Assembly (NCBI GenBank): GCA_022530585.1
Contig: CP092821.1
Span: 262,222-326,221 of the forward strand
Reading direction: 5' to 3'
DNA: 64,000 nucleotides
Origin: Candidatus Nealsonbacteria bacterium DGGOD1a
GTDB taxonomy: Bacteria; Patescibacteriota; Minisyncoccia; Minisyncoccales; UBA5738
In this document: positions 1-64,000 of the stretch, in pieces
Position numbering within the stretch: the first letter of the stretch is position 1
Layout of the letters: each line of letters starts with the position of its first letter
Position numbers and translations under genes: made by a program
The notes under the pieces: generated by a model
What the model was told of the DNA's origin: nothing
Databases searched by the model: none
Seen by the model: only the letters and a program-made list of their open reading frames with translations

Positions 1-17
1 GTTTTTAATGTAAAAAT

Positions 18-1853
18 TTGAGCTATCTTATGAGAGAAACAAAAAAGGCGAAACTTTTGCCGCAAGCTGATTTGTTGTTGGAAATTTCCTGGGAAGTTTG
101 CAACAAAATCGGCGGCATCAACACGGTTTTGGCAACCAAGGCTGTGCAAATGGTCAGGCACTACGGCCAGGACTATATTATGATCGGTCCGTATTTCGCG
201 CAAAATTCAAAATATCAATTTGAAGAGAAAACTCCCGAAGGCGATTTAAAAGAGATATTCGACAATCTTGAGGGACAGGGAATCCATTGCCGTTTCGGCC
301 GCTGGCTGATTGACGGCGATCCGCAGGTGATTCTGGTCGATTTCCAAAGCCTTTGGCCCAACATCAACGGCTACAAGCGGGAACTTTGGGATCATTATAA
401 AGTCGATTCGATGGAGTCCGGTTTTGAATTTGACGAACCGGTGGTCTGGGGTTACGCGGTGGCCAGGCTGGTTGAGCAGATGAAGTTCGCGCGCAATGGC
501 AAGAAAACCGTTGTTCATTGCCATGAATGGCTGGCCGGCGCCGCGCTGCTTTTTGCCAAAAAGTTTTGTTCCGACTTGGCGTCGGTGTTTACCACGCACG
601 CGACCACTCTCGGCCGGAGTATGGCTTTCAACGGCGTGGACATTTATTCCAATATCAATAAGATCGATTCTTTCAAAGAAGCCTATAATTATCATGTGCA
701 GGCCAAACATCTCTTGGAAAAAGCGGCGGCCAACGCGTGCACGGTTTTTACCACGGTCAGCGAGATCACCGGCGTGGAATGCGAGTATTTTCTGGGCCGG
801 ATGCCGGATGTTTTTTTGCCCAACGGTTTGGATGTGAGCGGTTATTTGAGTTTTGAGGAAGCGGCGATAAAACACCGCATTCAGCGCGCCCGCATTCGGG
901 AATTCCTTTTCTATAATTTTTTCCCGCATTATGTTTTCGATTTGAAAAATACGCTTTTCTATTTTATGATGGCGCGTTACGAATACCATGCCAAAGGCAT
1001 AGATTCTTTTATCAAGGCATTGGGAGATTTGAACCAAAAATTAAAGGCGGAAAAAAGCCGCAGAAGCGTGGTGGCTTTTTTGTGGGTTCCGGCGAAGACC
1101 AACGGCGTGAACCCCGATCTGATCGAAAATCGGGGCAATTATTTCGATGTTAAAGAATTTGTCGAGGAGAATTCCGGCAATTTGGTTGAAAATTTTTTAT
1201 ATTCGCTGTTTGCCGGCCGGGATTTGAAGGATACCGATGTTTTTGACGACGATGAGCCGCACCGCGACCTTGAACGGCGTTTGAAAAAAACCCGGCGCAC
1301 CGGCGATCCTTTGGTTTGCACCCATAATTTGGAGTATCGCGACGACGAGATATTAAAAGGTTTGATTGCCGCGGGCTTGGAAAACAAAAAAGACGACCGG
1401 GTGAAAGTTGTTTTTTATCCGGCTTATTTGACCGGAACCGACAAGCTGTTGAATCTTAATGTTCGCGAGGCCATTCAAGGATGCCATTTGGGGGTTTTCC
1501 CGTCATACTATGAGCCGTGGGGGTATACTCCGCTTGAAGCGGCCGCCGAAGGCGTGCCGGCGATCACCAGCGATTTGAGCGGCTTGGGCAGATTCATAAA
1601 GCGATTGCCGCGCGACAAGCAGAATCCGGGAATATTTATCGTCAACAACGACGGCAAGAGCGAAGCCGAGGTTGACGCTCAATTGGGCGATATTCTTTAC
1701 GATTACGCGACTATGCCGCAGAAAGACCGCGTAGCCAACAAAATCAACGCCCGCGAAATGGTTAATAATTTTGATTGGGAGGATTTGGCGGAAAATTATG
1801 TGGCGGCGCACAATAAATCATTGGAGAATGTAAAATTGAAAGATCAAAATTAA
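18..1853 (+). CDS. Glycogen synthase, GT3 (eukaryote-like) family
   Basis: 611-aa ORF. EISWEVCNKIGGINTVL near the N-terminus and GVFPSYYEPWGYTPLEA near the C-terminus are GT3 glycogen-synthase hallmarks rather than GT5 GlgA. Confidence 0.8.
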   Translation: MSYLMRETKKAKLLPQADLLLEISWEVCNKIGGINTVLATKAVQMVRHYGQDYIMIGPYFAQNSKYQFEEKTPEGDLKEIFDNLEGQGIHCRFGRWLIDGDPQVILVDFQSLWPNINGYKRELWDHYKVDSMESGFEFDEPVVWGYAVARLVEQMKFARNGKKTVVHCHEWLAGAALLFAKKFCSDLASVFTTHATTLGRSMAFNGVDIYSNINKIDSFKEAYNYHVQAKHLLEKAAANACTVFTTVSEITGVECEYFLGRMPDVFLPNGLDVSGYLSFEEAAIKHRIQRARIREFLFYNFFPHYVFDLKNTLFYFMMARYEYHAKGIDSFIKALGDLNQKLKAEKSRRSVVAFLWVPAKTNGVNPDLIENRGNYFDVKEFVEENSGNLVENFLYSLFAGRDLKDTDVFDDDEPHRDLERRLKKTRRTGDPLVCTHNLEYRDDEILKGLIAAGLENKKDDRVKVVFYPAYLTGTDKLLNLNVREAIQGCHLGVFPSYYEPWGYTPLEAAAEGVPAITSDLSGLGRFIKRLPRDKQNPGIFIVNNDGKSEAEVDAQLGDILYDYATMPQKDRVANKINAREMVNNFDWEDLAENYVAAHNKSLENVKLKDQN

Positions 1854-1924
1854 AAATGGCAATTTAAAAATTTAAAGTTTTTGAATTCGAATATTTTAAC
1901 ATTTTTAACTGTCATTTTAATTCT

Positions 1925-2132
1925 TTTTATACCCCGTCGGCTCGCCGCGGGGGACAAAAAGAATGAGGATTCCAAAGGAAGCATCCTTTGGTTGATGGCG
2001 GGGTTAATGCCCCGACAGCAATGTATTTTTTTATTGAGTGCAATACCTCGGGGCTTTGCCCCGGGGTGCACCAAGAGGATTCCAAAGGGGTGCCCCCTTT
2101 GGTCGTCGTGCGGGGTTCATACCCCGCTCGAC
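1925..2132 (+). repeat. Family-A three-hairpin intergenic repeat, two tandem units
   Basis: Two ~90-nt units. Each has three short hairpins (CCCCG..CGGGG; CCAAAGG..CCTTTGG; CGGGG..CCCCG) around a conserved GAGGATTCCAAAGG core. Related copies at 13412-13476, 42503-42615 and 46716-46810. Confidence 0.8.
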
Positions 2133-2184
2133 GAAATACATTTGGAAAATATATTTTTAATTTTTGATATTTACATTTTAATTT

Positions 2185-4008
2185 TTGATCGTGCAACTTA
2201 TTCATAATTTCGGAAAAAAAACAATAAGGAAAACTGTTGATGCGCCGGGCGGCGGAAGTTTGATGCTTGCCCGCGGCGGCAGTTATCTGTGGACCGGAAT
2301 CAAACCGGCCAGCCGTTACCAAGGCTGGTTTTTCGGATATAACGGCAATAAACTCATGAAAATAATCGACGATGTCCGGATCGAGAACGACAATCCGGGA
2401 ACCGGAATCGAAAATAATTTTTGGAATATCAAAAAAATCGGTGAAAATTCGATTCAAACTTTTTTTCTTCCGGCCGCGAATTGTTTCGCGTATGAAGCCG
2501 GCCGGCCGGCGCGGATAGAATTTTTTTTGGATGTAAAAGAGCCCTACCAAAACCCGGATATTGGCCGGAATCACGAAATTTGGCAAGAAGACGGCGCGAT
2601 CCTGATTTGTTATCGCGAGGGGAAAAGTTCCGGTTTTCCCGAAGTTTTTATCGCCGTTCTCGGCGATATAACGGCCGCGGAAATAAAGGAAGAATGGATT
2701 TTGCGCGATTACGGATTTGATCGCGGCCGCGGATCCGCGCCTTGGGAGAGATGGGTTTTCAAGCCCGCGGCAATTACCGCGGCAAAATTGGTTTTCGCGG
2801 TTGGTTTTTCAAAAGATGAAGCGATAAACGCCGCGCGAAAAAATTGGCGCGACTTTGAAAAATTCAAGAGGGAGGCGCAAAAAAAATACGGCAACATCAA
2901 GGCATCCGCAAGTTTTTTGGGATTGTTTCCCGGAGGGAAACCCCCTATCGGAGAAAAAGAGGCGGCCGAATTTTGCGCCCAAAATGCTTTGGAAACGCTT
3001 TACGCCCGCATCGGCGCGGTTGTCGGTTTGCGCGCCGGTCTGCCGTGGTTTTTCCAGTTTTGGCAGAGGGACGAAGCGGTTTCGCTGAAAGGTTTGAGCC
3101 AATTTGACCGGAAAACCGCGCTTGAGATATTTTGGCGGCAGATGGGCGAATTAAAGGCGAATGATTTTCATTTTGATACCGCCGACGGTATCGGCTGGTT
3201 GTTCCTGCGCGCATCCGATTTTTATCGGTCCGGCAAATTCAATATAAAAGAAATCGCCGCGGTTCGCGAATGTCTAAACAATTCGATTGAGTATTTTCTT
3301 AAAAATAACGCGCGCGGCAATTTGGCGATAAACTTGGCCGGCCAAAAAACTTGGATGGACAGTTTGGACAGAACCGGCGCGGCGATTGAAATACAATCAT
3401 TGCGGCTCAATATGTACGCACTGGCCGCGGATTTCGCGGATGATAAAAAGCAAGAAGAATATTATTTGAGTTTGGAAAGCAAGTTAAAGCGGGATGTCAA
3501 AAAACTGTTTTTCGACGGAAAGAATTTCGGCGACCGGTTCGATACCGACAAAGACAAATTGGATTTGACGATTCGGCCCAATATATTTTTGGCGGCCTAT
3601 ATTTATCCCGGCCTGCTTTCAAAAAAAGAATGGAGCGTTTGTTTTGCGGTCGCGCTGGAAAAGCTGTGGCTTGATTGGGGCGGTTTGTCCACGATCGATA
3701 AAAACGATCCGCGGTTTTGCGGCCGCGACACCGGAGAAAATCCCGCGGCCTATCACAACGGCGACAGTTGGTTTTGGATCAACAACATTGCCGCTATCGC
3801 GATGGCTCGCGTCGATAAAAAAAAGTTTAAAAATCACATAGAAAAAATTTTTGAAGCGAGCAAAAACGACATATTATGGAACGGCGCCATCGGTTGTGCC
3901 GGCGAAATCAGTTCCGCGGCAATCTATGAATCCGCCGGTTGCCCCAATCAAGCCTGGAGCAACGCCACTTTTTTGGAGCTTTACCGTTATGTTTCCGGAA
4001 AATTTTGA
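2185..4008 (+). CDS. Glycogen debranching enzyme / amylo-alpha-1,6-glucosidase (GDE C-terminal domain type)
   Basis: 607-aa ORF (TTG start in the track; the true start is uncertain). FWQRDEA, AYHNGDSWFWINN and CPNQAWSNA motifs fit the GDE (alpha/alpha)6 domain. It lies next to the glycogen synthase. Confidence 0.7.
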   Translation: MIVQLIHNFGKKTIRKTVDAPGGGSLMLARGGSYLWTGIKPASRYQGWFFGYNGNKLMKIIDDVRIENDNPGTGIENNFWNIKKIGENSIQTFFLPAANCFAYEAGRPARIEFFLDVKEPYQNPDIGRNHEIWQEDGAILICYREGKSSGFPEVFIAVLGDITAAEIKEEWILRDYGFDRGRGSAPWERWVFKPAAITAAKLVFAVGFSKDEAINAARKNWRDFEKFKREAQKKYGNIKASASFLGLFPGGKPPIGEKEAAEFCAQNALETLYARIGAVVGLRAGLPWFFQFWQRDEAVSLKGLSQFDRKTALEIFWRQMGELKANDFHFDTADGIGWLFLRASDFYRSGKFNIKEIAAVRECLNNSIEYFLKNNARGNLAINLAGQKTWMDSLDRTGAAIEIQSLRLNMYALAADFADDKKQEEYYLSLESKLKRDVKKLFFDGKNFGDRFDTDKDKLDLTIRPNIFLAAYIYPGLLSKKEWSVCFAVALEKLWLDWGGLSTIDKNDPRFCGRDTGENPAAYHNGDSWFWINNIAAIAMARVDKKKFKNHIEKIFEASKNDILWNGAIGCAGEISSAAIYESAGCPNQAWSNATFLELYRYVSGKF

Positions 4009-4029
4009 CAAAATTATGGCGGGAGTGTA

Positions 4030-4290
4030 GGATTAGAACACAATCGAATATTTGCCAAAAGGCGATCGGCGCGGCCACCAACCGGGCTGTCCGAACATTC
4101 ATCGGGCAATCGCAAGATCCAAACTTTGAGGCAAAAAACAAGATATTCCAATTGGAATAATTTATCCTTCGTTTACTCAGGATAAATTATTTCGCGTTTT
4201 GCTTGGAATAATTTAGGTGGAACCGCGGGAACAAAAACCTCGCCCTAATGCTGAATTCAATGATTTAGCGTTGGGGCGAGGTTTTTACAT
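4030..4290 (+). promoter_or_regulatory. T-box leader (presumably Thr-specific) with terminator/antiterminator, upstream of thrS
   Basis: AATTTAGGTGGAACCGCGG (4209-4228) fits the T-box consensus AGGGUGGNACCGCG. The terminator is CCTCGCCC (4238-4245) / GGGCGAGG (4274-4281) plus a T-run to 4286. The 5' boundary and specifier (candidate ACC at 4077-4079) are not resolved. Confidence 0.6.
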
Positions 4291-4298
4291 AATTATTC

Positions 4299-4344
4299 CT
4301 TGAAAGGGTCGAACCCTTTTTAAAAAGGGTTCGACCCTTTCAAG
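4299..4344. repeat. 46-nt perfect palindrome (GGGTCGAACCC-type REP variant)
   Basis: CTTGAAAGGGTCGAACCCTTTTT|AAAAAGGGTTCGACCCTTTCAAG. The left half is the exact reverse complement of the right half. It sits between the T-box terminator and the thrS ATG. Confidence 0.9.
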
Positions 4345-4360
4345 ACCATCAAATAAAAAT

Positions 4361-6160
4361 ATGAGCAAAAAATACGATATTGGAGTTATCCGCCATTCTC
4401 TGGCGCATATAATGGCGGCGGCTGTTAAAAGCATATATCCGGAGGCGAAGTTCGGAATGGGCCCGGCGATCGAAAACGGCTTCTATTATGATTTTGATTT
4501 GGGCCAAAACAAGCTGTCGCCCGAAAGTTTAAAGGAAATCGAGGTCAAAATGAAAAAGCTGATCGGCGGCGGGGTTAAATTTGAAAGAAAAGAAATTGCC
4601 ATTGACGAGGCCAAAAAGATTTTTCGCGATCAACCGTTCAAATTGGAAATCGCGGCCGATTTGGAAATTCAAGGCGAAAAAGAAGTTTCGGTTTATCAAA
4701 GCGGCGAGTTTGTCGATTTGTGCCGCGGGCCGCATGCGGAAGCGGCCAATGATTTGCCGATTGACGGGTTCAAATTGACAAAGATCGCGGGCGCGTATTG
4801 GAAGGGCGATGAAAAGAATCAAATGCTCACTCGCGTTTACGGCGCGGCGTTTGAAAACAAAAAGGAATTGGATGATTATTTAAAAAATCAAGAAGAAGCG
4901 GAAAAGCGCGACCATCGCAAGCTGGGCAAAGAGCTGGATTTGTTCCATATTGATGAAGATGCCGGATTGGGATTGGCGCTTTGGCATCCCAAGGGTGCGA
5001 TGTTGTGGCGCGTGATCGAAGATTTTTGGTATGACCAGCATTTGAAAAACGGATATGATTTGGTCCGTTCGCCTCACATTGGCAACCGCCGGTTGTGGGA
5101 AAAATCCGGCCATTGGGGTTTTTATTCATCAAGCATGTATCCGGCGATGGAAGTGGGCCAGTCATTAGAGGATTTGAAAGCCGGCAAAAAAGTTGAAGAA
5201 TCCGAACAATATTTGCTCAAGCCGATGAATTGTCCGTTTCATGTCCGGATTTATAAAAATGATTTGCATTCGTACCGCGAATTTCCGTTTCGTTGGGCCG
5301 AGTGCGGCACGGTTTATCGCTTTGAGAAAAAAGGCGAGCTTTCCGGATTGACGCGGGTGCGCGGTTTTACGCAGGATGATGCGCATATCATTTGCCGCAA
5401 AGACCAGGTTAAGGATGAATTAAAGCGCGTGGTTGATTTTATTGAATTTATTTACGATTCATTCGGTTTCAAGATGGATTCGGTTAATGTCTATCTTTCG
5501 TTGCGCGATCCGCAGAATAAAGAGCATTACGCCGGCGACGATGAAGGCTGGGAATTTACCGAAAGCGTTTTGTGCGATGTGGCAAAAGAGAAAAACCTTA
5601 ATTTCAAAGAGGAATTGGGCGAGGCGGCGTTTTACGGGCCGAAATTGGACTTTAAGATCAAAGATGCCCTTGGTCGCGAGTGGCAATGCTCAACTTTGCA
5701 ATTCGATTTTAATTTGCCGGAAAGATTCGATATGTTGTTTGCAAACCAAAAAGGAGAGCAGGAAAAACCGTATATGTTGCACCGCGCGCTATTCGGTTCG
5801 TTTGAAAGATTTATCGGACTGTTGATTGAACACTATGCCGGTGCGTTTCCCGTTTGGCTGTCTCCGGTTCAGGTGAAAATTTTATCGGTGGGAGAAGCGC
5901 ATATTGAATTCTGCCAAAAACTTGCCGATGAATTCAGGCAGGCGGGCATCCGCATTGAAGTTGATTTTGCCGATGAAACTTTGGGCAATAAGATCCGCAA
6001 AGCCGCGGGCGAAAAAGTTCCCTATGTTTTGGTGGTGGGCGATAAAGAGATGCAATCTGAAGTGTTAGCCGTGCGCGACCGTGGTGCCAAAACCGCCCGC
6101 GCCATTTCCAAATCCGACTTCATCTCCGAAATTTGCGCCAAAATCCAATCCCGCAATTAA
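4361..6160 (+). CDS. thrS: Threonyl-tRNA synthetase
   Basis: 599-aa ORF. HSLAHIMAAAV, RGFTQDDAHIIC, FYGPKLDF and HRALFGSFERFIG are ThrRS / class II aaRS motifs, followed by a C-terminal anticodon-binding domain. Preceded by a T-box. Confidence 0.95.
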   Translation: MSKKYDIGVIRHSLAHIMAAAVKSIYPEAKFGMGPAIENGFYYDFDLGQNKLSPESLKEIEVKMKKLIGGGVKFERKEIAIDEAKKIFRDQPFKLEIAADLEIQGEKEVSVYQSGEFVDLCRGPHAEAANDLPIDGFKLTKIAGAYWKGDEKNQMLTRVYGAAFENKKELDDYLKNQEEAEKRDHRKLGKELDLFHIDEDAGLGLALWHPKGAMLWRVIEDFWYDQHLKNGYDLVRSPHIGNRRLWEKSGHWGFYSSSMYPAMEVGQSLEDLKAGKKVEESEQYLLKPMNCPFHVRIYKNDLHSYREFPFRWAECGTVYRFEKKGELSGLTRVRGFTQDDAHIICRKDQVKDELKRVVDFIEFIYDSFGFKMDSVNVYLSLRDPQNKEHYAGDDEGWEFTESVLCDVAKEKNLNFKEELGEAAFYGPKLDFKIKDALGREWQCSTLQFDFNLPERFDMLFANQKGEQEKPYMLHRALFGSFERFIGLLIEHYAGAFPVWLSPVQVKILSVGEAHIEFCQKLADEFRQAGIRIEVDFADETLGNKIRKAAGEKVPYVLVVGDKEMQSEVLAVRDRGAKTARAISKSDFISEICAKIQSRN

Positions 6161-6165
6161 ATTTG

Positions 6166-6771
6166 ATAATGTTTTCACCCTGTCGGTCTTGCCGCAGGGA
6201 ACAACTTAAGGGGGTGGTTTGGTAGGGGGATATCCCCCTACCATCACGCGCGAAAGCGCGTCCGTGTTACAATAAGCCAATATGGAGCAAGAAAAGCGGG
6301 ATATCTGGCGTTGGTACCACAATGTTTCCGAATGTTATTACCACATCCAGATTACGGTCAAATATCGCAAAGCATTACTGAACGAAAAGGTGATTGCCGC
6401 AATTGTCGAGAGCCTGAAAGGATTTATGGAACGGTACGCCATTGAGATCAGCCATGTGGGATTCGACCAAGACCACGCCCATATTCTGGCAAGATTCCTG
6501 CCGAAGTATTCCGGCGACCAGGTTATCAAAATAATAAAAAGCATTACCGCGCGCGAGGTGTTCCGGCAAGTTCCCGAAATTAAAAAAGAACTCTGGGGTG
6601 GAGAGTTCTGGACAGACGGCTATTATATCGCTACGATCAGCGCACGCGGTAATAGGAAAGTTATTGAGCGATACATTCAAAACCAAGGCAGACCAAAAGA
6701 TGTGAGCCAGTTACGATTGTTTGAATTGTAGCTGCGAACGCCCTGCGGTCTTGCCGCAGGGTCATTTACAT
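6166..6771 (+). mobile_element. IS200-type insertion sequence (tnpA only), copy 1
   Basis: A ~606-bp block nearly identical to 55410-56016. Subterminal hairpins are CCCTGTCGGTCTTGCCGCAGGG (left) and CCCTGCGGTCTTGCCGCAGGG (right). The left edge is ambiguous by the shared ATAAT. Confidence 0.85.
6282..6731 (+). CDS. tnpA: IS200/IS605-family Y1 (HUH) transposase TnpA
   Basis: 149 aa. HUH motif in DHAHILARF, and the catalytic-Tyr region GYYIATIS near the C-terminus. Confidence 0.9.
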   Translation: MEQEKRDIWRWYHNVSECYYHIQITVKYRKALLNEKVIAAIVESLKGFMERYAIEISHVGFDQDHAHILARFLPKYSGDQVIKIIKSITAREVFRQVPEIKKELWGGEFWTDGYYIATISARGNRKVIERYIQNQGRPKDVSQLRLFEL

Positions 6772-6807
6772 TTTTAGCTATCGCTAAAATTATCAAATCA
6801 AAAAATT

Positions 6808-7149
6808 ATGGAACATATTTTTCATTTGCCCGGAAATTATTCGTTTGAGAAAGTCGGCCATAAAGGGACAACATTTCAATCAAAATTCCTTACGGATAAA
6901 ATTGAATTTTCGATTATTGAAACTGAAGCCGGGCATCAAACAAAGATCATTCAAAAAGAATGTATTTTTGCGTATTATATTCTGGAGGGCGGCGGAAGTT
7001 TTGAGATCGGCGGCGCGGTTGAAAATTGCGGCGCTGGCGATTTGGTTATCGTGCCGGCGGGGATGCCGTTCGCCTATTTGGGCAAATTAAAAATGCTTTT
7101 GGTTTGTTCTCCCTGGTGGTATCCTGAACAAGAAGCGATGGTAAAATAA
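6808..7149 (+). CDS. Cupin-domain protein
   Basis: 113 aa. The small beta-barrel pattern (YILEGGGSFEIGG...GDLVIVPAGMPF) is typical of cupin_2 proteins. Confidence 0.5.
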   Translation: MEHIFHLPGNYSFEKVGHKGTTFQSKFLTDKIEFSIIETEAGHQTKIIQKECIFAYYILEGGGSFEIGGAVENCGAGDLVIVPAGMPFAYLGKLKMLLVCSPWWYPEQEAMVK

Positions 7150-7372
7150 CAATACCTTGTATTGATATTGATATTGATGTAAACATTCCAACATTCTTGA
7201 GAATGTGAGAATGCCGGTAATCGCGGATATTGATATTTTGCAGTCTGCGGGATATTGAAGTGTTGGTTTTTGTTTTGTGGGAAACGCAGACCCGGAGAAA
7301 ATTTGTGCGGATTGGACAGATAGGCGAAAGTTTTGCAAAAGGCGATAATTTTAAACGGAAACGGTCACAGGT

Positions 7373-8203
7373 TTATTTTTCCAGAATAATGACATTGATT
7401 TGCGGGCGGGCGAAAAAACGCAGAGGCAGGATGGTGGCGCCGATGCCGTTGGTAACGATAATGGTTCGGTTCGGTTCTTCGTATATTCCTTGACCGTATT
7501 TGTAGTTATGCCGGTGCGCCAAGTTTGCCATCGATAGCCCGAATAAGGTTACTTGCCCGCCATGGGTGTGCCCGGCCAAAAGCAATTTGGCGCGGTTGTC
7601 GGTATATTCCTCGAAATAAGCGGGGTCATGACTAAGATAAACCGTGAAGTCGGCGGCGTTGGCCATGGCGGCGGCGCCATCGGGCGTGCCGTACCAAGTT
7701 TCGTCGGTGCCGGCGACGGTGATCGCGCGGTTGCCGATGGCGATGGCGCGGTTCTCGTTGACCAAGGGAACGATTTTGGCGGCCAGCATTGCTTCAATAA
7801 TGTTATTTTTGCCGGCTTCGATATCGTGATTGCCCAAGACGCCGAATTTTCCCAGAGGCGCGGCCAGCTTGGCGTATTCCGCGAAACAGGCGGTAGTGTT
7901 TTTGCCGTCGCGGCTGACATAATCGCCGCCGAAGAGGATGATGTCGGGGGCCAGAAGATTAATCCGTTCGACGATTGAACCAAGGCGCTTGGGATCGAAA
8001 TACTCGCCGCAGTGCGTATCGGAGATAAAGACGATCTTTTTGCCGGAGAATTCCAAAGGGAGATCGTTGTTTTTGACAGTGATCGCCTTTATTTCCACCC
8101 GGTAGGTTTCCAGATGGGCATAGACGATAAACAGCGCCGCGATCGCGGCGGCAAGAGCCAATTTCTTTTTTTGGCGCTTTAATATTTTTTGGATTTTTTT
8201 CAT
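7373..8203 (-). CDS. Metallophosphoesterase (YkuE/calcineurin-like), membrane-anchored
   Basis: ISDTHCG, GGDYV, GNHD and GHTHGGQ metallophosphatase motifs. The start was moved to the ATG at 8203 (MKKIQKIL + TM helix), which overlaps the upstream stop as ATGA. Confidence 0.75.
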   Translation of the reverse strand: MKKIQKILKRQKKKLALAAAIAALFIVYAHLETYRVEIKAITVKNNDLPLEFSGKKIVFISDTHCGEYFDPKRLGSIVERINLLAPDIILFGGDYVSRDGKNTTACFAEYAKLAAPLGKFGVLGNHDIEAGKNNIIEAMLAAKIVPLVNENRAIAIGNRAITVAGTDETWYGTPDGAAAMANAADFTVYLSHDPAYFEEYTDNRAKLLLAGHTHGGQVTLFGLSMANLAHRHNYKYGQGIYEEPNRTIIVTNGIGATILPLRFFARPQINVIILEK

Positions 8204-9750
8204 TCGTGATTGTGGACCACGGTGCCGGTGCCGTGGCCGGAATTCGGTTTTTCGCGGGCGAAGACGCCCTTTTCGCCTTCGGGCAGTCGCGGCAGAGTGT
8301 TTTCGAAAATAAATTTGGCGTCGCCTTGCGTCATATTGGTGCAACCCGCGGATTGCACCGTGCCGAATCTATCGTGCCAATAGGTGCCGTGGATCGCGTA
8401 GTCGTAATTGTAATACATTGTCCAAGGAATGTTTTCCAGGTTATATTGGTAGCTATGCAGGGGCGGGCCGCCCTGCATTTTTGCTTTGGCCAGTTTGTAC
8501 CATATTCGATAGGTTCCGGTTTGGGTGGGGTTTTCGGATCGTCCAGGCGAGATGTAGGTGGCAAATGCCGGTTTATCATAATCAAAAAGGGTGAGGATTT
8601 TTTTTGTCAAATCGACATCAATCCATTTTTCCCCGATTCCGACTTTTTCTGGAATAGAAAATTTTTGCGGCGGCAGGGGTTGCGCCATTGGCGTCACATA
8701 ATCGGAAAACACATAGGCGCCCGCGTACATTCCGCCGTCGATCTGGTACCAAAGATTTTTACCGTCCACCCAATCTCCGTAAACTTCTTTCAAAACTTTC
8801 ACGCGGTTTGCCGATGACAGTGTGCCGATTTTGTCGGAAGTTATCGCGAAACCTTTTCTCACGGCAACGCCGTTGCTGTTAATCTGGCCCCACCAGCCAA
8901 GATATTTGAAACGGTCTTTCCCTAACGCCGCCGCGCCGGGAATCTGGCCGGTAAAAGTCCAAGTACTGACAGTGGTGCGGTTTTGATTGTCGGTAATGAT
9001 CGCTTTCACGGTGTAATCGCGGTCGATTTCCAATGTTTCGTTGAATGAAAAATGATAATTGTTGCCGTTCGCCGCGGTTGCGGCAAAGTTCGCGGGTTTC
9101 CCTTGAAAAAGAACCGATGCGTTTTTCAGCGGGCCGGACAGCGCCGCGTCAAAACTGATCGGGTGCAGGGCGGGAAAGGCGGCGGAGTTGTCGGCCGGTT
9201 TCTGATTGGAAATTATCGGGTAATCTTTGGTTGCCGGCTCCAGAACGATTATTGCCCGGGAGTTTTGAATTTCCATCCGCGCCGGCAGATAAGCGCCTTT
9301 GCGGTTGATTTCGATGACCAGATTGCCGTCTTTGATATCGCAGTTGATTGAGTCGATGAGCGGGCTGTCGACGATCTCTTCATAGTTGAATTGTCCGTCA
9401 ATCTCGGAAACATCGTTAAAAGTGATCACGGTTTTCGCCTCCGAAGCGATTTCCTCAATTTTATGCGCGGGCATATTTTCGATTGCCGGTTCCGCCGGTT
9501 TGAATCGTAAGGATATCAGATTGCCGGTTTCCCGGGAATAGCCGCAGGCGATGGGCGAAACGATGTATGATCGCGGCTGTCGGGGAATATCGGTTTCATA
9601 GTCGCGCGGCAGGGGGAGTGCCGCCCACCAGACGGCGCCGAAGATCAAAACGGCGCCGGCCGCGGCAATGCCGATTCTTTCTTTCCGGCCGATATGATAT
9701 TTAAGGCGGGCCAGTTTGTCGCGGATTTTCGTGGTGCGCGGATGTGCCAT
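8200..9750 (-). CDS. L,D-transpeptidase (YkuD) family protein with large N-terminal region
   Basis: 516 aa with an N-terminal TM anchor. The C-terminal catalytic motif is YAIHGTYWHDRFGTVQSAGCTNM (His/Cys of YkuD). Confidence 0.8.
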   Translation of the reverse strand: MAHPRTTKIRDKLARLKYHIGRKERIGIAAAGAVLIFGAVWWAALPLPRDYETDIPRQPRSYIVSPIACGYSRETGNLISLRFKPAEPAIENMPAHKIEEIASEAKTVITFNDVSEIDGQFNYEEIVDSPLIDSINCDIKDGNLVIEINRKGAYLPARMEIQNSRAIIVLEPATKDYPIISNQKPADNSAAFPALHPISFDAALSGPLKNASVLFQGKPANFAATAANGNNYHFSFNETLEIDRDYTVKAIITDNQNRTTVSTWTFTGQIPGAAALGKDRFKYLGWWGQINSNGVAVRKGFAITSDKIGTLSSANRVKVLKEVYGDWVDGKNLWYQIDGGMYAGAYVFSDYVTPMAQPLPPQKFSIPEKVGIGEKWIDVDLTKKILTLFDYDKPAFATYISPGRSENPTQTGTYRIWYKLAKAKMQGGPPLHSYQYNLENIPWTMYYNYDYAIHGTYWHDRFGTVQSAGCTNMTQGDAKFIFENTLPRLPEGEKGVFAREKPNSGHGTGTVVHNHE

Positions 9751-9992
9751 TATGGTAATTATTTGGTTATCATACTATGAATTGCCGTTAATTCAAAAAC
9801 GCGCCGAAAGCGCGTCTTTGAATTGTTCTCCTCCGCTATGGGCGGAGAAGCCGGAAAATAAAGAAAAAAATACCATAAGTATTCTTTTCTTTATTCATAG
9901 GTGCGTTCTTTGACCCGAAAGGTTCAAAGGATGCGCATATAAAGTAAAGAGCTCTTATAAAATGATTATATCATCATTGGTTTTCGCGTAAA

Positions 9993-10150
9993 GTAACCCC
10001 TCACTGGGGTTTGTATTTTAAGGGTCTATCCCCTGTGTAATCGCAGGGGTTAGACCCTGGCAAGAAAGCATTCGGGGTGAATTTCAAGGGTCTAACCCTC
10101 GCATTAACGAGGGATAGACCCTTGAAATTCCGTTCCCAGTGAGGGGTTGC
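9993..10150. mobile_element. MITE-like element built from two REP hairpins, with 8-bp target-site duplication
   Basis: TIRs are GTAACCCCTCACTGGG / CCCAGTGAGGGGTTGC (1 mismatch). The direct repeat CGCGTAAA occurs at 9985-9992 and 10151-10158. Inside are hairpins GGGTCTATCCCCTG..CAGGGGTTAGACCC and CAAGGGTCTAACCCTCG..CGAGGGATAGACCCTTG. Confidence 0.7.
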
Positions 10151-10211
10151 CGCGTAAAATATTGCTTTTTCCATTTTTTTATTTTATAATAATAATTGTT
10201 GGCAAAATAAT

Positions 10212-10332
10212 ATGAAAATATTTTTCGATTATCAGGAAACAAAGTTGACGATGTGACCGCAGGGGATTAACCGGCCGTTTTAAAGACGGTTTGTTTGCTT
10301 GAGTAAGCAATTGTTAATACCCCTGTTTTTTT
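10212..10332 (+). promoter_or_regulatory. Leader peptide ORF (14 codons) plus terminator/attenuator upstream of the ABC-F gene
   Basis: ATG at 10212 to TGA at 10256 (MKIFFDYQETKLTM). A long-range stem CAGGGGATTAAC (10260-10271) / GTTAATACCCCTG (10313-10325) plus T7 encloses two inner hairpins (CCGT..ACGG, TTGCTT..AAGCAA). Confidence 0.5.
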
Positions 10333-10364
10333 GTTGGCAAGCGGCAGAAAATCGGGCGAAATTC

Positions 10365-12077
10365 ATGAAAAAAGATAAAATAAAAATCACGCCAAAAGAG
10401 ACTTTGGCCAAGAAAATCAATATTCCGAAAAATTTGGGAACAAATATCGGCGTCAACGCGGGCGATCCTTTGGTGATTATCAAGGATATTTCAAAAACCT
10501 ATGGCAAGGAAGAGCTGTTTTCGGCCGCGCGCATGCGCGTAATGCCGGGTGATCGGATCGCCATCGTGGGCGCCAACGGTATGGGCAAGACCACATTGTT
10601 GAAAATTATTATCGGCATCGAGGACGCCGACGAAGGTTCGCGCGAATTGCATCGCAATGCCCGCATCGGTTATTTGCCGCAGGAAACTCATTGGGATTCG
10701 CTGCAAAACACCGTGTTCGACGAGATACATTCGGCCAGTCCCAAAATGCGCGATTTGATTTCGCGCAAGAATGACTATGAGGCAAAAGAGAAATTGAGCC
10801 GTCTTTCCGAAAGCGAAGTCGCCGATTATTTAAAACTTCTTGAAGATTACAAAACGGCCGACGGTTATCGCTATGAGGGCTTGATCGAGCGATTGTTGAT
10901 CGACTTCGGTTTTGCCAAAGAGGCGTGGACCCGGACCGTGGCCACTTTAAGCGGCGGGGAGCGCACCAAGCTGGCGCTGGCCAAAGTGGCGCTGATGAAC
11001 CCGAATATGATCATGCTGGATGAACCCACCAACCATTTGGATATTGAAACTTCGGAATGGCTGGAGAATTTTTTGATCCATTGGAACAAAGCGATTGTTT
11101 GCGTTTCGCATGACCGCTATTTTCTGGACAAGGTGTGCGGCAAGACCTATGAACTGACCAAAAACGGCTTGGAAAAATACCAGTGCCGGTATTCGGAATA
11201 TGTCGCGGAAAAAGAAGAACGGCGCGCGAAACTGGAAAAAGATTACAAAATCCAACAGCATTATTTGAAGGAACAGCAGGAATTCATCGACCGTTTCCGC
11301 TACAAGGCGACCAAGGCGAGCGCCGTGCAGAGCCGTATTAAAATGCTGGAAAAAATGGATAAAATCGAACTTCCCAAGGAAACGGCCAAAGACATCAAAA
11401 TACGCTTTGACGCGGGCGGCAAACTTTGCCGCAGCGTGCTGAAATTCGACGGTATCAGCATCGGTCCCGAAGAAAAACCGTTGTTTTCATTGGGTGGCAA
11501 GCTTGAAGTTGAATGGGGCGATAAAGTGGGCATTATCGGCAACAATGGCATGGGTAAATCGACTTTACTCAAAAGCGTGCTGGGCAAAATGCCGCTTTTA
11601 AAAGGCAAAATCACTATCGACAGCCGCGCGATCATCGGTTATTACGCGCAGGCGCACGAAGAGCTTGATCCGGACAAAATAATTCTGGACGAAGTGGCGT
11701 CAAAAACTCCGGAAACCGAGGAAAAAATCCGCAGCGTTCTGGGCGCGTTGCTGTTCTCGCCCGCGGATGTCGAGAAAAAACAAATTCGCTGTCTTTCGGG
11801 CGGAGAACGCGCGCGCGTGGCTTTGGCCGAGCTGATTTTGCAAAAGGTGAATCTTTTATTGCTTGACGAGCCCACCAATCATCTTGATTTGCCCAGCAAA
11901 GAAGTGATTACCAAGGTATTCAAAGAATACAAAGGCACCATTCTGCTGGTGAGCCACGACCGCTATATTCTCAATGAAGCCTGCAATTACATCTGGGATG
12001 TGCGGGACGGCAAACTGACCGGTTACATCGGCAACTACGATGATTACAAATACCACCTTGCCCACATCCAAAAATAA
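10365..12077 (+). CDS. ABC-F family ATPase (EttA/Uup/ARE-like translation factor)
   Basis: Two ABC cassettes (GANGMGKTTLLK/LSGGERTKLALA and GNNGMGKSTLLK/LSGGERARVALA) with a linker and no TM domain. The ATG at 10365 is preferred because the track start 10299 lies inside the leader terminator. Confidence 0.85.
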   Translation: MKKDKIKITPKETLAKKINIPKNLGTNIGVNAGDPLVIIKDISKTYGKEELFSAARMRVMPGDRIAIVGANGMGKTTLLKIIIGIEDADEGSRELHRNARIGYLPQETHWDSLQNTVFDEIHSASPKMRDLISRKNDYEAKEKLSRLSESEVADYLKLLEDYKTADGYRYEGLIERLLIDFGFAKEAWTRTVATLSGGERTKLALAKVALMNPNMIMLDEPTNHLDIETSEWLENFLIHWNKAIVCVSHDRYFLDKVCGKTYELTKNGLEKYQCRYSEYVAEKEERRAKLEKDYKIQQHYLKEQQEFIDRFRYKATKASAVQSRIKMLEKMDKIELPKETAKDIKIRFDAGGKLCRSVLKFDGISIGPEEKPLFSLGGKLEVEWGDKVGIIGNNGMGKSTLLKSVLGKMPLLKGKITIDSRAIIGYYAQAHEELDPDKIILDEVASKTPETEEKIRSVLGALLFSPADVEKKQIRCLSGGERARVALAELILQKVNLLLLDEPTNHLDLPSKEVITKVFKEYKGTILLVSHDRYILNEACNYIWDVRDGKLTGYIGNYDDYKYHLAHIQK

Positions 12078-12099
12078 TCCGCATTCTTTCAGAAATAAG

Positions 12100-12121
12100 C
12101 CGCGCCGCCGCCGCGGTTTTT
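12100..12121 (+). terminator. Intrinsic terminator after the ABC-F gene
   Basis: CCGCG..CGCGG stem followed by TTTTT. Confidence 0.55.
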
Positions 12122-12265
12122 GGGTTGCGTTTGGCGCGACAATTTGTTAGTTTGAGGCTGGTGTTGCGAATATGGATAAAATAGATGAATCGCGAAATAT
12201 AATTTTCGGTAAATTGTAATAAAAAATATAACCCGGGTTGAGCGATAATAAAAAATAAAAATCAT

Positions 12266-12832
12266 ATGAAAAAATTGCAAAGAAAGCAAATTGTGGCCGT
12301 GGCGATTATGATATTTTGCGCGGCGTGCGCCGGAGTCGGCGCGGTCTACGCCAACGAATCGGCGATGAGAGGCAAAGACCTCGCGGCGGCAATCGCGCAG
12401 AAATTTAATTTGGATGAAGCCCAAGTGCAGGCGGTGTTTGACCAGCAACGCGAAAAAATGCAAGCCAATCGCGAGGAAATGGAAACAAAACGCCAAGAGC
12501 AATTCGAAAGCCGTTTGGACAAATTGGTTTCCGAAGGAAAATTGACCGAAGCGCAAGCGGCGGCAATCAAAGCCAAGAAAGCGGAATTGGAAACCGCGCG
12601 GGAAGCCGATAGAGGCGAAAACAGGACTGAATTTAAAAATATGACCGAAGAAGAGCGCAAAGCGGCAATGGAAGAACAAAAAACCAAAATGGAAGCGCAG
12701 CGCGAAGCTTTGAAGCAATGGGCGCAAGGCAATGGAATTTCCGAAGAATATCTGCCCATGGTCGGTATGGGATTTGCCGGCGGCGGGCATGGTCGCGGGG
12801 GCCACGGTTTTGGCGGATCAATACCGGAATAA
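12266..12832 (+). CDS. Secreted/anchored coiled-coil protein with Gly/His-rich tail
   Basis: N-terminal hydrophobic segment, an E/K/A/Q-rich helical body, and a GGGHGRGGHGFGG C-terminus. No family recognised. Confidence 0.5.
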   Translation: MKKLQRKQIVAVAIMIFCAACAGVGAVYANESAMRGKDLAAAIAQKFNLDEAQVQAVFDQQREKMQANREEMETKRQEQFESRLDKLVSEGKLTEAQAAAIKAKKAELETAREADRGENRTEFKNMTEEERKAAMEEQKTKMEAQREALKQWAQGNGISEEYLPMVGMGFAGGGHGRGGHGFGGSIPE

Positions 12833-13047
12833 GCGGTTTTAATCGGTTGTCGATAAAATGGAAAAAGGCCGATGGGAGAACGGCCTTTTTTCATACGACA
12901 AAACATGGGATTGATCGCGTTCGCCGCGCCATTCCGAGATTGAAAATAATGGGGGGAATTGTTATTTTGGATGAAGCGGCGAGATAAATGCGGAATCAAT
13001 TATCTATCTTCCGGGGGCAAGCTCCGAAAGCTGTCGGATTCGCAAAT

Positions 13048-13410
13048 ATGAAAATTATAATTTATGAAAAATGCGGGGACAAGATCGGGCAGGCGGCGAG
13101 CGATGAAATAATTGTTAACAACGAGCGGGACGCGCTGGATTTGATGGTCGATCCACGATTGCGGGGCGCGCGGAAAATAATCATCGGCCGGAAAAACATC
13201 ATTCCGGGATTTTTTGATTTGAGCACGCGCATTGCCGGCGAAATCTTGCAAAAATTCGTTACCTATCAAGTCAAACTGGCCATCGTCGGTGATTTTTCCG
13301 ATGCCAGCCCAACCCTCAAAGACTTCATCTACGAAAGCAACCGCGGCACCCAAATTTTTTTTGTTGACGACATCGAAACCGCAAAGAACAAGCTTTTTGC
13401 GGCGAAATAA
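13048..13410 (+). CDS. DUF4180-like protein
   Basis: ~120 aa from the ATG at 13048 (MKIIIYEKCGD...). The pattern ERDALDLM...FFDLSTRIAGEILQKFVTYQVKLAIVGDF resembles DUF4180 family proteins. Confidence 0.5.
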   Translation: MKIIIYEKCGDKIGQAASDEIIVNNERDALDLMVDPRLRGARKIIIGRKNIIPGFFDLSTRIAGEILQKFVTYQVKLAIVGDFSDASPTLKDFIYESNRGTQIFFVDDIETAKNKLFAAK

Positions 13411-13411
13411 A

Positions 13412-13476
13412 AAAGGATGTTTCCTTTGGAATCCTCATTCTTTTTGTTCCCCGCAGCAAGCTGACGGGGTATAAAA
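13412..13476 (-). repeat. Family-A repeat, partial copy (hairpins 1-2)
   Basis: The reverse complement reads ATACCCCGTCAGCTTGCTGCGGGGAACAAAAAGAATGAGGATTCCAAAGGAAACATCCTTT. Confidence 0.8.
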
Positions 13477-13537
13477 ATAATAAAAAAAGACCATTTCGGG
13501 ATTCTTAAGGAAGGGAGGATAACAACCGCTCACCGGG

Positions 13538-13600
13538 GAGCAAATTTGTGGAGGTTTGGCCTCAGCTTTTGGGAGGTCAATCCTCAACGAATTTGCGGCG
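13538..13600. repeat. Family-D long hairpin element, copy 1
   Basis: GCAAATTTGTGGAGG (13540-13554) pairs with CCTCAACGAATTTGC (13582-13596). Inside are GAGG-N5-CCTC mini-hairpins. A homologous copy lies at 39925-39992. Confidence 0.7.
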
Positions 13601-13696
13601 ATGAATGGCGTGAATGCGAAGGTCAATCCTCGGCTTGCGTATCGCCGGCCGCGATAATCTGCTATAATCAAATTAACAAATTATAATTTGAAAAAT

Positions 13697-13849
13697 ATGA
13701 ATCTAAAAGTTATTTCTAAAGAGAGGGAAACGAATTGGATGTATGTCGCGGTGGTGCTGGTGTCGGCGGCGATAACCGGCGCGTGGTTGATTTCATACAT
13801 TAACAGCGATCCGGTTCAGGGAGCGGTTGATGTCGGATATGTTCGCTAA
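13697..13849 (+). CDS. Small membrane protein (50 aa), tentative
   Basis: ATG-to-TAA ORF MNLKVISKERETNWMYVAVVLVSAAITGAWLISYINSDPVQGAVDVGYVR with one predicted TM helix. Too short for the ORF track. Confidence 0.3.
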   Translation: MNLKVISKERETNWMYVAVVLVSAAITGAWLISYINSDPVQGAVDVGYVR

Positions 13850-13890
13850 AGGTCGGTATTTTCAATTCTAAAATTAATTAATAATCAAAA

Positions 13891-14766
13891 ATGGAAAATC
13901 AAACAAACAATATGTATTGCGGAAATTCAAAGATCGGCAAAGCGATCGTCGCGGTTTTGCTGGTCGCGCTGTCGGTTTATGTTCTGGTTCTGGCGTTCAA
14001 CGCCGCCAAGGCCAGCAAGTATGTTGGCCGCGACGCGGCCGCGCAGAGCACGATTTCGGTTTCCGGCAACGGCGAAGTTTATAAGGATCCCAATTTGGCG
14101 GTGATGAATTTTTCAGTGGTGAGCTTTGCCAAAACTGTGGACGCGGCGATGGCCGACAATACCAAGAAAATGAACGCGATTATTGACGCGGCGAAAAGTT
14201 TTGGCGTAGCCGAGAACGATTTGCAAACCACGGGATTCAATGTCGCTCCGCGTTATGATTATGTCAAAGAAGCCGCGGCGCCGGTTTCAATTTCGGCGCC
14301 GGAGGCCGGATCGGTCGCCGGATCGGATGATATGGCGGTTAGCCGGCAGGTTTATTATCCGTCCGGGAAACAGGTTCTTTCCGGTTACGATATCACCCAG
14401 ACGCTGACCGTAAAAATGAGGGATTTGACAAAAATCGGCCAGATTATCCAGGAGTTGACCGCGGCGGGCGCCAATCAGGCGGGCAATTTGCAATTTACGC
14501 TCGATAAACCCGATGAGGCCCAAGCCGAAGCGCGCAAGATCGCGATTGATAACGCCAAAACCAAAGCGGAAAAATTGGCGAAGGATTTGGGCGTGAAATT
14601 GGTGCGGATATTGAATTATAACGATGGCGGTTACGCTCCGGTTTACCAGTTGAATTACGCGGCCAAGGATATGGGGGCGGGCGAGGAAAGCGTGCCGTCG
14701 CCCAATATTCAGACCGGCCAAAACAAAATTACCGTGAATGCAAACATCACCTACGAGATTGAATAG
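13891..14766 (+). CDS. SIMPL/DUF541-domain protein
   Basis: N-terminal TM helix. TISVSGNGEVYKDPNLAVMNFSV and a C-terminal GQNKITVNANITYEI pattern are typical of SIMPL (26-kDa periplasmic immunogenic protein) family members. Confidence 0.65.
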   Translation: MENQTNNMYCGNSKIGKAIVAVLLVALSVYVLVLAFNAAKASKYVGRDAAAQSTISVSGNGEVYKDPNLAVMNFSVVSFAKTVDAAMADNTKKMNAIIDAAKSFGVAENDLQTTGFNVAPRYDYVKEAAAPVSISAPEAGSVAGSDDMAVSRQVYYPSGKQVLSGYDITQTLTVKMRDLTKIGQIIQELTAAGANQAGNLQFTLDKPDEAQAEARKIAIDNAKTKAEKLAKDLGVKLVRILNYNDGGYAPVYQLNYAAKDMGAGEESVPSPNIQTGQNKITVNANITYEIE

Positions 14767-14826
14767 TTTGTTTCGAATCAAAAACCATCCTTTCAATAAA
14801 GGGTGGTTTTTTGTTATTATGGGCAA

Positions 14827-15366
14827 ATGAGCACAATGATCGGAAGAGTCGATTCAAAAGGTTTTTTAAAGGCGATATTTTTTTCATTGGCCGCGGTTTA
14901 TTTTATTTATTGCGCGGCGGACCGGCAGGGATTTCATTTTTTTGACAATGTCGATTTGGTGGTGCATGAAGCCGGACATGTTTTGTTTTTTCCATTCGGC
15001 GAATTCTTGAATGTCGCCGGCGGAACGATTCTGCAATTGCTGGCGCCGATGGTTTTTGTTTTATATTTTTTGTTCAAGCGCGATTTTTATTCAGTCGGAA
15101 TTGTTTCATTTTGGCTTGGCCAAAGCTTTGTCAATGTGGCGCGCTATGCCGCGGACGCGGTTGAAATGAATTTGTCTTTGCTGGGCGGCGGCAATCACGA
15201 CTGGAACTTTTTGTTGGCGCAAACCGGCGCGCTGGCGGAGGCGCAAACGGTATCAAACGCATTTTATTACGCGGGTATTGCAATTATTTGCGCCGGGATT
15301 ATCATCGGATTATCGAATATTAAATACCATAAGGATGGCGAGGGCCGGCCGGGAAAAAATAATTAG
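14827..15366 (+). CDS. Polytopic membrane protein with HExxH zinc-protease motif
   Basis: Several TM helices and VVHEAGHVLFFPFG. The start was set to the ATG at 14827. Confidence 0.5.
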   Translation: MSTMIGRVDSKGFLKAIFFSLAAVYFIYCAADRQGFHFFDNVDLVVHEAGHVLFFPFGEFLNVAGGTILQLLAPMVFVLYFLFKRDFYSVGIVSFWLGQSFVNVARYAADAVEMNLSLLGGGNHDWNFLLAQTGALAEAQTVSNAFYYAGIAIICAGIIIGLSNIKYHKDGEGRPGKNN

Positions 15367-15450
15367 ACAAATTTTGGAAATAATATCTTGGATTTGGCGA
15401 TATTAATTTGGATTACGAAGCCCGTAATTCAAAGCGATATTAATAAAAAA

Positions 15451-16713
15451 ATGGCGGATAATAAAAATAATTATGATGTGGCGGTGATCGGCGCCGGGCC
15501 GGCCGGAATGATGGCGGCGATCAGTGCCGCCGAAATCGGGGCAAGGGTGGTTTTGATCGAGAAAAACGAAACTCCGGGCAAAAAACTTTTGTTGACCGGC
15601 GGCGGGCGATGCAATTTGACCAACCTTGAGCTTGATTTGCGCAAACTGGTCGCCAATTATGGCGAAACCGGCGCGTTTTTGTTCCACGCGTTTTCCGAGT
15701 TCGGCCCAAAGGACAGTGTTGAGTTTTTTAATAAGTTGGGCGTGGAAACCATGGTTGAAAACAACCGGCGAGTTTTGACCGGAAGCGGCAAGGCTGACGA
15801 TGTTTTGGAAGCTTTGGTCGGCCGGTTAAAAAATCTGGGGGTGGAAATGATTTACGGCCGCAAGGTCGCGACTATCAACAAAAAAGATAATTCGATTTCT
15901 TCAATTATTATTGCCGGCGGCGAAACTATCGGCGCGAAAAATTATATTATTGCCACCGGCGGGAAATCATATCCGGGCACCGGTTCCACGGGGGACGGTT
16001 ATGACTGGGCGCACACCTTGGGCCATAAGATCATTAAATTGGCGCCGGCGCTGGTGCCGGTGAAGATCAAAGAACCGTGGGTAAAGGATTTGGCGGGAAT
16101 AAGCTTGAAACGCGCCGGTATAACCGTTTTCCGGAACCAAAAGAAAATAATTTCGGACGCGGGCGAGATTTTATTCACCCATTTCGGTTTGAGCGGCCCG
16201 GCGATTTTAAACATCAGCGCCGGAATCGGGGATTTGCCGGGAAAAAGCGAAGTAGTGATCTCTTTAAATCTTTTGCCCGCGTTAAACCGCGACGAATTGG
16301 AGAAAAACATTCTGGAAAATTTTCAAAACAATCCCAATAAAATTTTGAAAAATTGTTTGGCGGATTTTATTCCTTCGGGATTATCGCCGGCGATCGCGCA
16401 GATTGCCAACGCGAATCCCGCCAAGACGGTTAACGATGTCACCAAAGAGGAGCGGCGGCGGTTGGTTGAGGCGATGCGGGATTTGCGTCTGACGGTATCC
16501 GGATTGTTGGAAATCGAGACCGGAATGGTGACCGCCGGCGGGGTGGAGCCGGAAGGAATCGACGATAAAACAATGCGTTCCAAAACCATCAACAATTTGT
16601 TTTTCGCCGGCGAGATTATCAATGTCCATGGCGTAACCGGCGGTTTTAATCTTCAACAGTGCTGGTCAACCGGGCGCTTGGCGGGGGCGAGTGCAAGTGC
16701 GAATATTAAATAA
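15451..16713 (+). CDS. NAD(P)/FAD-dependent oxidoreductase (HI0933/BaiN-like)
   Basis: YDVAVIGAGPAGMMAA dinucleotide-binding motif, GGGRCNLTN, and C-terminal FAGEIINVHGVTGGFNLQ. The start was set to the ATG at 15451. Confidence 0.8.
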   Translation: MADNKNNYDVAVIGAGPAGMMAAISAAEIGARVVLIEKNETPGKKLLLTGGGRCNLTNLELDLRKLVANYGETGAFLFHAFSEFGPKDSVEFFNKLGVETMVENNRRVLTGSGKADDVLEALVGRLKNLGVEMIYGRKVATINKKDNSISSIIIAGGETIGAKNYIIATGGKSYPGTGSTGDGYDWAHTLGHKIIKLAPALVPVKIKEPWVKDLAGISLKRAGITVFRNQKKIISDAGEILFTHFGLSGPAILNISAGIGDLPGKSEVVISLNLLPALNRDELEKNILENFQNNPNKILKNCLADFIPSGLSPAIAQIANANPAKTVNDVTKEERRRLVEAMRDLRLTVSGLLEIETGMVTAGGVEPEGIDDKTMRSKTINNLFFAGEIINVHGVTGGFNLQQCWSTGRLAGASASANIK

Positions 16714-16727
16714 ATGTAGTCTAACCC

Positions 16728-16756
16728 TTGACAAAATATAATAATAGGTGTTTAAT
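16728..16756 (+). promoter_or_regulatory. Candidate sigma-70 promoter of the DGR target gene
   Basis: TTGACA (16728-16733), a 17-nt spacer, then TTTAAT (16751-16756). It is followed by a ~150-nt leader with the stem GGCCATAGCC..GGCTATGGCC. Confidence 0.4.
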
Positions 16757-16904
16757 GATTGCATTGTTCTTAATATAAACTTGCTATCGGCCATAGCCAA
16801 AAGTCCCTTGATAGAGATCGGGATTCCTGGCTATGGCCGCAATGGTTCATAGCTCTGCCTCGGATTAGAGGAAAAATGCCCGAGTCAGGGCAGGGGAGAA
16901 AAAA

Positions 16905-17525
16905 ATGAGTCAAGAATTCGCATCCGCCGGCCTTACCGCCGGCCAGTTGAACGCAATAGTGAAAATGCTTGGCGGCCACGACAAGGCTTTGGCCTTCCTT
17001 CGCGGCGAGATAACAGTTTCTGCCTCTCGAAATTGGCGGGAGGAGGGCGGCGTGATTTATTTCACCGTCACTTCTGATGGCACGACCGGGGCACAGTGGA
17101 TTGAACGCCTTGAGAGTAAAGAATTTCGTGTCGGAAGCTACGCCAAAAGCGTACTTCTTTCATCGGCTTTCAAACCGACCAGCGGCGTGACGACCGAGGT
17201 CGCCGTCCTTAAGGGAGAACGCTTTGAGGATGACGAGCGGATTACCAAGAATATCCGCGCCGAGGGCGATAAGCGCAAATTTGGGAAGCCGAATGCCGAG
17301 GTTGTGTGCCTGATTTGTGAGATGTTCACGGATGAGGAGATCGAGGCCATGGGGCTTTGGTGGATCGTGGTAATGCACGAGCCCATCAAAGATTCCGATG
17401 GCGATCCGAGCCTCCTTGGCGCGTACCGCTATGGCGATGGCGTCCGGCTGTACGCGTATTGGGACAAGCCCGGCTACCGGTGGGATCGCGGCGGCGGGTT
17501 CGCGCTCGCCGTTTCGCAAGTTTAG
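16905..17525 (+). CDS. DGR target (variable) protein
   Basis: 206-aa ORF whose last 43 codons form the VR. The C-terminus ...YAYWDKPGYRWDRGGGFALAVSQV resembles CLec-type DGR variable regions. The N-terminal ~160 aa carry no recognised domain. Confidence 0.85.
   Translation: MSQEFASAGLTAGQLNAIVKMLGGHDKALAFLRGEITVSASRNWREEGGVIYFTVTSDGTTGAQWIERLESKEFRVGSYAKSVLLSSAFKPTSGVTTEVAVLKGERFEDDERITKNIRAEGDKRKFGKPNAEVVCLICEMFTDEEIEAMGLWWIVVMHEPIKDSDGDPSLLGAYRYGDGVRLYAYWDKPGYRWDRGGGFALAVSQV
17391..17519 (+). other. DGR variable region (VR)
   Basis: 129 nt homologous to 17853-17981. There are 12 differences, all opposite TR adenines. Confidence 0.9.
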
Positions 17526-17852
17526 ATTTTGGGACTTATGGTCTTTGAACTTTGGTTTTTTGACCCTTAGTCCTTATCCCTTTTTCGATCTGTCGGAATT
17601 GGGATTTTTTAATAAAATAATGATATACTCAATTTTGGCAGTAGGTGAATGTGCGAGCGGTTAAGGCTTCTCGCCGCCGAACCCAGTATCCATGCGTCGG
17701 GAATATTCGCGGTTACGGCTGCGGATAGGGCGGCGCATGCAGAAACTTCAAAAAAGAAGATACTTGGCGCGAGATATTAAGGCATTGCGATGCCGGATTC
17801 GATTCAATCCCAAGAGTATTCAAGGGGTGGTGGCATAGGCGATATTTCGCGC

Positions 17853-17981
17853 AATTCCGATGGCGATCCAAACCTCCTTGGCGCGAACCGCAATGACGAT
17901 GGCGTCCGGCTGAACGCGTATTGGGACAAGCCCGGCAACCGGTGGAATCGCGACAACGGGTTCGCGCTCGCCGTTTCGCAA
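17853..17981 (+). other. DGR template region (TR)
   Basis: A non-coding copy of the VR rich in AAC/AAT codons (NSDGDPNLLGANRNDDGVRLNAYWDKPGNRWNRDNGF). 28 adenines by hand count, 12 of which differ in the VR. Confidence 0.9.
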
Positions 17982-17987
17982 CTCTCT

Positions 17988-18401
17988 TCATTTCTCCCCC
18001 GTTTTCACGGGAGAGTTTTGTTTTGATAGCTGTCCGTTCCAGCCGCCAAGCATCCTGCCGGCTTCGTCAAGCTTCACGGAAAGCGCGATGTATTTTTTGT
18101 TATCAAGCGATTTGGTTTCCCAGAGAATCATAAGAAGTACGCGAAGCGTATCCATTTTTTTGATTGCCAGTCGGACATATGGATGCTTTTCTTCTCGCGA
18201 AAGAAAACTGGCGGCCGCGATCGCTTCTATTACTTCAATAAACAATGTATCAATGCGCTGGCCCAGAGAGTAGCGATGTGTTTTGGGTAATTCCTGATAA
18301 AATTTGTACCATAAAAGATACGATTCTTTCACCTTGCCCAAAACCGGTAAAATTCGCGGTGGCGGTACTTCATGGATATGTCCAGAATTCAATATCAACA
18401 T
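17988..18401 (-). CDS. avd: Four-helix-bundle protein, DGR accessory variability determinant (Avd) type
   Basis: LPVLGKVKESYLLWYKFYQELPKTHRYSLGQRIDTLFIEVIEAI...LRVLLMILWETKSLDNKKYIALSVKLDEAGRMLGGW matches the PF05635-like family. The N-terminal ~80 codons of the track ORF were rejected. The start is at 18401 or 18413. Confidence 0.8.
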   Translation of the reverse strand: MLILNSGHIHEVPPPRILPVLGKVKESYLLWYKFYQELPKTHRYSLGQRIDTLFIEVIEAIAAASFLSREEKHPYVRLAIKKMDTLRVLLMILWETKSLDNKKYIALSVKLDEAGRMLGGWNGQLSKQNSPVKTGEK

Positions 18402-19385
18402 ACATATAATCATATCATTTCGCTCGAAAATTTGCTTGAAGCGTGGACGGAATTTGCAAAAGGAAAACGATCGCGCGCGGATGTTCAGGGTTTTGAGCGA
18501 AATCTCATGGCAAATATTATTTCGCTTCACCGCGCGCTTGCGGCGAAAACATACGCCCATTTTGTATATCGAATCTTTAAGATATCCGATCCGAAGCCGC
18601 GCGTTATTCACACGGCAAGCGTTCGGGATCGGCTGTTGCATCATGCGCTGTACCGGAAACTGGCGCCGTTTTTTGCTAAAACTTTTATTGCTGATTCAAA
18701 TTCCTGCCAGATGGGCAAGGGGACGCATCGAGCTCTTCGTAGGTTTAATAAATTTATCAATGTTGTTTCCAAAAATAACACCAAAACGGTTTGGGTGCTT
18801 AAATGCGATATAAGAAAATTTTTTGCAAGCATCGATCAGACAATCTTGTTAGGCATAATGGCGCAATATATTCCAGACAAGAATATCCTTTGGCTTGTTT
18901 CGGCCATTGTTGGAAGTTTTTATTCAAGCACCAAAGGCAAAGGTCTTCCTTTGGGTAATTTGACATCCCAACTTTTATCCAACATTTACATGAATGAATT
19001 TGACCAGTTTGCGAAGCACCGCCTCAAAGCGGAGTTTTATCTTCGTTATGCCGATGATTTTGCCGTTCTTTCGGGGAACCGAGCATATGTTGAAAACATT
19101 TTACCGTTGATGCGAGAATTTTTAGGGCAAAAATTGAAGTTATCTATGCATCCAGATAAGGTTTTTATACGGACCGTCTTTTCGGGTATTGATTTTCTCG
19201 GTTGGGTTCATTTTCCGGATCATCGGGTTTTAAGGACAACGACCAAAAAGAGAATGTTTGAAAATATCAGAATAAAAAATGGTAAATTTGAAACAATTCA
19301 GTCATATATCGGGCTTGTTGGTTATGGCAATGGTTGGAAATTGCGGCAAGAAATTGAAAACCAACCGTCCCAGCGCCGAAATTGA
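18372..19385 (+). CDS. DGR-type reverse transcriptase
   Basis: 337 aa. SLENLLEAWTEFAKGKR N-terminus, the DGR-specific LGNLTSQ motif, and a YADD box (LRYADDFAVL). Confidence 0.9.
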   Translation: MDMSRIQYQHTYNHIISLENLLEAWTEFAKGKRSRADVQGFERNLMANIISLHRALAAKTYAHFVYRIFKISDPKPRVIHTASVRDRLLHHALYRKLAPFFAKTFIADSNSCQMGKGTHRALRRFNKFINVVSKNNTKTVWVLKCDIRKFFASIDQTILLGIMAQYIPDKNILWLVSAIVGSFYSSTKGKGLPLGNLTSQLLSNIYMNEFDQFAKHRLKAEFYLRYADDFAVLSGNRAYVENILPLMREFLGQKLKLSMHPDKVFIRTVFSGIDFLGWVHFPDHRVLRTTTKKRMFENIRIKNGKFETIQSYIGLVGYGNGWKLRQEIENQPSQRRN

Positions 19386-19556
19386 AACCGCCCTTTTGGC
19401 CGTCCCGCTGCCAAAGTTGCCTTGCCTTTTGACAGCAGTCCCATTGTCCCTATACCCCCAATGGGACATGCCATAACTTCGGGCAACATCGGTAACGGGA
19501 CGGTCGGGAGCGGGATGATCAGTTTACAAAATTCGCAAAAGTTATAATATGACGAT

Positions 19557-20009
19557 ATGGAAAATTATTTAACGCCCGAGGGGCTGGAAAAGCTCAAGAA
19601 GGAATTGGATACTTTGGAAAATGTTACCCGGCGGGAGCTGGCGGAAAAATTGAATTACGCCATTTCATTCGGCGATCTCAAGGAGAATGCCGCCTATCAT
19701 CAAGCCAAAGAACAGCAGGGATTTTTGGAAGGCCGGATTTCGGAATTAAAATCAATCATTGGCGGCGCGCGCGTGGTTGACCATACGGATTCCGATCATA
19801 TCCAGATCGGATCCACCGTGGTTCTTGCTTGCGGCGCGGCGCGGGACGAATACCAAATTGTGGGGCCCGACGAAGCGGATATTTTTAGCGGTAAAATCTC
19901 TTATAAATCGCCCCTGGGCGATGCGATTTTCGGCAAGCGCGCCGGATGTAAAATTATTTTGGAAACGCCCAAGGGGAAAATGGAATACGAAATTTTGAAA
20001 ATAAAGTAA
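19557..20009 (+). CDS. greA: Transcription elongation factor GreA
   Basis: 150 aa. LTPEGLEKLKKELDTLENVTRRELAEKL coiled-coil N-terminus and the C-terminal SYKSPLGDAIFGKRAGC domain. Confidence 0.9.
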   Translation: MENYLTPEGLEKLKKELDTLENVTRRELAEKLNYAISFGDLKENAAYHQAKEQQGFLEGRISELKSIIGGARVVDHTDSDHIQIGSTVVLACGAARDEYQIVGPDEADIFSGKISYKSPLGDAIFGKRAGCKIILETPKGKMEYEILKIK

Positions 20010-20136
20010 TCATAAAATCATAAAATCATAAGATCATATGGATGTTTCCCGCAATCTTGCGGGATTTGTTTTACAATTTTTTACAATAAATGGTAATATA
20101 AAATTATATTAAGCATATTGAATAATATTTATTTCA

Positions 20137-21069
20137 ATGGAACAACAATTGTTAGAGTACATTGAACAAGAGATCAAAAGAGGCGTTGCCGAGCCGATGA
20201 TTAAAAAAGCTTTGCGCGAAGCCGGATGGGGCGATTCATTGATTGAAGAGGCGTTTGTTTCGCTACGGGCTCCGGTTTCTCCGGCGTCCGAACCGGTTTT
20301 GCCCGAATCGGAAGCGCCGGCGCGGGAAGAAGCAATTTTGGAAGGCGAGGATGATGCCGTTATCGTCGGCAAAAAGAAGCTGAACAAGCCGTTGGTTATC
20401 GTTGCTTCGGTGTTTGGAGCGATGATTTTGATTGTAACCGCGCTGGTTTCATATTTCAGCCTTTCAACTCCATCGCAAGTTGCCGAGGAACCGGCCGCGC
20501 CGGCGGAAGAACCGGCCCAAGTCGAAAATCCGTCGGTGAAGGTGGTTGTTGAAGAACCGGCCGGACCGGCGGAAGAAGATGGCGTAAATCTCATTCCCGC
20601 GGCGGCCACGACCACTGTCGCCACAAGTACTGTCGCCACGACCACTGTTGCCACGAGTACCGCCGCGGTTCCCGATTTGTCAACATCGGCCGGCAGGGAC
20701 GAACAAAGAAAATTGGATATGCAAAAATTGGTTGACGCGCAAAAAATATGGTATCAGACAACCGCCAAATATTATACTTGCGGCTTGAAGGCCGGCGATT
20801 GCGGAGGCAGGAAATACGGTTATCCGGAGCAGATCGGCAAAAGTTTGCCGATCGCCCCGCTGGATCCTCTGGCCGTGCAATATCTTTCAAAAGCGGCGGT
20901 TTGCGGCAAAGATTATGTTTATTGCGGACTTAACAATTCATCGTATTCGCAATTTTTCTGCTATTACGCGAAACTTGAAGGCGGCGACTTTTATACTGCA
21001 TCGCATAACGGCAATTTTCAGCGAAGAACCGCGCCCAAGATCTTTGAAGAATGCGGAGCCGCGAATTAA
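20137..21069 (+). CDS. Single-pass membrane protein with low-complexity linker and Cys-rich C-terminal domain
   Basis: One TM helix (LVIVASVFGAMILIVTALVSYF), a P/E/A-rich segment and ATTTV/ATSTV repeats, and 8 Cys in the last ~110 aa. No family recognised. Confidence 0.5.
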   Translation: MEQQLLEYIEQEIKRGVAEPMIKKALREAGWGDSLIEEAFVSLRAPVSPASEPVLPESEAPAREEAILEGEDDAVIVGKKKLNKPLVIVASVFGAMILIVTALVSYFSLSTPSQVAEEPAAPAEEPAQVENPSVKVVVEEPAGPAEEDGVNLIPAAATTTVATSTVATTTVATSTAAVPDLSTSAGRDEQRKLDMQKLVDAQKIWYQTTAKYYTCGLKAGDCGGRKYGYPEQIGKSLPIAPLDPLAVQYLSKAAVCGKDYVYCGLNNSSYSQFFCYYAKLEGGDFYTASHNGNFQRRTAPKIFEECGAAN

Positions 21070-21288
21070 CGGGATAAATCCGATTATTGAAAAACTATGC
21101 CTTGCTTATCCGTCCCGAGGCGGTTCGCGAGGCATTTTTTTGAAATAAAACCAAGACCGGGTTGTAATAGTTTAATTACGGTCAATTTTTGAATTAGGAA
21201 TAAGGAAGTTATTTATGGAAGCTTCCCAAGCTTCGGTTCCGTCAAACAGCATTTGTTTTACAAATCAATTATTTAACGGCATTCATAT

Positions 21289-21867
21289 ATGGAGGAGTTA
21301 ACCGATGAAGAAATCGCGCGGCGCGCGCAGAAAGGCGATGCGGAGTCGTTTTCCCTGTTGGTGGGGCGCTACGAGAAGAAAATCACCCGCTACGCGAGAA
21401 AGTTTCTTTCGCATCCCGATGATGTGAAAGATATCGTGCAGGATGTTTTTGTGAAAGCGTATGTGAATATCAACAGTTTTGACGCTTCCAGAAGATTTTC
21501 TCCATGGATATACCGCGTGGCGCACAATGAATTCGTTAACGCCTTAAGAAAGAAAAAATCGGAAAAAATATCTTTCATCGATTTCGATGTTTTTTTCCCG
21601 CATCCGACGGCCAAAGAGACCGCCGACAGCGATGTTGAGCGCATTGATTTGCGGCGGATGCTTGATTCTTATCTGGAAAAGCTGCCCGTGAAATATCGGG
21701 AACCCTTGGCATTGTATTATTTTGAAGAAATGGATTATCGCGAAATTTCCGATATAATGCGGCTTCCGGTTTCAACCGTGGGCGTTCGCTTGCAGAGAGG
21801 AAAGGCGATGTTGAAGAAAGCGATGATCAAGAAAAATCCAAACATAAAAGATAATTTCCATGGATAA
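21289..21867 (+). CDS. ECF-type RNA polymerase sigma-70 factor
   Basis: Region 2 (DIVQDVFVKAY...FSPWIYRVAHNEFVNALRKK) and region 4 (YREISDIMRLPVSTVGVRLQRGK). Confidence 0.85.
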   Translation: MEELTDEEIARRAQKGDAESFSLLVGRYEKKITRYARKFLSHPDDVKDIVQDVFVKAYVNINSFDASRRFSPWIYRVAHNEFVNALRKKKSEKISFIDFDVFFPHPTAKETADSDVERIDLRRMLDSYLEKLPVKYREPLALYYFEEMDYREISDIMRLPVSTVGVRLQRGKAMLKKAMIKKNPNIKDNFHG

Positions 21868-22594
21868 CGGCGAACAAAAAAAATCTATCAGCGAATTGGT
21901 TGTCGCCGCCGCGAAAAGCGGGAAGCTCAAAATGAGGCCCAAGTGGCATTTCGTTTTGCGCGCCGTTTTATGGCTGGCGGGAACAATGGTCGCGGCGCTG
22001 GCGGTGCTCTATCTTTTGAGCTTATTCTTCTTTATCGCGCGCGAAACCGGTATTTGGGTTGCGCCGATTTTCGGTTGGCGCGGCATTTTGATATTTTTAG
22101 TGTCGATTCCGTGGGTATTGGTTTTGAGTGTGTTGTTTTTCATTGTCATTTTGGAAATATTGGTGCGCCGCTATTCTTTTGCTTATCGTCTGCCTTTGCT
22201 TTATTCGGCCATCGCGATTTTGCTGGTCGTGGTCGCGGGAAGCGTTATCGTCGCCGGTACGCCGCTTCACGGAATACTTTCGCATTGTTCGCCCGAAATG
22301 CCTTTCCGCGGGGATGATCCCGCGGGAATGGCGGGGCACCCTTGCGGCACCGGATTTTACCGCGATCTCGGCCCGCGCCGTTTCGATAGTATTCATAGCG
22401 GGGTGATCGGTGAGATTTCGGAAACCGAATTCGTGATTGTTAACCGCCAGCGGGAGAATTTGCGCGTTATCGTCACCAAAAAAACGCGCTTGCCTTTCGG
22501 AGAAAACTTTTCGGTGGGTGATACGGTCGTGGTCATCGGCAACCGCCACGGCGATCAAATCGAGGCTTTCGGGGTTAGTCGCGTTAAGAATTAA
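21860..22594 (+). CDS. Membrane protein, putative cognate anti-sigma factor
   Basis: Overlaps the sigma-factor stop by 8 nt and has about 4 TM helices. The call is positional only. Confidence 0.4.
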   Translation: MDNGEQKKSISELVVAAAKSGKLKMRPKWHFVLRAVLWLAGTMVAALAVLYLLSLFFFIARETGIWVAPIFGWRGILIFLVSIPWVLVLSVLFFIVILEILVRRYSFAYRLPLLYSAIAILLVVVAGSVIVAGTPLHGILSHCSPEMPFRGDDPAGMAGHPCGTGFYRDLGPRRFDSIHSGVIGEISETEFVIVNRQRENLRVIVTKKTRLPFGENFSVGDTVVVIGNRHGDQIEAFGVSRVKN

Positions 22595-22597
22595 AGA

Positions 22598-22792
22598 ATA
22601 GACCTACTGCCCAAAGATTTCCTGCTGTGCCGCGCCTCTTTTGGCTGCGAAAAACTCATCAGTCGGCGGCAGACTTAGTTTAAGTATGCCTTCCTCGCTT
22701 TATTAAAAACGAGACTGCGAGCAGACCTTCTTCGTTTTTCTCGCTCAAAAGATACGCGGCTCGCTACGAAAATCTTTAGGCAGCAGGTCTAA
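22598..22792. repeat. Family-C element (conserved core, copy-specific long inverted arms), copy 1
   Basis: Arms are TAGACCTACTGCCCAAAGATTTC / GAAAATCTTTAGGCAGCAGGTCTA. The core GGCTGCGAAAAACTCATCAGTCGGCGGCAGACTTAG..AAGTATGCCTTCCTC..TTTTTCTCGCTC is shared with 32836-33005 and 40048-40211. Confidence 0.75.
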
Positions 22793-22813
22793 TAAAAAAC
22801 AAACATCAAACCA

Positions 22814-24583
22814 ATGGCAAATATAATTTCGGCGATCAAGCGGCATAAAAAAATTTCTTTTGTTATCTTCGTTATTATTCTGGCCGCCGGCTATTTTCTT
22901 TTCGGTTCGGGCAATAAAAGCGCCGGCGCGACGGTTTATACTTATGGAACGGCGTCCAAGGGGAATATCGTGCAATCGGTTAGCGGTAGCGGGCAAGTGG
23001 CGGCCAGCGATCAAGTCGATGTGAAATCTCAGATTGCGGGAGATATCGTCGCGGTGAATATTGTTGAAGGACAATCGGTGAGGCTTGGCGATATGCTGGC
23101 GAGAATTGATTCGACCGATGCGCAGGCGGCGGTTGAAGTGGCGCAAGCGAATTTGGAAAACGCCAAATTGACTTTGCAACAGGCCAGCCAGAATAATTCG
23201 CAATCTTTGGCGCAAGCACGGCAGGCGCTTCAGTCGGCAAAAGATGATCTGGCCACGAGCCAAAGCGACTTGTCCAAGACTTACGAACAGGCTTTTAACG
23301 CGATTGTATCCGCGTTTGCCGATTTGCCGGCGGTAATGTCGGGATTGAGCGATATTATGTCCGGTTCGAGCGATATCGTCGTCCAAAGCAGCGGCACTTA
23401 TCTGGATTATTACCAGTACCAGATAAAATCTTACGGTTCTTCCGTTTCATCATTGCTTGATGTCAGTTCGACCTATGCGATTGCCAAGAACGACTACGAC
23501 AGTGTTTTGAAAGAATATAAAAGCGTCAGCCGTTATTCTGATCCGGAGGCGATTTCCAAAATGGTGGATGACACATACGATGCCACGAAAAAAATATCCA
23601 ATGCCACCAAGGCGCTTATTAATCTGATTCAGCAATATCAGGACGCGGCATCAAAAAATAACAGCCAAGCGCAATCATTTTCAACCACGCATCTTAATAG
23701 TTTGAACGGTTACGCTTCCCAAGTTAACGCGGATTTGCTGAATATGATTTCGATTCAGCAATCGATTAAGAGCGCGTCGCAGAGCGTGGAAAGCGCCAAA
23801 AACACAGTTGATCAGAAAGCCCAATCGCTGAATACGCTGGAGAGTTTGACGAATCAAATCAGCGATCAGTCGCAGCAATTAAGCGTTTCCCAAAAAGAAA
23901 CCGCGCTGGCCGATGCCAAGAAAACCTTGAGCGATTATACCATCAGGGCTCCCTTTGACGGATTGGTGGCGACGGTTGATGTGAAAAAAGGCGATACCAT
24001 CAGCGCCAATGCGACGATCGCGACGATTATTACCAACAACCAAATCGCCACGATTTCGCTGAATGAGGTTGATGCCGCGAGCGTTAAAGTCGGCCAAAAA
24101 GCGACACTGACATTTGATGCCGTAACCGATTTGACGCTGACCGGCCATGTGAGCGCGATTGACGCTATCGGCACTGTCAGTTCGGGCGTTGTCAGTTATG
24201 GCGTAACGATCGCTTTCGACACTCAAGATGATCGGGTTAAACCCGGGATGAGCACGACCGCCGCGATTGTCACCAACATCAAGCAAGATGTTTTGCTGGT
24301 TCCCAACGCCGCGGTTAAATCGAACTCCGCCGGCAATTATGTGATGATGCCCGCCCAGACGGTTGACGGCGCGGTTAGCGGCAGTTCCGAAGACGGCGTT
24401 ATTGTTAAACAGCAAGCGGTTACCGCGGGTTTGGCCGATGATAATTATACCGAAATTACCGACGGTCTGGTTGAAGGGGATACCGTGGTGATAAAAACCG
24501 CGACGCAGGCCGCGGCCAAAACATCGGCCGGCGGCGGTTCGGTTCTATCAGGATTCTTTGGCGGCGGAGGCGCACCCAGATAA
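22814..24583 (+). CDS. Efflux periplasmic adaptor (HlyD/MacA-like)
   Basis: 589 aa. N-terminal TM anchor, a long Q/A/S-rich coiled-coil hairpin, barrel motifs (IRAPFDGLVATVDVKKGD), and a Gly-rich tail. Confidence 0.75.
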   Translation: MANIISAIKRHKKISFVIFVIILAAGYFLFGSGNKSAGATVYTYGTASKGNIVQSVSGSGQVAASDQVDVKSQIAGDIVAVNIVEGQSVRLGDMLARIDSTDAQAAVEVAQANLENAKLTLQQASQNNSQSLAQARQALQSAKDDLATSQSDLSKTYEQAFNAIVSAFADLPAVMSGLSDIMSGSSDIVVQSSGTYLDYYQYQIKSYGSSVSSLLDVSSTYAIAKNDYDSVLKEYKSVSRYSDPEAISKMVDDTYDATKKISNATKALINLIQQYQDAASKNNSQAQSFSTTHLNSLNGYASQVNADLLNMISIQQSIKSASQSVESAKNTVDQKAQSLNTLESLTNQISDQSQQLSVSQKETALADAKKTLSDYTIRAPFDGLVATVDVKKGDTISANATIATIITNNQIATISLNEVDAASVKVGQKATLTFDAVTDLTLTGHVSAIDAIGTVSSGVVSYGVTIAFDTQDDRVKPGMSTTAAIVTNIKQDVLLVPNAAVKSNSAGNYVMMPAQTVDGAVSGSSEDGVIVKQQAVTAGLADDNYTEITDGLVEGDTVVIKTATQAAAKTSAGGGSVLSGFFGGGGAPR

Positions 24584-24628
24584 GTAAATGAATTTGATTA
24601 ATCGGCCTGTTTTCGGGCCTTAATAATA

Positions 24629-25366
24629 ATGATTGAATGTAAAAATATCACAAAAATCTATAAAACCGGAACCGTTGAAACTCAAGTGTTAAAAGGATTG
24701 TCATTCAAGATTGACGATGGCGAATTCGTCGCCATTATCGGGCCATCCGGTTCGGGCAAGTCGACCTTGATGCATATTATCGGGATGCTGGACACGCCAA
24801 CCAGCGGCGAGTATTTTCTTGACGGACGGGATGTTTCCAAATTCAGCGACGACCAACTGGCGGAAATCAGAAAAAATAAAATCGGTTTTGTTTTCCAGTC
24901 ATTCAATCTTTTACCGCGAGCCACGGTTTTGCGCAATGTGTGTTTGCCGCTGGTGTATTCGGGGGTGGAAAAATCCCGGCGCGAAAAGCGCGCCAAAGAA
25001 TCATTGGCAAAGGCCGGATTGCCCGAAGAGTATTACACTCATTCTTCCAACCAGCTGTCGGGCGGGCAAATGCAGCGGGTGGCGATTGCGCGCGCTCTCG
25101 TCAATGATCCATCGATAATTTTTGCCGATGAACCGACAGGCAATCTTGATACCAAAACCGGAGAAATTGTTTTGGATACATTTGGCAAATTGAACGAAGA
25201 TCATAACCACACGATCATACTCATAACTCATGAGCGCGAGGTGGCCGAATACGCCCGTCGTATTATTACCGTGCGCGACGGTTTGATAGTTAATGATTCG
25301 CTTAATAATAACCGTCGGACATCAATGAATGCGGATAATTCTCGTTCAGCTAAATCAAAATTATAA
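24629..25366 (+). CDS. ABC transporter ATP-binding protein (MacB/LolD type)
   Basis: Walker [10 protein letters not shown], signature [15 protein letters not shown], and Walker [13 protein letters not shown]. Confidence 0.9.
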
Positions 25367-25368
25367 CC

Positions 25369-26592
25369 ATGAAAATAACCGATTTATTAACGGAAACATT
25401 TTCCGCTTTGCTGGCAAACAAAGTCCGGTCGGGTTTGACGATCTTGGGCATTGTCATCGGCATTGGTTCGGTGATTGCCATGGTTGCCATCGGTCAAGGG
25501 ACACAAAGTTCGATTACTTCCAGTATTCAGTCGCTGGGGTCGAATTTACTTATGGTGCAGCCCGGGATGCAGCGAAGTATCGGATCGCAGGTTCGGGAAC
25601 AGCGGGGCTCTTCGCAAACGCTCACTCTTGCCGATTCCAAAGCTATCGCGGAAAATATATCTTCGGTTAAAGCGGTGGCGCCGCAGGTTTCAAGCCGCAG
25701 CCAAGTGACCGCCAAGGGTACCAATACCAATACCCAAGTTTACGGCGTAACCGAAGAATACGCATCCGTGCGCAGCGTTTCGGTTGCCAGCGGAGAATTT
25801 ATTACCGTTGCCGACGACGGCAATTTGGCTAAAGTGGCGGTGCTCGGGCCAACTACCGCGACAGATCTTTTCGGCGAGGACAGCGATCCTGTCGGCCAGA
25901 CGATTCGCATAAATAAAATCGATTTCAAGGTTGTCGGAGTAACCGTGGCCAAGGGCGGCAGCGGTATGTCCAATCAGGATGATGTGGTCTATATTCCCTT
26001 GGCGACCGCGCAGCGTTTTTTGACCGGGAACACTTATGTCGGAACCATTAATGTGGAAGGCGTCGATTCAAAATCGCTGGACCAATTATCAACCGATATT
26101 ACCGATTTGTTGTTGCAGCGCCATAAAATTACGGATTCGACAAAGGCCGATTTTTCGATTATGAACCAGGCCGACATTGTTTCGAGTATGTCGGCCGTAA
26201 CGAGCCAGCTAACCTATCTTTTGGCGGCAATCGCCGGAATTTCGCTTTTAGTGGGCGGCATCGGGATTATGAATATGATGCTGACCACCGTGACCGAACG
26301 CACGCGGGAAATCGGTTTGCGCAAAGCTATCGGCGCTAAAAAAGGCGATATTACGGTTCAGTTTTTATCCGAAGCGGTTACCCTGACCTTTACCGGCGGT
26401 ATTCTTGGGGTGGCGCTTGGGTGGCTCGCGGCATACGCGGTTTATAAATTCGCGGGAGTGGCGACCAGCGTTTCTTTGGTCTCGGTGATTTTGGCGTTTG
26501 GCGTATCGGCGATAATAGGAATAATCTTCGGCTATTATCCGGCGGTGCGCGCCGCCCGAATGAATCCGATAGAAGCTTTGCGTTACGAATAA
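25369..26592 (+). CDS. ABC transporter permease (MacB periplasmic domain + FtsX)
   Basis: 407 aa. N-terminal TM helix, a large periplasmic domain, a C-terminal FtsX-like 3-TM bundle, and the ending RAARMNPIEALRYE. Confidence 0.85.
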   Translation: MKITDLLTETFSALLANKVRSGLTILGIVIGIGSVIAMVAIGQGTQSSITSSIQSLGSNLLMVQPGMQRSIGSQVREQRGSSQTLTLADSKAIAENISSVKAVAPQVSSRSQVTAKGTNTNTQVYGVTEEYASVRSVSVASGEFITVADDGNLAKVAVLGPTTATDLFGEDSDPVGQTIRINKIDFKVVGVTVAKGGSGMSNQDDVVYIPLATAQRFLTGNTYVGTINVEGVDSKSLDQLSTDITDLLLQRHKITDSTKADFSIMNQADIVSSMSAVTSQLTYLLAAIAGISLLVGGIGIMNMMLTTVTERTREIGLRKAIGAKKGDITVQFLSEAVTLTFTGGILGVALGWLAAYAVYKFAGVATSVSLVSVILAFGVSAIIGIIFGYYPAVRAARMNPIEALRYE

Positions 26593-26624
26593 ATAATTCT
26601 TGATTAAAACAAAAAAACAAAAAA

Positions 26625-27167
26625 ATGAATAAATCAATACCAATCGCGATTATTGCAGCGATAATTTTCGGGGCAGCGGGGTTTTATGGCGGTATGCTGT
26701 ACGGGACTTCAAAAAGTTCTTCAAATTCTGCGGCGGTGGCCGGAAATCGTCCGACCGGGGTGCAAAACGGGAACGCAAGCGGCGTTGGTGGCATTGTGTA
26801 TGGCGAGATCATTTCGGTTGACAGTTCCAGTATGACGGTAAAGGCTAGCGATAGCGGGTCGAAAATAGTTTTCTTCTCCGGCACATCAAAAATCAGCAAA
26901 AATGTCGATGCCCAGATTTCCGATTTGGCGGTTGGGCAAACCGTAATGGCGTCCGGTACCGCGAATTCCGACGGCAGTATCAGCTCCAAAACAGTTGAAA
27001 TAAATCCTCAAACAAAGATAAATTCGCAAAGCGGCCGATCCGGTTCCGGGGGCACGGCCGCAAGCGCGACAAAAACACAAGATAGCCAGACGGAATCCGG
27101 TTCCGGTGATTTTGGGATGCCGCCCATGGATGATGGCGGCGCCGGTGGACCTCCTCCGGGAATGTAA
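26625..27167 (+). CDS. Secreted/anchored protein, paralog 1 (DUF5666-like)
   Basis: N-terminal TM or signal segment. The core ...ISVDSSSMTVKASDSGSKIVFFSGTSKISK...DLAVGQTVMASGTANSDGSISSKTVEI is followed by a G/S/P-rich tail. Confidence 0.5.
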   Translation: MNKSIPIAIIAAIIFGAAGFYGGMLYGTSKSSSNSAAVAGNRPTGVQNGNASGVGGIVYGEIISVDSSSMTVKASDSGSKIVFFSGTSKISKNVDAQISDLAVGQTVMASGTANSDGSISSKTVEINPQTKINSQSGRSGSGGTAASATKTQDSQTESGSGDFGMPPMDDGGAGGPPPGM

Positions 27168-27210
27168 TTTGATGTTTTAATTCGCGCATTTAATTATACA
27201 AAATAAAAAC

Positions 27211-27720
27211 ATGAAATATACGAACAAGTCCATAGCGATCGTTATCATTGTGGCAACGGTTTTCGCCGCCGCGGGATTTTTTGGCGGAACGCTGTATCAA
27301 AAAAGCCAAATCGTAAAACCGGGTAAAAATTTCGGCGGTCCCGGCGCCGCCGGTTTCGAATCTCTGCCGTCGAATATCACGCGCCGGAGCGGCGGTTTGC
27401 AGGGAGGGTTTACTTCCGGCGATATTATTACCAAAGACGATGACAGTATCACGCTGAAGATGCGCGACGGCGGCAGCAGAATAATTTTTTATTCGGGCGC
27501 GACGCAGATCAATAAACAAGCTCAAGGCACGGTTGACGATTTGGCTGTTGGTTTATCCATTATGGTTACCGGGAGCGCGAATTCCGACGGCAGTATCAAC
27601 GCTCAAAGTATTTCGTTGCGTCCTGCCGACGCCAACCCTGGCAATGGCGGAGTTCCGTCGGGCGCCAATCCGGCGGACGGGAACGAGCCGGTTTCAAACG
27701 GATCGCCCGGGCAAAATTAG
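27211..27720 (+). CDS. Secreted/anchored protein, paralog 2 (DUF5666-like)
   Basis: Same architecture as 26625-27167 (ITKDDDSITLKMRDGGSRIIFYSGATQINK...DLAVGLSIMVTGSANSDGSINAQSISL). Confidence 0.5.
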   Translation: MKYTNKSIAIVIIVATVFAAAGFFGGTLYQKSQIVKPGKNFGGPGAAGFESLPSNITRRSGGLQGGFTSGDIITKDDDSITLKMRDGGSRIIFYSGATQINKQAQGTVDDLAVGLSIMVTGSANSDGSINAQSISLRPADANPGNGGVPSGANPADGNEPVSNGSPGQN

Positions 27721-27787
27721 GAAGTCCGGATTAAAAAACCGTCCCGAGCGCGATGCAAGGGGCGGTTTTAGTTAAAATTAAACGAAA

Positions 27788-28237
27788 CTACCGGACAATT
27801 AACATTGCTACCGCGATTCCCAGCAGGATTCCGAAAAAGACTTCAAAACGCGTGTGGCCCAGCAATTCTTTCAGGTGTTTGGTTTCGAGTTTTTTATAGC
27901 GGTAAAAATCTTCGATCATCCGGTTCAAAACTTCGGCGTGCTTGCCGGCTTCCTGGCGCAAAGTGAACGCATCGTAGATAATGACCAGCGCGAATACCGC
28001 CGCGATGGCGAAATAAGTCGAGTCGAAGCCGAATTTTATTCCGCAGGCGGCCGCCAGCGCGGTAACCGCCGAGGAATGCGAGCTTGGGAAACCGCCGCTG
28101 GCCCAAAACCTTTTAAACGCCTCGCGGCTGACGCCGTGTTTTAACGCCAAAATCAATTTGCATAATTGGGCGATAAACCATGCCAAAAATCCCGCGACGA
28201 GCGGCTGGTTGTTGATTATTGTCGTAAAAACATCCAT
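27788..28237 (-). CDS. Divergent PAP2 / DUF212 family membrane protein
   Basis: 149 aa. GGFPSSHSSAVTALA motif and about 4 TM helices. Confidence 0.75.
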   Translation of the reverse strand: MDVFTTIINNQPLVAGFLAWFIAQLCKLILALKHGVSREAFKRFWASGGFPSSHSSAVTALAAACGIKFGFDSTYFAIAAVFALVIIYDAFTLRQEAGKHAEVLNRMIEDFYRYKKLETKHLKELLGHTRFEVFFGILLGIAVAMLIVR

Positions 28238-28549
28238 AAAGTTCGGTTTTCTTATTCCGTATTGATTCTAATCGTTTTCCCCCTGAATTTCAACCGGCAG
28301 GATGGTTTGCCGCGTATAATTCCGTTTGTGGCGGCAAAAACGGTCCGGCGGGAAAAGTAATTGTCGGAAAATACGGCAAAACCATTATCGTCGAGGACCG
28401 GAAGAATAATCGCGAATCGTTGATTTTTAGGATAAAAGGGAGTAATTTGAATGATATGGCGGATTTTAAAGAAGCGAAACCGCGGATAAAAACAAATTTC
28501 ATCGAATCCGCCCGAAAATGATTGAAATTAAAAAAAGAAAAACAAAGAG

Positions 28550-29380
28550 TTGGTGAAAGATGCGTATATGGCAATGATCGAGAATTATTTGGACAACGGG
28601 GTTTATTACCGCCACAATGAGATTGTCGCCGGCCGGCCGGCGCTGGTTTTTGTGCACGGATTCACCGGGAGTTCTTCGGCGTGGGCGGGGTACGAAAAAG
28701 AACTGGGAGGAAATTACAACTTGGTTTTCTTGGACTGGCGCGGCCACGGCAAATCAAAAAAATTCATAAAATGCACAGACTACGCGATTGAAAAAATATC
28801 CGCGGATTTATCCGGTTTGTTCGACAAACTGAAAATCGCAAAGGCGGTTTTAATCAGCCATTCTTACGGAAGTTTGATCGCTCTGGATCTTTTTGTAAAA
28901 CGGCCGGCCGCAATTTATGGATTGATTTTCTTGGCTCCGGACAATCGCGTTGGCGAACCCTTATGGATAAAGATCGGCGAATTTTTATTGTCCGGCATTC
29001 CTCCGGTTTTATTCGGTCCGTTTTGCAAGAATTACGGAATTCATCTTGATTATTCGAATCTGCCGACCGGCGACTGGAGTTTTAAAAGGATATTGGCTGA
29101 TATCGGGAATACCACTTTTCGCGCTTATTGTTATTATTTTAAACAGATCAATGAGTTCAATATTGAAAAAATTGCGGCGGATATTAATGTGCCGGTTTTG
29201 ATTGTCCACGGCGACCGGGATTCCATTTTTCCGGTTAAAAATTCAGTTTTGCTGGCCAAAAAAATAAAAAAAGCGCGCTTGAAGATTCTACCCGGCGCCA
29301 ATCATATTCTGGTTTTGAATAACGCTTCCGAAATCATCGGGGAAATCGATGATTTTCTTCGGAAAGACTGTTACCGATGA
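28550..29380 (+). CDS. Alpha/beta hydrolase
   Basis: VFVHGFTGSS oxyanion region, nucleophile elbow SHSYGS, and IVHGDRDSIFP plus GANHIL (Asp/His). Confidence 0.8.
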   Translation: MVKDAYMAMIENYLDNGVYYRHNEIVAGRPALVFVHGFTGSSSAWAGYEKELGGNYNLVFLDWRGHGKSKKFIKCTDYAIEKISADLSGLFDKLKIAKAVLISHSYGSLIALDLFVKRPAAIYGLIFLAPDNRVGEPLWIKIGEFLLSGIPPVLFGPFCKNYGIHLDYSNLPTGDWSFKRILADIGNTTFRAYCYYFKQINEFNIEKIAADINVPVLIVHGDRDSIFPVKNSVLLAKKIKKARLKILPGANHILVLNNASEIIGEIDDFLRKDCYR

Positions 29381-30522
29381 AAATTGCCATCGTTACCGAC
29401 ACTTATTTTCCGCGTATCAACGGCGTTTCGGTTTCGACGCGGACATTTGCGCGGGAATTTGCCCGGCTGGGTCACGAAGTTCATGTCCACGCGCCGTCAT
29501 TTCCGGATGCGGCAGAAGACAAAGAACCGTTCAAAGTGATTCGTTATCCGTCATTTTATTTGGCGCTTGATCCCGAAGACCGGCTTGCCTACGCGTTTCG
29601 CAAACAGGCAAAAGCTTTTATAGCCCAGAATTACGATATCGTGCATACGCAAACGCCATTTTTTTTGGGTCAGTTGGCGGTGAGATGGGCCCGCAAAAGC
29701 GGCGCCAAGGTCGTGCACACTTATCATACTTTTTACCGGGCCTACGCGGAGTATTATTTCCGGTATTTGCCGCGGGATTTGAGAACTTACGGAACCAAGT
29801 GGCTTAGTAAACGGTATTGCAACTCTTGCGATTTGGTAATTGTTCCATCGGCCCAGATGGTCGAGGAGGTTTTATCGTATCGTATTAAAGTTCCGGTCGC
29901 GACTATTCCCACCGGAGTGGCGCTTTCCCGGTTTGACGGTAAAAACGGAGACAAATTCCGCAAGAAAATGGGTTTTTCGGCCAACGAAAAGTTTTTATTG
30001 TATGTGGGAAGACTGGCTGACGAAAAAAATATTGATTTCTTGCTGCGGGTTTTTAAAAAACTGTCTTCCGGGCGCGACAATATCCGTTTTATTATTGTCG
30101 GTTCGGGGCCGGCATCGGCCAAACTGAAAGACTTGGCGTTTCGGCTGGGCGTAGAAAAAAAGACCCATTTTTTGGGTTATATCAGGGGCAATTCTTTGCG
30201 CGATTGCTATAGCGCCGCGGATTTGTTTTTGTTCGCCTCGGTAACCGAAACCCAGGGACTTACGGTTTTGGAGGCAATGGCCGCGGGCACTCCGGTGGTT
30301 GCGGTGGGGCGAATGGGAATTAAGGATATTTTAGATTGCCAGCGGGGAGGCATAACCGCCGAACCCGACGAAGAGGAATTTTTGCAAGCGATTTTGAGGA
30401 TGTTGGAAGATACCGATTTTTATCTTCAAAAGAAATCAGAAACGATCGGCGTTGCCCAAAATTGGTCTTCCCGCGCGATGGCCGATCGCACTTTGAAGGA
30501 ATACGAAAAATTATTCGGTTAG
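29377..30522 (+). CDS. Glycosyltransferase family 4
   Basis: 381 aa GT-B fold. FPRINGVS N-terminus and ETQGLTVLEAMAAGTPVV (EX7E region). Confidence 0.8.
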   Translation: MKIAIVTDTYFPRINGVSVSTRTFAREFARLGHEVHVHAPSFPDAAEDKEPFKVIRYPSFYLALDPEDRLAYAFRKQAKAFIAQNYDIVHTQTPFFLGQLAVRWARKSGAKVVHTYHTFYRAYAEYYFRYLPRDLRTYGTKWLSKRYCNSCDLVIVPSAQMVEEVLSYRIKVPVATIPTGVALSRFDGKNGDKFRKKMGFSANEKFLLYVGRLADEKNIDFLLRVFKKLSSGRDNIRFIIVGSGPASAKLKDLAFRLGVEKKTHFLGYIRGNSLRDCYSAADLFLFASVTETQGLTVLEAMAAGTPVVAVGRMGIKDILDCQRGGITAEPDEEEFLQAILRMLEDTDFYLQKKSETIGVAQNWSSRAMADRTLKEYEKLFG

Positions 30523-31206
30523 CTTTTCGATTTCCCGTTGCGTTAACGGCCGCCATTTGCCGGTTTGCAGGCCATCGAGGGTGAGGAAGCCGATTCTTGT
30601 CCTTTTCAGTCGGGCCACGGAGTTGCCGGTTTTTTCGATCAGGCGCCGCACCACATGTTTTTTCCCCGAATGGATTACGATGCGATATGAATTATCGCCG
30701 ATTTTTTCAAAACGGTCGGGTTTAATGAAGCCATCTTCGAGCTTTATGCCGCGCTGGATGAATTTTATTTCAGCTTCGTTCAGAGGTTTGCCGGCGGTGA
30801 TTTCATATTCTTTTTCCACGCGGTAACGGGGGTGGGTGAGTTTTAGAGTCATTTGGCCGTCGTTTGTCAGCAAGATCAATCCCGAGGTATATTTATCAAG
30901 CCTTCCCACCGGCCAGACTTTGGGAAATTCGGGTACTAGTTCGGTGATTAATTTCCGGGCGTGAGCGTCTTCGGTGGTCGAAGTGTAGCCGACGGGTTTG
31001 TCGAGCAAATAATACGCCAAGTTTTGGATTTGAACCAGCTTGCCGTTAAACGCGATTTTATCTTTTGCCGGATCAATCCGGCGGGCGACATTGGCCATTT
31101 TTTTGCCGTTAACAAAAATCAATCCCTGCGTTACCAGGGTTTCGGATTTGCGGCGGGAAGCGACGCCCGCTTCGGAAAGGAATTTGGAAATTTTTATCGT
31201 AGACAT
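30511..31206 (-). CDS. Pseudouridine synthase, RsuA/RluB family
   Basis: S4 domain ISKFLSEAGVASRRKSE and catalytic motif GRLDKYTSGLILLTNDG. The start was moved to the ATG at 31206. Confidence 0.85.
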   Translation of the reverse strand: MSTIKISKFLSEAGVASRRKSETLVTQGLIFVNGKKMANVARRIDPAKDKIAFNGKLVQIQNLAYYLLDKPVGYTSTTEDAHARKLITELVPEFPKVWPVGRLDKYTSGLILLTNDGQMTLKLTHPRYRVEKEYEITAGKPLNEAEIKFIQRGIKLEDGFIKPDRFEKIGDNSYRIVIHSGKKHVVRRLIEKTGNSVARLKRTRIGFLTLDGLQTGKWRPLTQREIEKLTE

Positions 31207-31264
31207 CGTTCGATTTATGAATGGCTGTAATAAAAAACGCAGTTGATGGGAATTTCTGCGGATA

Positions 31265-31966
31265 TTAATTGACGGCGATTGCGGGCGCGGTGACTTGAGC
31301 GCCGGCAAGCGACTCGGCTTTCTTGGCGGCAAGTTTTTCGATGGCGGCGACAGTTTCGTTGATTTTTCCTCTTTTATTGATGACAACATGATCATAACGA
31401 TCATGGTATTGCCACCACATTTCGCGGTCGCGGGCGAGTTTCATCAAAAATTTTTCTTCGGAAGCGTTCGGATCGCGGCGGAAATATTGTTCCCGCAACT
31501 GGTCCCAGTCTTCGGGCGCGATATAAACAGTAATGGTTTTTCCCAAAATGCATTCAGCCATTTCCGGCATATTTTCCCTGATGATGCTTTTAATATGCGC
31601 CATCGCGTATTCGTCAACCTGCCAAATCACATTTTTTCCGCTTAATATCGCCGCAACCGCTTCTTTGCTTCCTCCTTTGTATTCTCCGGGCCTTACTTCG
31701 ACATATTCGAGATATTTGCCCTCCTTGATTCGTTGCTTAAATTCTTCTTTGGTATAAAAATTATGATGAACGCCGTTTATTTCTCCTTCGCGGGGCAAGC
31801 GGCTGGTATCGGTGACGATTTTGTGGAATCCCGGATTTCTTTTTAAAAAGAGTTCTTTGGCGGTATCTTTTCCCACGCCGCTGGGGCCGGTGATAACAAG
31901 CAAAATTCCCTGGCACTTGGTGCAGTTTTTAGCAAAAAACAGCGATTGGAATAATTTTGCGATCAT
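31265..31966 (-). CDS. gmk: Guanylate kinase-like protein
   Basis: P-loop GPSGVGKDT, TSRLPREGEINGVHHNFYTKEEF and YLEYVEV motifs. The start was moved to the ATG at 31966. A C-terminal extension is present. Confidence 0.7.
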   Translation of the reverse strand: MIAKLFQSLFFAKNCTKCQGILLVITGPSGVGKDTAKELFLKRNPGFHKIVTDTSRLPREGEINGVHHNFYTKEEFKQRIKEGKYLEYVEVRPGEYKGGSKEAVAAILSGKNVIWQVDEYAMAHIKSIIRENMPEMAECILGKTITVYIAPEDWDQLREQYFRRDPNASEEKFLMKLARDREMWWQYHDRYDHVVINKRGKINETVAAIEKLAAKKAESLAGAQVTAPAIAVN

Positions 31967-32173
31967 TGTTTTCCCGCGACGATTATAAAAAACAATCTCC
32001 CCGCATTTACACACGGGGGCAAAACCTTGAATAGTGATTTAACAATACCACTACCGCTATATTATATTTTGCCTTTTTTAAAAAATATGTCAAGGCCTTT
32101 GCGGTTTTGCGGTTTTGTTTGCAAAGGCGGGTTTTTTTGCTAAGTTGGATTAACCGGTTATAATCAGGCGAAA

Positions 32174-32839
32174 ATGAGACAACGAATTGTAAAACTGGTA
32201 AAAGTGTTATTGATAATGGCGGGCGCGCTGATCGCGGCGGCGATTGTTTTTGACGCGATCGTCGTATTCTCCGAAAGAGGGATAATCCATAATAGAGTCG
32301 AAGATTTGCCTTCGGTTGACGCGGTTTTGGTGCTGGGCGCGGCGGTATACAGGAACGGCCAAATGAGCGCGATTTTTAACGATCGGGCGAGCGTGGCGCT
32401 GGAGGTTTATAAATCCGGGAAAGTTAAAAAGATTTTAGTGAGCGGAGATCACAGCCGCGGCGATTATGACGAGGTGAACATCGCCAAAAGATTCTTTTTA
32501 AAAAACGGCGTCCCCGGCGAAGATATATTCGTTGACTATGCCGGTTTTGACACTTATTCCAGCGTTTACCGCGCCAGAGAGATATTCCAAGTTCGATCGA
32601 TGATTGTTTCCACGCAGAATTTTCATTTGCCGCGGGCGTTGTATTTGGCACGCCAACTGGGAATTGAGGCTCATGGTATCAGCGCGGATTTAAGATTGTA
32701 TGATCTTGGTTATTATAATGTTTTGCGGGAAAACGCGGCGCGCGTTAAAGCTTTTTGGGATATTATAACCAATGCCCGGCCGCGTTATTTGGGCGGCATT
32801 ATTCCAATTACCGGCGATGGCCGCGCTTCTTGGGACTAG
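32174..32839 (+). CDS. SanA/YdcF (DUF218) family protein
   Basis: N-terminal TM helix. LVLGAAVY...ILVSGDHSRGDYDEV is typical of SanA-like DUF218 proteins. Confidence 0.7.
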   Translation: MRQRIVKLVKVLLIMAGALIAAAIVFDAIVVFSERGIIHNRVEDLPSVDAVLVLGAAVYRNGQMSAIFNDRASVALEVYKSGKVKKILVSGDHSRGDYDEVNIAKRFFLKNGVPGEDIFVDYAGFDTYSSVYRAREIFQVRSMIVSTQNFHLPRALYLARQLGIEAHGISADLRLYDLGYYNVLRENAARVKAFWDIITNARPRYLGGIIPITGDGRASWD

Positions 32840-33005
32840 AGGGTTTGTCGCCGAATTAGCTTCAACTGCAATTTCCATTTTTCGGCGGCAAAGAATTCAT
32901 CATTCGTCGCCGGATTTAGCTTAAATATGCCTCCTCATTCTTCATTCTTTTCGCTCGAAAACCGAAAATTTCGTTCTGAAGCCAATTCGGCGACAGACCC
33001 TAGAG
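32836..33005. repeat. Family-C element, copy 2
   Basis: Arms are CTAGAGGGTTTGTCGCCGAATTAGCTTC / GAAGCCAATTCGGCGACAGACCCTAGAG. The core CAACTGCAATTTCCATTTTTCGGCGGCAAAGAATTCATCATTCGTCGCCGGATTTAGC..ATATGCCTCCTC..TTTTCGCTCGAAAA..GAAAATTTCGTTCTGAA is shared with the other copies. It overlaps the SanA stop codon. Confidence 0.75.
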
Positions 33006-33104
33006 TGGCGCGCGGCGCTTGACATCTATGTTATAATGGTCTAACATTAAGTTATATATAAATAACATATTTCCGTTAAAAACAATAGCGGAGGATGATA
33101 CAAT

Positions 33105-33482
33105 ATGAACCAAAAAACATTTTATACGGTTAGGATTGTTTTTGCGATGGTGATCGCGATGGTTTGTTCGATTTCGGTGACGCAGGGAAACTATATTTTG
33201 CCGATAATCATCGGCATAACCGCGGCATTCGCGCTGTATGCGATGAAAAAGAAGGTTAGCGGCGTATTGGCCGATGAACGCGATTACAATATCGCGGGCA
33301 ACGCGGCGCGCTGGTCATTGAACCTTTACGCGGTTTTCGCGGCAATCGGATCAATGGTTTTGATGGCGGTCCGCGCCGGCAATCCGCAATTTGAACTGGC
33401 GGCGCAAATTTTGGCCTATTCGGCGTGCGCGTTGCTGATCGCGCAAAGCTTGTTGTTCAAATATTTTCAAAATCGCGAATGA
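33105..33482 (+). CDS. DUF2178-like membrane protein
   Basis: 125 aa with 4 TM helices. It is coupled by an ATGA overlap to the downstream XRE-type HTH gene, a common pairing. Confidence 0.55.
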
Positions 33483-33676
33483 AATTCACAACAAAAATAA
33501 AAGAATACCGCCAGCGGAAAAATCTGACTCAAGAGGATTTGGCCAATATCGTCAATGTCCGGCGCGAAACCATTGTTTTTTTGGAGCAGGGCAAATATGT
33601 GCCGTCGCTGAAACTGGCGCACGATATCGCGCATGTTTTTGGAAAATCAATTGAGGGAATTTTTTTCTTTGATTGA
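33479..33676 (+). CDS. XRE-family helix-turn-helix transcriptional regulator (YozG-like)
   Basis: 65 aa from the ATG at 33479. [36 protein letters not shown]. Confidence 0.8.
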
Positions 33677-33723
33677 ATATTTTTTTGCTTTACATTTTTC
33701 ATTTTTAGTTTTACGCTTTTAGC

Positions 33724-34530
33724 ATGCCCGAACTACCGGAAGTTGAAACAATCAGGCGGCAGTTAAATGACGCGGTGGTTGGCAAAACAATCGGCCGGGT
33801 GGAAATTTTGGAGCCCAAAATTTTCATCGGCGATCAAAAGTCCATTACCGGCCAAAAAATTGCCGGCATTGGCCGCGTTGCCAAGGTTTTACGCATATTT
33901 CTTGAAAACGGCAGCGCGATTTTGGCGCATTTCAAGTTAAACGGCCAATTTCTTCTGGACACGGGAAAGGAAAAATTCGACACGCGGTTTACGCGCGCGA
34001 TTTTGCATTTTGACGACGGATCGAGTTTGCTTTTCAACGATCCGCGCAAATTCGCGTGGATGAAGGTGATGAAAAATTTCAAGGAAGAAAAAACCGGCGC
34101 GATCGAACCATTTAAGGATAACTTCAATTTGGAAAATTTTTCAAGCATCATTTCCAAAACCCGCAAACCGATCAAGATATTGTTGATGGATCAGGAAAAG
34201 ATCGGCGGCATCGGTAATATCTATGCCAATGAATCGCTGTTTGCCGCCGGGATTGATCCGTTTCGGCCCGCCAATTCGCTTGAATCCGAAGAAATAAAAA
34301 AGCTTTACCGGGCCATTCCGAAAATTCTGCAAAAAGCCATTGACTGCAAGGGTTCGTCGGGTAAAGATGAATGGTACCGGCAGCTGAACGGCCGGACCGG
34401 CGGTTATCAGGAACATTTTTTGGTTTACCAGCGCGACGGCCAAAAATGCCCGAAAAAATGCGGTGGCGAAATCAAGCGCGCCAAACAAGGCGGCCGCAGT
34501 ACTTTTTACTGTTCAAAATGTCAGAAATAA
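33724..34530 (+). CDS. mutM: Formamidopyrimidine-DNA glycosylase
   Basis: MPELPEVETIRR N-terminus, an H2TH region, and a C-terminal zinc finger CPKKCGG...YCSKCQ. Confidence 0.9.
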   Translation: MPELPEVETIRRQLNDAVVGKTIGRVEILEPKIFIGDQKSITGQKIAGIGRVAKVLRIFLENGSAILAHFKLNGQFLLDTGKEKFDTRFTRAILHFDDGSSLLFNDPRKFAWMKVMKNFKEEKTGAIEPFKDNFNLENFSSIISKTRKPIKILLMDQEKIGGIGNIYANESLFAAGIDPFRPANSLESEEIKKLYRAIPKILQKAIDCKGSSGKDEWYRQLNGRTGGYQEHFLVYQRDGQKCPKKCGGEIKRAKQGGRSTFYCSKCQK

Positions 34531-34612
34531 AGTAAAATAAATACCCCGACATCAATGTATCTTTTTATTTTTGATTTTGTTTTTGCGTTAGTCGGGAATA
34601 GAATAAAAAAAT

Positions 34613-34885
34613 ATGAAAAACATTAAATCAATTTTATTCTTTGTTTTCGTGGTCGGGCTATCGGCGGTGGCGATGGATATGCAGGCGCAAGCCGAGATTC
34701 AGCGGCAATTGGACGGCGTTTCGTCAACGCTTGATGCCGCGGCCGCGCAAATTGCCAGCGTTAAAGAAAAAGGCGTTGTCCAAACCGTTTGGGACAACGC
34801 AACCGCGCCGATTGCGGCCATCTGGCAACAAATCACCGGAATTTTCGGCCAATTATCATCGATATTTTCCACCGTTTCCAAATAA
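34613..34885 (+). CDS. Small secreted protein (90 aa)
   Basis: Signal-like N-terminus MKNIKSILFFVFVVGLSAVAMDMQA followed by an Ala/Gln-rich helical body. It ends 6 nt before the radical SAM gene. Confidence 0.5.
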   Translation: MKNIKSILFFVFVVGLSAVAMDMQAQAEIQRQLDGVSSTLDAAAAQIASVKEKGVVQTVWDNATAPIAAIWQQITGIFGQLSSIFSTVSK

Positions 34886-34891
34886 TCAAAT

Positions 34892-36274
34892 ATGGATAAT
34901 TTACAGAGGGATTATAGGTTTGTCAGCTATACCGGTTCGCTTTGCAATGAATGTTTGAAAAAGATTGATGCCAAGATTGCCGAGAAAAACGGCAAGATTT
35001 ATATTCTAAAAAACTGCCCCGAGCACGGGCAGTTTTGCGAGTTGTTGGAAGAAGATGCCGGCTTCTATTTAAACCACGGTGATTATGACAAGCCGGGAAC
35101 GATTTCAAAAATCCAGACCAAGGTTAAAAACGGCTGTCCTTTCGATTGCGGTTTGTGTCCGAACCATGACCAGCATACTTGCAATGGCTTGATTGAAATT
35201 ACCAATGCCTGCGATTTGGGTTGTCCGACTTGTTACGCCAACAGCGGGACCGGCGATTTTTTGCCGTTGGAGAAGATCAATGGAATGCTGGATTTTTTTG
35301 TTGATTCCGAACACGGCCAAGCGGAAATTCTGCAAATATCGGGCGGCGAGCCGACAATGCATCCGCAAATCATTAATATCATTAAATTGGCGCGGACAAA
35401 AAAGATAAAATATATTTTGTTAAACACGAATGGGTTGCGTTTAGCCAAAGATGAAAAATTTGCGGAAGAATTGGGCCGGTTCAAAGGCGGGTTTGAAATT
35501 TATTTGCAGTTTGACGGGTTATCCGAAAAATCGGCAATGGCAATTCGCGGCCGGAATGTGATTGAAGATCGAAAAAGGGCGGTGGCCAATCTTTCAAAAC
35601 ACCATGTGCCGATAACTTTGGTGGCCACGGTTGTGCGCGGCGTGAACGATGACCAAATTGGCGAGGTTTTTAATTACGCGATCGGCGAAGAATGGATCCG
35701 GGGCATCAACTACCAACCGGTGGCATTTTTTGGCCGTCTGCCCGAAGGCGAGGACATAAAAAACCGGATCACGATGACTGGAATTTTGAAAACGCTGGAA
35801 ATCCAAACCAAAGGGATGGTGAAATTAGCGGATTTTATTCCTTTACCGTGCGATGTGGAGCGTGTGGCGATTAGTTATCTGTTTAAACAGAAAGGAGAGC
35901 TTATTCCGTTGATCCGGGATATCGACATCAAACAATTTTTGCCGGCAATCCGCAACACATTCCAATTCGCGCCCGACAAAGTGGTGAAAGAGATCGCGGA
36001 AACTTTGGATAAAAAAGGAAATTGCTGCCAGATAATGGGTTTGTTCAAGGATTTAAAGAAAACAGTCTTACCGCCAAATTATCTTTTGATGAGCCAGGAT
36101 CAGAAAGCGGAATTCATTAACAACAACACCTTCCGAATCAGCGCCACATCGTTTGTCGACAAATACAACTTCGATGCCAAATCGATGCAAAAAGAATGCG
36201 TCCACATCATCACCCCGGACCTGAAAAAGATTCCGTTTTCGGCGTATAATATGATACACAGGTATGCTAATTGA
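34892..36274 (+). CDS. Radical SAM protein, MJ0619/Tes (class-D-like) family
   Basis: CX3CX2C in NACDLGCPTCY. N-terminal Cys/His ribbon (CNEC...CPEH) and CPFDCGLCPNHDQHTC auxiliary-cluster motif. ISGGEPT and INYQPVAFFGR are also present. Confidence 0.6.
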   Translation: MDNLQRDYRFVSYTGSLCNECLKKIDAKIAEKNGKIYILKNCPEHGQFCELLEEDAGFYLNHGDYDKPGTISKIQTKVKNGCPFDCGLCPNHDQHTCNGLIEITNACDLGCPTCYANSGTGDFLPLEKINGMLDFFVDSEHGQAEILQISGGEPTMHPQIINIIKLARTKKIKYILLNTNGLRLAKDEKFAEELGRFKGGFEIYLQFDGLSEKSAMAIRGRNVIEDRKRAVANLSKHHVPITLVATVVRGVNDDQIGEVFNYAIGEEWIRGINYQPVAFFGRLPEGEDIKNRITMTGILKTLEIQTKGMVKLADFIPLPCDVERVAISYLFKQKGELIPLIRDIDIKQFLPAIRNTFQFAPDKVVKEIAETLDKKGNCCQIMGLFKDLKKTVLPPNYLLMSQDQKAEFINNNTFRISATSFVDKYNFDAKSMQKECVHIITPDLKKIPFSAYNMIHRYAN

Positions 36275-36842
36275 AATTATTATCAATGGTATTGTCGGAT
36301 TGTGCATTTTCGCGGTGATCGCGGCGGTGGCTGCGGATTTTTTGTTTTTTCAAGAGAGAAATGACCAAAAAAAAGAGAAGAAAAGCCTGGTGGCGACATT
36401 CACGATGTTTATGTTTTTCTTTTTGTTCTATACGATTGAACGGAATGGCTGGGGAGTGTTGCAAGTCGGGAGCGACGCGGTGAGAATCGCGATGATCGCG
36501 GTCGGGTTGGTCTTGATGGTTATTGGCGCGGCGGTGAATATCGCGGGCCGGTTCAAATTGGGAAACAATTGGTCGGATAATATCAAAATTTATCTTGGCC
36601 ATTCGCTGGTTAATGCCGGGGTTTATGCTTGGGTGCGGCATCCGTTGTATGCATCACTTGTCTGGATGTTCTATGGCTCAAGCCTGATTTACTCCAACTG
36701 GCTGGCGTTTTTGGCAAACACTTTGATATTCATTCCGGCAATGTATTATCGCGCCAGACAGGAAGAAAAAATGTTGTTGCAGGAATTCGCGGAATATTCA
36801 AATTACAAAAAGAAAGTCGGTATGTTTTTTCCCAAATTTTGA
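36264..36842 (+). CDS. Isoprenylcysteine carboxyl methyltransferase (ICMT)/phospholipid methyltransferase family membrane protein
   Basis: 5 TM helices. GVYAWVRHPLYASLVWMFYG and YYRARQEEKMLLQEF motifs. It overlaps the radical SAM stop by 11 nt. Confidence 0.7.
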   Translation: MLIEIIINGIVGLCIFAVIAAVAADFLFFQERNDQKKEKKSLVATFTMFMFFFLFYTIERNGWGVLQVGSDAVRIAMIAVGLVLMVIGAAVNIAGRFKLGNNWSDNIKIYLGHSLVNAGVYAWVRHPLYASLVWMFYGSSLIYSNWLAFLANTLIFIPAMYYRARQEEKMLLQEFAEYSNYKKKVGMFFPKF

Positions 36843-36940
36843 ATTTGAGTTTTTGTATTTAAGGTCGTTCCTCGGCGTACTCGTCGAGGTGCGACCTCGG
36901 CAAACTGTATTTTGTAATTTGATTTTGTAATTATAAAACC

Positions 36941-37408
36941 ATGAAAATTTCTTATCGTCCGGTTGCGGTTCCAAAGGGCGCGTTTATTTTTTGCCGTTAT
37001 TCGATCGCAATTCTTGTTTGGCTGGCGTTTATTTTGCGTGATCCTTGGATTCTTGTTTTAGTTGGCGCAATTATGTTTTTGTCGGCGGTTTTGAAAATCA
37101 GACGCGCGCCCATGATAGTTTTATACGGTTATACGATTGATAAAATTTGGAAATCGCCAAAAGAGATATTGAACGAAAGCGCGATGAAGTTCGCGCATAT
37201 CTTGGCAACGGGGTTAAGCGTTATTTGCCTGGTTTTTATTTTATTTATTAATTCGCATGTCGGCTGGTTTTTAACTTTTTCTTTCGCGATTATGAAAACT
37301 ATTTCCGCGGTCGGTTTTTGCCCGGCGTCGAAACTTTACGAATGTGCGGGGAGCGATAAATGCTGTTCGTTTGCCAAGGGGATTAAAAAAGCCGGCAAAA
37401 CATGTTAG
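36941..37408 (+). CDS. DUF4395-like membrane protein with Cys-rich C-terminus
   Basis: 4 TM helices and a C-terminal GFCPASKLYECAGSDKCCSF. It overlaps the lgt start by 7 nt. Confidence 0.45.
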   Translation: MKISYRPVAVPKGAFIFCRYSIAILVWLAFILRDPWILVLVGAIMFLSAVLKIRRAPMIVLYGYTIDKIWKSPKEILNESAMKFAHILATGLSVICLVFILFINSHVGWFLTFSFAIMKTISAVGFCPASKLYECAGSDKCCSFAKGIKKAGKTC

Positions 37409-38175
37409 ATGAACATTTCCACCCGGAGAATTGGGGAATCCGGCCGGTGTTGTTTTCGATAAACGGGTTTGATGTCCCGGCTTATGGTTTTTTTGTCGGT
37501 TTGGCGATAATTGTCGGCGCGTTTGTTTATTGGCGCGAAGCGAATAAATATCGACAAGGCGATGACCATGGTTTTTATTTGGCGGTTGCCGGACTGCTGG
37601 GCGGCGCGGTTGGCGCCAAACTTCTGGAGTGGATTATCAATTACCAATTTGTGGCGGCGCATTTTTATGATCCGCGCGCGTTTCTTTACGGCCGCACGAT
37701 TGTGGGCGGTTTGATCGGCGGGACGATCGCGGTTTTAATTACCAAGCGCAAAATGAAAATTACTCGGCGGATGGGTAACGCGTTCGCGCCCGCGATTGCG
37801 CTGGGCGCGGCCATCGGCCGGATTGGCTGTTTCTTGGCGGGCTGTTGTTTCGGCAAACCGACCAATATGGGTTGGGGAGTTAATTTCGGCGATGGTATTT
37901 TGCGTTACCCGACGCAACTTTTTGAATCTGCGTTTATGCTGGCGATGTTTTTTTATCTGCGGTATAAAACAAAAAAAAATAATTTAAAACCCGGCCGGCT
38001 TTTTACCGAACTGATGCTGGCCTATTTCGCTTTCCGTTTTTTTCTTGAATTCATTAAAGCCGAACCGGCGATGATCGCCGGTTTGACGGTATTCCAAATT
38101 ATAAGTATTATTGTTATGCTTTATTTAATATTCGTTAAAGAAAAAATCTTGAATTTAATTTTAACTAAAAAATAA
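37402..38175 (+). CDS. lgt: Prolipoprotein diacylglyceryl transferase
   Basis: GRTIVGGLIGG, GRIGCFLAGCCFGKPT and YPTQLFES motifs. Confidence 0.9.
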   Translation: MLDEHFHPENWGIRPVLFSINGFDVPAYGFFVGLAIIVGAFVYWREANKYRQGDDHGFYLAVAGLLGGAVGAKLLEWIINYQFVAAHFYDPRAFLYGRTIVGGLIGGTIAVLITKRKMKITRRMGNAFAPAIALGAAIGRIGCFLAGCCFGKPTNMGWGVNFGDGILRYPTQLFESAFMLAMFFYLRYKTKKNNLKPGRLFTELMLAYFAFRFFLEFIKAEPAMIAGLTVFQIISIIVMLYLIFVKEKILNLILTKK

Positions 38176-38495
38176 TGGAAGATCAAAAACCGGTGAATAA
38201 TCAAAAAATCAGCGGGTTGCGAAAGCCCGTTTATTTGATCATAGGTATTATTTTTGGCGCTTTAGTATGGTTTGCCGCCGGGTATCTGCTTTTGACATTA
38301 TCAAGTTATGTTTTTTATTTTAACTATGTTTTCCCGATATTCCTTGTTGATATGCTGATTGTCGCTGTTTTGGTTTGGTCTTTGCCTCGCGCGATGAAAA
38401 AAAAGTTTATTATTATCGGTATGCTTTTATTTTTTGCGGCAGTGTTTTTAATACCCGGCCCTTGCTCGATCTTTTCATTTTTGAGTGAGTTATGA
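38175..38495 (+). CDS. Small membrane protein
   Basis: 106 aa with 3 TM helices. Its start overlaps the lgt stop by 1 nt. Confidence 0.45.
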   Translation: MEDQKPVNNQKISGLRKPVYLIIGIIFGALVWFAAGYLLLTLSSYVFYFNYVFPIFLVDMLIVAVLVWSLPRAMKKKFIIIGMLLFFAAVFLIPGPCSIFSFLSEL

Positions 38496-38543
38496 TAACT
38501 AAAATCACGGTAAATCAAAAACAGAATTATTTAAAGTAAGACT

Positions 38544-38840
38544 ATGTACGGGATGCCGGCAAAAAGATTTGAGCCTGATATTTACAAGGATCGCAGAAAA
38601 TTAAAGGTGAGCGACTTTCTCGCCGGGTTTTTATGCGGTTTGATATTTTGGCTTTTATCTTTTTGGATTGCGTGGTATGTCGCGCCGCTGATAATCGCCG
38701 CGCTTTGCGCCGCCGGATTATTTCTGAAATTTCGCCGCCGCTATTTTATTTACGGCGCGCTCGCCTTGATCTTTTTTCCGTTTGTTGTTTGGGCGACGCT
38801 CATCTGGTTCTACGCCGGCCGCAACGAAATCAAAAGCTAG
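38544..38840 (+). CDS. Small membrane protein
   Basis: 98 aa with 3 TM helices. Confidence 0.45.
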   Translation: MYGMPAKRFEPDIYKDRRKLKVSDFLAGFLCGLIFWLLSFWIAWYVAPLIIAALCAAGLFLKFRRRYFIYGALALIFFPFVVWATLIWFYAGRNEIKS

Positions 38841-38865
38841 AAATAAATCCATTTTTGATACAGGT

Positions 38866-39099
38866 CTAATCCCTAAACTTCCGGCGGTAAATTACAAACA
38901 GATTGTGAGAGTCGCGAAAAGATTGGGATTTTATTGTGCGCGGAAGACAAAAGGAAGCCATTAGATTTGGTGTTGCGATGGCAGCGGCAGACAAACCACG
39001 ATTCCAAATCATTGGAATAGGTTATTTAAGAGAAAAACATTTGCAAGTATTTTAAATGATATTGGAATCACCGTTGAGGATTTTATGAAAATAAAATAA
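38866..39099 (+). pseudogene. hicA: HicA-family toxin remnant with in-frame TAG and no start codon
   Basis: IPKLPAVNYKQIVRVAKRLGFYCARKTKGSH-TAG-IWCCDGSGRQTTIPNHWNRLFKRKTFASILNDIGITVEDFMKIK matches HicA end to end. The stop lies at 38962-38964. Confidence 0.65.
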
Positions 39100-39156
39100 T
39101 TTTGTATTTAAAAAACGCCCTTTAATAATCTTGGGGCGTTTTTCAGGAAAACAAAA

Positions 39157-39885
39157 CTAGAATTTGCAGAGGTTGTCTTCAAACTTGCCGCCGGATTTGT
39201 CGCACCAATCCCGGGACAGGCCTTTGCATTGGTTTGAGGTGACTATCCATGTGCCGCCGTTGTCGGTGCAGGCCGCTTCCACTTGCGCGTTGGCGCGTTT
39301 GTCGGTCAATTCTTTGAACATCACGCCATCAAGAATGAAACTTTTTGAAGTTGGAACCGTGGGCAGGCTTTCCACCGCGTCGCCGTCGATTTTCCAGTCG
39401 AGATAATCGACTTTCACGGCTTGGTTGACGATTGCGATATTCCGCAGATCAATACGGTCGCCGATGGCCACGGCGTTTGAGCCCACAATCAACCTTTTTT
39501 CTTCGTCAACCAGGGCGATTGCGGCGTAATAATAAACTCCCACATCATTGGCGGTTTTTTGGGTTAAAATTACCGCCCAATCGGGCTGGCCATCGGAGTT
39601 GAGATCGCCCGTAACCGGGGTTCCCGCGATTTGGGTGGTAATCTTGGACCCGTCGGCAGATGTGTTCTCGGACTTGCCGTTTTCCAGAGAGACGAGTTGA
39701 TATTCGACGAAATATCTCGCGTTCAACGGGTTTAATTCGCCGGCGACCGGTTGGTTTTCCGCGGGGTTTTGAGTCGTATTTTTGGGCAGGTTTGATAGGA
39801 TTGCCGCGGCGATGATAACCACGGCCAAAACCGCAATTCCGATAAAGATGATTTTTTTGTGCGCGAGAATCGTATTTATATTCAT
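39157..39885 (-). CDS. Anchored extracytoplasmic protein
   Basis: Start moved to the ATG at 39885 (MNINTILAHKKIIFIGIAVLAVVIIAAAIL). TGDLNSDGQPDWAVIL FG-GAP-like stretch and a Cys-rich C-terminus. Confidence 0.5.
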   Translation of the reverse strand: MNINTILAHKKIIFIGIAVLAVVIIAAAILSNLPKNTTQNPAENQPVAGELNPLNARYFVEYQLVSLENGKSENTSADGSKITTQIAGTPVTGDLNSDGQPDWAVILTQKTANDVGVYYYAAIALVDEEKRLIVGSNAVAIGDRIDLRNIAIVNQAVKVDYLDWKIDGDAVESLPTVPTSKSFILDGVMFKELTDKRANAQVEAACTDNGGTWIVTSNQCKGLSRDWCDKSGGKFEDNLCKF

Positions 39886-39924
39886 ATCTAAATTATTTGT
39901 TATTAAAACCAGTATAACACCGAG

Positions 39925-39992
39925 AAGCAAATTTGTGGAGGTTTACCTCGGAATTCTGCTTTTTGAGGTCAATCTTCAACGAATTTGCGGTA
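39925..39992. repeat. Family-D long hairpin element, copy 2
   Basis: GCAAATTTGTGGAGG (39927-39941) pairs with CTTCAACGAATTTGC (39974-39988). Homologous to 13538-13600. Confidence 0.7.
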
Positions 39993-40047
39993 ACGGATGG
40001 CCGCCGCCGGTTGGATTGCTTGCTCAACTTCGGCGGCAAGTATATTA

Positions 40048-40211
40048 TGAGAGTGTAGAAAAACTATATTTCAACTGCAATTTCCATCTTTCGGCTGCGA
40101 AAAATCCGTCAGTCGGCGGCAGACTTTAAGCCAAGTATGCCTTCTCCTTCCTCATTTTTCTCGCTCGAAATATGAAAATTTCGTTCTGAAAATAGTTTTT
40201 CCACGCTCTCA
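40048..40211. repeat. Family-C element, copy 3
   Basis: Arms are TGAGAGTGTAGAAAAACTATATTTC / GAAAATAGTTTTTCCACGCTCTCA. The core CAACTGCAATTTCCATCTTTCGGCTGCGAAAAATCCGTCAGTCGGCGGCAGACTTTAAG..AGTATGCCTTCTCC..TTTTTCTCGCTCGAAAT..GAAAATTTCGTTCTGAA is shared with the other copies. Confidence 0.75.
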
Positions 40212-40227
40212 CTATGATAAATACGAC

Positions 40228-41910
40228 ATGACACAAGAACAGGCGTTGGAAATTTTAAAATCAGGCAAAAACGCGTTCATTACCGGCCCGGCGGGGAGCG
40301 GCAAGACTTTTGTGTTGAACCGTTACATCGATTGGCTGAAAAGTTGCGGCATCAACGCGGCGATTACCGCGTCCACGGGGATCGCGGCCACCCATTTGAA
40401 CGGTATTACCATTCATTCATGGACCGGAATGGGCGTGCGCGATGAACTGGCTTCGCGCGATATAAAAGAACTGGTCAAGCGGGGATATTTGCGCCGCCGG
40501 TTTTTAAGTACCGGCGTTTTGATCATCGATGAAATATCGATGCTGGCCGGTTGCCAGTTGGAAATGGCCGATTTATTGTTTCGCGCGTTCAAACAGATTG
40601 ACGCGCCGTTTGGCGGCGCGCAGGTGGTTTTGTGCGGTGATTTTTTTCAACTGCCGCCAATCCGGCGGCGGATGAATGGGCAAGAGGTTCGTCCCAAAAG
40701 AGGCAGATCGCAGGCAAGCATGGATTTTAACGATGGCGACGGCGAGCCGGCGCCGCTGTTCGCCTATGGTTCGCGCGCGTGGCGCGAACTCGATTTGAAG
40801 ATTTGTTATTTGGACGAACAGCACCGGCAGAGCGATAAAGGTTTTTTGGCCGCACTCAACGCCATTAGGAGCAATTCCGCGGATGATGCCATTCGGCAAT
40901 ATCTGCAAACGCGCGTGGGCGCCAAGATTCAAATGAGCGTCGAGCCGACCAAGCTTTACACGCATAATGTTGATGTGGAAATTGAAAACAATCTGGAGTT
41001 GGCCAAAATTTCCGGCAAGGAATTTTATTACAAAATGGAACAGATCGGTCCGGCCGCGCTTTCGGAGCGGTTGCAAAAAAGCTGTTTGGCGCCGGAAGTC
41101 CTGCGCTTGAAAATCGGCGCGCGGGTGATGTTTGTGAAAAACAATTTTGAAGAGGGTTATGTCAACGGCACTTTGGGGGTGGTGGAAAAATTGGATGAAA
41201 GCCGGATTATGGTGCGTACCGCCGCGGGCGATTTGATGGATGTGGGGCTTGCCAGCTGGCACATTGCCGAGGAGGGCGATATTAAAGCCGAGATCAACCA
41301 GTATCCGCTGCGGCTGGCGTGGGCGATCACGGTGCACAAAAGCCAAGGGATGAGCTTGGACGCGGCCTTGGTTGATTTGAGACAGTCATTTGAGCCGGGG
41401 ATGGGTTATGTGGCGCTGTCGCGCGTGCGTTCGTCGGCCGGACTGTCGCTGGCCGGGTTCAACGAGATTGCGTTGCGGGTCAATGAAGAAGTTTTGGAGT
41501 TTGACGAAAAATTAAAAGAAAAATCCGCGGTCGCGGCCAAGGAATTGGCAATTTCGCCTTTCAAGTTCCGGAAGCCGGTTCCCGCCGCGCCGAGAAACAA
41601 AAAACCGGACACGGTTATCGTTACCCAAGGATTATTTGAGAAAGGATATTCTTTGGAGCAGATCGCCGAGGCGCGGCGGCTCAAGAAAGCGACGATCGTC
41701 GATCATTGCGAGAAGATAAAAGAAAAAGATCCGAACCTTGACTTTTCGCCGCTGGCCAAAGATGTGCCCGCGGGCAAATTGATTCAGCTCAAGGCCGCGT
41801 TGCGAAAATGCAAAGACGCCGATGGCAAGTTTCTTTTGAAGCCGGCCAAAGAATTGCTGGGCGATGATGCCGATTACGATGAATTGCGTTTGGCCCGATT
41901 GCTTTTGTAG
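40228..41910 (+). CDS. PIF1/RecD-like SF1 helicase with C-terminal HTH-like extension
   Basis: Walker A GPAGSGKTF, DEISML, GDFFQLPP, and ITVHKSQGMSLD...GMGYVALSRV. About 110 extra C-terminal residues. Confidence 0.8.
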   Translation: MTQEQALEILKSGKNAFITGPAGSGKTFVLNRYIDWLKSCGINAAITASTGIAATHLNGITIHSWTGMGVRDELASRDIKELVKRGYLRRRFLSTGVLIIDEISMLAGCQLEMADLLFRAFKQIDAPFGGAQVVLCGDFFQLPPIRRRMNGQEVRPKRGRSQASMDFNDGDGEPAPLFAYGSRAWRELDLKICYLDEQHRQSDKGFLAALNAIRSNSADDAIRQYLQTRVGAKIQMSVEPTKLYTHNVDVEIENNLELAKISGKEFYYKMEQIGPAALSERLQKSCLAPEVLRLKIGARVMFVKNNFEEGYVNGTLGVVEKLDESRIMVRTAAGDLMDVGLASWHIAEEGDIKAEINQYPLRLAWAITVHKSQGMSLDAALVDLRQSFEPGMGYVALSRVRSSAGLSLAGFNEIALRVNEEVLEFDEKLKEKSAVAAKELAISPFKFRKPVPAAPRNKKPDTVIVTQGLFEKGYSLEQIAEARRLKKATIVDHCEKIKEKDPNLDFSPLAKDVPAGKLIQLKAALRKCKDADGKFLLKPAKELLGDDADYDELRLARLLL

Positions 41911-41933
41911 AAAATAATAATTTCAAAAATACT

Positions 41934-42371
41934 ATGATGGAATTAACCAGTCCGCTGTTTACGCATAACGACGGTTTTCCGGAAAGGAGCACTTGCGACG
42001 GAAGCGATGTCAATCCGCCGTTGGAGATCGCCGGAGTTCCGCGCCAAGCCGAATCGTTGGCGCTGATTTTGCGCGATCCGGACGCGGTGGAGGGGATTTT
42101 TATCCACTGGATAATGTGGAATATCGATCCAAAAACAAATCGTATCGAGCTTGATTCCGTGCCTGCCGGCGCGGTGCTTGGCAAAACCACCGACGGCGGA
42201 ATCCGTTACATAGGCCCGTGCCCGCCAAGCGGTACCCATCGTTACATTTTCACGCTCTACGCTTTGGACACAAAGATTTATCTCAACGAGGGCGATACCG
42301 CCGAACAACTCAACGCCGCCATGAAAGGCCATATCCTTGAACAAACCGACCTCTTGGCAAAATATCGCTGA
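41934..42371 (+). CDS. YbhB/YbcL (PEBP/Raf-kinase-inhibitor-like) family protein
   Basis: DPDAVEGIFIHWIMWNI and GPCPPSGTHRYIFTLYALD motifs. Confidence 0.85.
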   Translation: MMELTSPLFTHNDGFPERSTCDGSDVNPPLEIAGVPRQAESLALILRDPDAVEGIFIHWIMWNIDPKTNRIELDSVPAGAVLGKTTDGGIRYIGPCPPSGTHRYIFTLYALDTKIYLNEGDTAEQLNAAMKGHILEQTDLLAKYR

Positions 42372-42502
42372 TTTTTTGTCGGTTATTTTGCTTCCGAAAT
42401 TAGTATATACCAAGTATATATTCAAATATATACTTTTGTTATATTTTGCAATAACGGGAAAAATTACTTAAAATAATATCGGGCAACGGCCCGATTTTAT
42501 TT

Positions 42503-42615
42503 TTTTATACCCCGTCAGCTTGCTGCGGGGAAGAAAAAGAATGAGGAGTCCTTAGTAATCGGAAGTAATTTTCGAGGAAACATCCTCTGGTTGCGGCGGG
42601 GTTAATGCCCCGACG
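42503..42615 (+). repeat. Family-A repeat, variant copy with expanded hairpin 2
   Basis: ATACCCCGTCAGCTTGCTGCGGGGAAG..GAATGAGGAGTCC..GAGGAAACATCCTCTGG..GCGGGGTTAATGCCCCGAC. Hairpin 2 is GAGGA-AACA-TCCTC instead of CCAAAGGA-AACA-TCCTTTGG. Confidence 0.75.
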
Positions 42616-42654
42616 CAAGAACTCAATTTATTTTTTAAAGACGGAAATATAATT

Positions 42655-44103
42655 ATGGCGAAATATAATTTGTATCGGGTAATGCCGGAGAAACGGTTTG
42701 AGTTGGTTGAGAAATTGCGCAAGGATGGGTTGGAGATGGCCAAGAAGGTTGAGGTTGACGGGTGCGTGTTGGAATTTTTGATTTCGCGCGCGCCGGACGG
42801 ATCGGATATCTGGTGGACCAAGACATACCGGGATTTTCTTGACGGCGCGGAATTGCCGAAAAATATTGTTTACAGCGCGGCGTTTTTTGTTTACAGCGAC
42901 GAGTTTTGTTATGCCGCGGCATTGGGGAAGACCTATTTCCAAATCAAAAATTATTGCGATTTGGATTTTGGCATAAATATGGCCCAGCGCATCGCCGCCG
43001 ACCGCGTGAAAATAAAGAATTCCAAATTTTTCAAATCGCGGCGCAACCGCGTGACCTCCAACTATCAGGCGGGCAACCGTATTGAGTTTGACAGCGGCGA
43101 GTCGCTGGATATGATCCGCGCGTCCACGATTGATCCGGCATTGTGGGGCGGCGAGGCCAATTTCGGCGCTTCGGTGCAGTTTTCCATTGATATCTCGCCG
43201 GATCAATTGCCGGCATTTATCAAAAGGATTGAGGCGGCTTTGGCTCGACCCGCGCGGATGGATTTACCCAAGGTGATTGCGATCCGCGATGCCGTTAAGT
43301 CAAAAGACTTGGACGCCGAGTTGGTGCGAACTTTGGCCAGCGAGGATCACGGCAGAATAGTTTTGATTGCCAATGAAAACTGCCAGTATTCTTTTTATTT
43401 GCAGGGCGCTTATGGCGAGCTTTCCGACAAAGGCGAATTCGACAAAAAGGCGTTGCAAAATTTTTTTAATTCGCAGAATATAAATTTGTTGGAGCAAATC
43501 AATGAAATCAAAGTCAGAGTTTATGATCCCGAAGGCCGCGAACGGTCGAAGAATCTAAAAGCCTTGATCGATTTTCATGATGAAGAAGGCCGGGTTTGTC
43601 TGATTGACGGCAAGTGGTATCGCTATAACCAATCGTTCGATAATTTTTTGCGGCGCGAAGCGGATTCGATCGCGGTTGAAAAAAACAAGGCGGCGGCGGA
43701 AGGGAAAAATTTGGATGAATTTATCGAAGCGCAAATCGCCGCCGGTTTCATCGATTGCCGCAAAGCAATCGCGGCAATCGATGAAAAATATCGGGTGAAT
43801 AAAATCGATCTTTATAAAGACGGTACATTATATTTCATCGAATTCGGCAATATTGAAGCTCCGAATTACGCGGTTGACCAGGCGATCGCCGCGATCAAAT
43901 ATCTGCAAGCGCGCCGCGGCCAGCTGGTTTTGGACGGTCAGACTCTGGATGTCGAAAGGATTTGTTTGTGGCTGGTTCCCGATGGCGGCCGCGAGATCGA
44001 AAAAATTTCGCAAATCGATTCATTAAACTTTCTGATGAAAATTTCCGATTTCAAACGCTCGGTTCTTTCGGCCGGGTTCAGGCCAAGAATTAAAGTTGGC
44101 TGA
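42655..44103 (+). CDS. Sporadically distributed large protein, TIGR04141/DUF6119-like (tentative)
   Basis: 482 aa. The overall layout and the C-terminal segment VNKIDLYKDGTLYFIEFGN...YAVDQAIAAIKYL recall the DUF6119 family. Judged from memory only. Confidence 0.35.
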   Translation: MAKYNLYRVMPEKRFELVEKLRKDGLEMAKKVEVDGCVLEFLISRAPDGSDIWWTKTYRDFLDGAELPKNIVYSAAFFVYSDEFCYAAALGKTYFQIKNYCDLDFGINMAQRIAADRVKIKNSKFFKSRRNRVTSNYQAGNRIEFDSGESLDMIRASTIDPALWGGEANFGASVQFSIDISPDQLPAFIKRIEAALARPARMDLPKVIAIRDAVKSKDLDAELVRTLASEDHGRIVLIANENCQYSFYLQGAYGELSDKGEFDKKALQNFFNSQNINLLEQINEIKVRVYDPEGRERSKNLKALIDFHDEEGRVCLIDGKWYRYNQSFDNFLRREADSIAVEKNKAAAEGKNLDEFIEAQIAAGFIDCRKAIAAIDEKYRVNKIDLYKDGTLYFIEFGNIEAPNYAVDQAIAAIKYLQARRGQLVLDGQTLDVERICLWLVPDGGREIEKISQIDSLNFLMKISDFKRSVLSAGFRPRIKVG

Positions 44104-44154
44104 CTTTGCTTTTTATTCGTATCGGTATTAAGATTTTTGATATAGCACAACAAT

Positions 44155-44484
44155 ATGGAATTCAACGAATATCAAAAAATCGCGCGGACTACCGCGATGT
44201 ACAGCGGGGCGGGGAATAATTTCGCTTATCCGGCTTTGGGATTGTGCGGCGAAGCCGGCGAGGTGGCCGAGAAAATAAAACGGATCGTGCGCGACGGCCG
44301 CAAAGAAGCGACCGCCGAAGAATCGAAAGAAATTTCCAAAGAGCTGGGCGATGTTCTATGGTACATAGCCAATCTGGCCGCGGAATTCGGTTTGGATTTG
44401 GATATGATCGCGCGGGAAAATTTGGAAAAGTTAAAATCGCGCAAGGAGCGCGGCGTGTTGCATGGATCGGGAGACAACCGATAG
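44155..44484 (+). CDS. MazG-like all-alpha nucleotide pyrophosphohydrolase
   Basis: 109 aa. GLCGEAGEVAEKIKR and ELGDVLWYIANLAAEFGLDLD (EExxE/ExxD metal-binding helices). Confidence 0.8.
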   Translation: MEFNEYQKIARTTAMYSGAGNNFAYPALGLCGEAGEVAEKIKRIVRDGRKEATAEESKEISKELGDVLWYIANLAAEFGLDLDMIARENLEKLKSRKERGVLHGSGDNR

Positions 44485-44514
44485 CCAATTTCCAATATCC
44501 AATTTTCAAAAACC

Positions 44515-45084
44515 ATGGGCAAAGAGGAAAAAAGGGAAATTAATTTGCGGGGCCGCAAGGTGATTTATTATTTGAAGACCAGCACGCGGACGCGGAGTTT
44601 GAGGATTTCAATCAAGCCCGGCGGAATCGTGGCGGCGATAAAACCGAATTTTGTCAGCGACCGGAAGGTCGATGATTTTTTAACGCAAAAATCGGAATGG
44701 GTGATTGCCAAGATTGATCTTCTAAAAAATAAGCAGCCGATTCTCGCGGCCGGCACTCGCGCGGATTTTAAACGATTATCGCCCAAAGCCCGGGCGTTGG
44801 CCCTGGAAAAGATCGGGCGGTTCAACAAAACCTACCGGGTCAACTTCAACCGCGTTGCCATACGCGACCAGAGTACGCGTTGGGGAAGTTGTTCATGCAA
44901 GGGCAATTTGAATTTCAATTACCGCATCGTTTTTTTGCCCGAACATCTGGCCGATTATATCGTGGTGCATGAAATGTGCCACCTGCGCGAACTTAACCAC
45001 TCGACCCGATTTTGGGATTTGGTGGCGCGCGCGATTCCGGATTATGCCGTTCGCCGCAAAGAATTGAAAAACGGCTATTGCTGA
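44515..45084 (+). CDS. YgjP-like (DUF45/M48-like) metallopeptidase
   Basis: 189 aa. STRWGSCS and the zinc motif VVHEMCHLRELNHSTRFWDLV. Confidence 0.8.
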   Translation: MGKEEKREINLRGRKVIYYLKTSTRTRSLRISIKPGGIVAAIKPNFVSDRKVDDFLTQKSEWVIAKIDLLKNKQPILAAGTRADFKRLSPKARALALEKIGRFNKTYRVNFNRVAIRDQSTRWGSCSCKGNLNFNYRIVFLPEHLADYIVVHEMCHLRELNHSTRFWDLVARAIPDYAVRRKELKNGYC

Positions 45085-45137
45085 AATTGGGGGCGAATGT
45101 GTTATGATAAATATGCGGAACTTACGCAAAAGTTGTT

Positions 45138-45752
45138 ATGTTAATCGATATATCAATTTTGTTGAACGAGACCTACGGTTTATTTTTGCATTGGATTGAA
45201 CAGCACGGCGGCCGGGTGCTTTTGGTGATCTTGATTGCCGGCGCGGTCAACGGTTTGTTCCGCACGGTTTTGTCGAGAAAAAGATTGATGCCCGTTATTG
45301 ACAATATCCCCCGTCCTAAGTATAAGAATATAATCGGCGAATATCAGAGAAAAAGGATTGAAACCGTGGTTAAAGCACTCAATAACACATTATCAACGAC
45401 GATTTGGGCGATTGCGATTATTACTGTATTGCCGGAATTCGGGGTTAATTTGGGGCCGATACTGGCCGGGCTCGGGCTGGCCGGGTTGGCGGTGGGAATG
45501 GCGGCCAAAGATATGCTGACTGATTTTATCGCCGGATTTTTCATAATCATTGAGGGCGAGTATAGCATCGGCGACAAAGTTAAAATTGGCGGAGTTACCG
45601 GAAAAGTTATGGAAGTTTCGTTGCGCCGCACCATTTTGCAGGGTAGCGGCGGTTCAATCCATATTGTTCCCAATCGGGAGATAAAATTGATTAAGCGTTT
45701 CGCGGGGAGGAAAAAGGGCGAGCAAGCAAATAATAATCAATCCGCTGTTTAA
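45138..45752 (+). CDS. Small mechanosensitive channel (MscS family)
   Basis: LGLAGLAVGMAAKDMLTDFIAGFFIIIEGEYSIGDKVKIGGVTGKVMEVSLRRT. Confidence 0.8.
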   Translation: MLIDISILLNETYGLFLHWIEQHGGRVLLVILIAGAVNGLFRTVLSRKRLMPVIDNIPRPKYKNIIGEYQRKRIETVVKALNNTLSTTIWAIAIITVLPEFGVNLGPILAGLGLAGLAVGMAAKDMLTDFIAGFFIIIEGEYSIGDKVKIGGVTGKVMEVSLRRTILQGSGGSIHIVPNREIKLIKRFAGRKKGEQANNNQSAV

Positions 45753-45771
45753 AGGCGGGTTTGATAAAAAA

Positions 45772-46041
45772 ATGGAAATAGAATCGTTTCCCCGTTCAGT
45801 AAACTGGTTTTTTACCACTGGCAGTCCGGTGCCGGAAATTAATTTTTGGCTTTTTATCGTTATCGTGGCTTGGTCGCTGGCTTGGAAAGGCGCGGCGCTT
45901 TGGAAAGCCGCGCGCAATAACCAATTATATTGGTTTACGGCGCTGATGCTCGTGAATACCGTGGGTATTTTGGAAATAATCTATATTTATGTTTTTACCA
46001 AAAAACGGCCCGAAATCGGTTCAAGTTCGGTTATTAAATAA
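45772..46041 (+). CDS. DUF5652-like membrane protein
   Basis: 89 aa with 2 TM helices. WSLAWKGAALWKAARNNQLYWF...NTVGILEIIYIYVF. Confidence 0.6.
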   Translation: MEIESFPRSVNWFFTTGSPVPEINFWLFIVIVAWSLAWKGAALWKAARNNQLYWFTALMLVNTVGILEIIYIYVFTKKRPEIGSSSVIK

Positions 46042-46083
46042 TGTTTTTCGGAAAATCTCCTGTCTTCGGGCGGGAGATTTTTG

Positions 46084-46584
46084 TTATAGGCGGCTGACAA
46101 TTTTCAGATCCAATTTTTTTGTTTGAGTTTCCAATATCGCGAAAGTTGCCTGGTAGAACATTCCGGCCAGAGTGCCCGGATTGGCCAGTTGGCATCCGTT
46201 GACGCTTTCAATCCACGGCTTGTGGGTGTGTCCGTAAAAAATAAAATCGAATTTTTGTTTTTGGCAACGCAATAAAGCGATTTCCCGGTAATGGCAAAAG
46301 CCGATCTTCAAACCGTCAAATTCCATTTGGCCGAAATCTTCGAAAAGCGTGATTTTTTGCGGATAATTTTTTGCGGTAATTTCAACGCTTGGCCGATAAT
46401 CCATATTTCCGAAAGCCGTGAACACTTTGCCGCTAAAATTTTTTACCAGCCGTTCCAAAGTTTCGCCCGAAGCGATATCTCCGCAGTGGATCGTCGCCGC
46501 GGCCGGATATTGCTTGGCATAATCCAGAAATTTGTCCAAAGTCGCCAAATTGTCATGGGTATCCGAAATAATTGCGATTTTCAT
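46084..46584 (-). CDS. YfcE/MJ0936-family metallophosphoesterase
   Basis: MKIAIISDTHDN, HCGDI, GNMD and YGHTHKP motifs. Confidence 0.85.
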   Translation of the reverse strand: MKIAIISDTHDNLATLDKFLDYAKQYPAAATIHCGDIASGETLERLVKNFSGKVFTAFGNMDYRPSVEITAKNYPQKITLFEDFGQMEFDGLKIGFCHYREIALLRCQKQKFDFIFYGHTHKPWIESVNGCQLANPGTLAGMFYQATFAILETQTKKLDLKIVSRL

Positions 46585-46625
46585 ACTTTAATTCTATCCG
46601 ATTATCAGTTTTTTCCAAAATGCAT

Positions 46626-46686
46626 CCCGCAGGAGCAAGACACCTGCGAAATATACAAACTTTCGCAGGTGTCTTGCTCCTGCGGG
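46626..46686. repeat. REP-B inverted pair upstream of the RAYT-like gene
   Basis: CCCGCAGGAGCAAGACACCTGCGAA ... TTCGCAGGTGTCTTGCTCCTGCGGG. Each unit is itself a hairpin CGCAGG-N9-CCTGCG. Confidence 0.85.
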
Positions 46687-46715
46687 ACTGGTTGCGGTAA
46701 AATAAAAAATATATT

Positions 46716-46810
46716 GATGGCGGGTTAATACCCCGCCATCAGCCAAAGGATGTTTCCTTTGGAATCCTCATTCTTTTTGTTCCCCGCAGCAAGCTGACGG
46801 GGTATAAAAA
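46716..46810 (-). repeat. Family-A repeat, full unit
   Basis: The reverse complement reads TTTTTATACCCCGTCAGCTTGCTGCGGGGAACAAAAAGAATGAGGATTCCAAAGGAAACATCCTTTGGCTGATGGCGGGGTATTAACCCGCCATC. Confidence 0.85.
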
Positions 46811-46869
46811 GAATAAAGTATGGCACAAAGAAAAGATGAGTTTATAAACGGGAGATTTATCATATCACT

Positions 46870-47535
46870 TTGCGCGGCGTTGAAGGTCGGGAGATTTTTG
46901 TTTGCGATGATGATCGCTGGCGCGGTATTTTTTCTTTGTATGAATTCAATAACTTAATTCCGGTAACGATTAGGCGGCAGCGGGAGAAAAGAGAACAGTT
47001 TAAAGAAAAAGTTCGCAGGCGTCTTGCTCCTGCGGAGCTTACGGTTGCGACACAGCAAGACCAAAGGGATAAGTTGGTGGAGATTTTGGCGTTTGTTTTT
47101 ATGCCGAATCATATTCATTTATTATTGCGGCAGTTGAAATTCAACGGAGTCAGTTTTTTTATGCAGAAATTCGGCTCTGGATATGCGAATTTTTTCAATA
47201 AAAAATACCAAAGAAAGGGGCATTTGTTCCAGAGCAAATTCAGGGAAAGCCATATTGACGGCGATGAATATCTGAAAACCGTTTTAACTTATATCCACAC
47301 GAATCCCATTTCGATCATTGAACCCGGATGGAAGGAGGCGGGCATAAGAAATCCTTCCAAGGTGATCGAGTTTTTGGAAGAATACCGCTGGTCGAGTTAT
47401 TTGGATTATTTGGAAAAGAAAAATTTTCCCTCCGTAACCGAAAGAGACTTTATTCAGAACATTTTTGGGAGTTTTCAGAACATTAAAGAATTTGTTGATG
47501 CGCGGATATACTCGTCGCGGATCTCGCAAATATAA
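46870..47535 (+). CDS. HUH Y1 transposase, REP-associated (RAYT/IS200-like); N-terminus probably frameshifted
   Basis: HUH motif FMPNHIHLLLRQ and Tyr motif LTYIHTNP. The conserved (E)IYHITLRGVEGREIF has no in-frame ATG. The ATG at 46820 (MAQRKDEFINGRF) is in another frame, so a 1-nt slip near 46855 would join them. Confidence 0.65.
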   Translation: MRGVEGREIFVCDDDRWRGIFSLYEFNNLIPVTIRRQREKREQFKEKVRRRLAPAELTVATQQDQRDKLVEILAFVFMPNHIHLLLRQLKFNGVSFFMQKFGSGYANFFNKKYQRKGHLFQSKFRESHIDGDEYLKTVLTYIHTNPISIIEPGWKEAGIRNPSKVIEFLEEYRWSSYLDYLEKKNFPSVTERDFIQNIFGSFQNIKEFVDARIYSSRISQI

Positions 47536-47544
47536 ATGTAAAAA

Positions 47545-47603
47545 TTCGCAGGTGTCTTGCTCCTGCGGCATTAAAAAGTTCGCAGGAGCAAGACACCTGC
47601 GAA
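47545..47603. repeat. REP-B pair downstream of the RAYT-like gene
   Basis: TTCGCAGGTGTCTTGCTCCTGCGG (47545-47568) and TTCGCAGGAGCAAGACACCTGCGAA (47579-47603). A further copy lies inside the CDS at 47012-47035. Confidence 0.85.
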
Positions 47604-47693
47604 CTCGGTCTTTTAAATTGTTTTTGGCGTGGTTTGGTGATAATATATCCATACCGTGAGGATGGGTTTTTAGCTTAATCAATTTTTTGGAAC

Positions 47694-49520
47694 ATGGATT
47701 CGCCGATTGAGGAAATAAAAAGCCGGCTGGATATCGTTGATATTGTCGGGCAATATTTGAAACTGCGCAAAACGGGCGCCAATTTTTCCGCGTTGTGCCC
47801 GTTCCACTCCGAAAAGAGCGGATCGTTTTTCGTTTCGCCGGCGCGGCAGACTTGGCGGTGTTTCGGATGCCAGAAGAGCGGGGATATTTTTACTTTTATC
47901 CAAGAAATCGAGGGCGTGGAATTCGGCGATGCGTTGCGGATTCTGGCGGCCAAAGCGGGCGTTGAATTGAAGAGACAAACGCGTGAAGCGGTGGAAATGA
48001 AAACCGAACGGCAGCGGTTGTACGATGTTTGCGAACTTGCGTCAAGATTTTTTGAAAAACAATTGGAGGCCAGCGCGATCGGCAAGAAAGCAAAGGAATA
48101 TCTTCTGGGCCGGGGCTTGTCCGAGAAAAGTATTTCCATGTGGCGCATCGGTTATTCTCCGGACGCATGGCAGGGACTGCATGATTTTCTGGCTTCGGAA
48201 GGGTATACCGATGCCGAGATCATCGCGGCGGGGTTGGCCGGATCCGGGAATGGCGGCCGGGTTTATGATCGTTTTCGCGGCCGGATAATGTTTCCGATCT
48301 TTGATTTTAATTCGCAAGTGGTGGGATTTGGAGGGCGGATATTCGAAAATAAATCCAAGGATGATAGCAAGGGTTCAGCCGCCGAAGCTTTAGCCAAGGC
48401 GGTTGGAGTGAAAGAGGCCAAGTATTTGAACACGACCAACACTTTGCTTTATGATAAAAGCCGGATTCTTTACGGTCTTGACCGTGCCAAGCTCGCGATC
48501 AGAAAATCAAATGCCTGCGTTTTGGTGGAAGGCTACACCGATGTGATTATGTCGGCGCAGGCAGGCGTGGAAAATGTGGCGGCAAGTTCGGGTACCGCGC
48601 TTACGGCCATGCAATTAAAAATGATTAAGCGGTTTACTGACAATATCGTGTTGGGGTACGATATGGATATTGCCGGCGATACCGCGAATCGCCGCGGCAT
48701 TGATTTGGCATTGGCTCAAGGTTTTAATGTGAGCGTGGCGCGGCCGCCTTTCGAGGGTAAAGATCCGGCCGATGTTATCGCCCAAAGCCCCGAAGAGTGG
48801 CGCAAGGCCGTGGCGAACACCCGGACGATTATGGATTTTTATTTTGACCGGGCGTTTGCGGCCGACGACAAGAACACTCCCCAAGGCAGAAAGAAAATCG
48901 TTGGTTTTGTTTTGCCGGTGATTAAAATGATTCCCAACGCGGTGGAACAGGCATATTGGTTGCAAAAGATTGCCGATCGGTTGGAGGTGCGCGATATTCA
49001 TTACGAAGATTACTTGCGCCAAGAGCTAAAAAAGGTTAAGCTAAACGAATATATATCCGAAGGGGTTAATAATGCGGTGTCCGCGCCGGCATTGCCGAGG
49101 GAAAAGCGTTTGGAAGAACGCCTATTGGCACTTTCCATCAAATATCCCAAAATCGCGGGACTTATTGAAAAACCGGCGCTTGATTCATTTTCCGCTTCGG
49201 CCAAGGAAATTATCGAAAAGATAAAAACCGTGGAAAATTTCAACGGCGAAGGGCTTGGCAACGGCGCCAAGGACCTTTACGAAGCGATTTTTATGGAAGC
49301 GGAAAGCGAAACGATCGATGAGAAAGCCGCAGTCGGCGAAGCGGAGTTTCACTCCGGACGGATAAAAGGTATTTTATTTAAAAATTCTTTGGCAAATCTT
49401 TCGCGCGAGTTGCTTGAGGCTGAAAAAAAGGGCGACGCCCAAACCGCGGCGCGTTTGCGCGATCAATTTAATTTGTTGGCAAAGTCGTCCGCTCAAATTC
49501 CGCCAAAATCGGAAAAATGA
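47694..49520 (+). CDS. dnaG: DNA primase
   Basis: Zinc ribbon [28 protein letters not shown]-polymerase core, and TOPRIM ([18 protein letters not shown]). Confidence 0.95.
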
Positions 49521-50722
49521 CACATATGGCTACTCAAAAAAAATCCGTTAAAAAATCGGCAAAAATTAAAAAACCGGCGGTTGCCAAAAAAATCAAGAAG
49601 ACCGTAAAACCCAAGGTTAAAAAACCGGCGGTTAAAAAGCGTTCTTCGGTGAAAAAGGAGGGAATGTCGGCCAAGGTTTTCGATCCGCGCAAATTGGAGA
49701 TTTTTCTGGAAAAAGGCCGGGAAAGGAATTTTGTGACATATTCGGAAATTATGTCATTTTTTCCGGATGTCGAAAAAGATATCGACGGTTTGGACGAGCT
49801 GTACCAGATGCTTGATTCGCGCGGAATCGAAGTCAAAGAGGCGCGCGAATTTTTGGAAGTCGGTCCGGCGGCGGCCAAGCGGCGTTTGGAGTCGAAAATC
49901 GATCCGGTGCAGATGTATCTGAAAGAGATCGGCCAGATTCCGGCGTTGACCGCGCATGACGAAAAAGATCTCGCCAAAAAAATCGAAGCGGGCGATATGG
50001 AAGCCAAAAAGCGATTGACGCAATCGAACTTGAAATTGGTGGTGTCGATCGCGCGCAAATATATCGGCCGGAGCGCGCATCTGACTTTGCTGGATTTGAT
50101 CCAGGAAGGCAATTTGGGATTGTTTCGCGCCGTGGAAAAATTCGATTGGCGCAAAGGCTATAAATTTTCAACCTATGCCACATGGTGGATTCGCCAGGCG
50201 ATTACCCGGGCCCTTGCCGATCAGGCGCGCACCGTGCGTATTCCGGTGCATATGATTGAAACCATTTCCAAGTATACTCAAGCGAAAAGAAAACTGCTGC
50301 AGTTTTTGGGCCGCGAGCCGTTGCCGGAGGAAATCGCTTCCGAACTCGGTTTGGAGGTTTCCAAAGTGCGTTATATCCAAAAAATTTCTCAAGATTCGGT
50401 GTCGTTGGAAACGCCGGTGGGCGAAGAAGGCGAAGACAGCATTTTGGCCGAGTTTATCGCCGACGATAAAGTGACATCGCCCTCGCTGGACGCGGCAAGG
50501 AGCTTACTGAAGAACCGCCTGCACGAAGTCTTGGTTGATTTGACGCCGCGCGAACAAAAGATATTGGCGTTGCGTTTCGGCCTGGAAGACGGCGTTACCC
50601 ACACCTTGGAAGAAGTCGGCCAGGAATTCGGCGTAACGCGCGAGCGCATCCGCCAGATCGAAGCCAAAGCCCTGGAAAAAATCCGCAACCACGCCTCTTT
50701 GAAAAAACTCCGCGACTATTGA
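49517..50722 (+). CDS. rpoD: Primary RNA polymerase sigma factor (sigma-70) with Lys-rich N-terminal tail
   Basis: YLKEIG, region 2 [13 protein letters not shown], and region 4.2 [24 protein letters not shown]. It overlaps the dnaG stop by 4 nt. Confidence 0.95.
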
Positions 50723-50781
50723 TTTTAATTTGAAAAACGCGAGCCAACTTTGCGCTTTTCATATATTGCTTGAATTCAATT

Positions 50782-51327
50782 ATGATCTACAAAAGTATTG
50801 TGATTTCTGGGTTGGCCGGCGCGGGGAAAACGACGCTGGCAAAAAAGCTGAGCGGCATTTACGGCTGGCCGGTATATTCCGTGGGCGATTTGTGGCGGGC
50901 TCGCTGGGAAAATAAGTATCCCGATAAAGATATCGCCTTCGAAGAATTCTGGCGCACAACTTCAACTCAGGAAAATTTGCAGACAGATACGGATTTTCGC
51001 GCGATTGTGGCCAAGGAAAATGTGGTGGCCGACGGCCGGTTCGCGATTCATCTGCGCAACTTGCCGGCGTTGCTGGTTTTTTTAACGGCCGATTTGGAAA
51101 CCCGCGCGGCGCGGGTTTTAGGAATGGAAAAATACAAAGAAAAAACGCTTGATGAGATTAAACAGATTCTTCGCCAACGCGAAGTGGATGAGATTGCTTT
51201 GGGTCGCCGGTTGTATAATTACGATTACCGCGATTCTTGCTATTATGATCTGGTGATAAATACAAAGTCGCTGTCGGTGGAAAATGAAGCCGCGATCGTG
51301 GACAGCGTGATGCCAAAAATAATTTAA
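50782..51327 (+). CDS. Cytidylate-kinase-like P-loop protein, paralog 1
   Basis: MIYKSIVISGLAGAGKTTLAKKL. ~180 aa, with the start set to the ATG at 50782. Confidence 0.6.
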   Translation: MIYKSIVISGLAGAGKTTLAKKLSGIYGWPVYSVGDLWRARWENKYPDKDIAFEEFWRTTSTQENLQTDTDFRAIVAKENVVADGRFAIHLRNLPALLVFLTADLETRAARVLGMEKYKEKTLDEIKQILRQREVDEIALGRRLYNYDYRDSCYYDLVINTKSLSVENEAAIVDSVMPKII

Positions 51328-51331
51328 ATTG

Positions 51332-51871
51332 ATGAAATATAAAAGCATTGTCTTTTCCGGATTGCCGGGCGCGGGCAAAACCACACTGGTAAAGAAGCTT
51401 AGCCAGAGTTATAATTGGCCGCTGTATTCCGTGGGCGATTTGTGGCGCGCAAAGTGGGCGCAAAAATTTCCCAATAAGGAAGTGGCGTTTGAAGAATTTT
51501 GGCGCACCAGCGCCACCCGCGACTTGGAGCAAGTGAACATTGATTTCGCGCAAGTTATTATCAAGGGTGATGTGGTGGGCGACAGCCGTTACGCGATTTA
51601 TTTGCGCAATTTGCCGGTGCTTTTGGTGTTTTTGTCGGCGGATTTGGAAACCCGTTCGTCGCGGGCGTTCGGCTTGGAAAAATACAAAAACAAATCGATT
51701 GAGGAAGTAAAACAAATTCTGCAGCAGCGCGAAGTGGATGAAATCGCTGCCGGTCGCCGTTTGTATGGTTATGATTACCGAGATTCCTGCTATTACCACA
51801 TTTCGTTTAACACCGGAATGCTAACTCAAGAAGAAGAAATCGCGATTGTGGACAGCGTGATGAAAAAATAG
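51332..51871 (+). CDS. Cytidylate-kinase-like P-loop protein, paralog 2
   Basis: MKYKSIVFSGLPGAGKTTLVKKL. Colinear with paralog 1 over its full length (YSVGDLWRA.W...FEEFWRT...LRNLP.LLVFL.ADLETR...QREVDEI..GRRLY.YDYRDSCYY). Confidence 0.6.
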   Translation: MKYKSIVFSGLPGAGKTTLVKKLSQSYNWPLYSVGDLWRAKWAQKFPNKEVAFEEFWRTSATRDLEQVNIDFAQVIIKGDVVGDSRYAIYLRNLPVLLVFLSADLETRSSRAFGLEKYKNKSIEEVKQILQQREVDEIAAGRRLYGYDYRDSCYYHISFNTGMLTQEEEIAIVDSVMKK

Positions 51872-51913
51872 CCGTTTTTGCCGCGCCCATCGCAAATACG
51901 CTCATCGCAAACC

Positions 51914-51942
51914 TTGATATTTTTCTTCTCTTGAGTTATTAT
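51914..51942 (+). promoter_or_regulatory. Candidate promoter of tRNA-Asn
   Basis: TTGATA (51914-51919), a 17-nt spacer, then TATTAT (51937-51942). It lies 21 nt before the tRNA 5' end. Confidence 0.45.
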
Positions 51943-51962
51943 TTATTCGTTGGAAAAAATAT

Positions 51963-52034
51963 TCCGGCGTGGCGCAACGGTAGCGCGGTTCGCTGTTAAC
52001 GAAAAGGTTGTAGGTTCGAATCCTACCGCCGGAG
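51963..52034 (+). tRNA. tRNA-Asn (anticodon GUU)
   Basis: Acceptor TCCGGCG/CGCCGGA, D arm GCGC-AACGGTA-GCGC, anticodon loop CTGTTAA, T arm GTAGG-TTCGAAT-CCTAC, discriminator G. CCA is not encoded. Confidence 0.9.
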
Positions 52035-52099
52035 CCCAGTAGTTGAAAAATCAGAATTTGCAGCTAAAGGCACCGTATCGCACGGTGTTTTTGGGCTGT
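52028..52099 (+). repeat. att-like direct repeat DR1 (tRNA 3' end + terminator)
   Basis: GCCGGAGCCCAGTAGTTGAAAAATCAGAATTTGCAGCTAAAGGCACCGTATCGCACGGTGTTTTTGGGCTGT. It contains the terminator CACCGT..ACGGTG+T5 (52071-52092). Confidence 0.85.
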
Positions 52100-52288
52100 C
52101 ATTTAATTTGACAACATCATATAAATATTGTACTGTTTTCGTTGCAACGAGCCGCCTGCACATTACAAAACAACGAGGCGAGCGTTTTGGATGTTCTGCG
52201 ATAAGTAAGAATTCCTAAAACGTTCGCCTTGTGAACCGATAAATCGTTTGCGTGATCGAGGCGACAAAAACGAAAGAGGTGGTATGCA

Positions 52289-53281
52289 GTGGTAAATTCC
52301 ATTGGTAACCCGACGAAAGAACTAACTGCGGGCCAGATAGCCAGACTGTTGGCTTCTTGGCATAAAGGCATGGAAAAATCAGGTCTGTCATTAAATGACC
52401 TGCAAAGAGGAATAGAAGACGTCAAGCTGCGAAAGGGTTTGATTGGCATTTGGCATCGCGAGTCTTCTGAGCCATCACCCGAGTGGAAGCGCTCAAAAAC
52501 CTTCAGGAATTGGTTCATGCTGTATCCAAGCCAAGTGACTGGAAGATTGGCGACATGGTATGAACGCATGGAGAAATTGGGCTTAACGGTTGATGACTTG
52601 CGACGAGCAAACGCCGATGTCCAGCTGAGAAGATGCCTGATATGGTATTGGCATATCGAGAGCTTAACGCTTTCTCCCAGCCAGAAACGAGCCAAGGAAA
52701 TAATGGGTAGAAATATGCTCGAGGTCAAAGAAGTGGTTGAGTGCCTTGGATTGAATCCAGACAACAATCAACTACTTGCCCTTGGTCAAGTGCCATTCTC
52801 CGAAGACATTCTCGAAAAATGCAAGAATACTCATATCTTGGTTCCAATCTTCCCGCTATCCATAAAAAATATTATGGATTTGACGAGGCAGACATTCCAT
52901 GAAAGGACTCTTTGGCATGAGCATTATATGTTCGAGGAAGAAACCGGGTTTCCTGAATGGCAGCTGATTTGCAAAACCTTGGCGCCGAAATCTCTTAATC
53001 AAACTTGGAAAAAGCAATTAGCACATCTTGGGAAAAAAGAAGAGGTGCCAAGTGCAATAGTAATGGTTTCCGCGCTAATCAGTTACTACCTAATAACCGG
53101 TGAACGATTGTTTGAAAATGCGATAGGACGAACATCGACTTTCGGTCATCGGGGCGGACCGGCGCCACAACTTAATGTTGGGCCATTTCCGCCCGAAGGT
53201 CTCAAGGTAGACGATTTCTGCGATTGGTTGCCTAACTGGAGCTTTGTCGGAAACTTCTGTGCTATGAAAAAGAATCTCTAA
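52289..53281 (+). CDS. Orphan protein with internal ~45-aa tandem repeat
   Basis: 330 aa from a GTG start after AAGAGGTGG. Repeat: ARLLASWHKGMEKSGLSLNDLQRGIEDVKLRKGLIGIWHRES / GRLATWYERMEKLGLTVDDLRRANADVQLRRCLIWYWHIES. Followed by the terminator GTTCGCC..GGCGAAC (53322-53352). Confidence 0.6.
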   Translation: MVNSIGNPTKELTAGQIARLLASWHKGMEKSGLSLNDLQRGIEDVKLRKGLIGIWHRESSEPSPEWKRSKTFRNWFMLYPSQVTGRLATWYERMEKLGLTVDDLRRANADVQLRRCLIWYWHIESLTLSPSQKRAKEIMGRNMLEVKEVVECLGLNPDNNQLLALGQVPFSEDILEKCKNTHILVPIFPLSIKNIMDLTRQTFHERTLWHEHYMFEEETGFPEWQLICKTLAPKSLNQTWKKQLAHLGKKEEVPSAIVMVSALISYYLITGERLFENAIGRTSTFGHRGGPAPQLNVGPFPPEGLKVDDFCDWLPNWSFVGNFCAMKKNL

Positions 53282-53624
53282 TTTAGTTGGTCAATTTTGC
53301 CTCACCAACTTGTGTTCGCCAAATCATAATCGGCGAACCATTTTTATTATAATGCGCAACCTAAACTTGATTTTCCCAAACGATGATGAATAATTTTGAA
53401 TCGAGCTGTCGACTGATGTTATCAAAGACTTCTTTTTATATACAGACTGCATTGTTTATTCAAGTCAGTTCGACTTTTAGCTGCGAAACTAGAACTTGTC
53501 CTGGGTTGCAAGGCGGGGGCTACCGCGAGCCCCCGGAGCTGGCTAATGAACCCAGTAGCTTGGCGTCTTCCATACTGGATTTGATAAACGGATAAATCCG
53601 GTAGAGTTCGGAAAATATGTCAGT

Positions 53625-53696
53625 GCCGGAGCCCAGCAGTTGAAAAATCAGGATTTGAGGCTAAAGGCACCGTATCGCACGGTGTTTTTGGGCTGT
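53625..53696 (+). repeat. att-like direct repeat DR2
   Basis: GCCGGAGCCCAGCAGTTGAAAAATCAGGATTTGAGGCTAAAGGCACCGTATCGCACGGTGTTTTTGGGCTGT. 4 mismatches to DR1 by eye. Preceded by a decayed T-arm-like stretch GTAGAGTTCGG. Confidence 0.85.
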
Positions 53697-53758
53697 TTTT
53701 GGGCTATTAGATCTTTTACCAAAATGTTATATTTAAACTATATTTAAATATAATCTGC

Positions 53759-53941
53759 ATGAACCGAAAAACTTCGGAGAAAAATATTCGCAATCTTACG
53801 CGTCTCGGCAAAACTTCTCTTTCGATTACCATTCCCAGAAACTTGATTCTGGAACTCGGCTGGCGCAAAGGCCAAAAGGTGGTCGTCAAAAAGCGCGGCA
53901 AAGGTTTGACAATAGAAGATTGGCAAGAAAAACTGCCCTAA
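53759..53941 (+). CDS. AbrB/MazE/SpoVT-family DNA-binding protein
   Basis: 60 aa. LGKTSLSITIPRNLILELGWRKGQKVVVKKRG swapped-hairpin motif. Confidence 0.7.
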   Translation: MNRKTSEKNIRNLTRLGKTSLSITIPRNLILELGWRKGQKVVVKKRGKGLTIEDWQEKLP

Positions 53942-54015
53942 AAGTCTAACCCTTTTAATTCCGACGGGTTTAATAAATCCGAGTAAATCAGATTTTTTTA
54001 ATGTAGTCGTGGAGT

Positions 54016-54630
54016 ATGGCTAAATCGGAAAAAATCAAAATTATTGGTATATCGGGTAGTCCAAGGAACAAAAATACCAATTACATGTTGAAAACAGTCC
54101 TTGACGCTACGGGTTGTCTTTATGAGTTAATTTTGTTGAAAGACAAAAACATAAAGCCGTGTTTAGCTTGCGGTGGATGTTTCCATTCGCATAAATGCGT
54201 CGTAAACGATGATATGCAAGATTTATATGGCAAAATGTTAGATTCAGATATTATTATTTTTGGTTGTCCGACATATTTTGCCAATGTTACCGCTTTAATG
54301 AAAAATTTTATGGACAGATGTTTGCCGCTTTATCTTTCGGAAGGATTAAAAGATAAAAAGGCTGCTTTGCTTGCCGTAGGCAACTTTAAGAAAGGAGAGG
54401 TGCGATTTTTGGATAATTTTGACGCGGAAAAAGCAATGCAAACATTGGCGGGTAGAAAGATATTGGAAGAACCCGTTAAAAAATGTCTTGATATTATGAA
54501 TTTTTTTTGTACCCAACATATGGGGATGAAAATAGTTGGCAGTGTTCTTGCAATTAACGGAAATTCGCAATCAAAAGAAAATGAATTGATAAATTTGGGA
54601 AAAAAACTAATTTCAAGGGAAAATAAATAA
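54016..54630 (+). CDS. Flavodoxin-like fold protein (NADPH-dependent FMN reductase / iron-sulfur flavoprotein type)
   Basis: IIGISGSPRNKNTNYML, Cys cluster CLACGGCFHSHKC, and IIIFGCPTYFANVTALMKNFMDR. Confidence 0.75.
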   Translation: MAKSEKIKIIGISGSPRNKNTNYMLKTVLDATGCLYELILLKDKNIKPCLACGGCFHSHKCVVNDDMQDLYGKMLDSDIIIFGCPTYFANVTALMKNFMDRCLPLYLSEGLKDKKAALLAVGNFKKGEVRFLDNFDAEKAMQTLAGRKILEEPVKKCLDIMNFFCTQHMGMKIVGSVLAINGNSQSKENELINLGKKLISRENK

Positions 54631-54635
54631 AATTT

Positions 54636-55409
54636 ATGGAATCTGATATACAAGGTGCAGATAAATTATTCAATAAAGTGTTGGAGGAAGCAAAGAACGA
54701 CCCAAATATTCTCGCCTTTTGGCTTGATGGCTCGCGAGGCAAGGGTATTATTAAACACGCTGAATCAGATTATGATTGTATGATGATAGTTGCAGATGAA
54801 GTATTAAATGAATATAAGTCGCGTTACGAAAAAATCGGCAATCCGGTATTTGAGCTTGGGGTTATGACGCTTAATGAATTCAAGAAATTTGCGGCTTGGG
54901 ACAGCGATATGGTTTGGTATCGCTATAATTATGTTGGGATTAAACCGCCGTTGGTTGATAAAACCGGTCAAATTAAAAAGCTTTTTGATGAAAAAGCGAG
55001 CATACCGGAAAATGTAAAAAGAAAGTTTATTAGCGATGCACTCGATTATTATGTAAATGAGGTCTATCGTTCATTGAAATGTTTTCGTGATGGTCAAATT
55101 GTGGGAGCGCGATTAGAAGCATCAGAATCAATGTTGCCGCTACTTAATACGGTTTTCGCGATTCACGGGAGGTTGCGGCCTTATTATAAGTATTATGAGT
55201 GGGAGTTAAGGAACTATCCTTTAAGCAAATTGAGTATTTCGGGAGATGAATTTACAAAACAAATATTGATTATTTTGGGGAACGCCGATATCAAAGTTCA
55301 ACAGAAACTTTTAATGGAGATAGAGAACATCACGCGCAAAGAAGGTTATGGCGATGTTTGGGATAGTTGGGGTGATAAAATAGATTGGATGAGGCATTTC
55401 CAAATGTAA
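54636..55409 (+). CDS. Nucleotidyltransferase-fold protein, ANT(6)/AadK-like (tentative)
   Basis: LDGSRGKG...ESDYDCMMIV (G-S ... D-x-D) plus a helical C-terminal domain. Confidence 0.45.
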   Translation: MESDIQGADKLFNKVLEEAKNDPNILAFWLDGSRGKGIIKHAESDYDCMMIVADEVLNEYKSRYEKIGNPVFELGVMTLNEFKKFAAWDSDMVWYRYNYVGIKPPLVDKTGQIKKLFDEKASIPENVKRKFISDALDYYVNEVYRSLKCFRDGQIVGARLEASESMLPLLNTVFAIHGRLRPYYKYYEWELRNYPLSKLSISGDEFTKQILIILGNADIKVQQKLLMEIENITRKEGYGDVWDSWGDKIDWMRHFQM

Positions 55410-56016
55410 ATAATGTTTTCACCCTGTCGGTCTTGCCGCAGGGAACAACTTAAGGGGGTGGTTTGGTAGGGGGATATCCCCCTACCATCACGCGCGAAAG
55501 CGCGTCCGTGTTACAATAAGCCAATATGGAGCAAGAAAAGCGGGATATCTGGCGTTGGTACCACAATGTTTCCGAATGTTATTACCACATCCAGATTACG
55601 GTCAAATATCGCAAAGCATTACTGAACGAAAAGGTGATTGTCGCAATTGTCGAGAGCCTGAAAGGATTTATGGAACGGTACGCCATTGAGATCAGCCATG
55701 TGGGATTCGACCAAGACCACGCCCATATTCTGGCAAGATTCCTGCCGAAGTATTCCGGCGACCAGGTTATCAAAATAATAAAAAGCATTACCGCGCGCGA
55801 GGTGTTCCGGCAAGTTCCCGAAATTAAAAAAGAACTCTGGGGTGGAGAGTTCTGGACAGACGGCTATTATATCGCTACGATCAGCGCACGCGGTAATAGG
55901 AAAGTTATTGAGCGATACATTCAAAACCAAGGCAGACCAAAAGACGTGAGCCAGTTACGATTGTTTGAATTGTAGCTGCGAACGCCCTGTCGGTCTTGCC
56001 GCAGGGTCATTTACAT
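55410..56016 (+). mobile_element. IS200-type insertion sequence, copy 2
   Basis: Differs from 6166-6771 at three positions found by eye (C/T giving A39V, a silent T/C, and a 1-nt indel in the right hairpin). It starts immediately after the stop codon of the upstream gene. Confidence 0.85.
55526..55975 (+). CDS. tnpA: IS200/IS605-family Y1 (HUH) transposase TnpA
   Basis: 149 aa, one substitution relative to the 6282-6731 copy. Confidence 0.9.
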   Translation: MEQEKRDIWRWYHNVSECYYHIQITVKYRKALLNEKVIVAIVESLKGFMERYAIEISHVGFDQDHAHILARFLPKYSGDQVIKIIKSITAREVFRQVPEIKKELWGGEFWTDGYYIATISARGNRKVIERYIQNQGRPKDVSQLRLFEL

Positions 56017-56470
56017 AAATAAATTAACTCCCATTTCGTATATTTGTGTTTTGAAAAAAATGAATAAGCAAATTTAAAGACATTATGGAAAGAGAAAGAC
56101 CAAAAATAGGGGTTGGAATGTATGTCATAAAAAATAGTATAAATAATTTATGAACAGAAAAAGAGAATTAGATATCGTAAAATCATTTTTAAAACATGAA
56201 AATATCAGTTTTACCAATAGTGATTTTAATCAGAGCGAAAATTTAGACAAAAAAGGGATAGATGTTGTTTTTAAGAATAAAAAAATCCAAGTTACAGGTG
56301 CACCGTCTGATAAATTGGAAGTCCAAGGGAAAGTTTTGAAAGCGAGAGAAAAGACTGCTGAAGCTGGAAATGCAAGATATATATCAGAAACTAACCAGTT
56401 TGAATATAATGCCAATGCCGATGAAGTATGGGAAAAATTTATTTCAGAACCGTTGAAAAAGAAAATAAAT

Positions 56471-57809
56471 GGCTCTTCTCCATTTAATGTGAATTTAAGC
56501 CGATTACGGGCGGCAGGTCAAAATGCAATTTCCCCAAACGCAAGTAAATCAGCGTGATAAAATTATCGGTATTTTTGAAGCCTCTGGCTTGGCGTTTGAT
56601 GGTCTGAATGATGCCGTTGATGGCTTCGGCGAACGCATTGGTAACCCGGTCTTTGAAATAGCTAACAACTCCTTGCCAATGGCGTTTGATAGTTTTGGCC
56701 GCCTCGATCATCGGCCGCAAGCGGCAATGGGTGGCCCAGAAATACCAGTTTTTCAGTTTTGATTCGGCATAATATGGACTGGTAAGGGAATAAATGTCTT
56801 TCAAAGCGAGTTTAAGATTATAGGCTTTCACGGTTTTGAGATTCAGCTTGCACAAGTTTTCCAGCTGTTTTTTCTGTTTTGCGGTGGTATTTTCCGGACT
56901 ATGGAGAAAAGCGTAGCGGGTGCCGTTGAGTAAGGGATTGGCTTTGCGCTCTTGGCGGCAGACTTCATCAACGGCGTTGTTAACATATCCCATTACATGG
57001 AATTTATCGAAAACAATGCCGGCGTTGGGCAAATAGTCAGTAACTCCCTTGATGAATGCTTTGGACAAATCAATGCAGGCGGTGGTGATTTTAGCCGGAT
57101 CGCCCTTGTGGGCGGCAAGGTTGGCTGCAAATGATTCAAAGGTTTTAGCGTCCCGGTTTTCAGTGATATAAAGCACTTTTCTTTCTTTTTGATCGGAAAA
57201 TACGGTAATATAATCGTGTCCTTTGGCTTTGCTGGTTTCATCGACGCTGACTCCGTTCACGCCCGACATATCCACTTTTAATCGGGCTTCCCGCACATAA
57301 TGCTGGACGATTCGCATGATGCGGTTGTCGTAAATTCCTAAAATTCTTTCAACCATTGCCAGAGGCATGTGGCTTGCCAATTCCATCGCGAAAGCTTCAA
57401 AAAGCAAAGTGAACCCGCTGTTTGGCCTTGCCCAGGGAACGGAAACGGTAATTGTGGTATTGTTGCTTTTCGGACATTGCAGGCGAGGCAGCGGCGCATG
57501 CAGGTAAGCGGCAAACTGGAAAAAATTCAAATGCCGCCAAACGCGTTCTTGATAATCATGTATCGGATGCTCTTGATGGCAGAGCGGGCAAATGAAGCGG
57601 GAACCTTTGGGATAACTGATATGAATATCCAACCGTCCTTCTTTTTGGGAAAATTCGGTTTTCTGGACAAACCAGGGAGATGATAAACCCAGCGCGATCT
57701 GAAACACATTCAAATTAACATCGTTGTTCTGTGGATTGGACATATGTGAAATATTGGTTAAGATATTTCAAATATATCCAATCCACGGATAATTTCCACC
57801 CCGCCGCCG
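56471..57809 (-). mobile_element. ISL3-family insertion sequence
   Basis: The low-coordinate end begins GGCTCTTCTCC, a typical ISL3 IR start. A GC-richer block sits inside AT-rich DNA. The flanking octamers are AAATAAAT and AAAAAATT (6/8). The high-coordinate end is approximate. Confidence 0.6.
56484..57743 (-). CDS. ISL3-family DDE transposase
   Basis: 419 aa. N-terminal zinc finger CPLCHQEH, then VSVDETS, FDKFHV and NAFAEAINGIIQTIKRQARGFKN, all typical of ISL3 transposases. Confidence 0.85.
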   Translation of the reverse strand: MSNPQNNDVNLNVFQIALGLSSPWFVQKTEFSQKEGRLDIHISYPKGSRFICPLCHQEHPIHDYQERVWRHLNFFQFAAYLHAPLPRLQCPKSNNTTITVSVPWARPNSGFTLLFEAFAMELASHMPLAMVERILGIYDNRIMRIVQHYVREARLKVDMSGVNGVSVDETSKAKGHDYITVFSDQKERKVLYITENRDAKTFESFAANLAAHKGDPAKITTACIDLSKAFIKGVTDYLPNAGIVFDKFHVMGYVNNAVDEVCRQERKANPLLNGTRYAFLHSPENTTAKQKKQLENLCKLNLKTVKAYNLKLALKDIYSLTSPYYAESKLKNWYFWATHCRLRPMIEAAKTIKRHWQGVVSYFKDRVTNAFAEAINGIIQTIKRQARGFKNTDNFITLIYLRLGKLHFDLPPVIGLNSH

Positions 57810-58122
57810 AAAAAATTCAAGAATACGAATCACATAAAGTGGAGAAGAAGCAAATAAATAGATATATCAAAAGAATTAGCCTCAAAGAAATTAAAGAAAT
57901 CATACTTATAATTTATACTAACAATATTCCTCAATTATTTAATTTTTCCGAATATATTGCTAACAATAAAATAAATGATTTGGAAAATCTTAAAAAATTC
58001 AAGGAAGTTTTCTTAATAGAATCAGGAAGAAATATAAAAATTAATTAAGGGTAAATTTATGAAGGTAAGTAGCGAGATGTAAATTAATCGATAATTTCAA
58101 ATTTTATTAAACAATTTTTAAT

Positions 58123-58746
58123 ATGATTTATTTAATTGGCGGCCCTCCAAAATGCGGAAAAACCACATTGGCAAAAAAAATATCAAAATCATTTGGTATT
58201 CTTTGGGTTTCCACAGATACGCTCCAAAATGTCATTAAGCCATATATGCGCGAGAATGATTTTCCAATAAAATTTCCCGCAGATTATCAACGAGGCAAGG
58301 ATAATGATGAAAAATATTCTAAATTTTCAACCAATGAAATTATTGAAGCCTATAAACAGCAGGCAAAAACTGTTTATCAAGCGATAGAAATGTTTGCAGT
58401 TTGCGAAATTACCGATGGTAATGATTTTATTATCGAAGGTTACCATATCGAGCCGGGGCTTGCCCAAGAATTGAATATAAAATATCCGGATAAAGTTAGT
58501 TGCATATTTCTTGTAAAATCCGATAGAAATAAGTTTGTTTGCGATATAAAGAAAAGTACAACCCCGAATGACTGGATAATTGCCAGAACAGGTAAAGAAG
58601 AAACCTATCAAAAAATTGCAAATATGATTTGTGAATATGGCGTTTTTTTTGAAAAAGAGGCAAGAAAATATAACCTTAAAGTATTGAATATGGATAATGA
58701 TTTTGATATTCGAGTTAAAGAGGCCATTGATTATTTTGCAAGATAA
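58123..58746 (+). CDS. P-loop NTPase/kinase-like protein
   Basis: 207 aa. Walker A GGPPKCGKTTLAK and a Walker-B-like FIIEGYH. The subfamily is unresolved. Confidence 0.55.
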   Translation: MIYLIGGPPKCGKTTLAKKISKSFGILWVSTDTLQNVIKPYMRENDFPIKFPADYQRGKDNDEKYSKFSTNEIIEAYKQQAKTVYQAIEMFAVCEITDGNDFIIEGYHIEPGLAQELNIKYPDKVSCIFLVKSDRNKFVCDIKKSTTPNDWIIARTGKEETYQKIANMICEYGVFFEKEARKYNLKVLNMDNDFDIRVKEAIDYFAR

Positions 58747-58958
58747 TAAAACAAGACAATAAAAGCGGGAGTAAAATTATTATGCCCTTATGGTTTATTC
58801 CGCCCACTGGCAAATTTAGATCTAAGACGAGGAAAACCCACCGGGGGCTCGATATTTAGCTTCCAGCGGCCTTGTAGATGATAGTTTTTGGTAAATTTAA
58901 CTGCTAACAACTGCAAAAGCAGTTATTCCCTCAAAAATCTGTTTAATTTGACAAGTTT

Positions 58959-58989
58959 TTAAAAAATTTCAGAGGGTCTAACCCTCTGT
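58959..58989 (+). repeat. 31-bp perfect direct repeat (REP-containing), left copy
   Basis: TTAAAAAATTTCAGAGGGTCTAACCCTCTGT, identical to 61850-61880. It contains the REP hairpin CAGAGGG-TCTAA-CCCTCTG. Confidence 0.9.
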
Positions 58990-59032
58990 GGCAAAGTTTT
59001 AGGAATTTCCTTAGATAAATTAGTAAACAACT

Positions 59033-59053
59033 AAAAACCCGCACAGCGCGGGT
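59033..59053 (-). terminator. Intrinsic terminator of the ParB-like/Dam operon
   Basis: The minus strand reads ACCCGCGCTGTGCGGGT followed by TTTTT, 20 nt after the Dam stop. Confidence 0.7.
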
Positions 59054-59073
59054 ATTTAGTTTATCGATAGCTA

Positions 59074-59928
59074 TTAGATTTTGATTGGGTTTTGATTTAA
59101 ATCAACTTCTATGTTTTCACTAAAAAACAAAACCTCGTTTGCTTTTTTTACAGTGTGGGCAACATGCAAAAAAGAATATTCTATCGTTTTAAAATCGTGA
59201 TACAAATCTTTTATTTCTTTCGCCTCATCATAAGATACGATCCATTTTGAATTTTGAATTTTTTGTATTGCCTCGCTAACTTTTTTATGACTGTCTTGTT
59301 TGTAATGATTTAAGTATAAAGAAGGCCCTTTGAGATAGTACGGGGGATCGAAGTAAAATATAGTATTCTCATTATTGCTTTGCTCTTGTATTTGTTTTAT
59401 AAGTTCTAAGGCATCTAAATTAAACAATTCAATATCGGCCTTGCGTGACGCAATAAGTTCGATTTTTTCAATTAGATTTTTTTTATTAAACCGGCAATCT
59501 ATTTTATATTCTCCCTTTTGATTCTCTCCTCCTATCACGCCGCCGTCGATAATTCCTGAATGATTTGTACGATTAAGAAAAAATGTTGCGAAGCCTAAAT
59601 CAAATAAATCTGCTGTTTCGCTGTTTGAATTAATTTCTTTAAATTTTTTCCAGTTCTTAACGGTAATTTTTGTATTGCTAATTTTTCTGCAAAATTTTTC
59701 CGTATTGTTTAGAATTGAATACCAAAAAGCGTAAATACCGCGATCAAGGTCGTTAATCATTATTTTTTTTATATTTCCGTTTATTAGCAAATAAAGGGCG
59801 ACTGACGCGCCCCCCGCGTACGGCTCAACATAGTGACCCTTGATATTATTCTTCTCGCAAATTGAGGCAATAAACTTTGCCAATTTGCTTTTTCCGCCCG
59901 GATACCTTAATGGCGAATAAAATATCAT
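59074..59928 (-). CDS. DNA adenine methyltransferase (Dam/D12 class)
   Basis: 284 aa. SPLRYPGGKSKL, EPYAGGASV and FYFDPPYY (DPPY) motifs. Confidence 0.85.
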   Translation of the reverse strand: MIFYSPLRYPGGKSKLAKFIASICEKNNIKGHYVEPYAGGASVALYLLINGNIKKIMINDLDRGIYAFWYSILNNTEKFCRKISNTKITVKNWKKFKEINSNSETADLFDLGFATFFLNRTNHSGIIDGGVIGGENQKGEYKIDCRFNKKNLIEKIELIASRKADIELFNLDALELIKQIQEQSNNENTIFYFDPPYYLKGPSLYLNHYKQDSHKKVSEAIQKIQNSKWIVSYDEAKEIKDLYHDFKTIEYSFLHVAHTVKKANEVLFFSENIEVDLNQNPIKI

Positions 59929-61286
59929 ATTAGTTTTTTGGTATTTAGTGATGCAATTAAATCGTTCGGATCTTGCAACATAAACTCAATTAACGATATA
60001 AGGTTATCCGCCACAGTTCTCGCATCGTTTGGCCCTGCGCCAGTTTTATAATTGTGAATAATTTGATGAAGTTGGTCTAAATCAAATTGCTCAAAAGCTT
60101 TTTTACTGCCAGTATCATTTATTAGCTCGATAAATTTTATGCGTAAGGTTTTGAAATTCGTATATTTTCGTTGGACCCTGTTGTCGTAAAATGCGGACTT
60201 AAAATGATTGTAATCTTTTATTTTTTTTCCGTTATATTCCGTTTCGCTAACTGTATATTTCAAAACGCATTCAAAAACTACACGGGCAAGTGCTACTTTT
60301 GCATTGGAAAAAAGCGAATTATCTAGACTGTAACATTCATCGATTAAGTGTTTTAGTTTTGGAGCAACCACCTTTCTCTCAAAAACGGGGCGGGTCTTTG
60401 TTGACCCCTTTTTATATTGGAGATTTATTTTTTGTTGATTTAGGTTAGTTTTTTGGCTATTCGGTTTTATCGAAGTTGACGGAACAAAACCGTGTATATT
60501 TAACCTTTTAAGAAACTCTGCTTTTTCCCTATCGACATCTATGTGAGAGATGCTTGGATTGTTTTTTAAATAAGCTACCAAAGCATTAATATATTCAGAA
60601 AATTTATTTGCATCATTAACCACTATTTGATAATGCGGTTTATTTTTAAATTTATATCCGCATAGTTCACTAAAACTAAATAACCTTTCGAATATAATAG
60701 TTTTGCCACCCATGCCACCTTTTCCTCTCCGTAATAATATTTTCAAATCTTCTTTGGCAATTTTAACCGCCTCATAATAAAAACTGGCAAGTTTAATTAA
60801 TTGTCCGGGGTTAGAATCTATTTCTTTTATTGAATCGTCAGAAGATCCGGTATTGTGCATCTCAAATGCTTTCAAAGCTTTTGCGATGCGATCCCATTCC
60901 CGAAAAAGGCTATGAGTATGTTGTTCTTTAATCCTTCGGTCCAGTTCGTTTTGATCCGTATAAATCAGTACCGGCAACTTATCAATTTGTATTTTTTGCA
61001 AACTTAAACCGTATTTTCCGGGAAAATTCAGGGCCTTTGCCGCTGCACATCTTCGATTGCCATCTTTTACGATGAAATTCTCTCCCGAAGGCATAACCCA
61101 TAACGCCTCGTCTGGATAAAATTCTTTTCTGTCGGAAATATTTTGAGCAATTTCTTCAGCCGATTCTGTATAAAGCAAATATTCAATCAAATCTTCTTCT
61201 TTCTCGCTGCCATTATACAATTCGGCAAATCTGTCATTATCTGGGTCAAGTATCAGTTTGCTTATATCTTCGTATTCTATTGCCAT
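59925..61286 (-). CDS. ParB/Srx N-terminal-domain protein with uncharacterised C-terminal half
   Basis: Start set to the ATG at 61286 (alternative 61358). ISKLILDPDNDRF and FIVKDGNRRCAAAKAL are ParB-N motifs. It overlaps the Dam start as ATGA. The upstream 188 codons of the track ORF were rejected as coding. Confidence 0.65.
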   Translation of the reverse strand: MAIEYEDISKLILDPDNDRFAELYNGSEKEEDLIEYLLYTESAEEIAQNISDRKEFYPDEALWVMPSGENFIVKDGNRRCAAAKALNFPGKYGLSLQKIQIDKLPVLIYTDQNELDRRIKEQHTHSLFREWDRIAKALKAFEMHNTGSSDDSIKEIDSNPGQLIKLASFYYEAVKIAKEDLKILLRRGKGGMGGKTIIFERLFSFSELCGYKFKNKPHYQIVVNDANKFSEYINALVAYLKNNPSISHIDVDREKAEFLKRLNIHGFVPSTSIKPNSQKTNLNQQKINLQYKKGSTKTRPVFERKVVAPKLKHLIDECYSLDNSLFSNAKVALARVVFECVLKYTVSETEYNGKKIKDYNHFKSAFYDNRVQRKYTNFKTLRIKFIELINDTGSKKAFEQFDLDQLHQIIHNYKTGAGPNDARTVADNLISLIEFMLQDPNDLIASLNTKKLI

Positions 61287-61359
61287 AATCTTAAATTCAA
61301 TAATTCTTATGTTGAAGCTAGAATCCACTATTTCGTTGATTCTAACATTTTGTACCATT

Positions 61360-61737
61360 TTTTCAATTATTGTGAAATCGGCCTGTTTTTGCTTCAAAAT
61401 CAAACAATTCCGGTTTCCGCACACCCCCCCCACAAACAGCGCGCGGAGCGCCGCAAAATTTTGCCAACAAAAAAGCGGAATTACTCCCGCTCCTGCCTTT
61501 CGGCAGTTCGCTTCAGCTTCTGGGCTCCCCAACGAGCCATTAAAGCAAACTATTGTCGTTGCCCTCTGCCCAAATCTCATCCACCATGCCAAGGCCAGAG
61601 GTTTCAGGAAGTAGGTTATGCCCCCGACTAAGCTTCGGTCGCCCCTCCAACCTGCTGTTTTCCGGGGCTTCCCTCGCAAAGGGGTAGCCGAGCCCGAATT
61701 GGGCTTGGGCCAACGCATCTTAGCCGCAAGTGGGGGT
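61360..61737 (-). other. GC-rich, hairpin-dense non-coding leader (possible structured RNA)
   Basis: An abrupt GC-rich block sits between AT-rich coding DNA and the att-like repeat. Minus-strand hairpins include CTGCC-GAAA-GGCAG (61493-61506), CCTCTG..CAGAGG, GGCT.CCC..GGG.AGCC and GCGG-CGCT-CCGC. No frame gives a credible protein. Confidence 0.45.
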
Positions 61738-61785
61738 AAATTTGAGGAATCTGCCGCTAAAAGCACCGCGTCAAACAGTGTTTTT
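61738..61785 (+). repeat. att-like direct repeat DR3 (degenerate)
   Basis: AAATTTGAGGAATCTGCCGCTAAAAGCACCGCGTCAAACAGTGTTTTT aligns with the ATTTG(A/C)(G/A)G..CTAAAGGCACCG..GTGTTTTT part of DR1/DR2. Confidence 0.55.
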
Positions 61786-61849
61786 AGTTCAAGAACGAGT
61801 TTTTGACCGTCTGATTTGAAGCTCCGAAATACAAAACGAAAAATTAACA

Positions 61850-61880
61850 TTAAAAAATTTCAGAGGGTCTAACCCTCTGT
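61850..61880 (+). repeat. 31-bp perfect direct repeat, right copy
   Basis: TTAAAAAATTTCAGAGGGTCTAACCCTCTGT, identical to 58959-58989. Confidence 0.9.
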
Positions 61881-61984
61881 TTGCACCCTCTTTCACGCTA
61901 AAGCGGCTGGCGATTTTTGGTATGGTGGTTTTAAAATGTTATATTTAAATCGTATTTAAATACAACTTAAACTATAAATTAAAT

Positions 61985-62662
61985 ATGTCGGAGAATGACC
62001 ATATAATCGCAAAAAGGAATGTTGTCGCGGTGGAAAATGAATCCGGTTCCAAAAAAAATGTGACCATTGAGATATTTTTGCCCCAACCGACCGAAGACGG
62101 CAAGGATTGTTTTTGCCGCGTTCAATTCAACGGGATCGAGGGCGAATCATACAATGTTGGCGGCATGGACAGCCTTCAGGCGCTCTCGCTGGCGATTTCC
62201 AAAATAAAATCGCGGTTTGACGCGTTGCGGAACGGGAAATATGATTTTTTGTGGCCCGAAGACGGAACGCCGATGGAATCCGTTGATTACGACTTTGTGG
62301 CAAAAGGATTCCAACATCCGCCAAAAAAATCTTTGAATATGGATCAAAATTGTGATTTGCGAAAAATTCCCGGGGTTGGCAAAAGCATCGCGCGGGACTT
62401 GCGGGATATCGGCATCCGCTCCGTCGCGGATTTGAAGGGTAAAGACCCGGAAAAGTTATACGAACAATCCAACCGGTTCGCGGGCGCGATTCAAGACAGA
62501 TGTTTGTTATATGTATTCCGCGAAGCGGTATATTTTGCGGAAACTGACAATCCGAATCCCGAAAAATTAAAGTGGTGGAACTGGAAAGATAAAAAAACAA
62601 ATTCAGCAAGGGGTTATTCAACTTCAGCAAGGGGTTATTCAACAAGTTTAACAAGGGTCTAA
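61985..62662 (+). CDS. Two-domain protein: unknown N-terminal domain + helix-hairpin-helix (Cdd1/'pathogenicity locus'-type) C-terminal domain
   Basis: DLRKIPGVGKSIARDLRDIGIRSVADLKGKDPEKLY...RCLLYVFREAVYFAE. The 3' end holds a 2 x 21-nt in-frame tandem repeat (SARGYST x2, 62602-62643) and runs into a REP. Confidence 0.5.
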   Translation: MSENDHIIAKRNVVAVENESGSKKNVTIEIFLPQPTEDGKDCFCRVQFNGIEGESYNVGGMDSLQALSLAISKIKSRFDALRNGKYDFLWPEDGTPMESVDYDFVAKGFQHPPKKSLNMDQNCDLRKIPGVGKSIARDLRDIGIRSVADLKGKDPEKLYEQSNRFAGAIQDRCLLYVFREAVYFAETDNPNPEKLKWWNWKDKKTNSARGYSTSARGYSTSLTRV

Positions 62663-62707
62663 CCCTTGTTGGTAAAAAAAACACATCGACAAGGGTTAGA
62701 CCCTTGT
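62651..62707. repeat. GGGTCTAACCC REP inverted pair upstream of RAYT-like gene 2
   Basis: ACAAGGGTCTAACCCTTGT (62651-62669) and ACAAGGGTTAGACCCTTGT (62689-62707). Confidence 0.85.
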
Positions 62708-62741
62708 TGAATAGTCGTTGTTGAATGGTCTTTTATTTTAT

Positions 62742-63491
62742 ATGAGTATTAAAGTTGAACCGTTTGGCGTTGGAAATTTTGTTCATGCATATAACCGGGG
62801 CAATAAAAAAGGAGATATTTTCTTTTGCAAAACCGATTATTGGCGGTTTCTTAGGGCGTTGCGCTTTTTTAATGATGAGCGCGATATTACTAGATTTGCC
62901 CAATGTTTGGGAGACCTAATTATTTCAAAGAAAAAATCTTTAATGGGGGTGGACCCATTTAGCGGACACAATACATTTGAATGGCAAGAGGAATGGGGGC
63001 CTCAAAGACAGTTGGTGGAAATCATCGCCTATCATTTATCACCCAATCATTATCATTTGCTTTTAAGGGAAATTATTTCTGGAGGCATTAGCAAATTTAT
63101 GAAAAAAATAGGCGCTGGCTATACTGTCTATCAAAATATCAAGAAGAAAGAGATTGGGAGAATATTCCAAGGTCAATATCGAGGAAAAACAGTCAATGAT
63201 GAAAAATATTTGCAATACTTAGACGCATATATCCAAGTTTTTAATGCGTTTGAGATTTTTGAAGGTGGGATCGAGGCGGCGTTAAATGATTTTGATACTG
63301 CGTTCCAATTTGCAATGGACTACCCATTTAGTAGTTTGGGAGAAGCATTTGGGTCTCGCAATTTAGGTATTATTAAAAGGGATTGCTTTGAAAAAGTTTT
63401 TGGGAATGTAAATATCTACAAAGAATTTTGCCGCGACGCTTTATTGGCTCGCAATACTCGCGAATTTTTGGGAAAACTGACAATTGAATAG
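62742..63491 (+). CDS. HUH Y1 transposase, REP-associated (RAYT/IS200-like), copy 2
   Basis: The ATG at 62742 is preferred over the TTG at 62718. FVHAYNRGNKKGDIFF, HUH motif LSPNHYHLLLRE, and Tyr region YLQYLDAYIQ. Divergent from the 46870 gene. Confidence 0.7.
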   Translation: MSIKVEPFGVGNFVHAYNRGNKKGDIFFCKTDYWRFLRALRFFNDERDITRFAQCLGDLIISKKKSLMGVDPFSGHNTFEWQEEWGPQRQLVEIIAYHLSPNHYHLLLREIISGGISKFMKKIGAGYTVYQNIKKKEIGRIFQGQYRGKTVNDEKYLQYLDAYIQVFNAFEIFEGGIEAALNDFDTAFQFAMDYPFSSLGEAFGSRNLGIIKRDCFEKVFGNVNIYKEFCRDALLARNTREFLGKLTIE

Positions 63492-63511
63492 CGACCACAT
63501 AAGAAATACAT

Positions 63512-63536
63512 TTAACAAGGGTTAGACCCTTGTTAA
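63512..63536. repeat. GGGTCTAACCC REP downstream of RAYT-like gene 2
   Basis: TTAACAAGGG-TTAGA-CCCTTGTTAA, a 10-bp stem. Confidence 0.85.
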
Positions 63537-63694
63537 CTTGTTGAACTTCTTGTAGGATAGTCGAAAACATATATATTGTTTTTAGCGAGGTGAAATATAT
63601 GAAAATATCAAAATCGATCGTATTGGGGATAATAAGTTTTGCCGCCGGAGCTTTGGCGATGTATTTTATGAAAAGCTTTTTTTAAGCAATTATC

Positions 63695-64000
63695 ATGGAA
63701 AGGGAATTAAAACTTGAAGATTTGGGGTATGGGGAATTTTTTGAAGCCAATCGGACGAGTTTGGGATGGGACGGTTTTGCGGTCGCGCGGGTTATCGCCG
63801 AATACAAAGGAGCTTACCGGGTAAAAAATACCAAGGGCGAATATTCGGCAAAAATCACGGGAAAGCAAATGTTTGCCGCCCGGTCCCGGGAAGATTATCC
63901 GGCCGTGGGCGATTGGGCGGCGATTACCGATCTTGGCGGGGGGCAGGCGGCAATCCGTGGCGTGTTGCCGCGAAAAACCATCATAAAAAGGAAATGTGTG
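63695..64000 (+). CDS. rsgA: Ribosome small-subunit-dependent GTPase RsgA, N-terminal part (runs off the window)
   Basis: MERELKLEDLGYGEFFEANR...ARVIAEYKGAYRVKN...YPAVGDWAAI...AIRGVLPRKT matches the RsgA OB-fold N-terminus. The frame is open to the end of the window. Confidence 0.7.
   Translation, partial: MERELKLEDLGYGEFFEANRTSLGWDGFAVARVIAEYKGAYRVKNTKGEYSAKITGKQMFAARSREDYPAVGDWAAITDLGGGQAAIRGVLPRKTIIKRKCV

Follow-up and report, generated by a model that had tools for sequence, protein, structure and literature searches.

The window analysed here is a stretch of 64,000 nucleotides from Candidatus Nealsonbacteria bacterium DGGOD1a (contig CP092821.1), and it carries a DGR. TR, a minus-strand avd and a plus-strand RT, all of which had been described in an earlier reading based on the letters alone (the sequence-only reading), were found to be present, as was VR. 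The target gene (16905–17525, plus strand) is an ORF of 206 aa with VR at its C-terminus. The 206-aa protein gave no match in Pfam or NCBIfam, and in this it resembles other CPR DGRs, most of whose targets are without a recognisable domain (Wu et al. 2018, PMC5758913).

VR (17392–17519, plus strand) ends 6 nt before the stop codon of the target ORF. TR (17854–17981, plus strand) is a 128-nt direct repeat of VR with 91% identity, and all 11 mismatches between the two copies fall at TR adenines. The last 25 nt, CGGGTTCGCGCTCGCCGTTTCGCAA, are the same in VR and TR and the flanks diverge directly after them, as expected of IMH/IMH*, a GC-rich 3' end shared by the two repeats. In addition, the window was compared with a near-identical locus (L001): the RT protein is 100% identical and the VRs differ at 10 sites, all at TR-adenine positions, which points to mutagenic retrohoming activity.

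The DGR reverse transcriptase (335 aa) occupies 18378–19385 on the plus strand, with an alternative start at 18372. The ORF from 18372 matches RVT_1 (Pfam), so that the gene proposed in the sequence-only reading stands, while its start moves: ATG 18378 is codon 3 of that ORF, an ATG is conserved there in relatives, and the public gene call for the identical RT protein is also 335 aa. Among solved structures, the nearest one is bRT from the Bordetella phage (8ub7, E = 1.8e-39, residues 7–312), compared with 7.8e-17 or worse for group II intron RTs. The (I/L)GxxxSQ motif is a signature of DGR RTs; the protein contains LGNLTSQ as well as YADD, features by which it can be assigned to the DGR lineage.

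The avd coding sequence (17988–18401, minus strand) encodes 137 aa, with a 16-aa leader and the Avd four-helix body from residue ~18. Its stop codon (17988–17990) is 7 nt past the end of TR. The ORF scored 43.2 bits against Pfam bAvd PF22296 (cut-off 40) and 65.5 bits against NCBIfam DivGenRetAVD, under the equivalog cut-off of 80, and position 1 of the NCBIfam Avd profile aligns to residue 18. ORFs and profile matches thus agree with the earlier placement of avd antisense between TR and RT, its start overlapping that of RT.

The same reading had called this layout atypical, which is not the case. Architecture B3, TR-(avd)-RT with an inverted avd, makes up 90% of the published CPR set (Wu et al. 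2018, NAR, PMC5758913), and the window follows it: TR 17854–17981 (+), avd 18401–17988 (−), RT 18378–19385 (+). RT homologues of this CPR DGR clade number more than 7,900 at E ≤ 1e-60. Among related loci with enough upstream DNA, avd was antisense and adjoining RT in 75/75, and again in 63/63 of a replication set of diverse relatives obtained from a metagenome scan with P0007. The order VR-TR-avd stop, with A-only mismatches, was met in about 60 loci. The avd/TR/RT arrangement is far beyond chance, as it recurs in all related loci examined, and the proposed comparison with related CPR cassettes gave the outcome that had been set in advance as counting against novelty, the orientation being the common form in the clade of this RT. 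Having already been published as the normal form in CPR DGRs, the layout brings no novelty. TR, avd and RT follow each other in the same order and orientation as in the CPR/DPANN B3 DGRs, the host is likewise a Patescibacteria MAG (UBA5738), and there is no layout-level difference. The literature searched, which did not extend to Paul et al. 2017 (Nat Microbiol), gave no mention of four features described below: the overlap of the start codons, the avd promoter embedded in RT, the repeat at the junction and the structured 5' leader.

Minus-strand ATGs at 18401 and 18413 are both in frame with avd, and either had been considered its likely start. ATG 18401 is the antisense of RT His10, and 63/64 loci have CAT as RT codon 10 (p = 9e-12; this and the other codon-bias statistics treat loci as independent, ignoring phylogenetic relatedness), which favours this start. 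ATG 18413 was discarded: relatives do not conserve it, and the predicted −10 element covers it. Over RT codons 3–10, 70/75 loci keep the antisense frame open, where 72% would be expected to do so (p = 7e-6). From both starts it follows that the coding regions of avd and RT overlap head to head by 24 nt (18378–18401), or 30 nt if RT is taken from 18372. The overlap appears real and conserved, its size being refined from the 30–42 nt proposed previously.

An extended −10 of avd (TGATATGAT, 18409–18417, minus strand) is predicted 7 nt upstream of ATG 18401. TGnTAnnnT is located at exactly 7 nt from the avd ATG in 54/63 loci. Synonymous choices on the RT strand are constrained there as well: ATC is used for codon 15 in 54/62 loci, where the background is 28% (p = 5e-22), and codon 14 fits NAT in 56/57, compared with a background of 65% (p = 1e-9). 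Since the −10 is only 7 nt from the ATG, a leaderless avd mRNA is predicted. The avd promoter would be embedded antisense in RT codons 13–16, with the AUG of the mRNA (18401) antisense to RT His10 within the 24-nt overlap. The promoter search proposed for both strands was productive on the minus strand, with this candidate, and not on the plus strand: a two-hexamer scan of 18025–18377, a method that misses extended −10 sites, gave no sigma-70-like promoter for RT. Since none was found in that interval, read-through from the TR promoter is possible.

For the TR RNA, an extended −10 is predicted at 17621–17629 on the plus strand (TGATATACT, a consensus match only). In 38/48 related loci, the conserved leader start GGnAGTAGG is preceded at a distance of 6–7 nt by a TAnnnT hexamer, which has the TG in 26 of these. 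The structured 5' leader of about 218 nt (17637–17853, plus strand) is defined by conserved blocks across 61 loci. RNAalifold analysis of 23 sequences predicted 60 pairs, of which 38 show compensatory changes; the covariation term was −13.5 kcal/mol. No Rfam 15 family matched the TR leader when 16500–19600 was scanned at E ≤ 1; EAV_LTH was rejected as a chance match (21 bits vs a gathering score of 70).

Downstream of TR, a conserved 12-nt linker (CTCTCTTCATTT, 17982–17993, plus strand) is kept in most loci, and its sequence complements that of a leader motif further upstream, AAAA(T)GAAGA (17751–17761 in the window). The mean energy of the linker-leader duplex is −6.6 kcal/mol vs −3.4 for shuffled sequence, and covariation is weak, the observed value being reached in 6/200 permutations. 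A long-range pairing between leader and linker is plausible, as the energy fits, but the covariation is too weak for a claim; the predicted pairing may be a counterpart of the cPRT-Stop duplex of BPP-1.

The hairpin CTCCC..GGGAG with a T-run, which had been noticed just after TR, was found at 17992–18024 on the plus strand, the hairpin spanning 17992–18015 and the U-run, TTTTGTTTT, 18016–18024. Both occur about 13 nt after TR in ~55/62 loci, with the stem base CTC..GAG conserved and the upper stem covarying. A GC-rich hairpin directly followed by a U-run has the features of an intrinsic terminator, as far as can be read from the sequence. Avd-binding stem-loops were predicted directly 3' of TR in 207/278 Avd-containing DGRs, CPR included (Handa et al. 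2024), and the hairpin may be an Avd-binding element instead of, or besides, a terminator. The synonymous codon entropy of avd is 0.84–0.89 of the maximum across residues 1–100 and drops to 0–0.4 only at the K-Q-N-S codons, which encode the U-run and hairpin. Since synonymous constraint is absent from the avd body, no conserved RNA function is expected on its antisense strand.

Together, the −10-like site at 17621–17629, leader, TR, linker, and hairpin with U-run would place TR in its own transcription unit, so that the template RNA would be a stand-alone ncRNA bound and used in trans by RT-Avd. This unit would extend no further than the final 37 nt of avd, which converges on it, and would be antisense to the avd 3' tip only. 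A short stand-alone TR RNA had been the second option of the sequence-only reading, and it is the better-supported one, given the recurrence of the hairpin and U-run and the synonymous constraint confined to them. The option put first was a TR-RT co-transcript, antisense to the avd mRNA over its full length (~400 nt) and coupling the template RNA level to Avd expression, in which the hairpin would be a protein-binding element or a leaky terminator. It would agree with the plus-strand scan of the window, which gave no sigma-70-like promoter from TR to RT, with the Avd-binding role assigned in other DGRs to the stem-loop that directly follows TR, and with BPP-1, which co-transcribes TR with brt and needs ~140 nt of RNA downstream of TR (Handa 2018). 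We nevertheless consider it unlikely, since the run after the hairpin is conserved, the nucleotide-level constraint ends exactly at the U-run, with none at synonymous sites in the avd body, and the large conserved structured domain sits 5' of TR instead.

Comparison with Bordetella phage BPP-1 (mtd-avd-TR-brt, architecture B1) also bears on the stand-alone TR RNA. Besides the proximity of the window RT to bRT, the accessory protein is likewise of the Avd family, mutagenesis is likewise adenine-specific, and the stem-loop directly after TR resembles the Avd-binding Sp 3-33 element. Unlike in BPP-1, avd in the window is inverted and downstream of TR, and TR is probably not co-transcribed with RT. 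For cDNA synthesis, BPP-1 depends on ~140 nt on the downstream side of TR and on only 20 nt upstream of it (Handa 2018), whereas the window has ~43 nt before the U-run and a large structured RNA domain (218 nt) 5' of TR. That so little RNA follows TR counts against the stand-alone TR RNA, unless the functions of the ~140 essential Sp nucleotides lie in the 5' leader, as has to be assumed. A compact stand-alone TR RNA of ~390 nt, in which the structured domain precedes TR, points to an RNP whose architecture is permuted with respect to BPP-1, which would be relevant to the engineering of DGR-based mutagenesis tools. The retron msr-msd RNA, as a rule the upstream part of a transcript shared with its RT, gives rise to msDNA. 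It is likewise a structured ncRNA beside an RT, carrying template and RT-recognition structures, an analogy with no homology claimed; in contrast, the DGR cDNA is a mutagenised copy that replaces VR.

At the junction of avd and RT, about 92% of relatives (69/75 and 58/63 loci) have a simple-sequence repeat that separates the avd ATG from the Avd body. The repeat units are 1, 2, 4 or 7 nt long, never 3 or 6. Poly-C/G tracts measure 7–14 nt and lie just after the avd start codon, and 11–17 nt, in most cases 13, separate the junction tract from the start of the divergent RT gene downstream of it. The frame set by the upstream ATG is kept in no more than about 12% of the relatives that carry a repeat, 83/94 being out of frame. 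Tract length varied among contigs with identical RT: G9 vs G11 (P0050), (GT)n vs (GT)n-1 (P0066) and G9 vs G10 (P0046). In P0053, G9 was invariant in 7 contigs, and no length variation was found in 21 contigs with decayed or short tracts. Among such contigs, one ON/OFF pair is predicted, in which loci L192 and L193 (C9) give a 130-aa Avd and L191 (C10) a 16-aa ORF.

In the window, the position of the repeat is taken by what is probably a decayed remnant (18357–18365, minus strand), identified from the location of the repeat in relatives and reading CCGCCACCG on the minus strand (Pro-Pro-Pro) and CGGTGGCGG on the plus strand. The tract is non-repetitive, so it is not a perfect repeat, and it is in frame, leaving the 137-aa avd ORF open. 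Decayed tracts were also in frame in 9/10 survey loci and in two P0048 contigs. In most relatives, the avd leader would cross a hypermutable repeat before the Avd body, the repeat length setting the frame. In the window, since the repeat decayed in the in-frame state, Avd is predicted to be constitutively translatable. Judged by these sequences, the junction repeat looks like an on/off switch in relatives; just upstream of the RT start, it may also tune RT transcription.

Other roles of the tract were considered. A conserved function of poly-G as the Shine-Dalgarno sequence of RT was rejected, since (TTGG)n, (GATT)n, (CGTT)n, (GT)n and others replace it in relatives, at 11–17 nt from the ATG. 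A frame switch within the RT ORF was also discarded, as the ATG is downstream of the tract in most loci. Programmed frameshifting to rescue the OFF frames is unlikely, both OFF frames being equally common (24 vs 27).

A different account would place the avd start further downstream than the repeat, with TTG 18341 and GTG 18332 as examples. Then there would be no overlap with RT coding sequence, and the repeat, in a shared divergent 5' UTR/promoter, would tune transcription, for instance through RT promoter spacing, rather than the Avd frame. The Avd profile indeed begins at residue 18 of the long ORF, public gene callers give products of 92–114 aa, most repeat-bearing loci (83/94) are out of frame with the upstream ATG, and in 18/51 loci a TAnnnT lies directly after the G tract, 7 nt before the RT ATG, which would put the tract in the RT promoter spacer. 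However, a downstream start does not account for RT codon 10 being CAT in nearly all loci, for the open antisense frame, or for TGnTAnnnT at exactly 7 nt from the ATG together with the synonymous-site bias. Moreover, in many loci none of the start codons ATG, GTG and TTG occurs between the tract and helix 1, tracts that have decayed keep the frame almost throughout, and units of 3 or 6 nt never occur; this account is considered improbable. As for the minus-strand ORF being a chance ORF with no functional avd, its antisense position within the DGR cassette and the lack of a significant phmmer match to a solved Avd structure in the PDB would allow it, but it passes the Pfam bAvd gathering score, has homologues of 30–90% identity at the same place in 138/138 loci and shows codon-level variation typical of purifying selection on protein, so that this possibility is effectively refuted and keeps almost no probability.

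Returning to the upstream start at ATG 18401, we slightly favour, for the clade as a whole, a slipped-strand phase-variation switch that would gate Avd and hence mutagenic retrohoming. The avd mRNA would be leaderless, from an AUG antisense in RT codon 10; most populations would be OFF (83/94 loci), and rare ON variants would diversify the target. Window-like lineages would have lost the repeat in the ON frame and be constitutively competent. Phase variation by slipped-strand mispairing is established in simple-sequence contingency loci such as the poly-G genes of Campylobacter and the repeats of Neisseria and Haemophilus (PMC3315296, PMC4965091). As in those loci, the relatives vary in tract length among identical-RT contigs, which switches the predicted downstream frame. 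They differ in that what is controlled is an accessory protein, belonging to a mutagenic retroelement of an uncultured CPR lineage, that the tract is also just upstream of a divergent RT start, that switching is predicted from sequence, and that the window repeat is decayed.

Overall, the DGR in the window is probably an ordinary Patescibacteria (CPR) element, target(VR)-TR-(avd antisense)-RT, with a stand-alone TR RNA, a leaderless avd overlapping RT and a junction repeat decayed in frame. The layout that had been flagged adds nothing new; the control logic at the avd/RT junction is the new lead. In OFF-state loci, avd is missed or shortened by gene callers, which would bias DGR surveys. If true, a repeat-based stochastic ON/OFF switch on an essential accessory protein would be directly checkable in metagenome reads, and it would offer the most DGR-rich lineages a simple way of keeping in check a retroelement that hypermutates genes of the host cell.

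The region is a complete DGR cassette, and the coordinates of the sequence-only reading proved right in repeat, ORF and profile searches of the window. The target ORF (16905-17525, plus strand) ends in a 128-nt VR (17392-17519), whose second copy, the TR (17854-17981, plus), lies 334 nt downstream. Both repeats are 91% identical, with 11 of 11 differences at TR adenines. The avd ORF, on the minus strand with its stop at 17988-17990, passed the Pfam bAvd profile (43.2; gathering score 40) and scored 65.5 against NCBIfam DivGenRetAVD, under the cut-off of 80. The plus-strand ORF from 18372 is the reverse transcriptase; among solved structures compared, Bordetella phage bRT (8ub7, E = 1.8e-39) was by far its nearest relative, group II intron RTs giving 7.8e-17 or worse. 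The flagged layout is confirmed, and the element is a DGR of a known kind.

The best genome match was a Patescibacteria MAG of UBA5738 (locus L001), with a 100% identical RT. Its VR (L001:3021-3148) differed from that of the window (17392-17519) at 10 sites, 10/10 at TR-adenine positions, and the TRs showed 2 differences, an A/G and a C/T, of which the C/T is mirrored in both VRs. Since the VRs differ solely at TR-adenine positions while the RT is identical, the element has been active recently, and these differences directly attest recent diversification. A 20-nt inverted repeat (16788-16839; 85% complementary, 12-nt loop) precedes the target gene and gave as its sole Rfam match a sub-threshold chance hit to EAV_LTH (21 bits). 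In many relatives (e.g., L023, L028, L036 and L019), a GC-rich hairpin with a trailing T-run stands after the target gene, just 5' of the TR-RNA promoter, and looks like a target-gene terminator; the matching place in the window is occupied by an imperfect inverted repeat, GGACTTATGGTC / GACCCTTAGTCC (17553-17575).

The antisense position of avd in the TR-RT spacer had been called atypical, a claim that is refuted. Wu et al. 2018 (PMC5758913) describe it as architecture B3, 'TR-(avd)-RT', in which avd is encoded on the reverse strand. An antisense Avd homologue lay directly upstream of the RT in 75/75 loci of set 1 (80 related loci from GTDB genomes, counting the 75 with enough upstream DNA), and avd was likewise antisense upstream of the RT in 63/63 loci from metagenomes (set 2). 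The order VR, TR, avd stop, with adenine-specific mismatches, was found in about 60 set 1 loci. This orientation is thus the common form among relatives, a result that the sequence-only reading had itself named as counting against its claim.

Three lines argue that the functional template RNA would be a discrete unit ending just inside avd. First, a hairpin followed by TTTTGTTTT(G) occurs about 13 nt 3' of the TR in ~55 of 62 loci. Across these, the stem base CTC..GAG is kept, with covariation in the upper stem and a loop that varies; the window copy (17992-18024, plus) was terminator-like by scan. Second, in the locus comparison, no other non-coding part of the cassette is as conserved as the ~218 nt 5' of the TR (17637-17853, plus). 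Of the 60 pairs that RNAalifold predicted from 23 such leaders, 38 carry compensatory changes, and no family match was found in Rfam 15. A TAnnnT hexamer precedes the leader start by 6-7 nt in 38/48 loci, with an extended TG in 26 of those 38; the window match to this extended -10-like consensus, TGATATACT (17621-29, plus), is a putative TR-RNA promoter. Third, in a codon-level analysis of 58 avd genes, relative synonymous entropy was 0.84-0.89 along the whole Avd body and dropped, to 0.41, 0.26, 0.0 and 0.42, at the C-terminal K-Q-N-S codons only, which lie opposite the U-run plus the hairpin's 3' arm. Because the drop is confined to these codons, the antisense of the Avd body holds no conserved RNA element. 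Antisense coupling through a TR RNA complementary to all of avd is therefore not supported, and these comparisons favour the alternative offered with it, a stand-alone TR RNA ended by the hairpin.

The hairpin probably corresponds to the Avd-binding stem-loop of Handa et al., here joined to a U-run. Leader AAAAAAGAAGA (17751-61) and post-TR TCTTCATTT (17985-93) form a candidate duplex whose covariation is weak. BPP-1 requires ~140 nt downstream of the TR and just 20 nt upstream (Handa 2018), whereas here the large structured RNA domain is 5' of the TR; the leader probably carries the RT/Avd-recognition functions placed downstream in BPP-1.

The proposed overlap of the avd and RT starts was borne out, apart from its exact ends. 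At RT codon 10, a conserved His is encoded by CAT in 63/64 loci vs 39-85% (overall 63%) at eleven other conserved His columns (p = 9e-12, loci being treated as independent in all codon and frame statistics), and the antisense of this CAT is the ATG at 18401. No stop interrupts the codon-aligned antisense frame of RT codons 3-10 in 70/75 loci; the stop-free share of other 8-codon stretches is 72% (p = 7e-6). In 54/63 loci, the minus strand carries TGnTAnnnT exactly 7 nt 5' of the avd ATG, and the window version, TGATATGAT (18417-18409), is a putative extended -10. Matching such an embedded element, RT codon 14 is NAT in 56/57 loci (background 65%, p = 1e-9) and Ile codon 15 is ATC in 54/62 (28%, p = 5e-22). 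The overlap thus appears real and 'by design'. ATG 18413, the other proposed avd start, was rejected because it falls inside the -10 and lacks conservation. Relatives share ATG 18378 as the RT start, so that with avd ATG 18401 the overlap comes to 24 nt. No plus-strand RT promoter was recognised in a promoter scan of the window. Since the extended -10 is sited 7 nt from the AUG, the avd mRNA is predicted to be leaderless, which would explain its missing Shine-Dalgarno and strict AUG; this predicted embedded start is worth following up. In the 137-aa product, the Avd HMM match begins at residue 18, so residues 1-16 would be a clade-specific leader.

A hypermutable simple-sequence repeat separates the avd ATG from the Avd body in ~92% of 138 related loci (e.g., L026:3982-3994, L006:3950-3991, L010:3917-3994 and L076:3951-3983). 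Set 1 has poly-C in 58 loci (C7-C14, read as poly-G on the strand of the RT), tetranucleotides in 7, heptanucleotides in 2, dinucleotides in 2 and decayed or absent repeats in 6; the set 2 counts are 54, 3, 0, 1 and 5. No repeat unit in either set is divisible by three. G/C runs of at least 8 nt numbered 56 at the junction vs 4 elsewhere (580 kb), one of the latter being the junction of a truncated locus and another a contig-end run. The window holds a decayed repeat, CCGCCACCG (18365-18357, minus), at the position of the relatives' tract. Two more G10 tracts lie off-junction (L023:3404 and L023:5253), one just 3' of the RT stop. The sole other G/C homopolymer of at least 7 nt in the 64 kb, a plus-strand C8 (61424-61431), may be another length-variable tract; the minus-strand ORF around it (59925-61850, 641 aa) had no Pfam hit.

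Among contigs with identical RT protein, the repeat varied as G9 vs G11 (L088-91), (GT)n vs (GT)n-1 (L092-98) and G9 vs G10 (L191-193); in the last family, the avd strand encodes a 130-aa Avd with C9 and an ORF of 16 aa with C10. Short-read poly-G lengths can be imprecise, the di-, tetra- and heptanucleotide cases being unaffected. Tract length was invariant across 7 contigs of one G9 family, and likewise among the 21 contigs of four families whose tracts are short or decayed. Only 11/94 repeat-bearing loci had Avd in the reading frame of the upstream ATG (p = 3e-6 vs 1/3, loci taken as independent), both OFF frames being equally frequent. Decayed-tract loci, several being close relatives, were in frame in 9/10 cases; the window belongs to this group, with Avd in frame. 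Heterogeneous populations would be expected to break contigs at the variable sites, and breaks were indeed frequent both inside the target gene/VR region and at the junction repeat; L083-L087 contigs begin ~1290 nt upstream of the RT, and the L098 contig stops within its GT repeat.

Phase variation of Avd by slipped-strand mispairing is the simplest reading: repeat length would set the Avd frame, most loci being OFF, and in the window lineage the repeat would have been lost with Avd in the ON frame. Alternatively, the tract may be part of an RT promoter spacer, and a TAnnnT hexamer does follow it in 18/51 loci, placed 7 nt 5' of the RT ATG; or avd may start after the tract, the repeat acting on transcription. 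As with avd and the TR RNA, these regulatory roles are predictions from comparative sequence. A literature search, with Paul et al. 2017 outside its scope, found no paper tying DGRs to repeat-based phase variation. The junction repeat is also a feature worth following up. In public gene calls, avd is missing or cut to 80-114 aa at out-of-frame loci (L081-L087, L089-L091, L191, L194-L200); DGR surveys based on called Avd proteins would undercount Avd.

Follow-up and report, generated by a model that had tools for sequence, protein, structure and literature searches.

Three copies of an intergenic element in the window

The window, by which we mean the whole 64-kb stretch of Minisyncoccales DNA, from Candidatus Nealsonbacteria, analyzed here, holds exactly three copies of a small intergenic element, Family C, as found both with nhmmer and with a covariance model run with filters off. 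The copies (22598-22792, 32836-33005, and 40048-40211) share a single orientation, lie 7 to 10 kb apart among housekeeping genes, and contain a core that machine alignment finds common to all three. Three intergenic elements with a shared core had been picked out at these positions in a first-pass annotation of the DNA; nhmmer, the covariance model, and the alignment agree with it, and the concern raised there that the core similarity might be spurious is answered by the machine alignment, which upholds the core. Covariance-model (CM) scores of the window copies are 109 to 153 bits, and the remaining matches are generic small hairpins at about 20 bits. Copies 2 and 3 are 81% identical across 122 nt (blastn E = 8e-20). 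The boundaries of each copy and of its parts are given in Table 1. Copy 2 begins AGGGTTTG, and the left TAGA repeat beside it contains the stop codon of a DUF218 gene; copy 3 has no recognizable target duplication. The extra insert of about 30 nt noted earlier in the core of copy 1 was found again at very nearly that length.

TABLE 1 Features of the window referred to in the text
Feature	Position	Strand	Details
Copy 1, subfamily A	22600-22790	+	191 nt, AGACCTACTGCC to GGCAGCAGGTCT; private insert included; CM 109 bits
Copy 1 target-site duplication	left 22597-22599, right 22791-22793	.	AAT, 3 bp; filled versus empty site
Copy 1 terminal inverted repeats (arms)	left 22600-22621, right 22768-22790	+	Homologous arms in L119, L199, L176, L129, and others
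Copy 1 extra core insert	22693-22725 (boundaries approximate)	+	~31-33 nt; gap in all other aligned copies
Copy 2, subfamily B	32841-33000	+	160 nt, GGGTTTGTCGCC to GGCGACAGACCC; CM 153.5 bits
Copy 2 flanking direct repeat	left 32837-32840, right 33001-33004	.	TAGA, 4 bp; from the sequence
DUF218 gene	32174-32839
Copy 3, subfamily C	40048-40211	+	164 nt, TGAGAGTGTAG to CCACGCTCTCA; CM 147.6 bits
ISL3-family insertion sequence	56471-57851		419-aa transposase; ends GGCTCTTCTCC... and GGCTCTTCTCCATTTAATGTGA; 8-bp duplication AAATAAAT; interrupts an ORF
Two IS200-like insertion sequences	6166-6771, 55410-56016		99.5% identical; 149-aa Y1 transposase each; end hairpins CCCTG(T)CGGTCTTGCCGCAGGG
Two RAYT-like Y1_Tnp genes	46870-47535 (unit 46621-47603), 62718-63491 (unit 62638-63545)		Own inverted hairpin repeats flank each
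Dispersed CCCCG...CGGGG hairpin repeat	1914-2035, 13412-13486, 42494-42558, 46701-46817
Diversity-generating retroelement	16905-19385		Target ORF 16905-17525; variable repeat 17392-17519; template repeat 17854-17981; reverse transcriptase 18372-19385
Region with 72-nt direct repeat	51963-53696		Repeats at 52028-52099 (start inside a tRNA gene, at its 3' end) and 53625-53696

Across the family, copies are intergenic (3 of 115 fall inside predicted ORFs) and often sit 0 to 30 nt from the end of a gene. Between co-directional genes, the element has the same orientation as the pair in 24 cases and the opposite orientation in 15, which is near random, and copies also occur between divergent (9) and convergent (5) genes. 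The insertion targets are AT-rich intergenic DNA, and the genes beside the copies are housekeeping genes unrelated in function; no recurrent neighbor gene was found at Family-C loci. No sigma-70-like promoter or intrinsic-terminator-like site was seen inside the three window copies, and no ORF in a conserved frame was seen in Family C, which has short ORFs only; its stop-free runs and its depletion of plus-strand stop codons mostly reflect base composition.

Family size, hosts, and arm subfamilies

Relatives were sought with a pattern of two core blocks in one genome per species and in JGI metagenomes, and nhmmer was then run on the fetched loci. The conservation of these two blocks is partly forced by the search pattern; the conserved segments GGCTGC, CTCGTCG, and ACTGCAAT lie outside it. 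Among the matches listed, there are at least ~140 Family-C copies in 231 fetched loci, with a median element length of 163 nt, and 101 of the 109 metagenome pattern matches listed are true members, the other 8 being due to chance. Named hosts, again among the matches listed, are mostly Patescibacteria (CPR), namely, Magasanik-, Nealson-, Staskawicz-, Kaiser-, and Saccharibacteria plus unclassified members, and a few contigs are binned elsewhere (Sphingobacteriales, on a 185-kb contig, Cytophagales, Omnitrophota, and Planctomycetia), and the family is represented in several classes of Patescibacteria and in a few further phyla. A pattern scan of viral contigs gave a single match, by chance, and blastn of copy 2 against the PLSDB plasmids and a phage collection returned nothing useful. 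When the whole window was compared with Rfam 15 at the gathering score, there was no match to any Family-C copy; at E ≤ 10, nothing lay over copy 1, and the two weak matches within 32700-40400 (E = 5.7 and 6.8) overlapped neither copy 2 nor copy 3. Published descriptions of such a family were not found by topic, and searches with sequence strings matched chance primers alone. A G+C-richer variant of the core with common flanks of its own (AGGAGGAGCAACGC... and ...CCCATTA) occurs at L083 4885-5000 and L109 5433-5522, on contigs that binning assigns to Planctomycetia and Omnitrophota, amid genes that are unrelated between the two.

The arms that close the element are 22 to 25 bp long. They had been described as unrelated between the three copies, a view that was overturned once more copies were aligned: the arms are homologous terminal inverted repeats, the differences between them are compensatory changes, and in the wider alignment their length and their position relative to the core are constant. 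The alignment separates subfamilies A (AGACCTACTGC, copy 1), B (GGGTCTGTTGC, copy 2), and C (TGAGAGTG, copy 3) and, at other loci, D (GAGCCTATCTC) and E (GAAGCTATCTC, plus further variants). Within each subfamily the arms stay constant at unrelated loci, and for each window copy there are elements at other loci, in other genomes, whose arms are almost identical (L119, L199, and L176 for copy 1; L047, L123, and L203 for copy 2; L013 and L189 for copy 3). Conserved termini with target-site duplications, which the first-pass annotation had named as the mark of a plain MITE family and as evidence against its own reading, are thus present within each subfamily, but across subfamilies conservation is still higher in the core than at the termini. 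In a few loci, unrelated hairpin elements of about 75 to 85 nt are nested in the right arm of a Family-C copy (L227 5950-6025, which has a mirror copy in L139, and L215 7570-7650).

Target-site duplications and empty sites

Family-C elements are mobile. Target duplications were scored in 85 distinct copies with the boundaries placed at homologous alignment columns, and 1,000 re-pairings of the flanks served as the null. Direct repeats of at least 3 bp flank 30 of the 85 copies; 7.4 would be expected, and no shuffle gave more than 16. The length of the duplication is 2 to 5 bp and depends on the subfamily: subfamily A has 3 bp (ATT, AAT, TAT, TTA, and GTC), subfamily B has 5 bp (ATTAA, CTATG, TAACG, TTGTT, TTTAG, ATAAT, and ATAAA; 8 of 12 copies with 5 bp), and subfamilies D and E have TA flanks, often within CTAG. 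Copies that are 96 to 100% identical to each other are found between unrelated flanks; identity reaches 99 to 100% in the sets L194/L224/L130 and L162/L215. Contigs end inside more than 15 copies, the pattern expected when a repeat interrupts assembly.

An anti-sigma-like gene and an HlyD-family (efflux adaptor) gene, 220 nt apart, flank copy 1. In five relative contigs (L241 and L243 to L246; HlyD 71 to 92% identical), the orthologous gap is only 21 to 43 nt and copy 1 is absent; in a further relative (83% identical), the gap is 86 nt and adjoins a 253-aa gene. The filled site reads AATTAAAGAAT(AGACC...GGTCT)AATAAAAAAC, and the empty site in the closest relative, L241 (HlyD 92% identical), reads AATTAAAAAATAAAAAAC; this is a clean insertion in which AAT was duplicated. 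Empty palindromes, with the same arms but without the core, had been suggested as something to look for; at this site, the relative lacks the arms as well. Because the empty site is armless and the same arms occur at unrelated loci, we conclude that the arms are part of the element itself.

The intergenic region that holds copy 3, upstream of a PIF1-like helicase gene, measures 297 nt versus 124 to 135 nt in relatives L247 to L250 (74 to 84% identical). No Family-C element was found upstream of PIF1 in these relatives by nhmmer, and their DNA is too diverged for a base-level junction. Differences in presence or absence were also seen outside the window: in L189, a paralogous empty site lies 2.6 kb from a subfamily C copy, with ATTT duplicated, and L225 differs from L126 at an orthologous site. 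As a separate observation, L250 carries a large Cas12-like gene (4398-4710, with REC1, RuvC, and NUC domains); a PBP-domain gene and a MazE-like gene separate it from the PIF1 helicase gene, which lies about 1.2 kb upstream, and the corresponding position in the window lacks it.

The whole-length hairpin is under structural constraint

Each window copy folds into a single long imperfect hairpin (z of -6.4 to -9.9 against dinucleotide shuffles), which bears out the long closing inverted repeat originally described for each copy; the minus strand of the window copies is 10 to 25 kcal/mol more stable than the plus strand. An alignment of 51 sequences (A2) was folded with RNAalifold and used for the pair counts; a model-derived alignment (A3) was left out of the counts, as reverse-strand matches were mixed into it. 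The A2 consensus is one whole-length hairpin on either strand, with 57 pairs. Standard pairs make up 90.9% of cells compared with 69.7% in column shuffles, none of 500 of which reached the observed value, and when partners were slid by 1 to 3 columns, at most 48% of cells were paired. Double compensatory changes, with both sides altered, occur in 46 of the 57 pairs. The pairs form five stacked helices, all of which covary, including those 60 to 80 nt from the tips and helices 3 to 5 deep in the core. The covariation is strong, and the whole-length hairpin is under structural constraint.

Covariation of the inner pairings had been proposed from the three window copies, and of the two examples offered, one stood. 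The pairing GCCGCG..CGCGGC of copy 1, set against AATTTCCAT..ATGAAAATT of copy 3, falls in covarying helix 3, where 7 of 7 pairs have double changes. The other, CTGC..GCAG against CGGC..GCCG, turned out to be out of register: across 51 sequences it has 0 compensatory pairs, and its 63% pairing equals that of shuffles.

The helices are separated by three conserved, asymmetric stretches that are unpaired or irregular (ACTGCAATTT / ATTTCGYTAC; GGCTGC / TCGCTCRAAA; CTCGTCG / GCCTCCTC), and the apical hairpin that closes the structure is variable. In the pair spectrum, 87.7% of cells are Watson-Crick, 3.2% are plus-strand G-U, 4.8% are A-C (equivalent to minus-strand G-U), and 4.3% are other combinations. 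Other mismatches are thus at least as common as wobble pairs, which show a modest minus-strand excess (140 versus 93).

Search for a mobilizing enzyme and other mobile DNA in the window

Neither the window nor 1.6 Mb of fetched loci yielded an autonomous partner whose ends match those of Family C. A search of the same 1.6 Mb for long elements bounded by Family-C arms, or for solo arms, gave only remnants, nested copies, and two elements with a different core inside Family-C-type arms, at L061 7392-7552 (AGAAGCTATCTCAAAAA, on a Bacteroidia contig) and L194 13336-13463 (AAGACCTCTTGCAAAATAAC, cut at the end of the fetched stretch). Finding the same arms around a different core fits arms that act as transposase-recognized ends shared by several non-autonomous families.

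The transposases of the window belong to one ISL3 element and four Y1/IS200-like genes (Table 1). Both the ISL3 element and the Y1 genes were considered as mobilizers of Family C and rejected, as their ends are unlike those of Family C. Flanking inverted hairpin repeats are the arrangement typical of REP-associated transposases, and two of the Y1 genes have it; these hairpins and the ends of the IS200-like elements are unrelated in sequence to Family C. Another dispersed repeat of the window, a CCCCG...CGGGG hairpin, resembles the IS200-like end hairpins, and judging by its sequence may be a REP-like partner of the Y1 transposases. Two further features of the window were noted. The diversity-generating retroelement has 11 of 11 repeat differences at template A positions, and the 72-nt direct repeat encloses a 330-aa ORF without a Pfam match, in what may be a small element integrated at a tRNA gene.

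Comparison with known systems

Family C most resembles palindromic repeats such as Correia (NEMIS) of Neisseria and ERIC/IRU of enterobacteria, which likewise are non-coding, intergenic, multi-copy sequences of ~100 to 170 bp with terminal inverted repeats, short target duplications, a whole-length hairpin, and no internal transposase. Correia and ERIC/IRU each occur within a single genus or family and are conserved from end to end; unlike them, Family C reaches across Patescibacteria classes into other phyla and combines fixed internal loops with divergent termini and subfamily-specific duplication lengths.

Ends of known transposon groups offer partial likenesses. The end of Tn3, GGGGTCTGACGC..., is ~38 bp long, starts with GGGG, and gives 5-bp duplications, as in the Tn3-derived TIMEs. 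Many subfamily B copies, which start GGGGTCTG and have 5-bp duplications and AT-rich targets, may be similar. Of the copies compared, L203 starts GGGGTCTG, and most other B copies (such as L047, L123, and L191) start GGGTCTG after a non-G flanking base; the match to the Tn3 end stops after the first 8 to 12 nt of the subfamily B arm. The other subfamilies differ from TIMEs in starting AGACC, GAGCC, GAAGC, or TGAGAG and in having 2- to 4-bp duplications, and neither the window nor the fetched loci yielded a transposase of the Tn3 family. Stowaway-type MITEs (Tc1/mariner, IS630) are full-length palindromes like Family C, and the TA flanks of subfamilies D and E, often within CTAG, may hint at IS630; in the window, however, copies of subfamilies A, B, and C have AAT, TAGA, and no duplication, TA being found only in D and E at other loci, and no IS630-family gene was found. 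The GAG... starts with 2- to 4-bp duplications, in turn, may hint at IS5-group ends. Integron attC sites share with Family C the imperfect palindrome of variable sequence and the conserved unpaired bases and are recognized by structure, as Family C probably is, but they have conserved outer boxes and a variable center, occur one per cassette in an array, and lack flanking duplications. Family C is the opposite, with a conserved center, variable ends, and copies scattered kilobases apart among housekeeping genes.

Interpretation and alternatives

We consider it likely that Family C is a family of non-autonomous, MITE-like mobile DNA elements of ~160 to 170 bp in Patescibacteria, and that each window copy arose by an insertion of its own, from a different arm subfamily. 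The elements are small and non-coding, have shared terminal inverted repeats and target-site duplications, and occur as dispersed, polymorphic copies. They insert into AT-rich intergenic DNA and duplicate 2 to 5 bp, a length that varies with the arm subfamily. Since helices far from the tips covary while the internal loops are fixed, folding is probably required for propagation, either as single-stranded DNA or as an extruded cruciform; the conserved internal loops may form a protein recognition module, and the mobilizing enzyme would act in trans. Some features sit less easily with a MITE. Duplication length varies by subfamily (2, 3, and 4 to 5 bp), which is awkward for a single enzyme and points to more than one enzyme or a flexible one. 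The better conservation of the core than of the termini is the opposite of what is typical, and it is also unusual to find three arm subfamilies in one small genome and termini and helices that vary yet stay complementary.

Two related proposals, which together we regard as unlikely, give the core a larger part: that the loop core of the folded hairpin, single-stranded or cruciform, and not the termini, is read by the mobilizing protein, or that the core is a functional DNA or RNA module brought into several phyla on interchangeable inverted-repeat ends. In the core-reading version, the protein would cut at the base of a helix of arbitrary sequence, in a structure-guided transposition that would still make target duplications.

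Three other explanations bear on the hairpin and its copies. The first-pass annotation left open a structured RNA or DNA family, and the structural constraint it supposed is supported by covariation along the whole hairpin; a dedicated structured RNA, whether cis-regulatory or a small RNA, with the hairpin as functional product and the dispersed copies as gene copies, we find improbable. The conserved internal loops, the better folding of the minus strand, and the excess of wobble-type mismatches on that strand speak for it, as do the purine-rich minus-strand loops (GAGGAGG / GACGAG), which judging from sequence could form tandem G-A pairs; the G-T/G-U excess leaves some room for a strand-specific folded RNA or for single-stranded DNA. 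Nevertheless, the near-random orientation relative to flanking genes, the lack of promoter-like or terminator-like sites in or at the copies, the low share of G-U pairs (just 3 to 5% of cells, about as common as other mismatches), and the insertion polymorphisms make such an RNA unlikely. The absence of an Rfam match and the functionally unrelated flanking genes also count against it, and transposition is shown by the target-site duplications, by the empty sites, and by the occurrence of near-identical copies at loci that are unrelated.

It is more doubtful still that these are REPIN-like elements moved as single-stranded hairpins by a Y1 (HUH, RAYT/IS200-like) transposase, even though REPINs are likewise dispersed intergenic hairpins with compensatory evolution, and Y1 genes are present in the same genome. 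Four Y1_Tnp proteins are encoded in the window, two of them from genes with their own inverted hairpin repeats, like RAYTs, and HUH enzymes such as those of IS608 and REP/RAYT systems recognize hairpins with conserved unpaired bases, a description that a pairing-constrained hairpin with fixed loops would suit. REPINs flank a RAYT gene, however, and Y1 transposition makes no target-site duplication, whereas Family C duplicates 2 to 5 bp of variable sequence. No Y1 gene is flanked by Family C (an inverted Family-C pair in L119 encloses nusB-like and L32 genes), the hairpins at the Y1 genes and IS200-like ends are of other sequence, and 160 to 170 nt exceeds known REPINs. The proposal that a small core inserts into the loops of pre-existing host palindromes, so that the arms would be host sequence, is very improbable. 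A few copies elsewhere do lie within host hairpins (L167, AAAACCCCGC / GCGGGGTTTT; L226, TTTTTGCAAAT / ATTTGCAAAAA), but for copy 1 it is refuted by the empty site, which lacks core and arms alike; the same arms recur at unrelated loci in different genomes, target duplications lie outside the arms, and the arms keep a constant length and position relative to the core.

Read as MITE-like mobile DNA, the family is previously undescribed, although its kind is already known from bacterial palindromic MITEs such as Correia and ERIC; to our knowledge, no miniature transposon family has been described in Patescibacteria. Either the core-reading or the core-module proposal, if true, would explain the three arm subfamilies in a genome of ~1 Mb, the free covariation of the helices, and the fixed asymmetric loops. 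Patescibacteria genomes are tiny, and Family C is abundant enough in them to break assemblies and lies within a few bases of gene starts and stops. It also differs between close relatives, and for these reasons it can serve in practice to mark variation among strains and is likely to be a source of regulatory change. With fixed loops next to covarying helices and termini, the family is a natural data set with which to ask if miniature transposons need to fold in order to move, and a starting point for identifying the enzyme that moves it.
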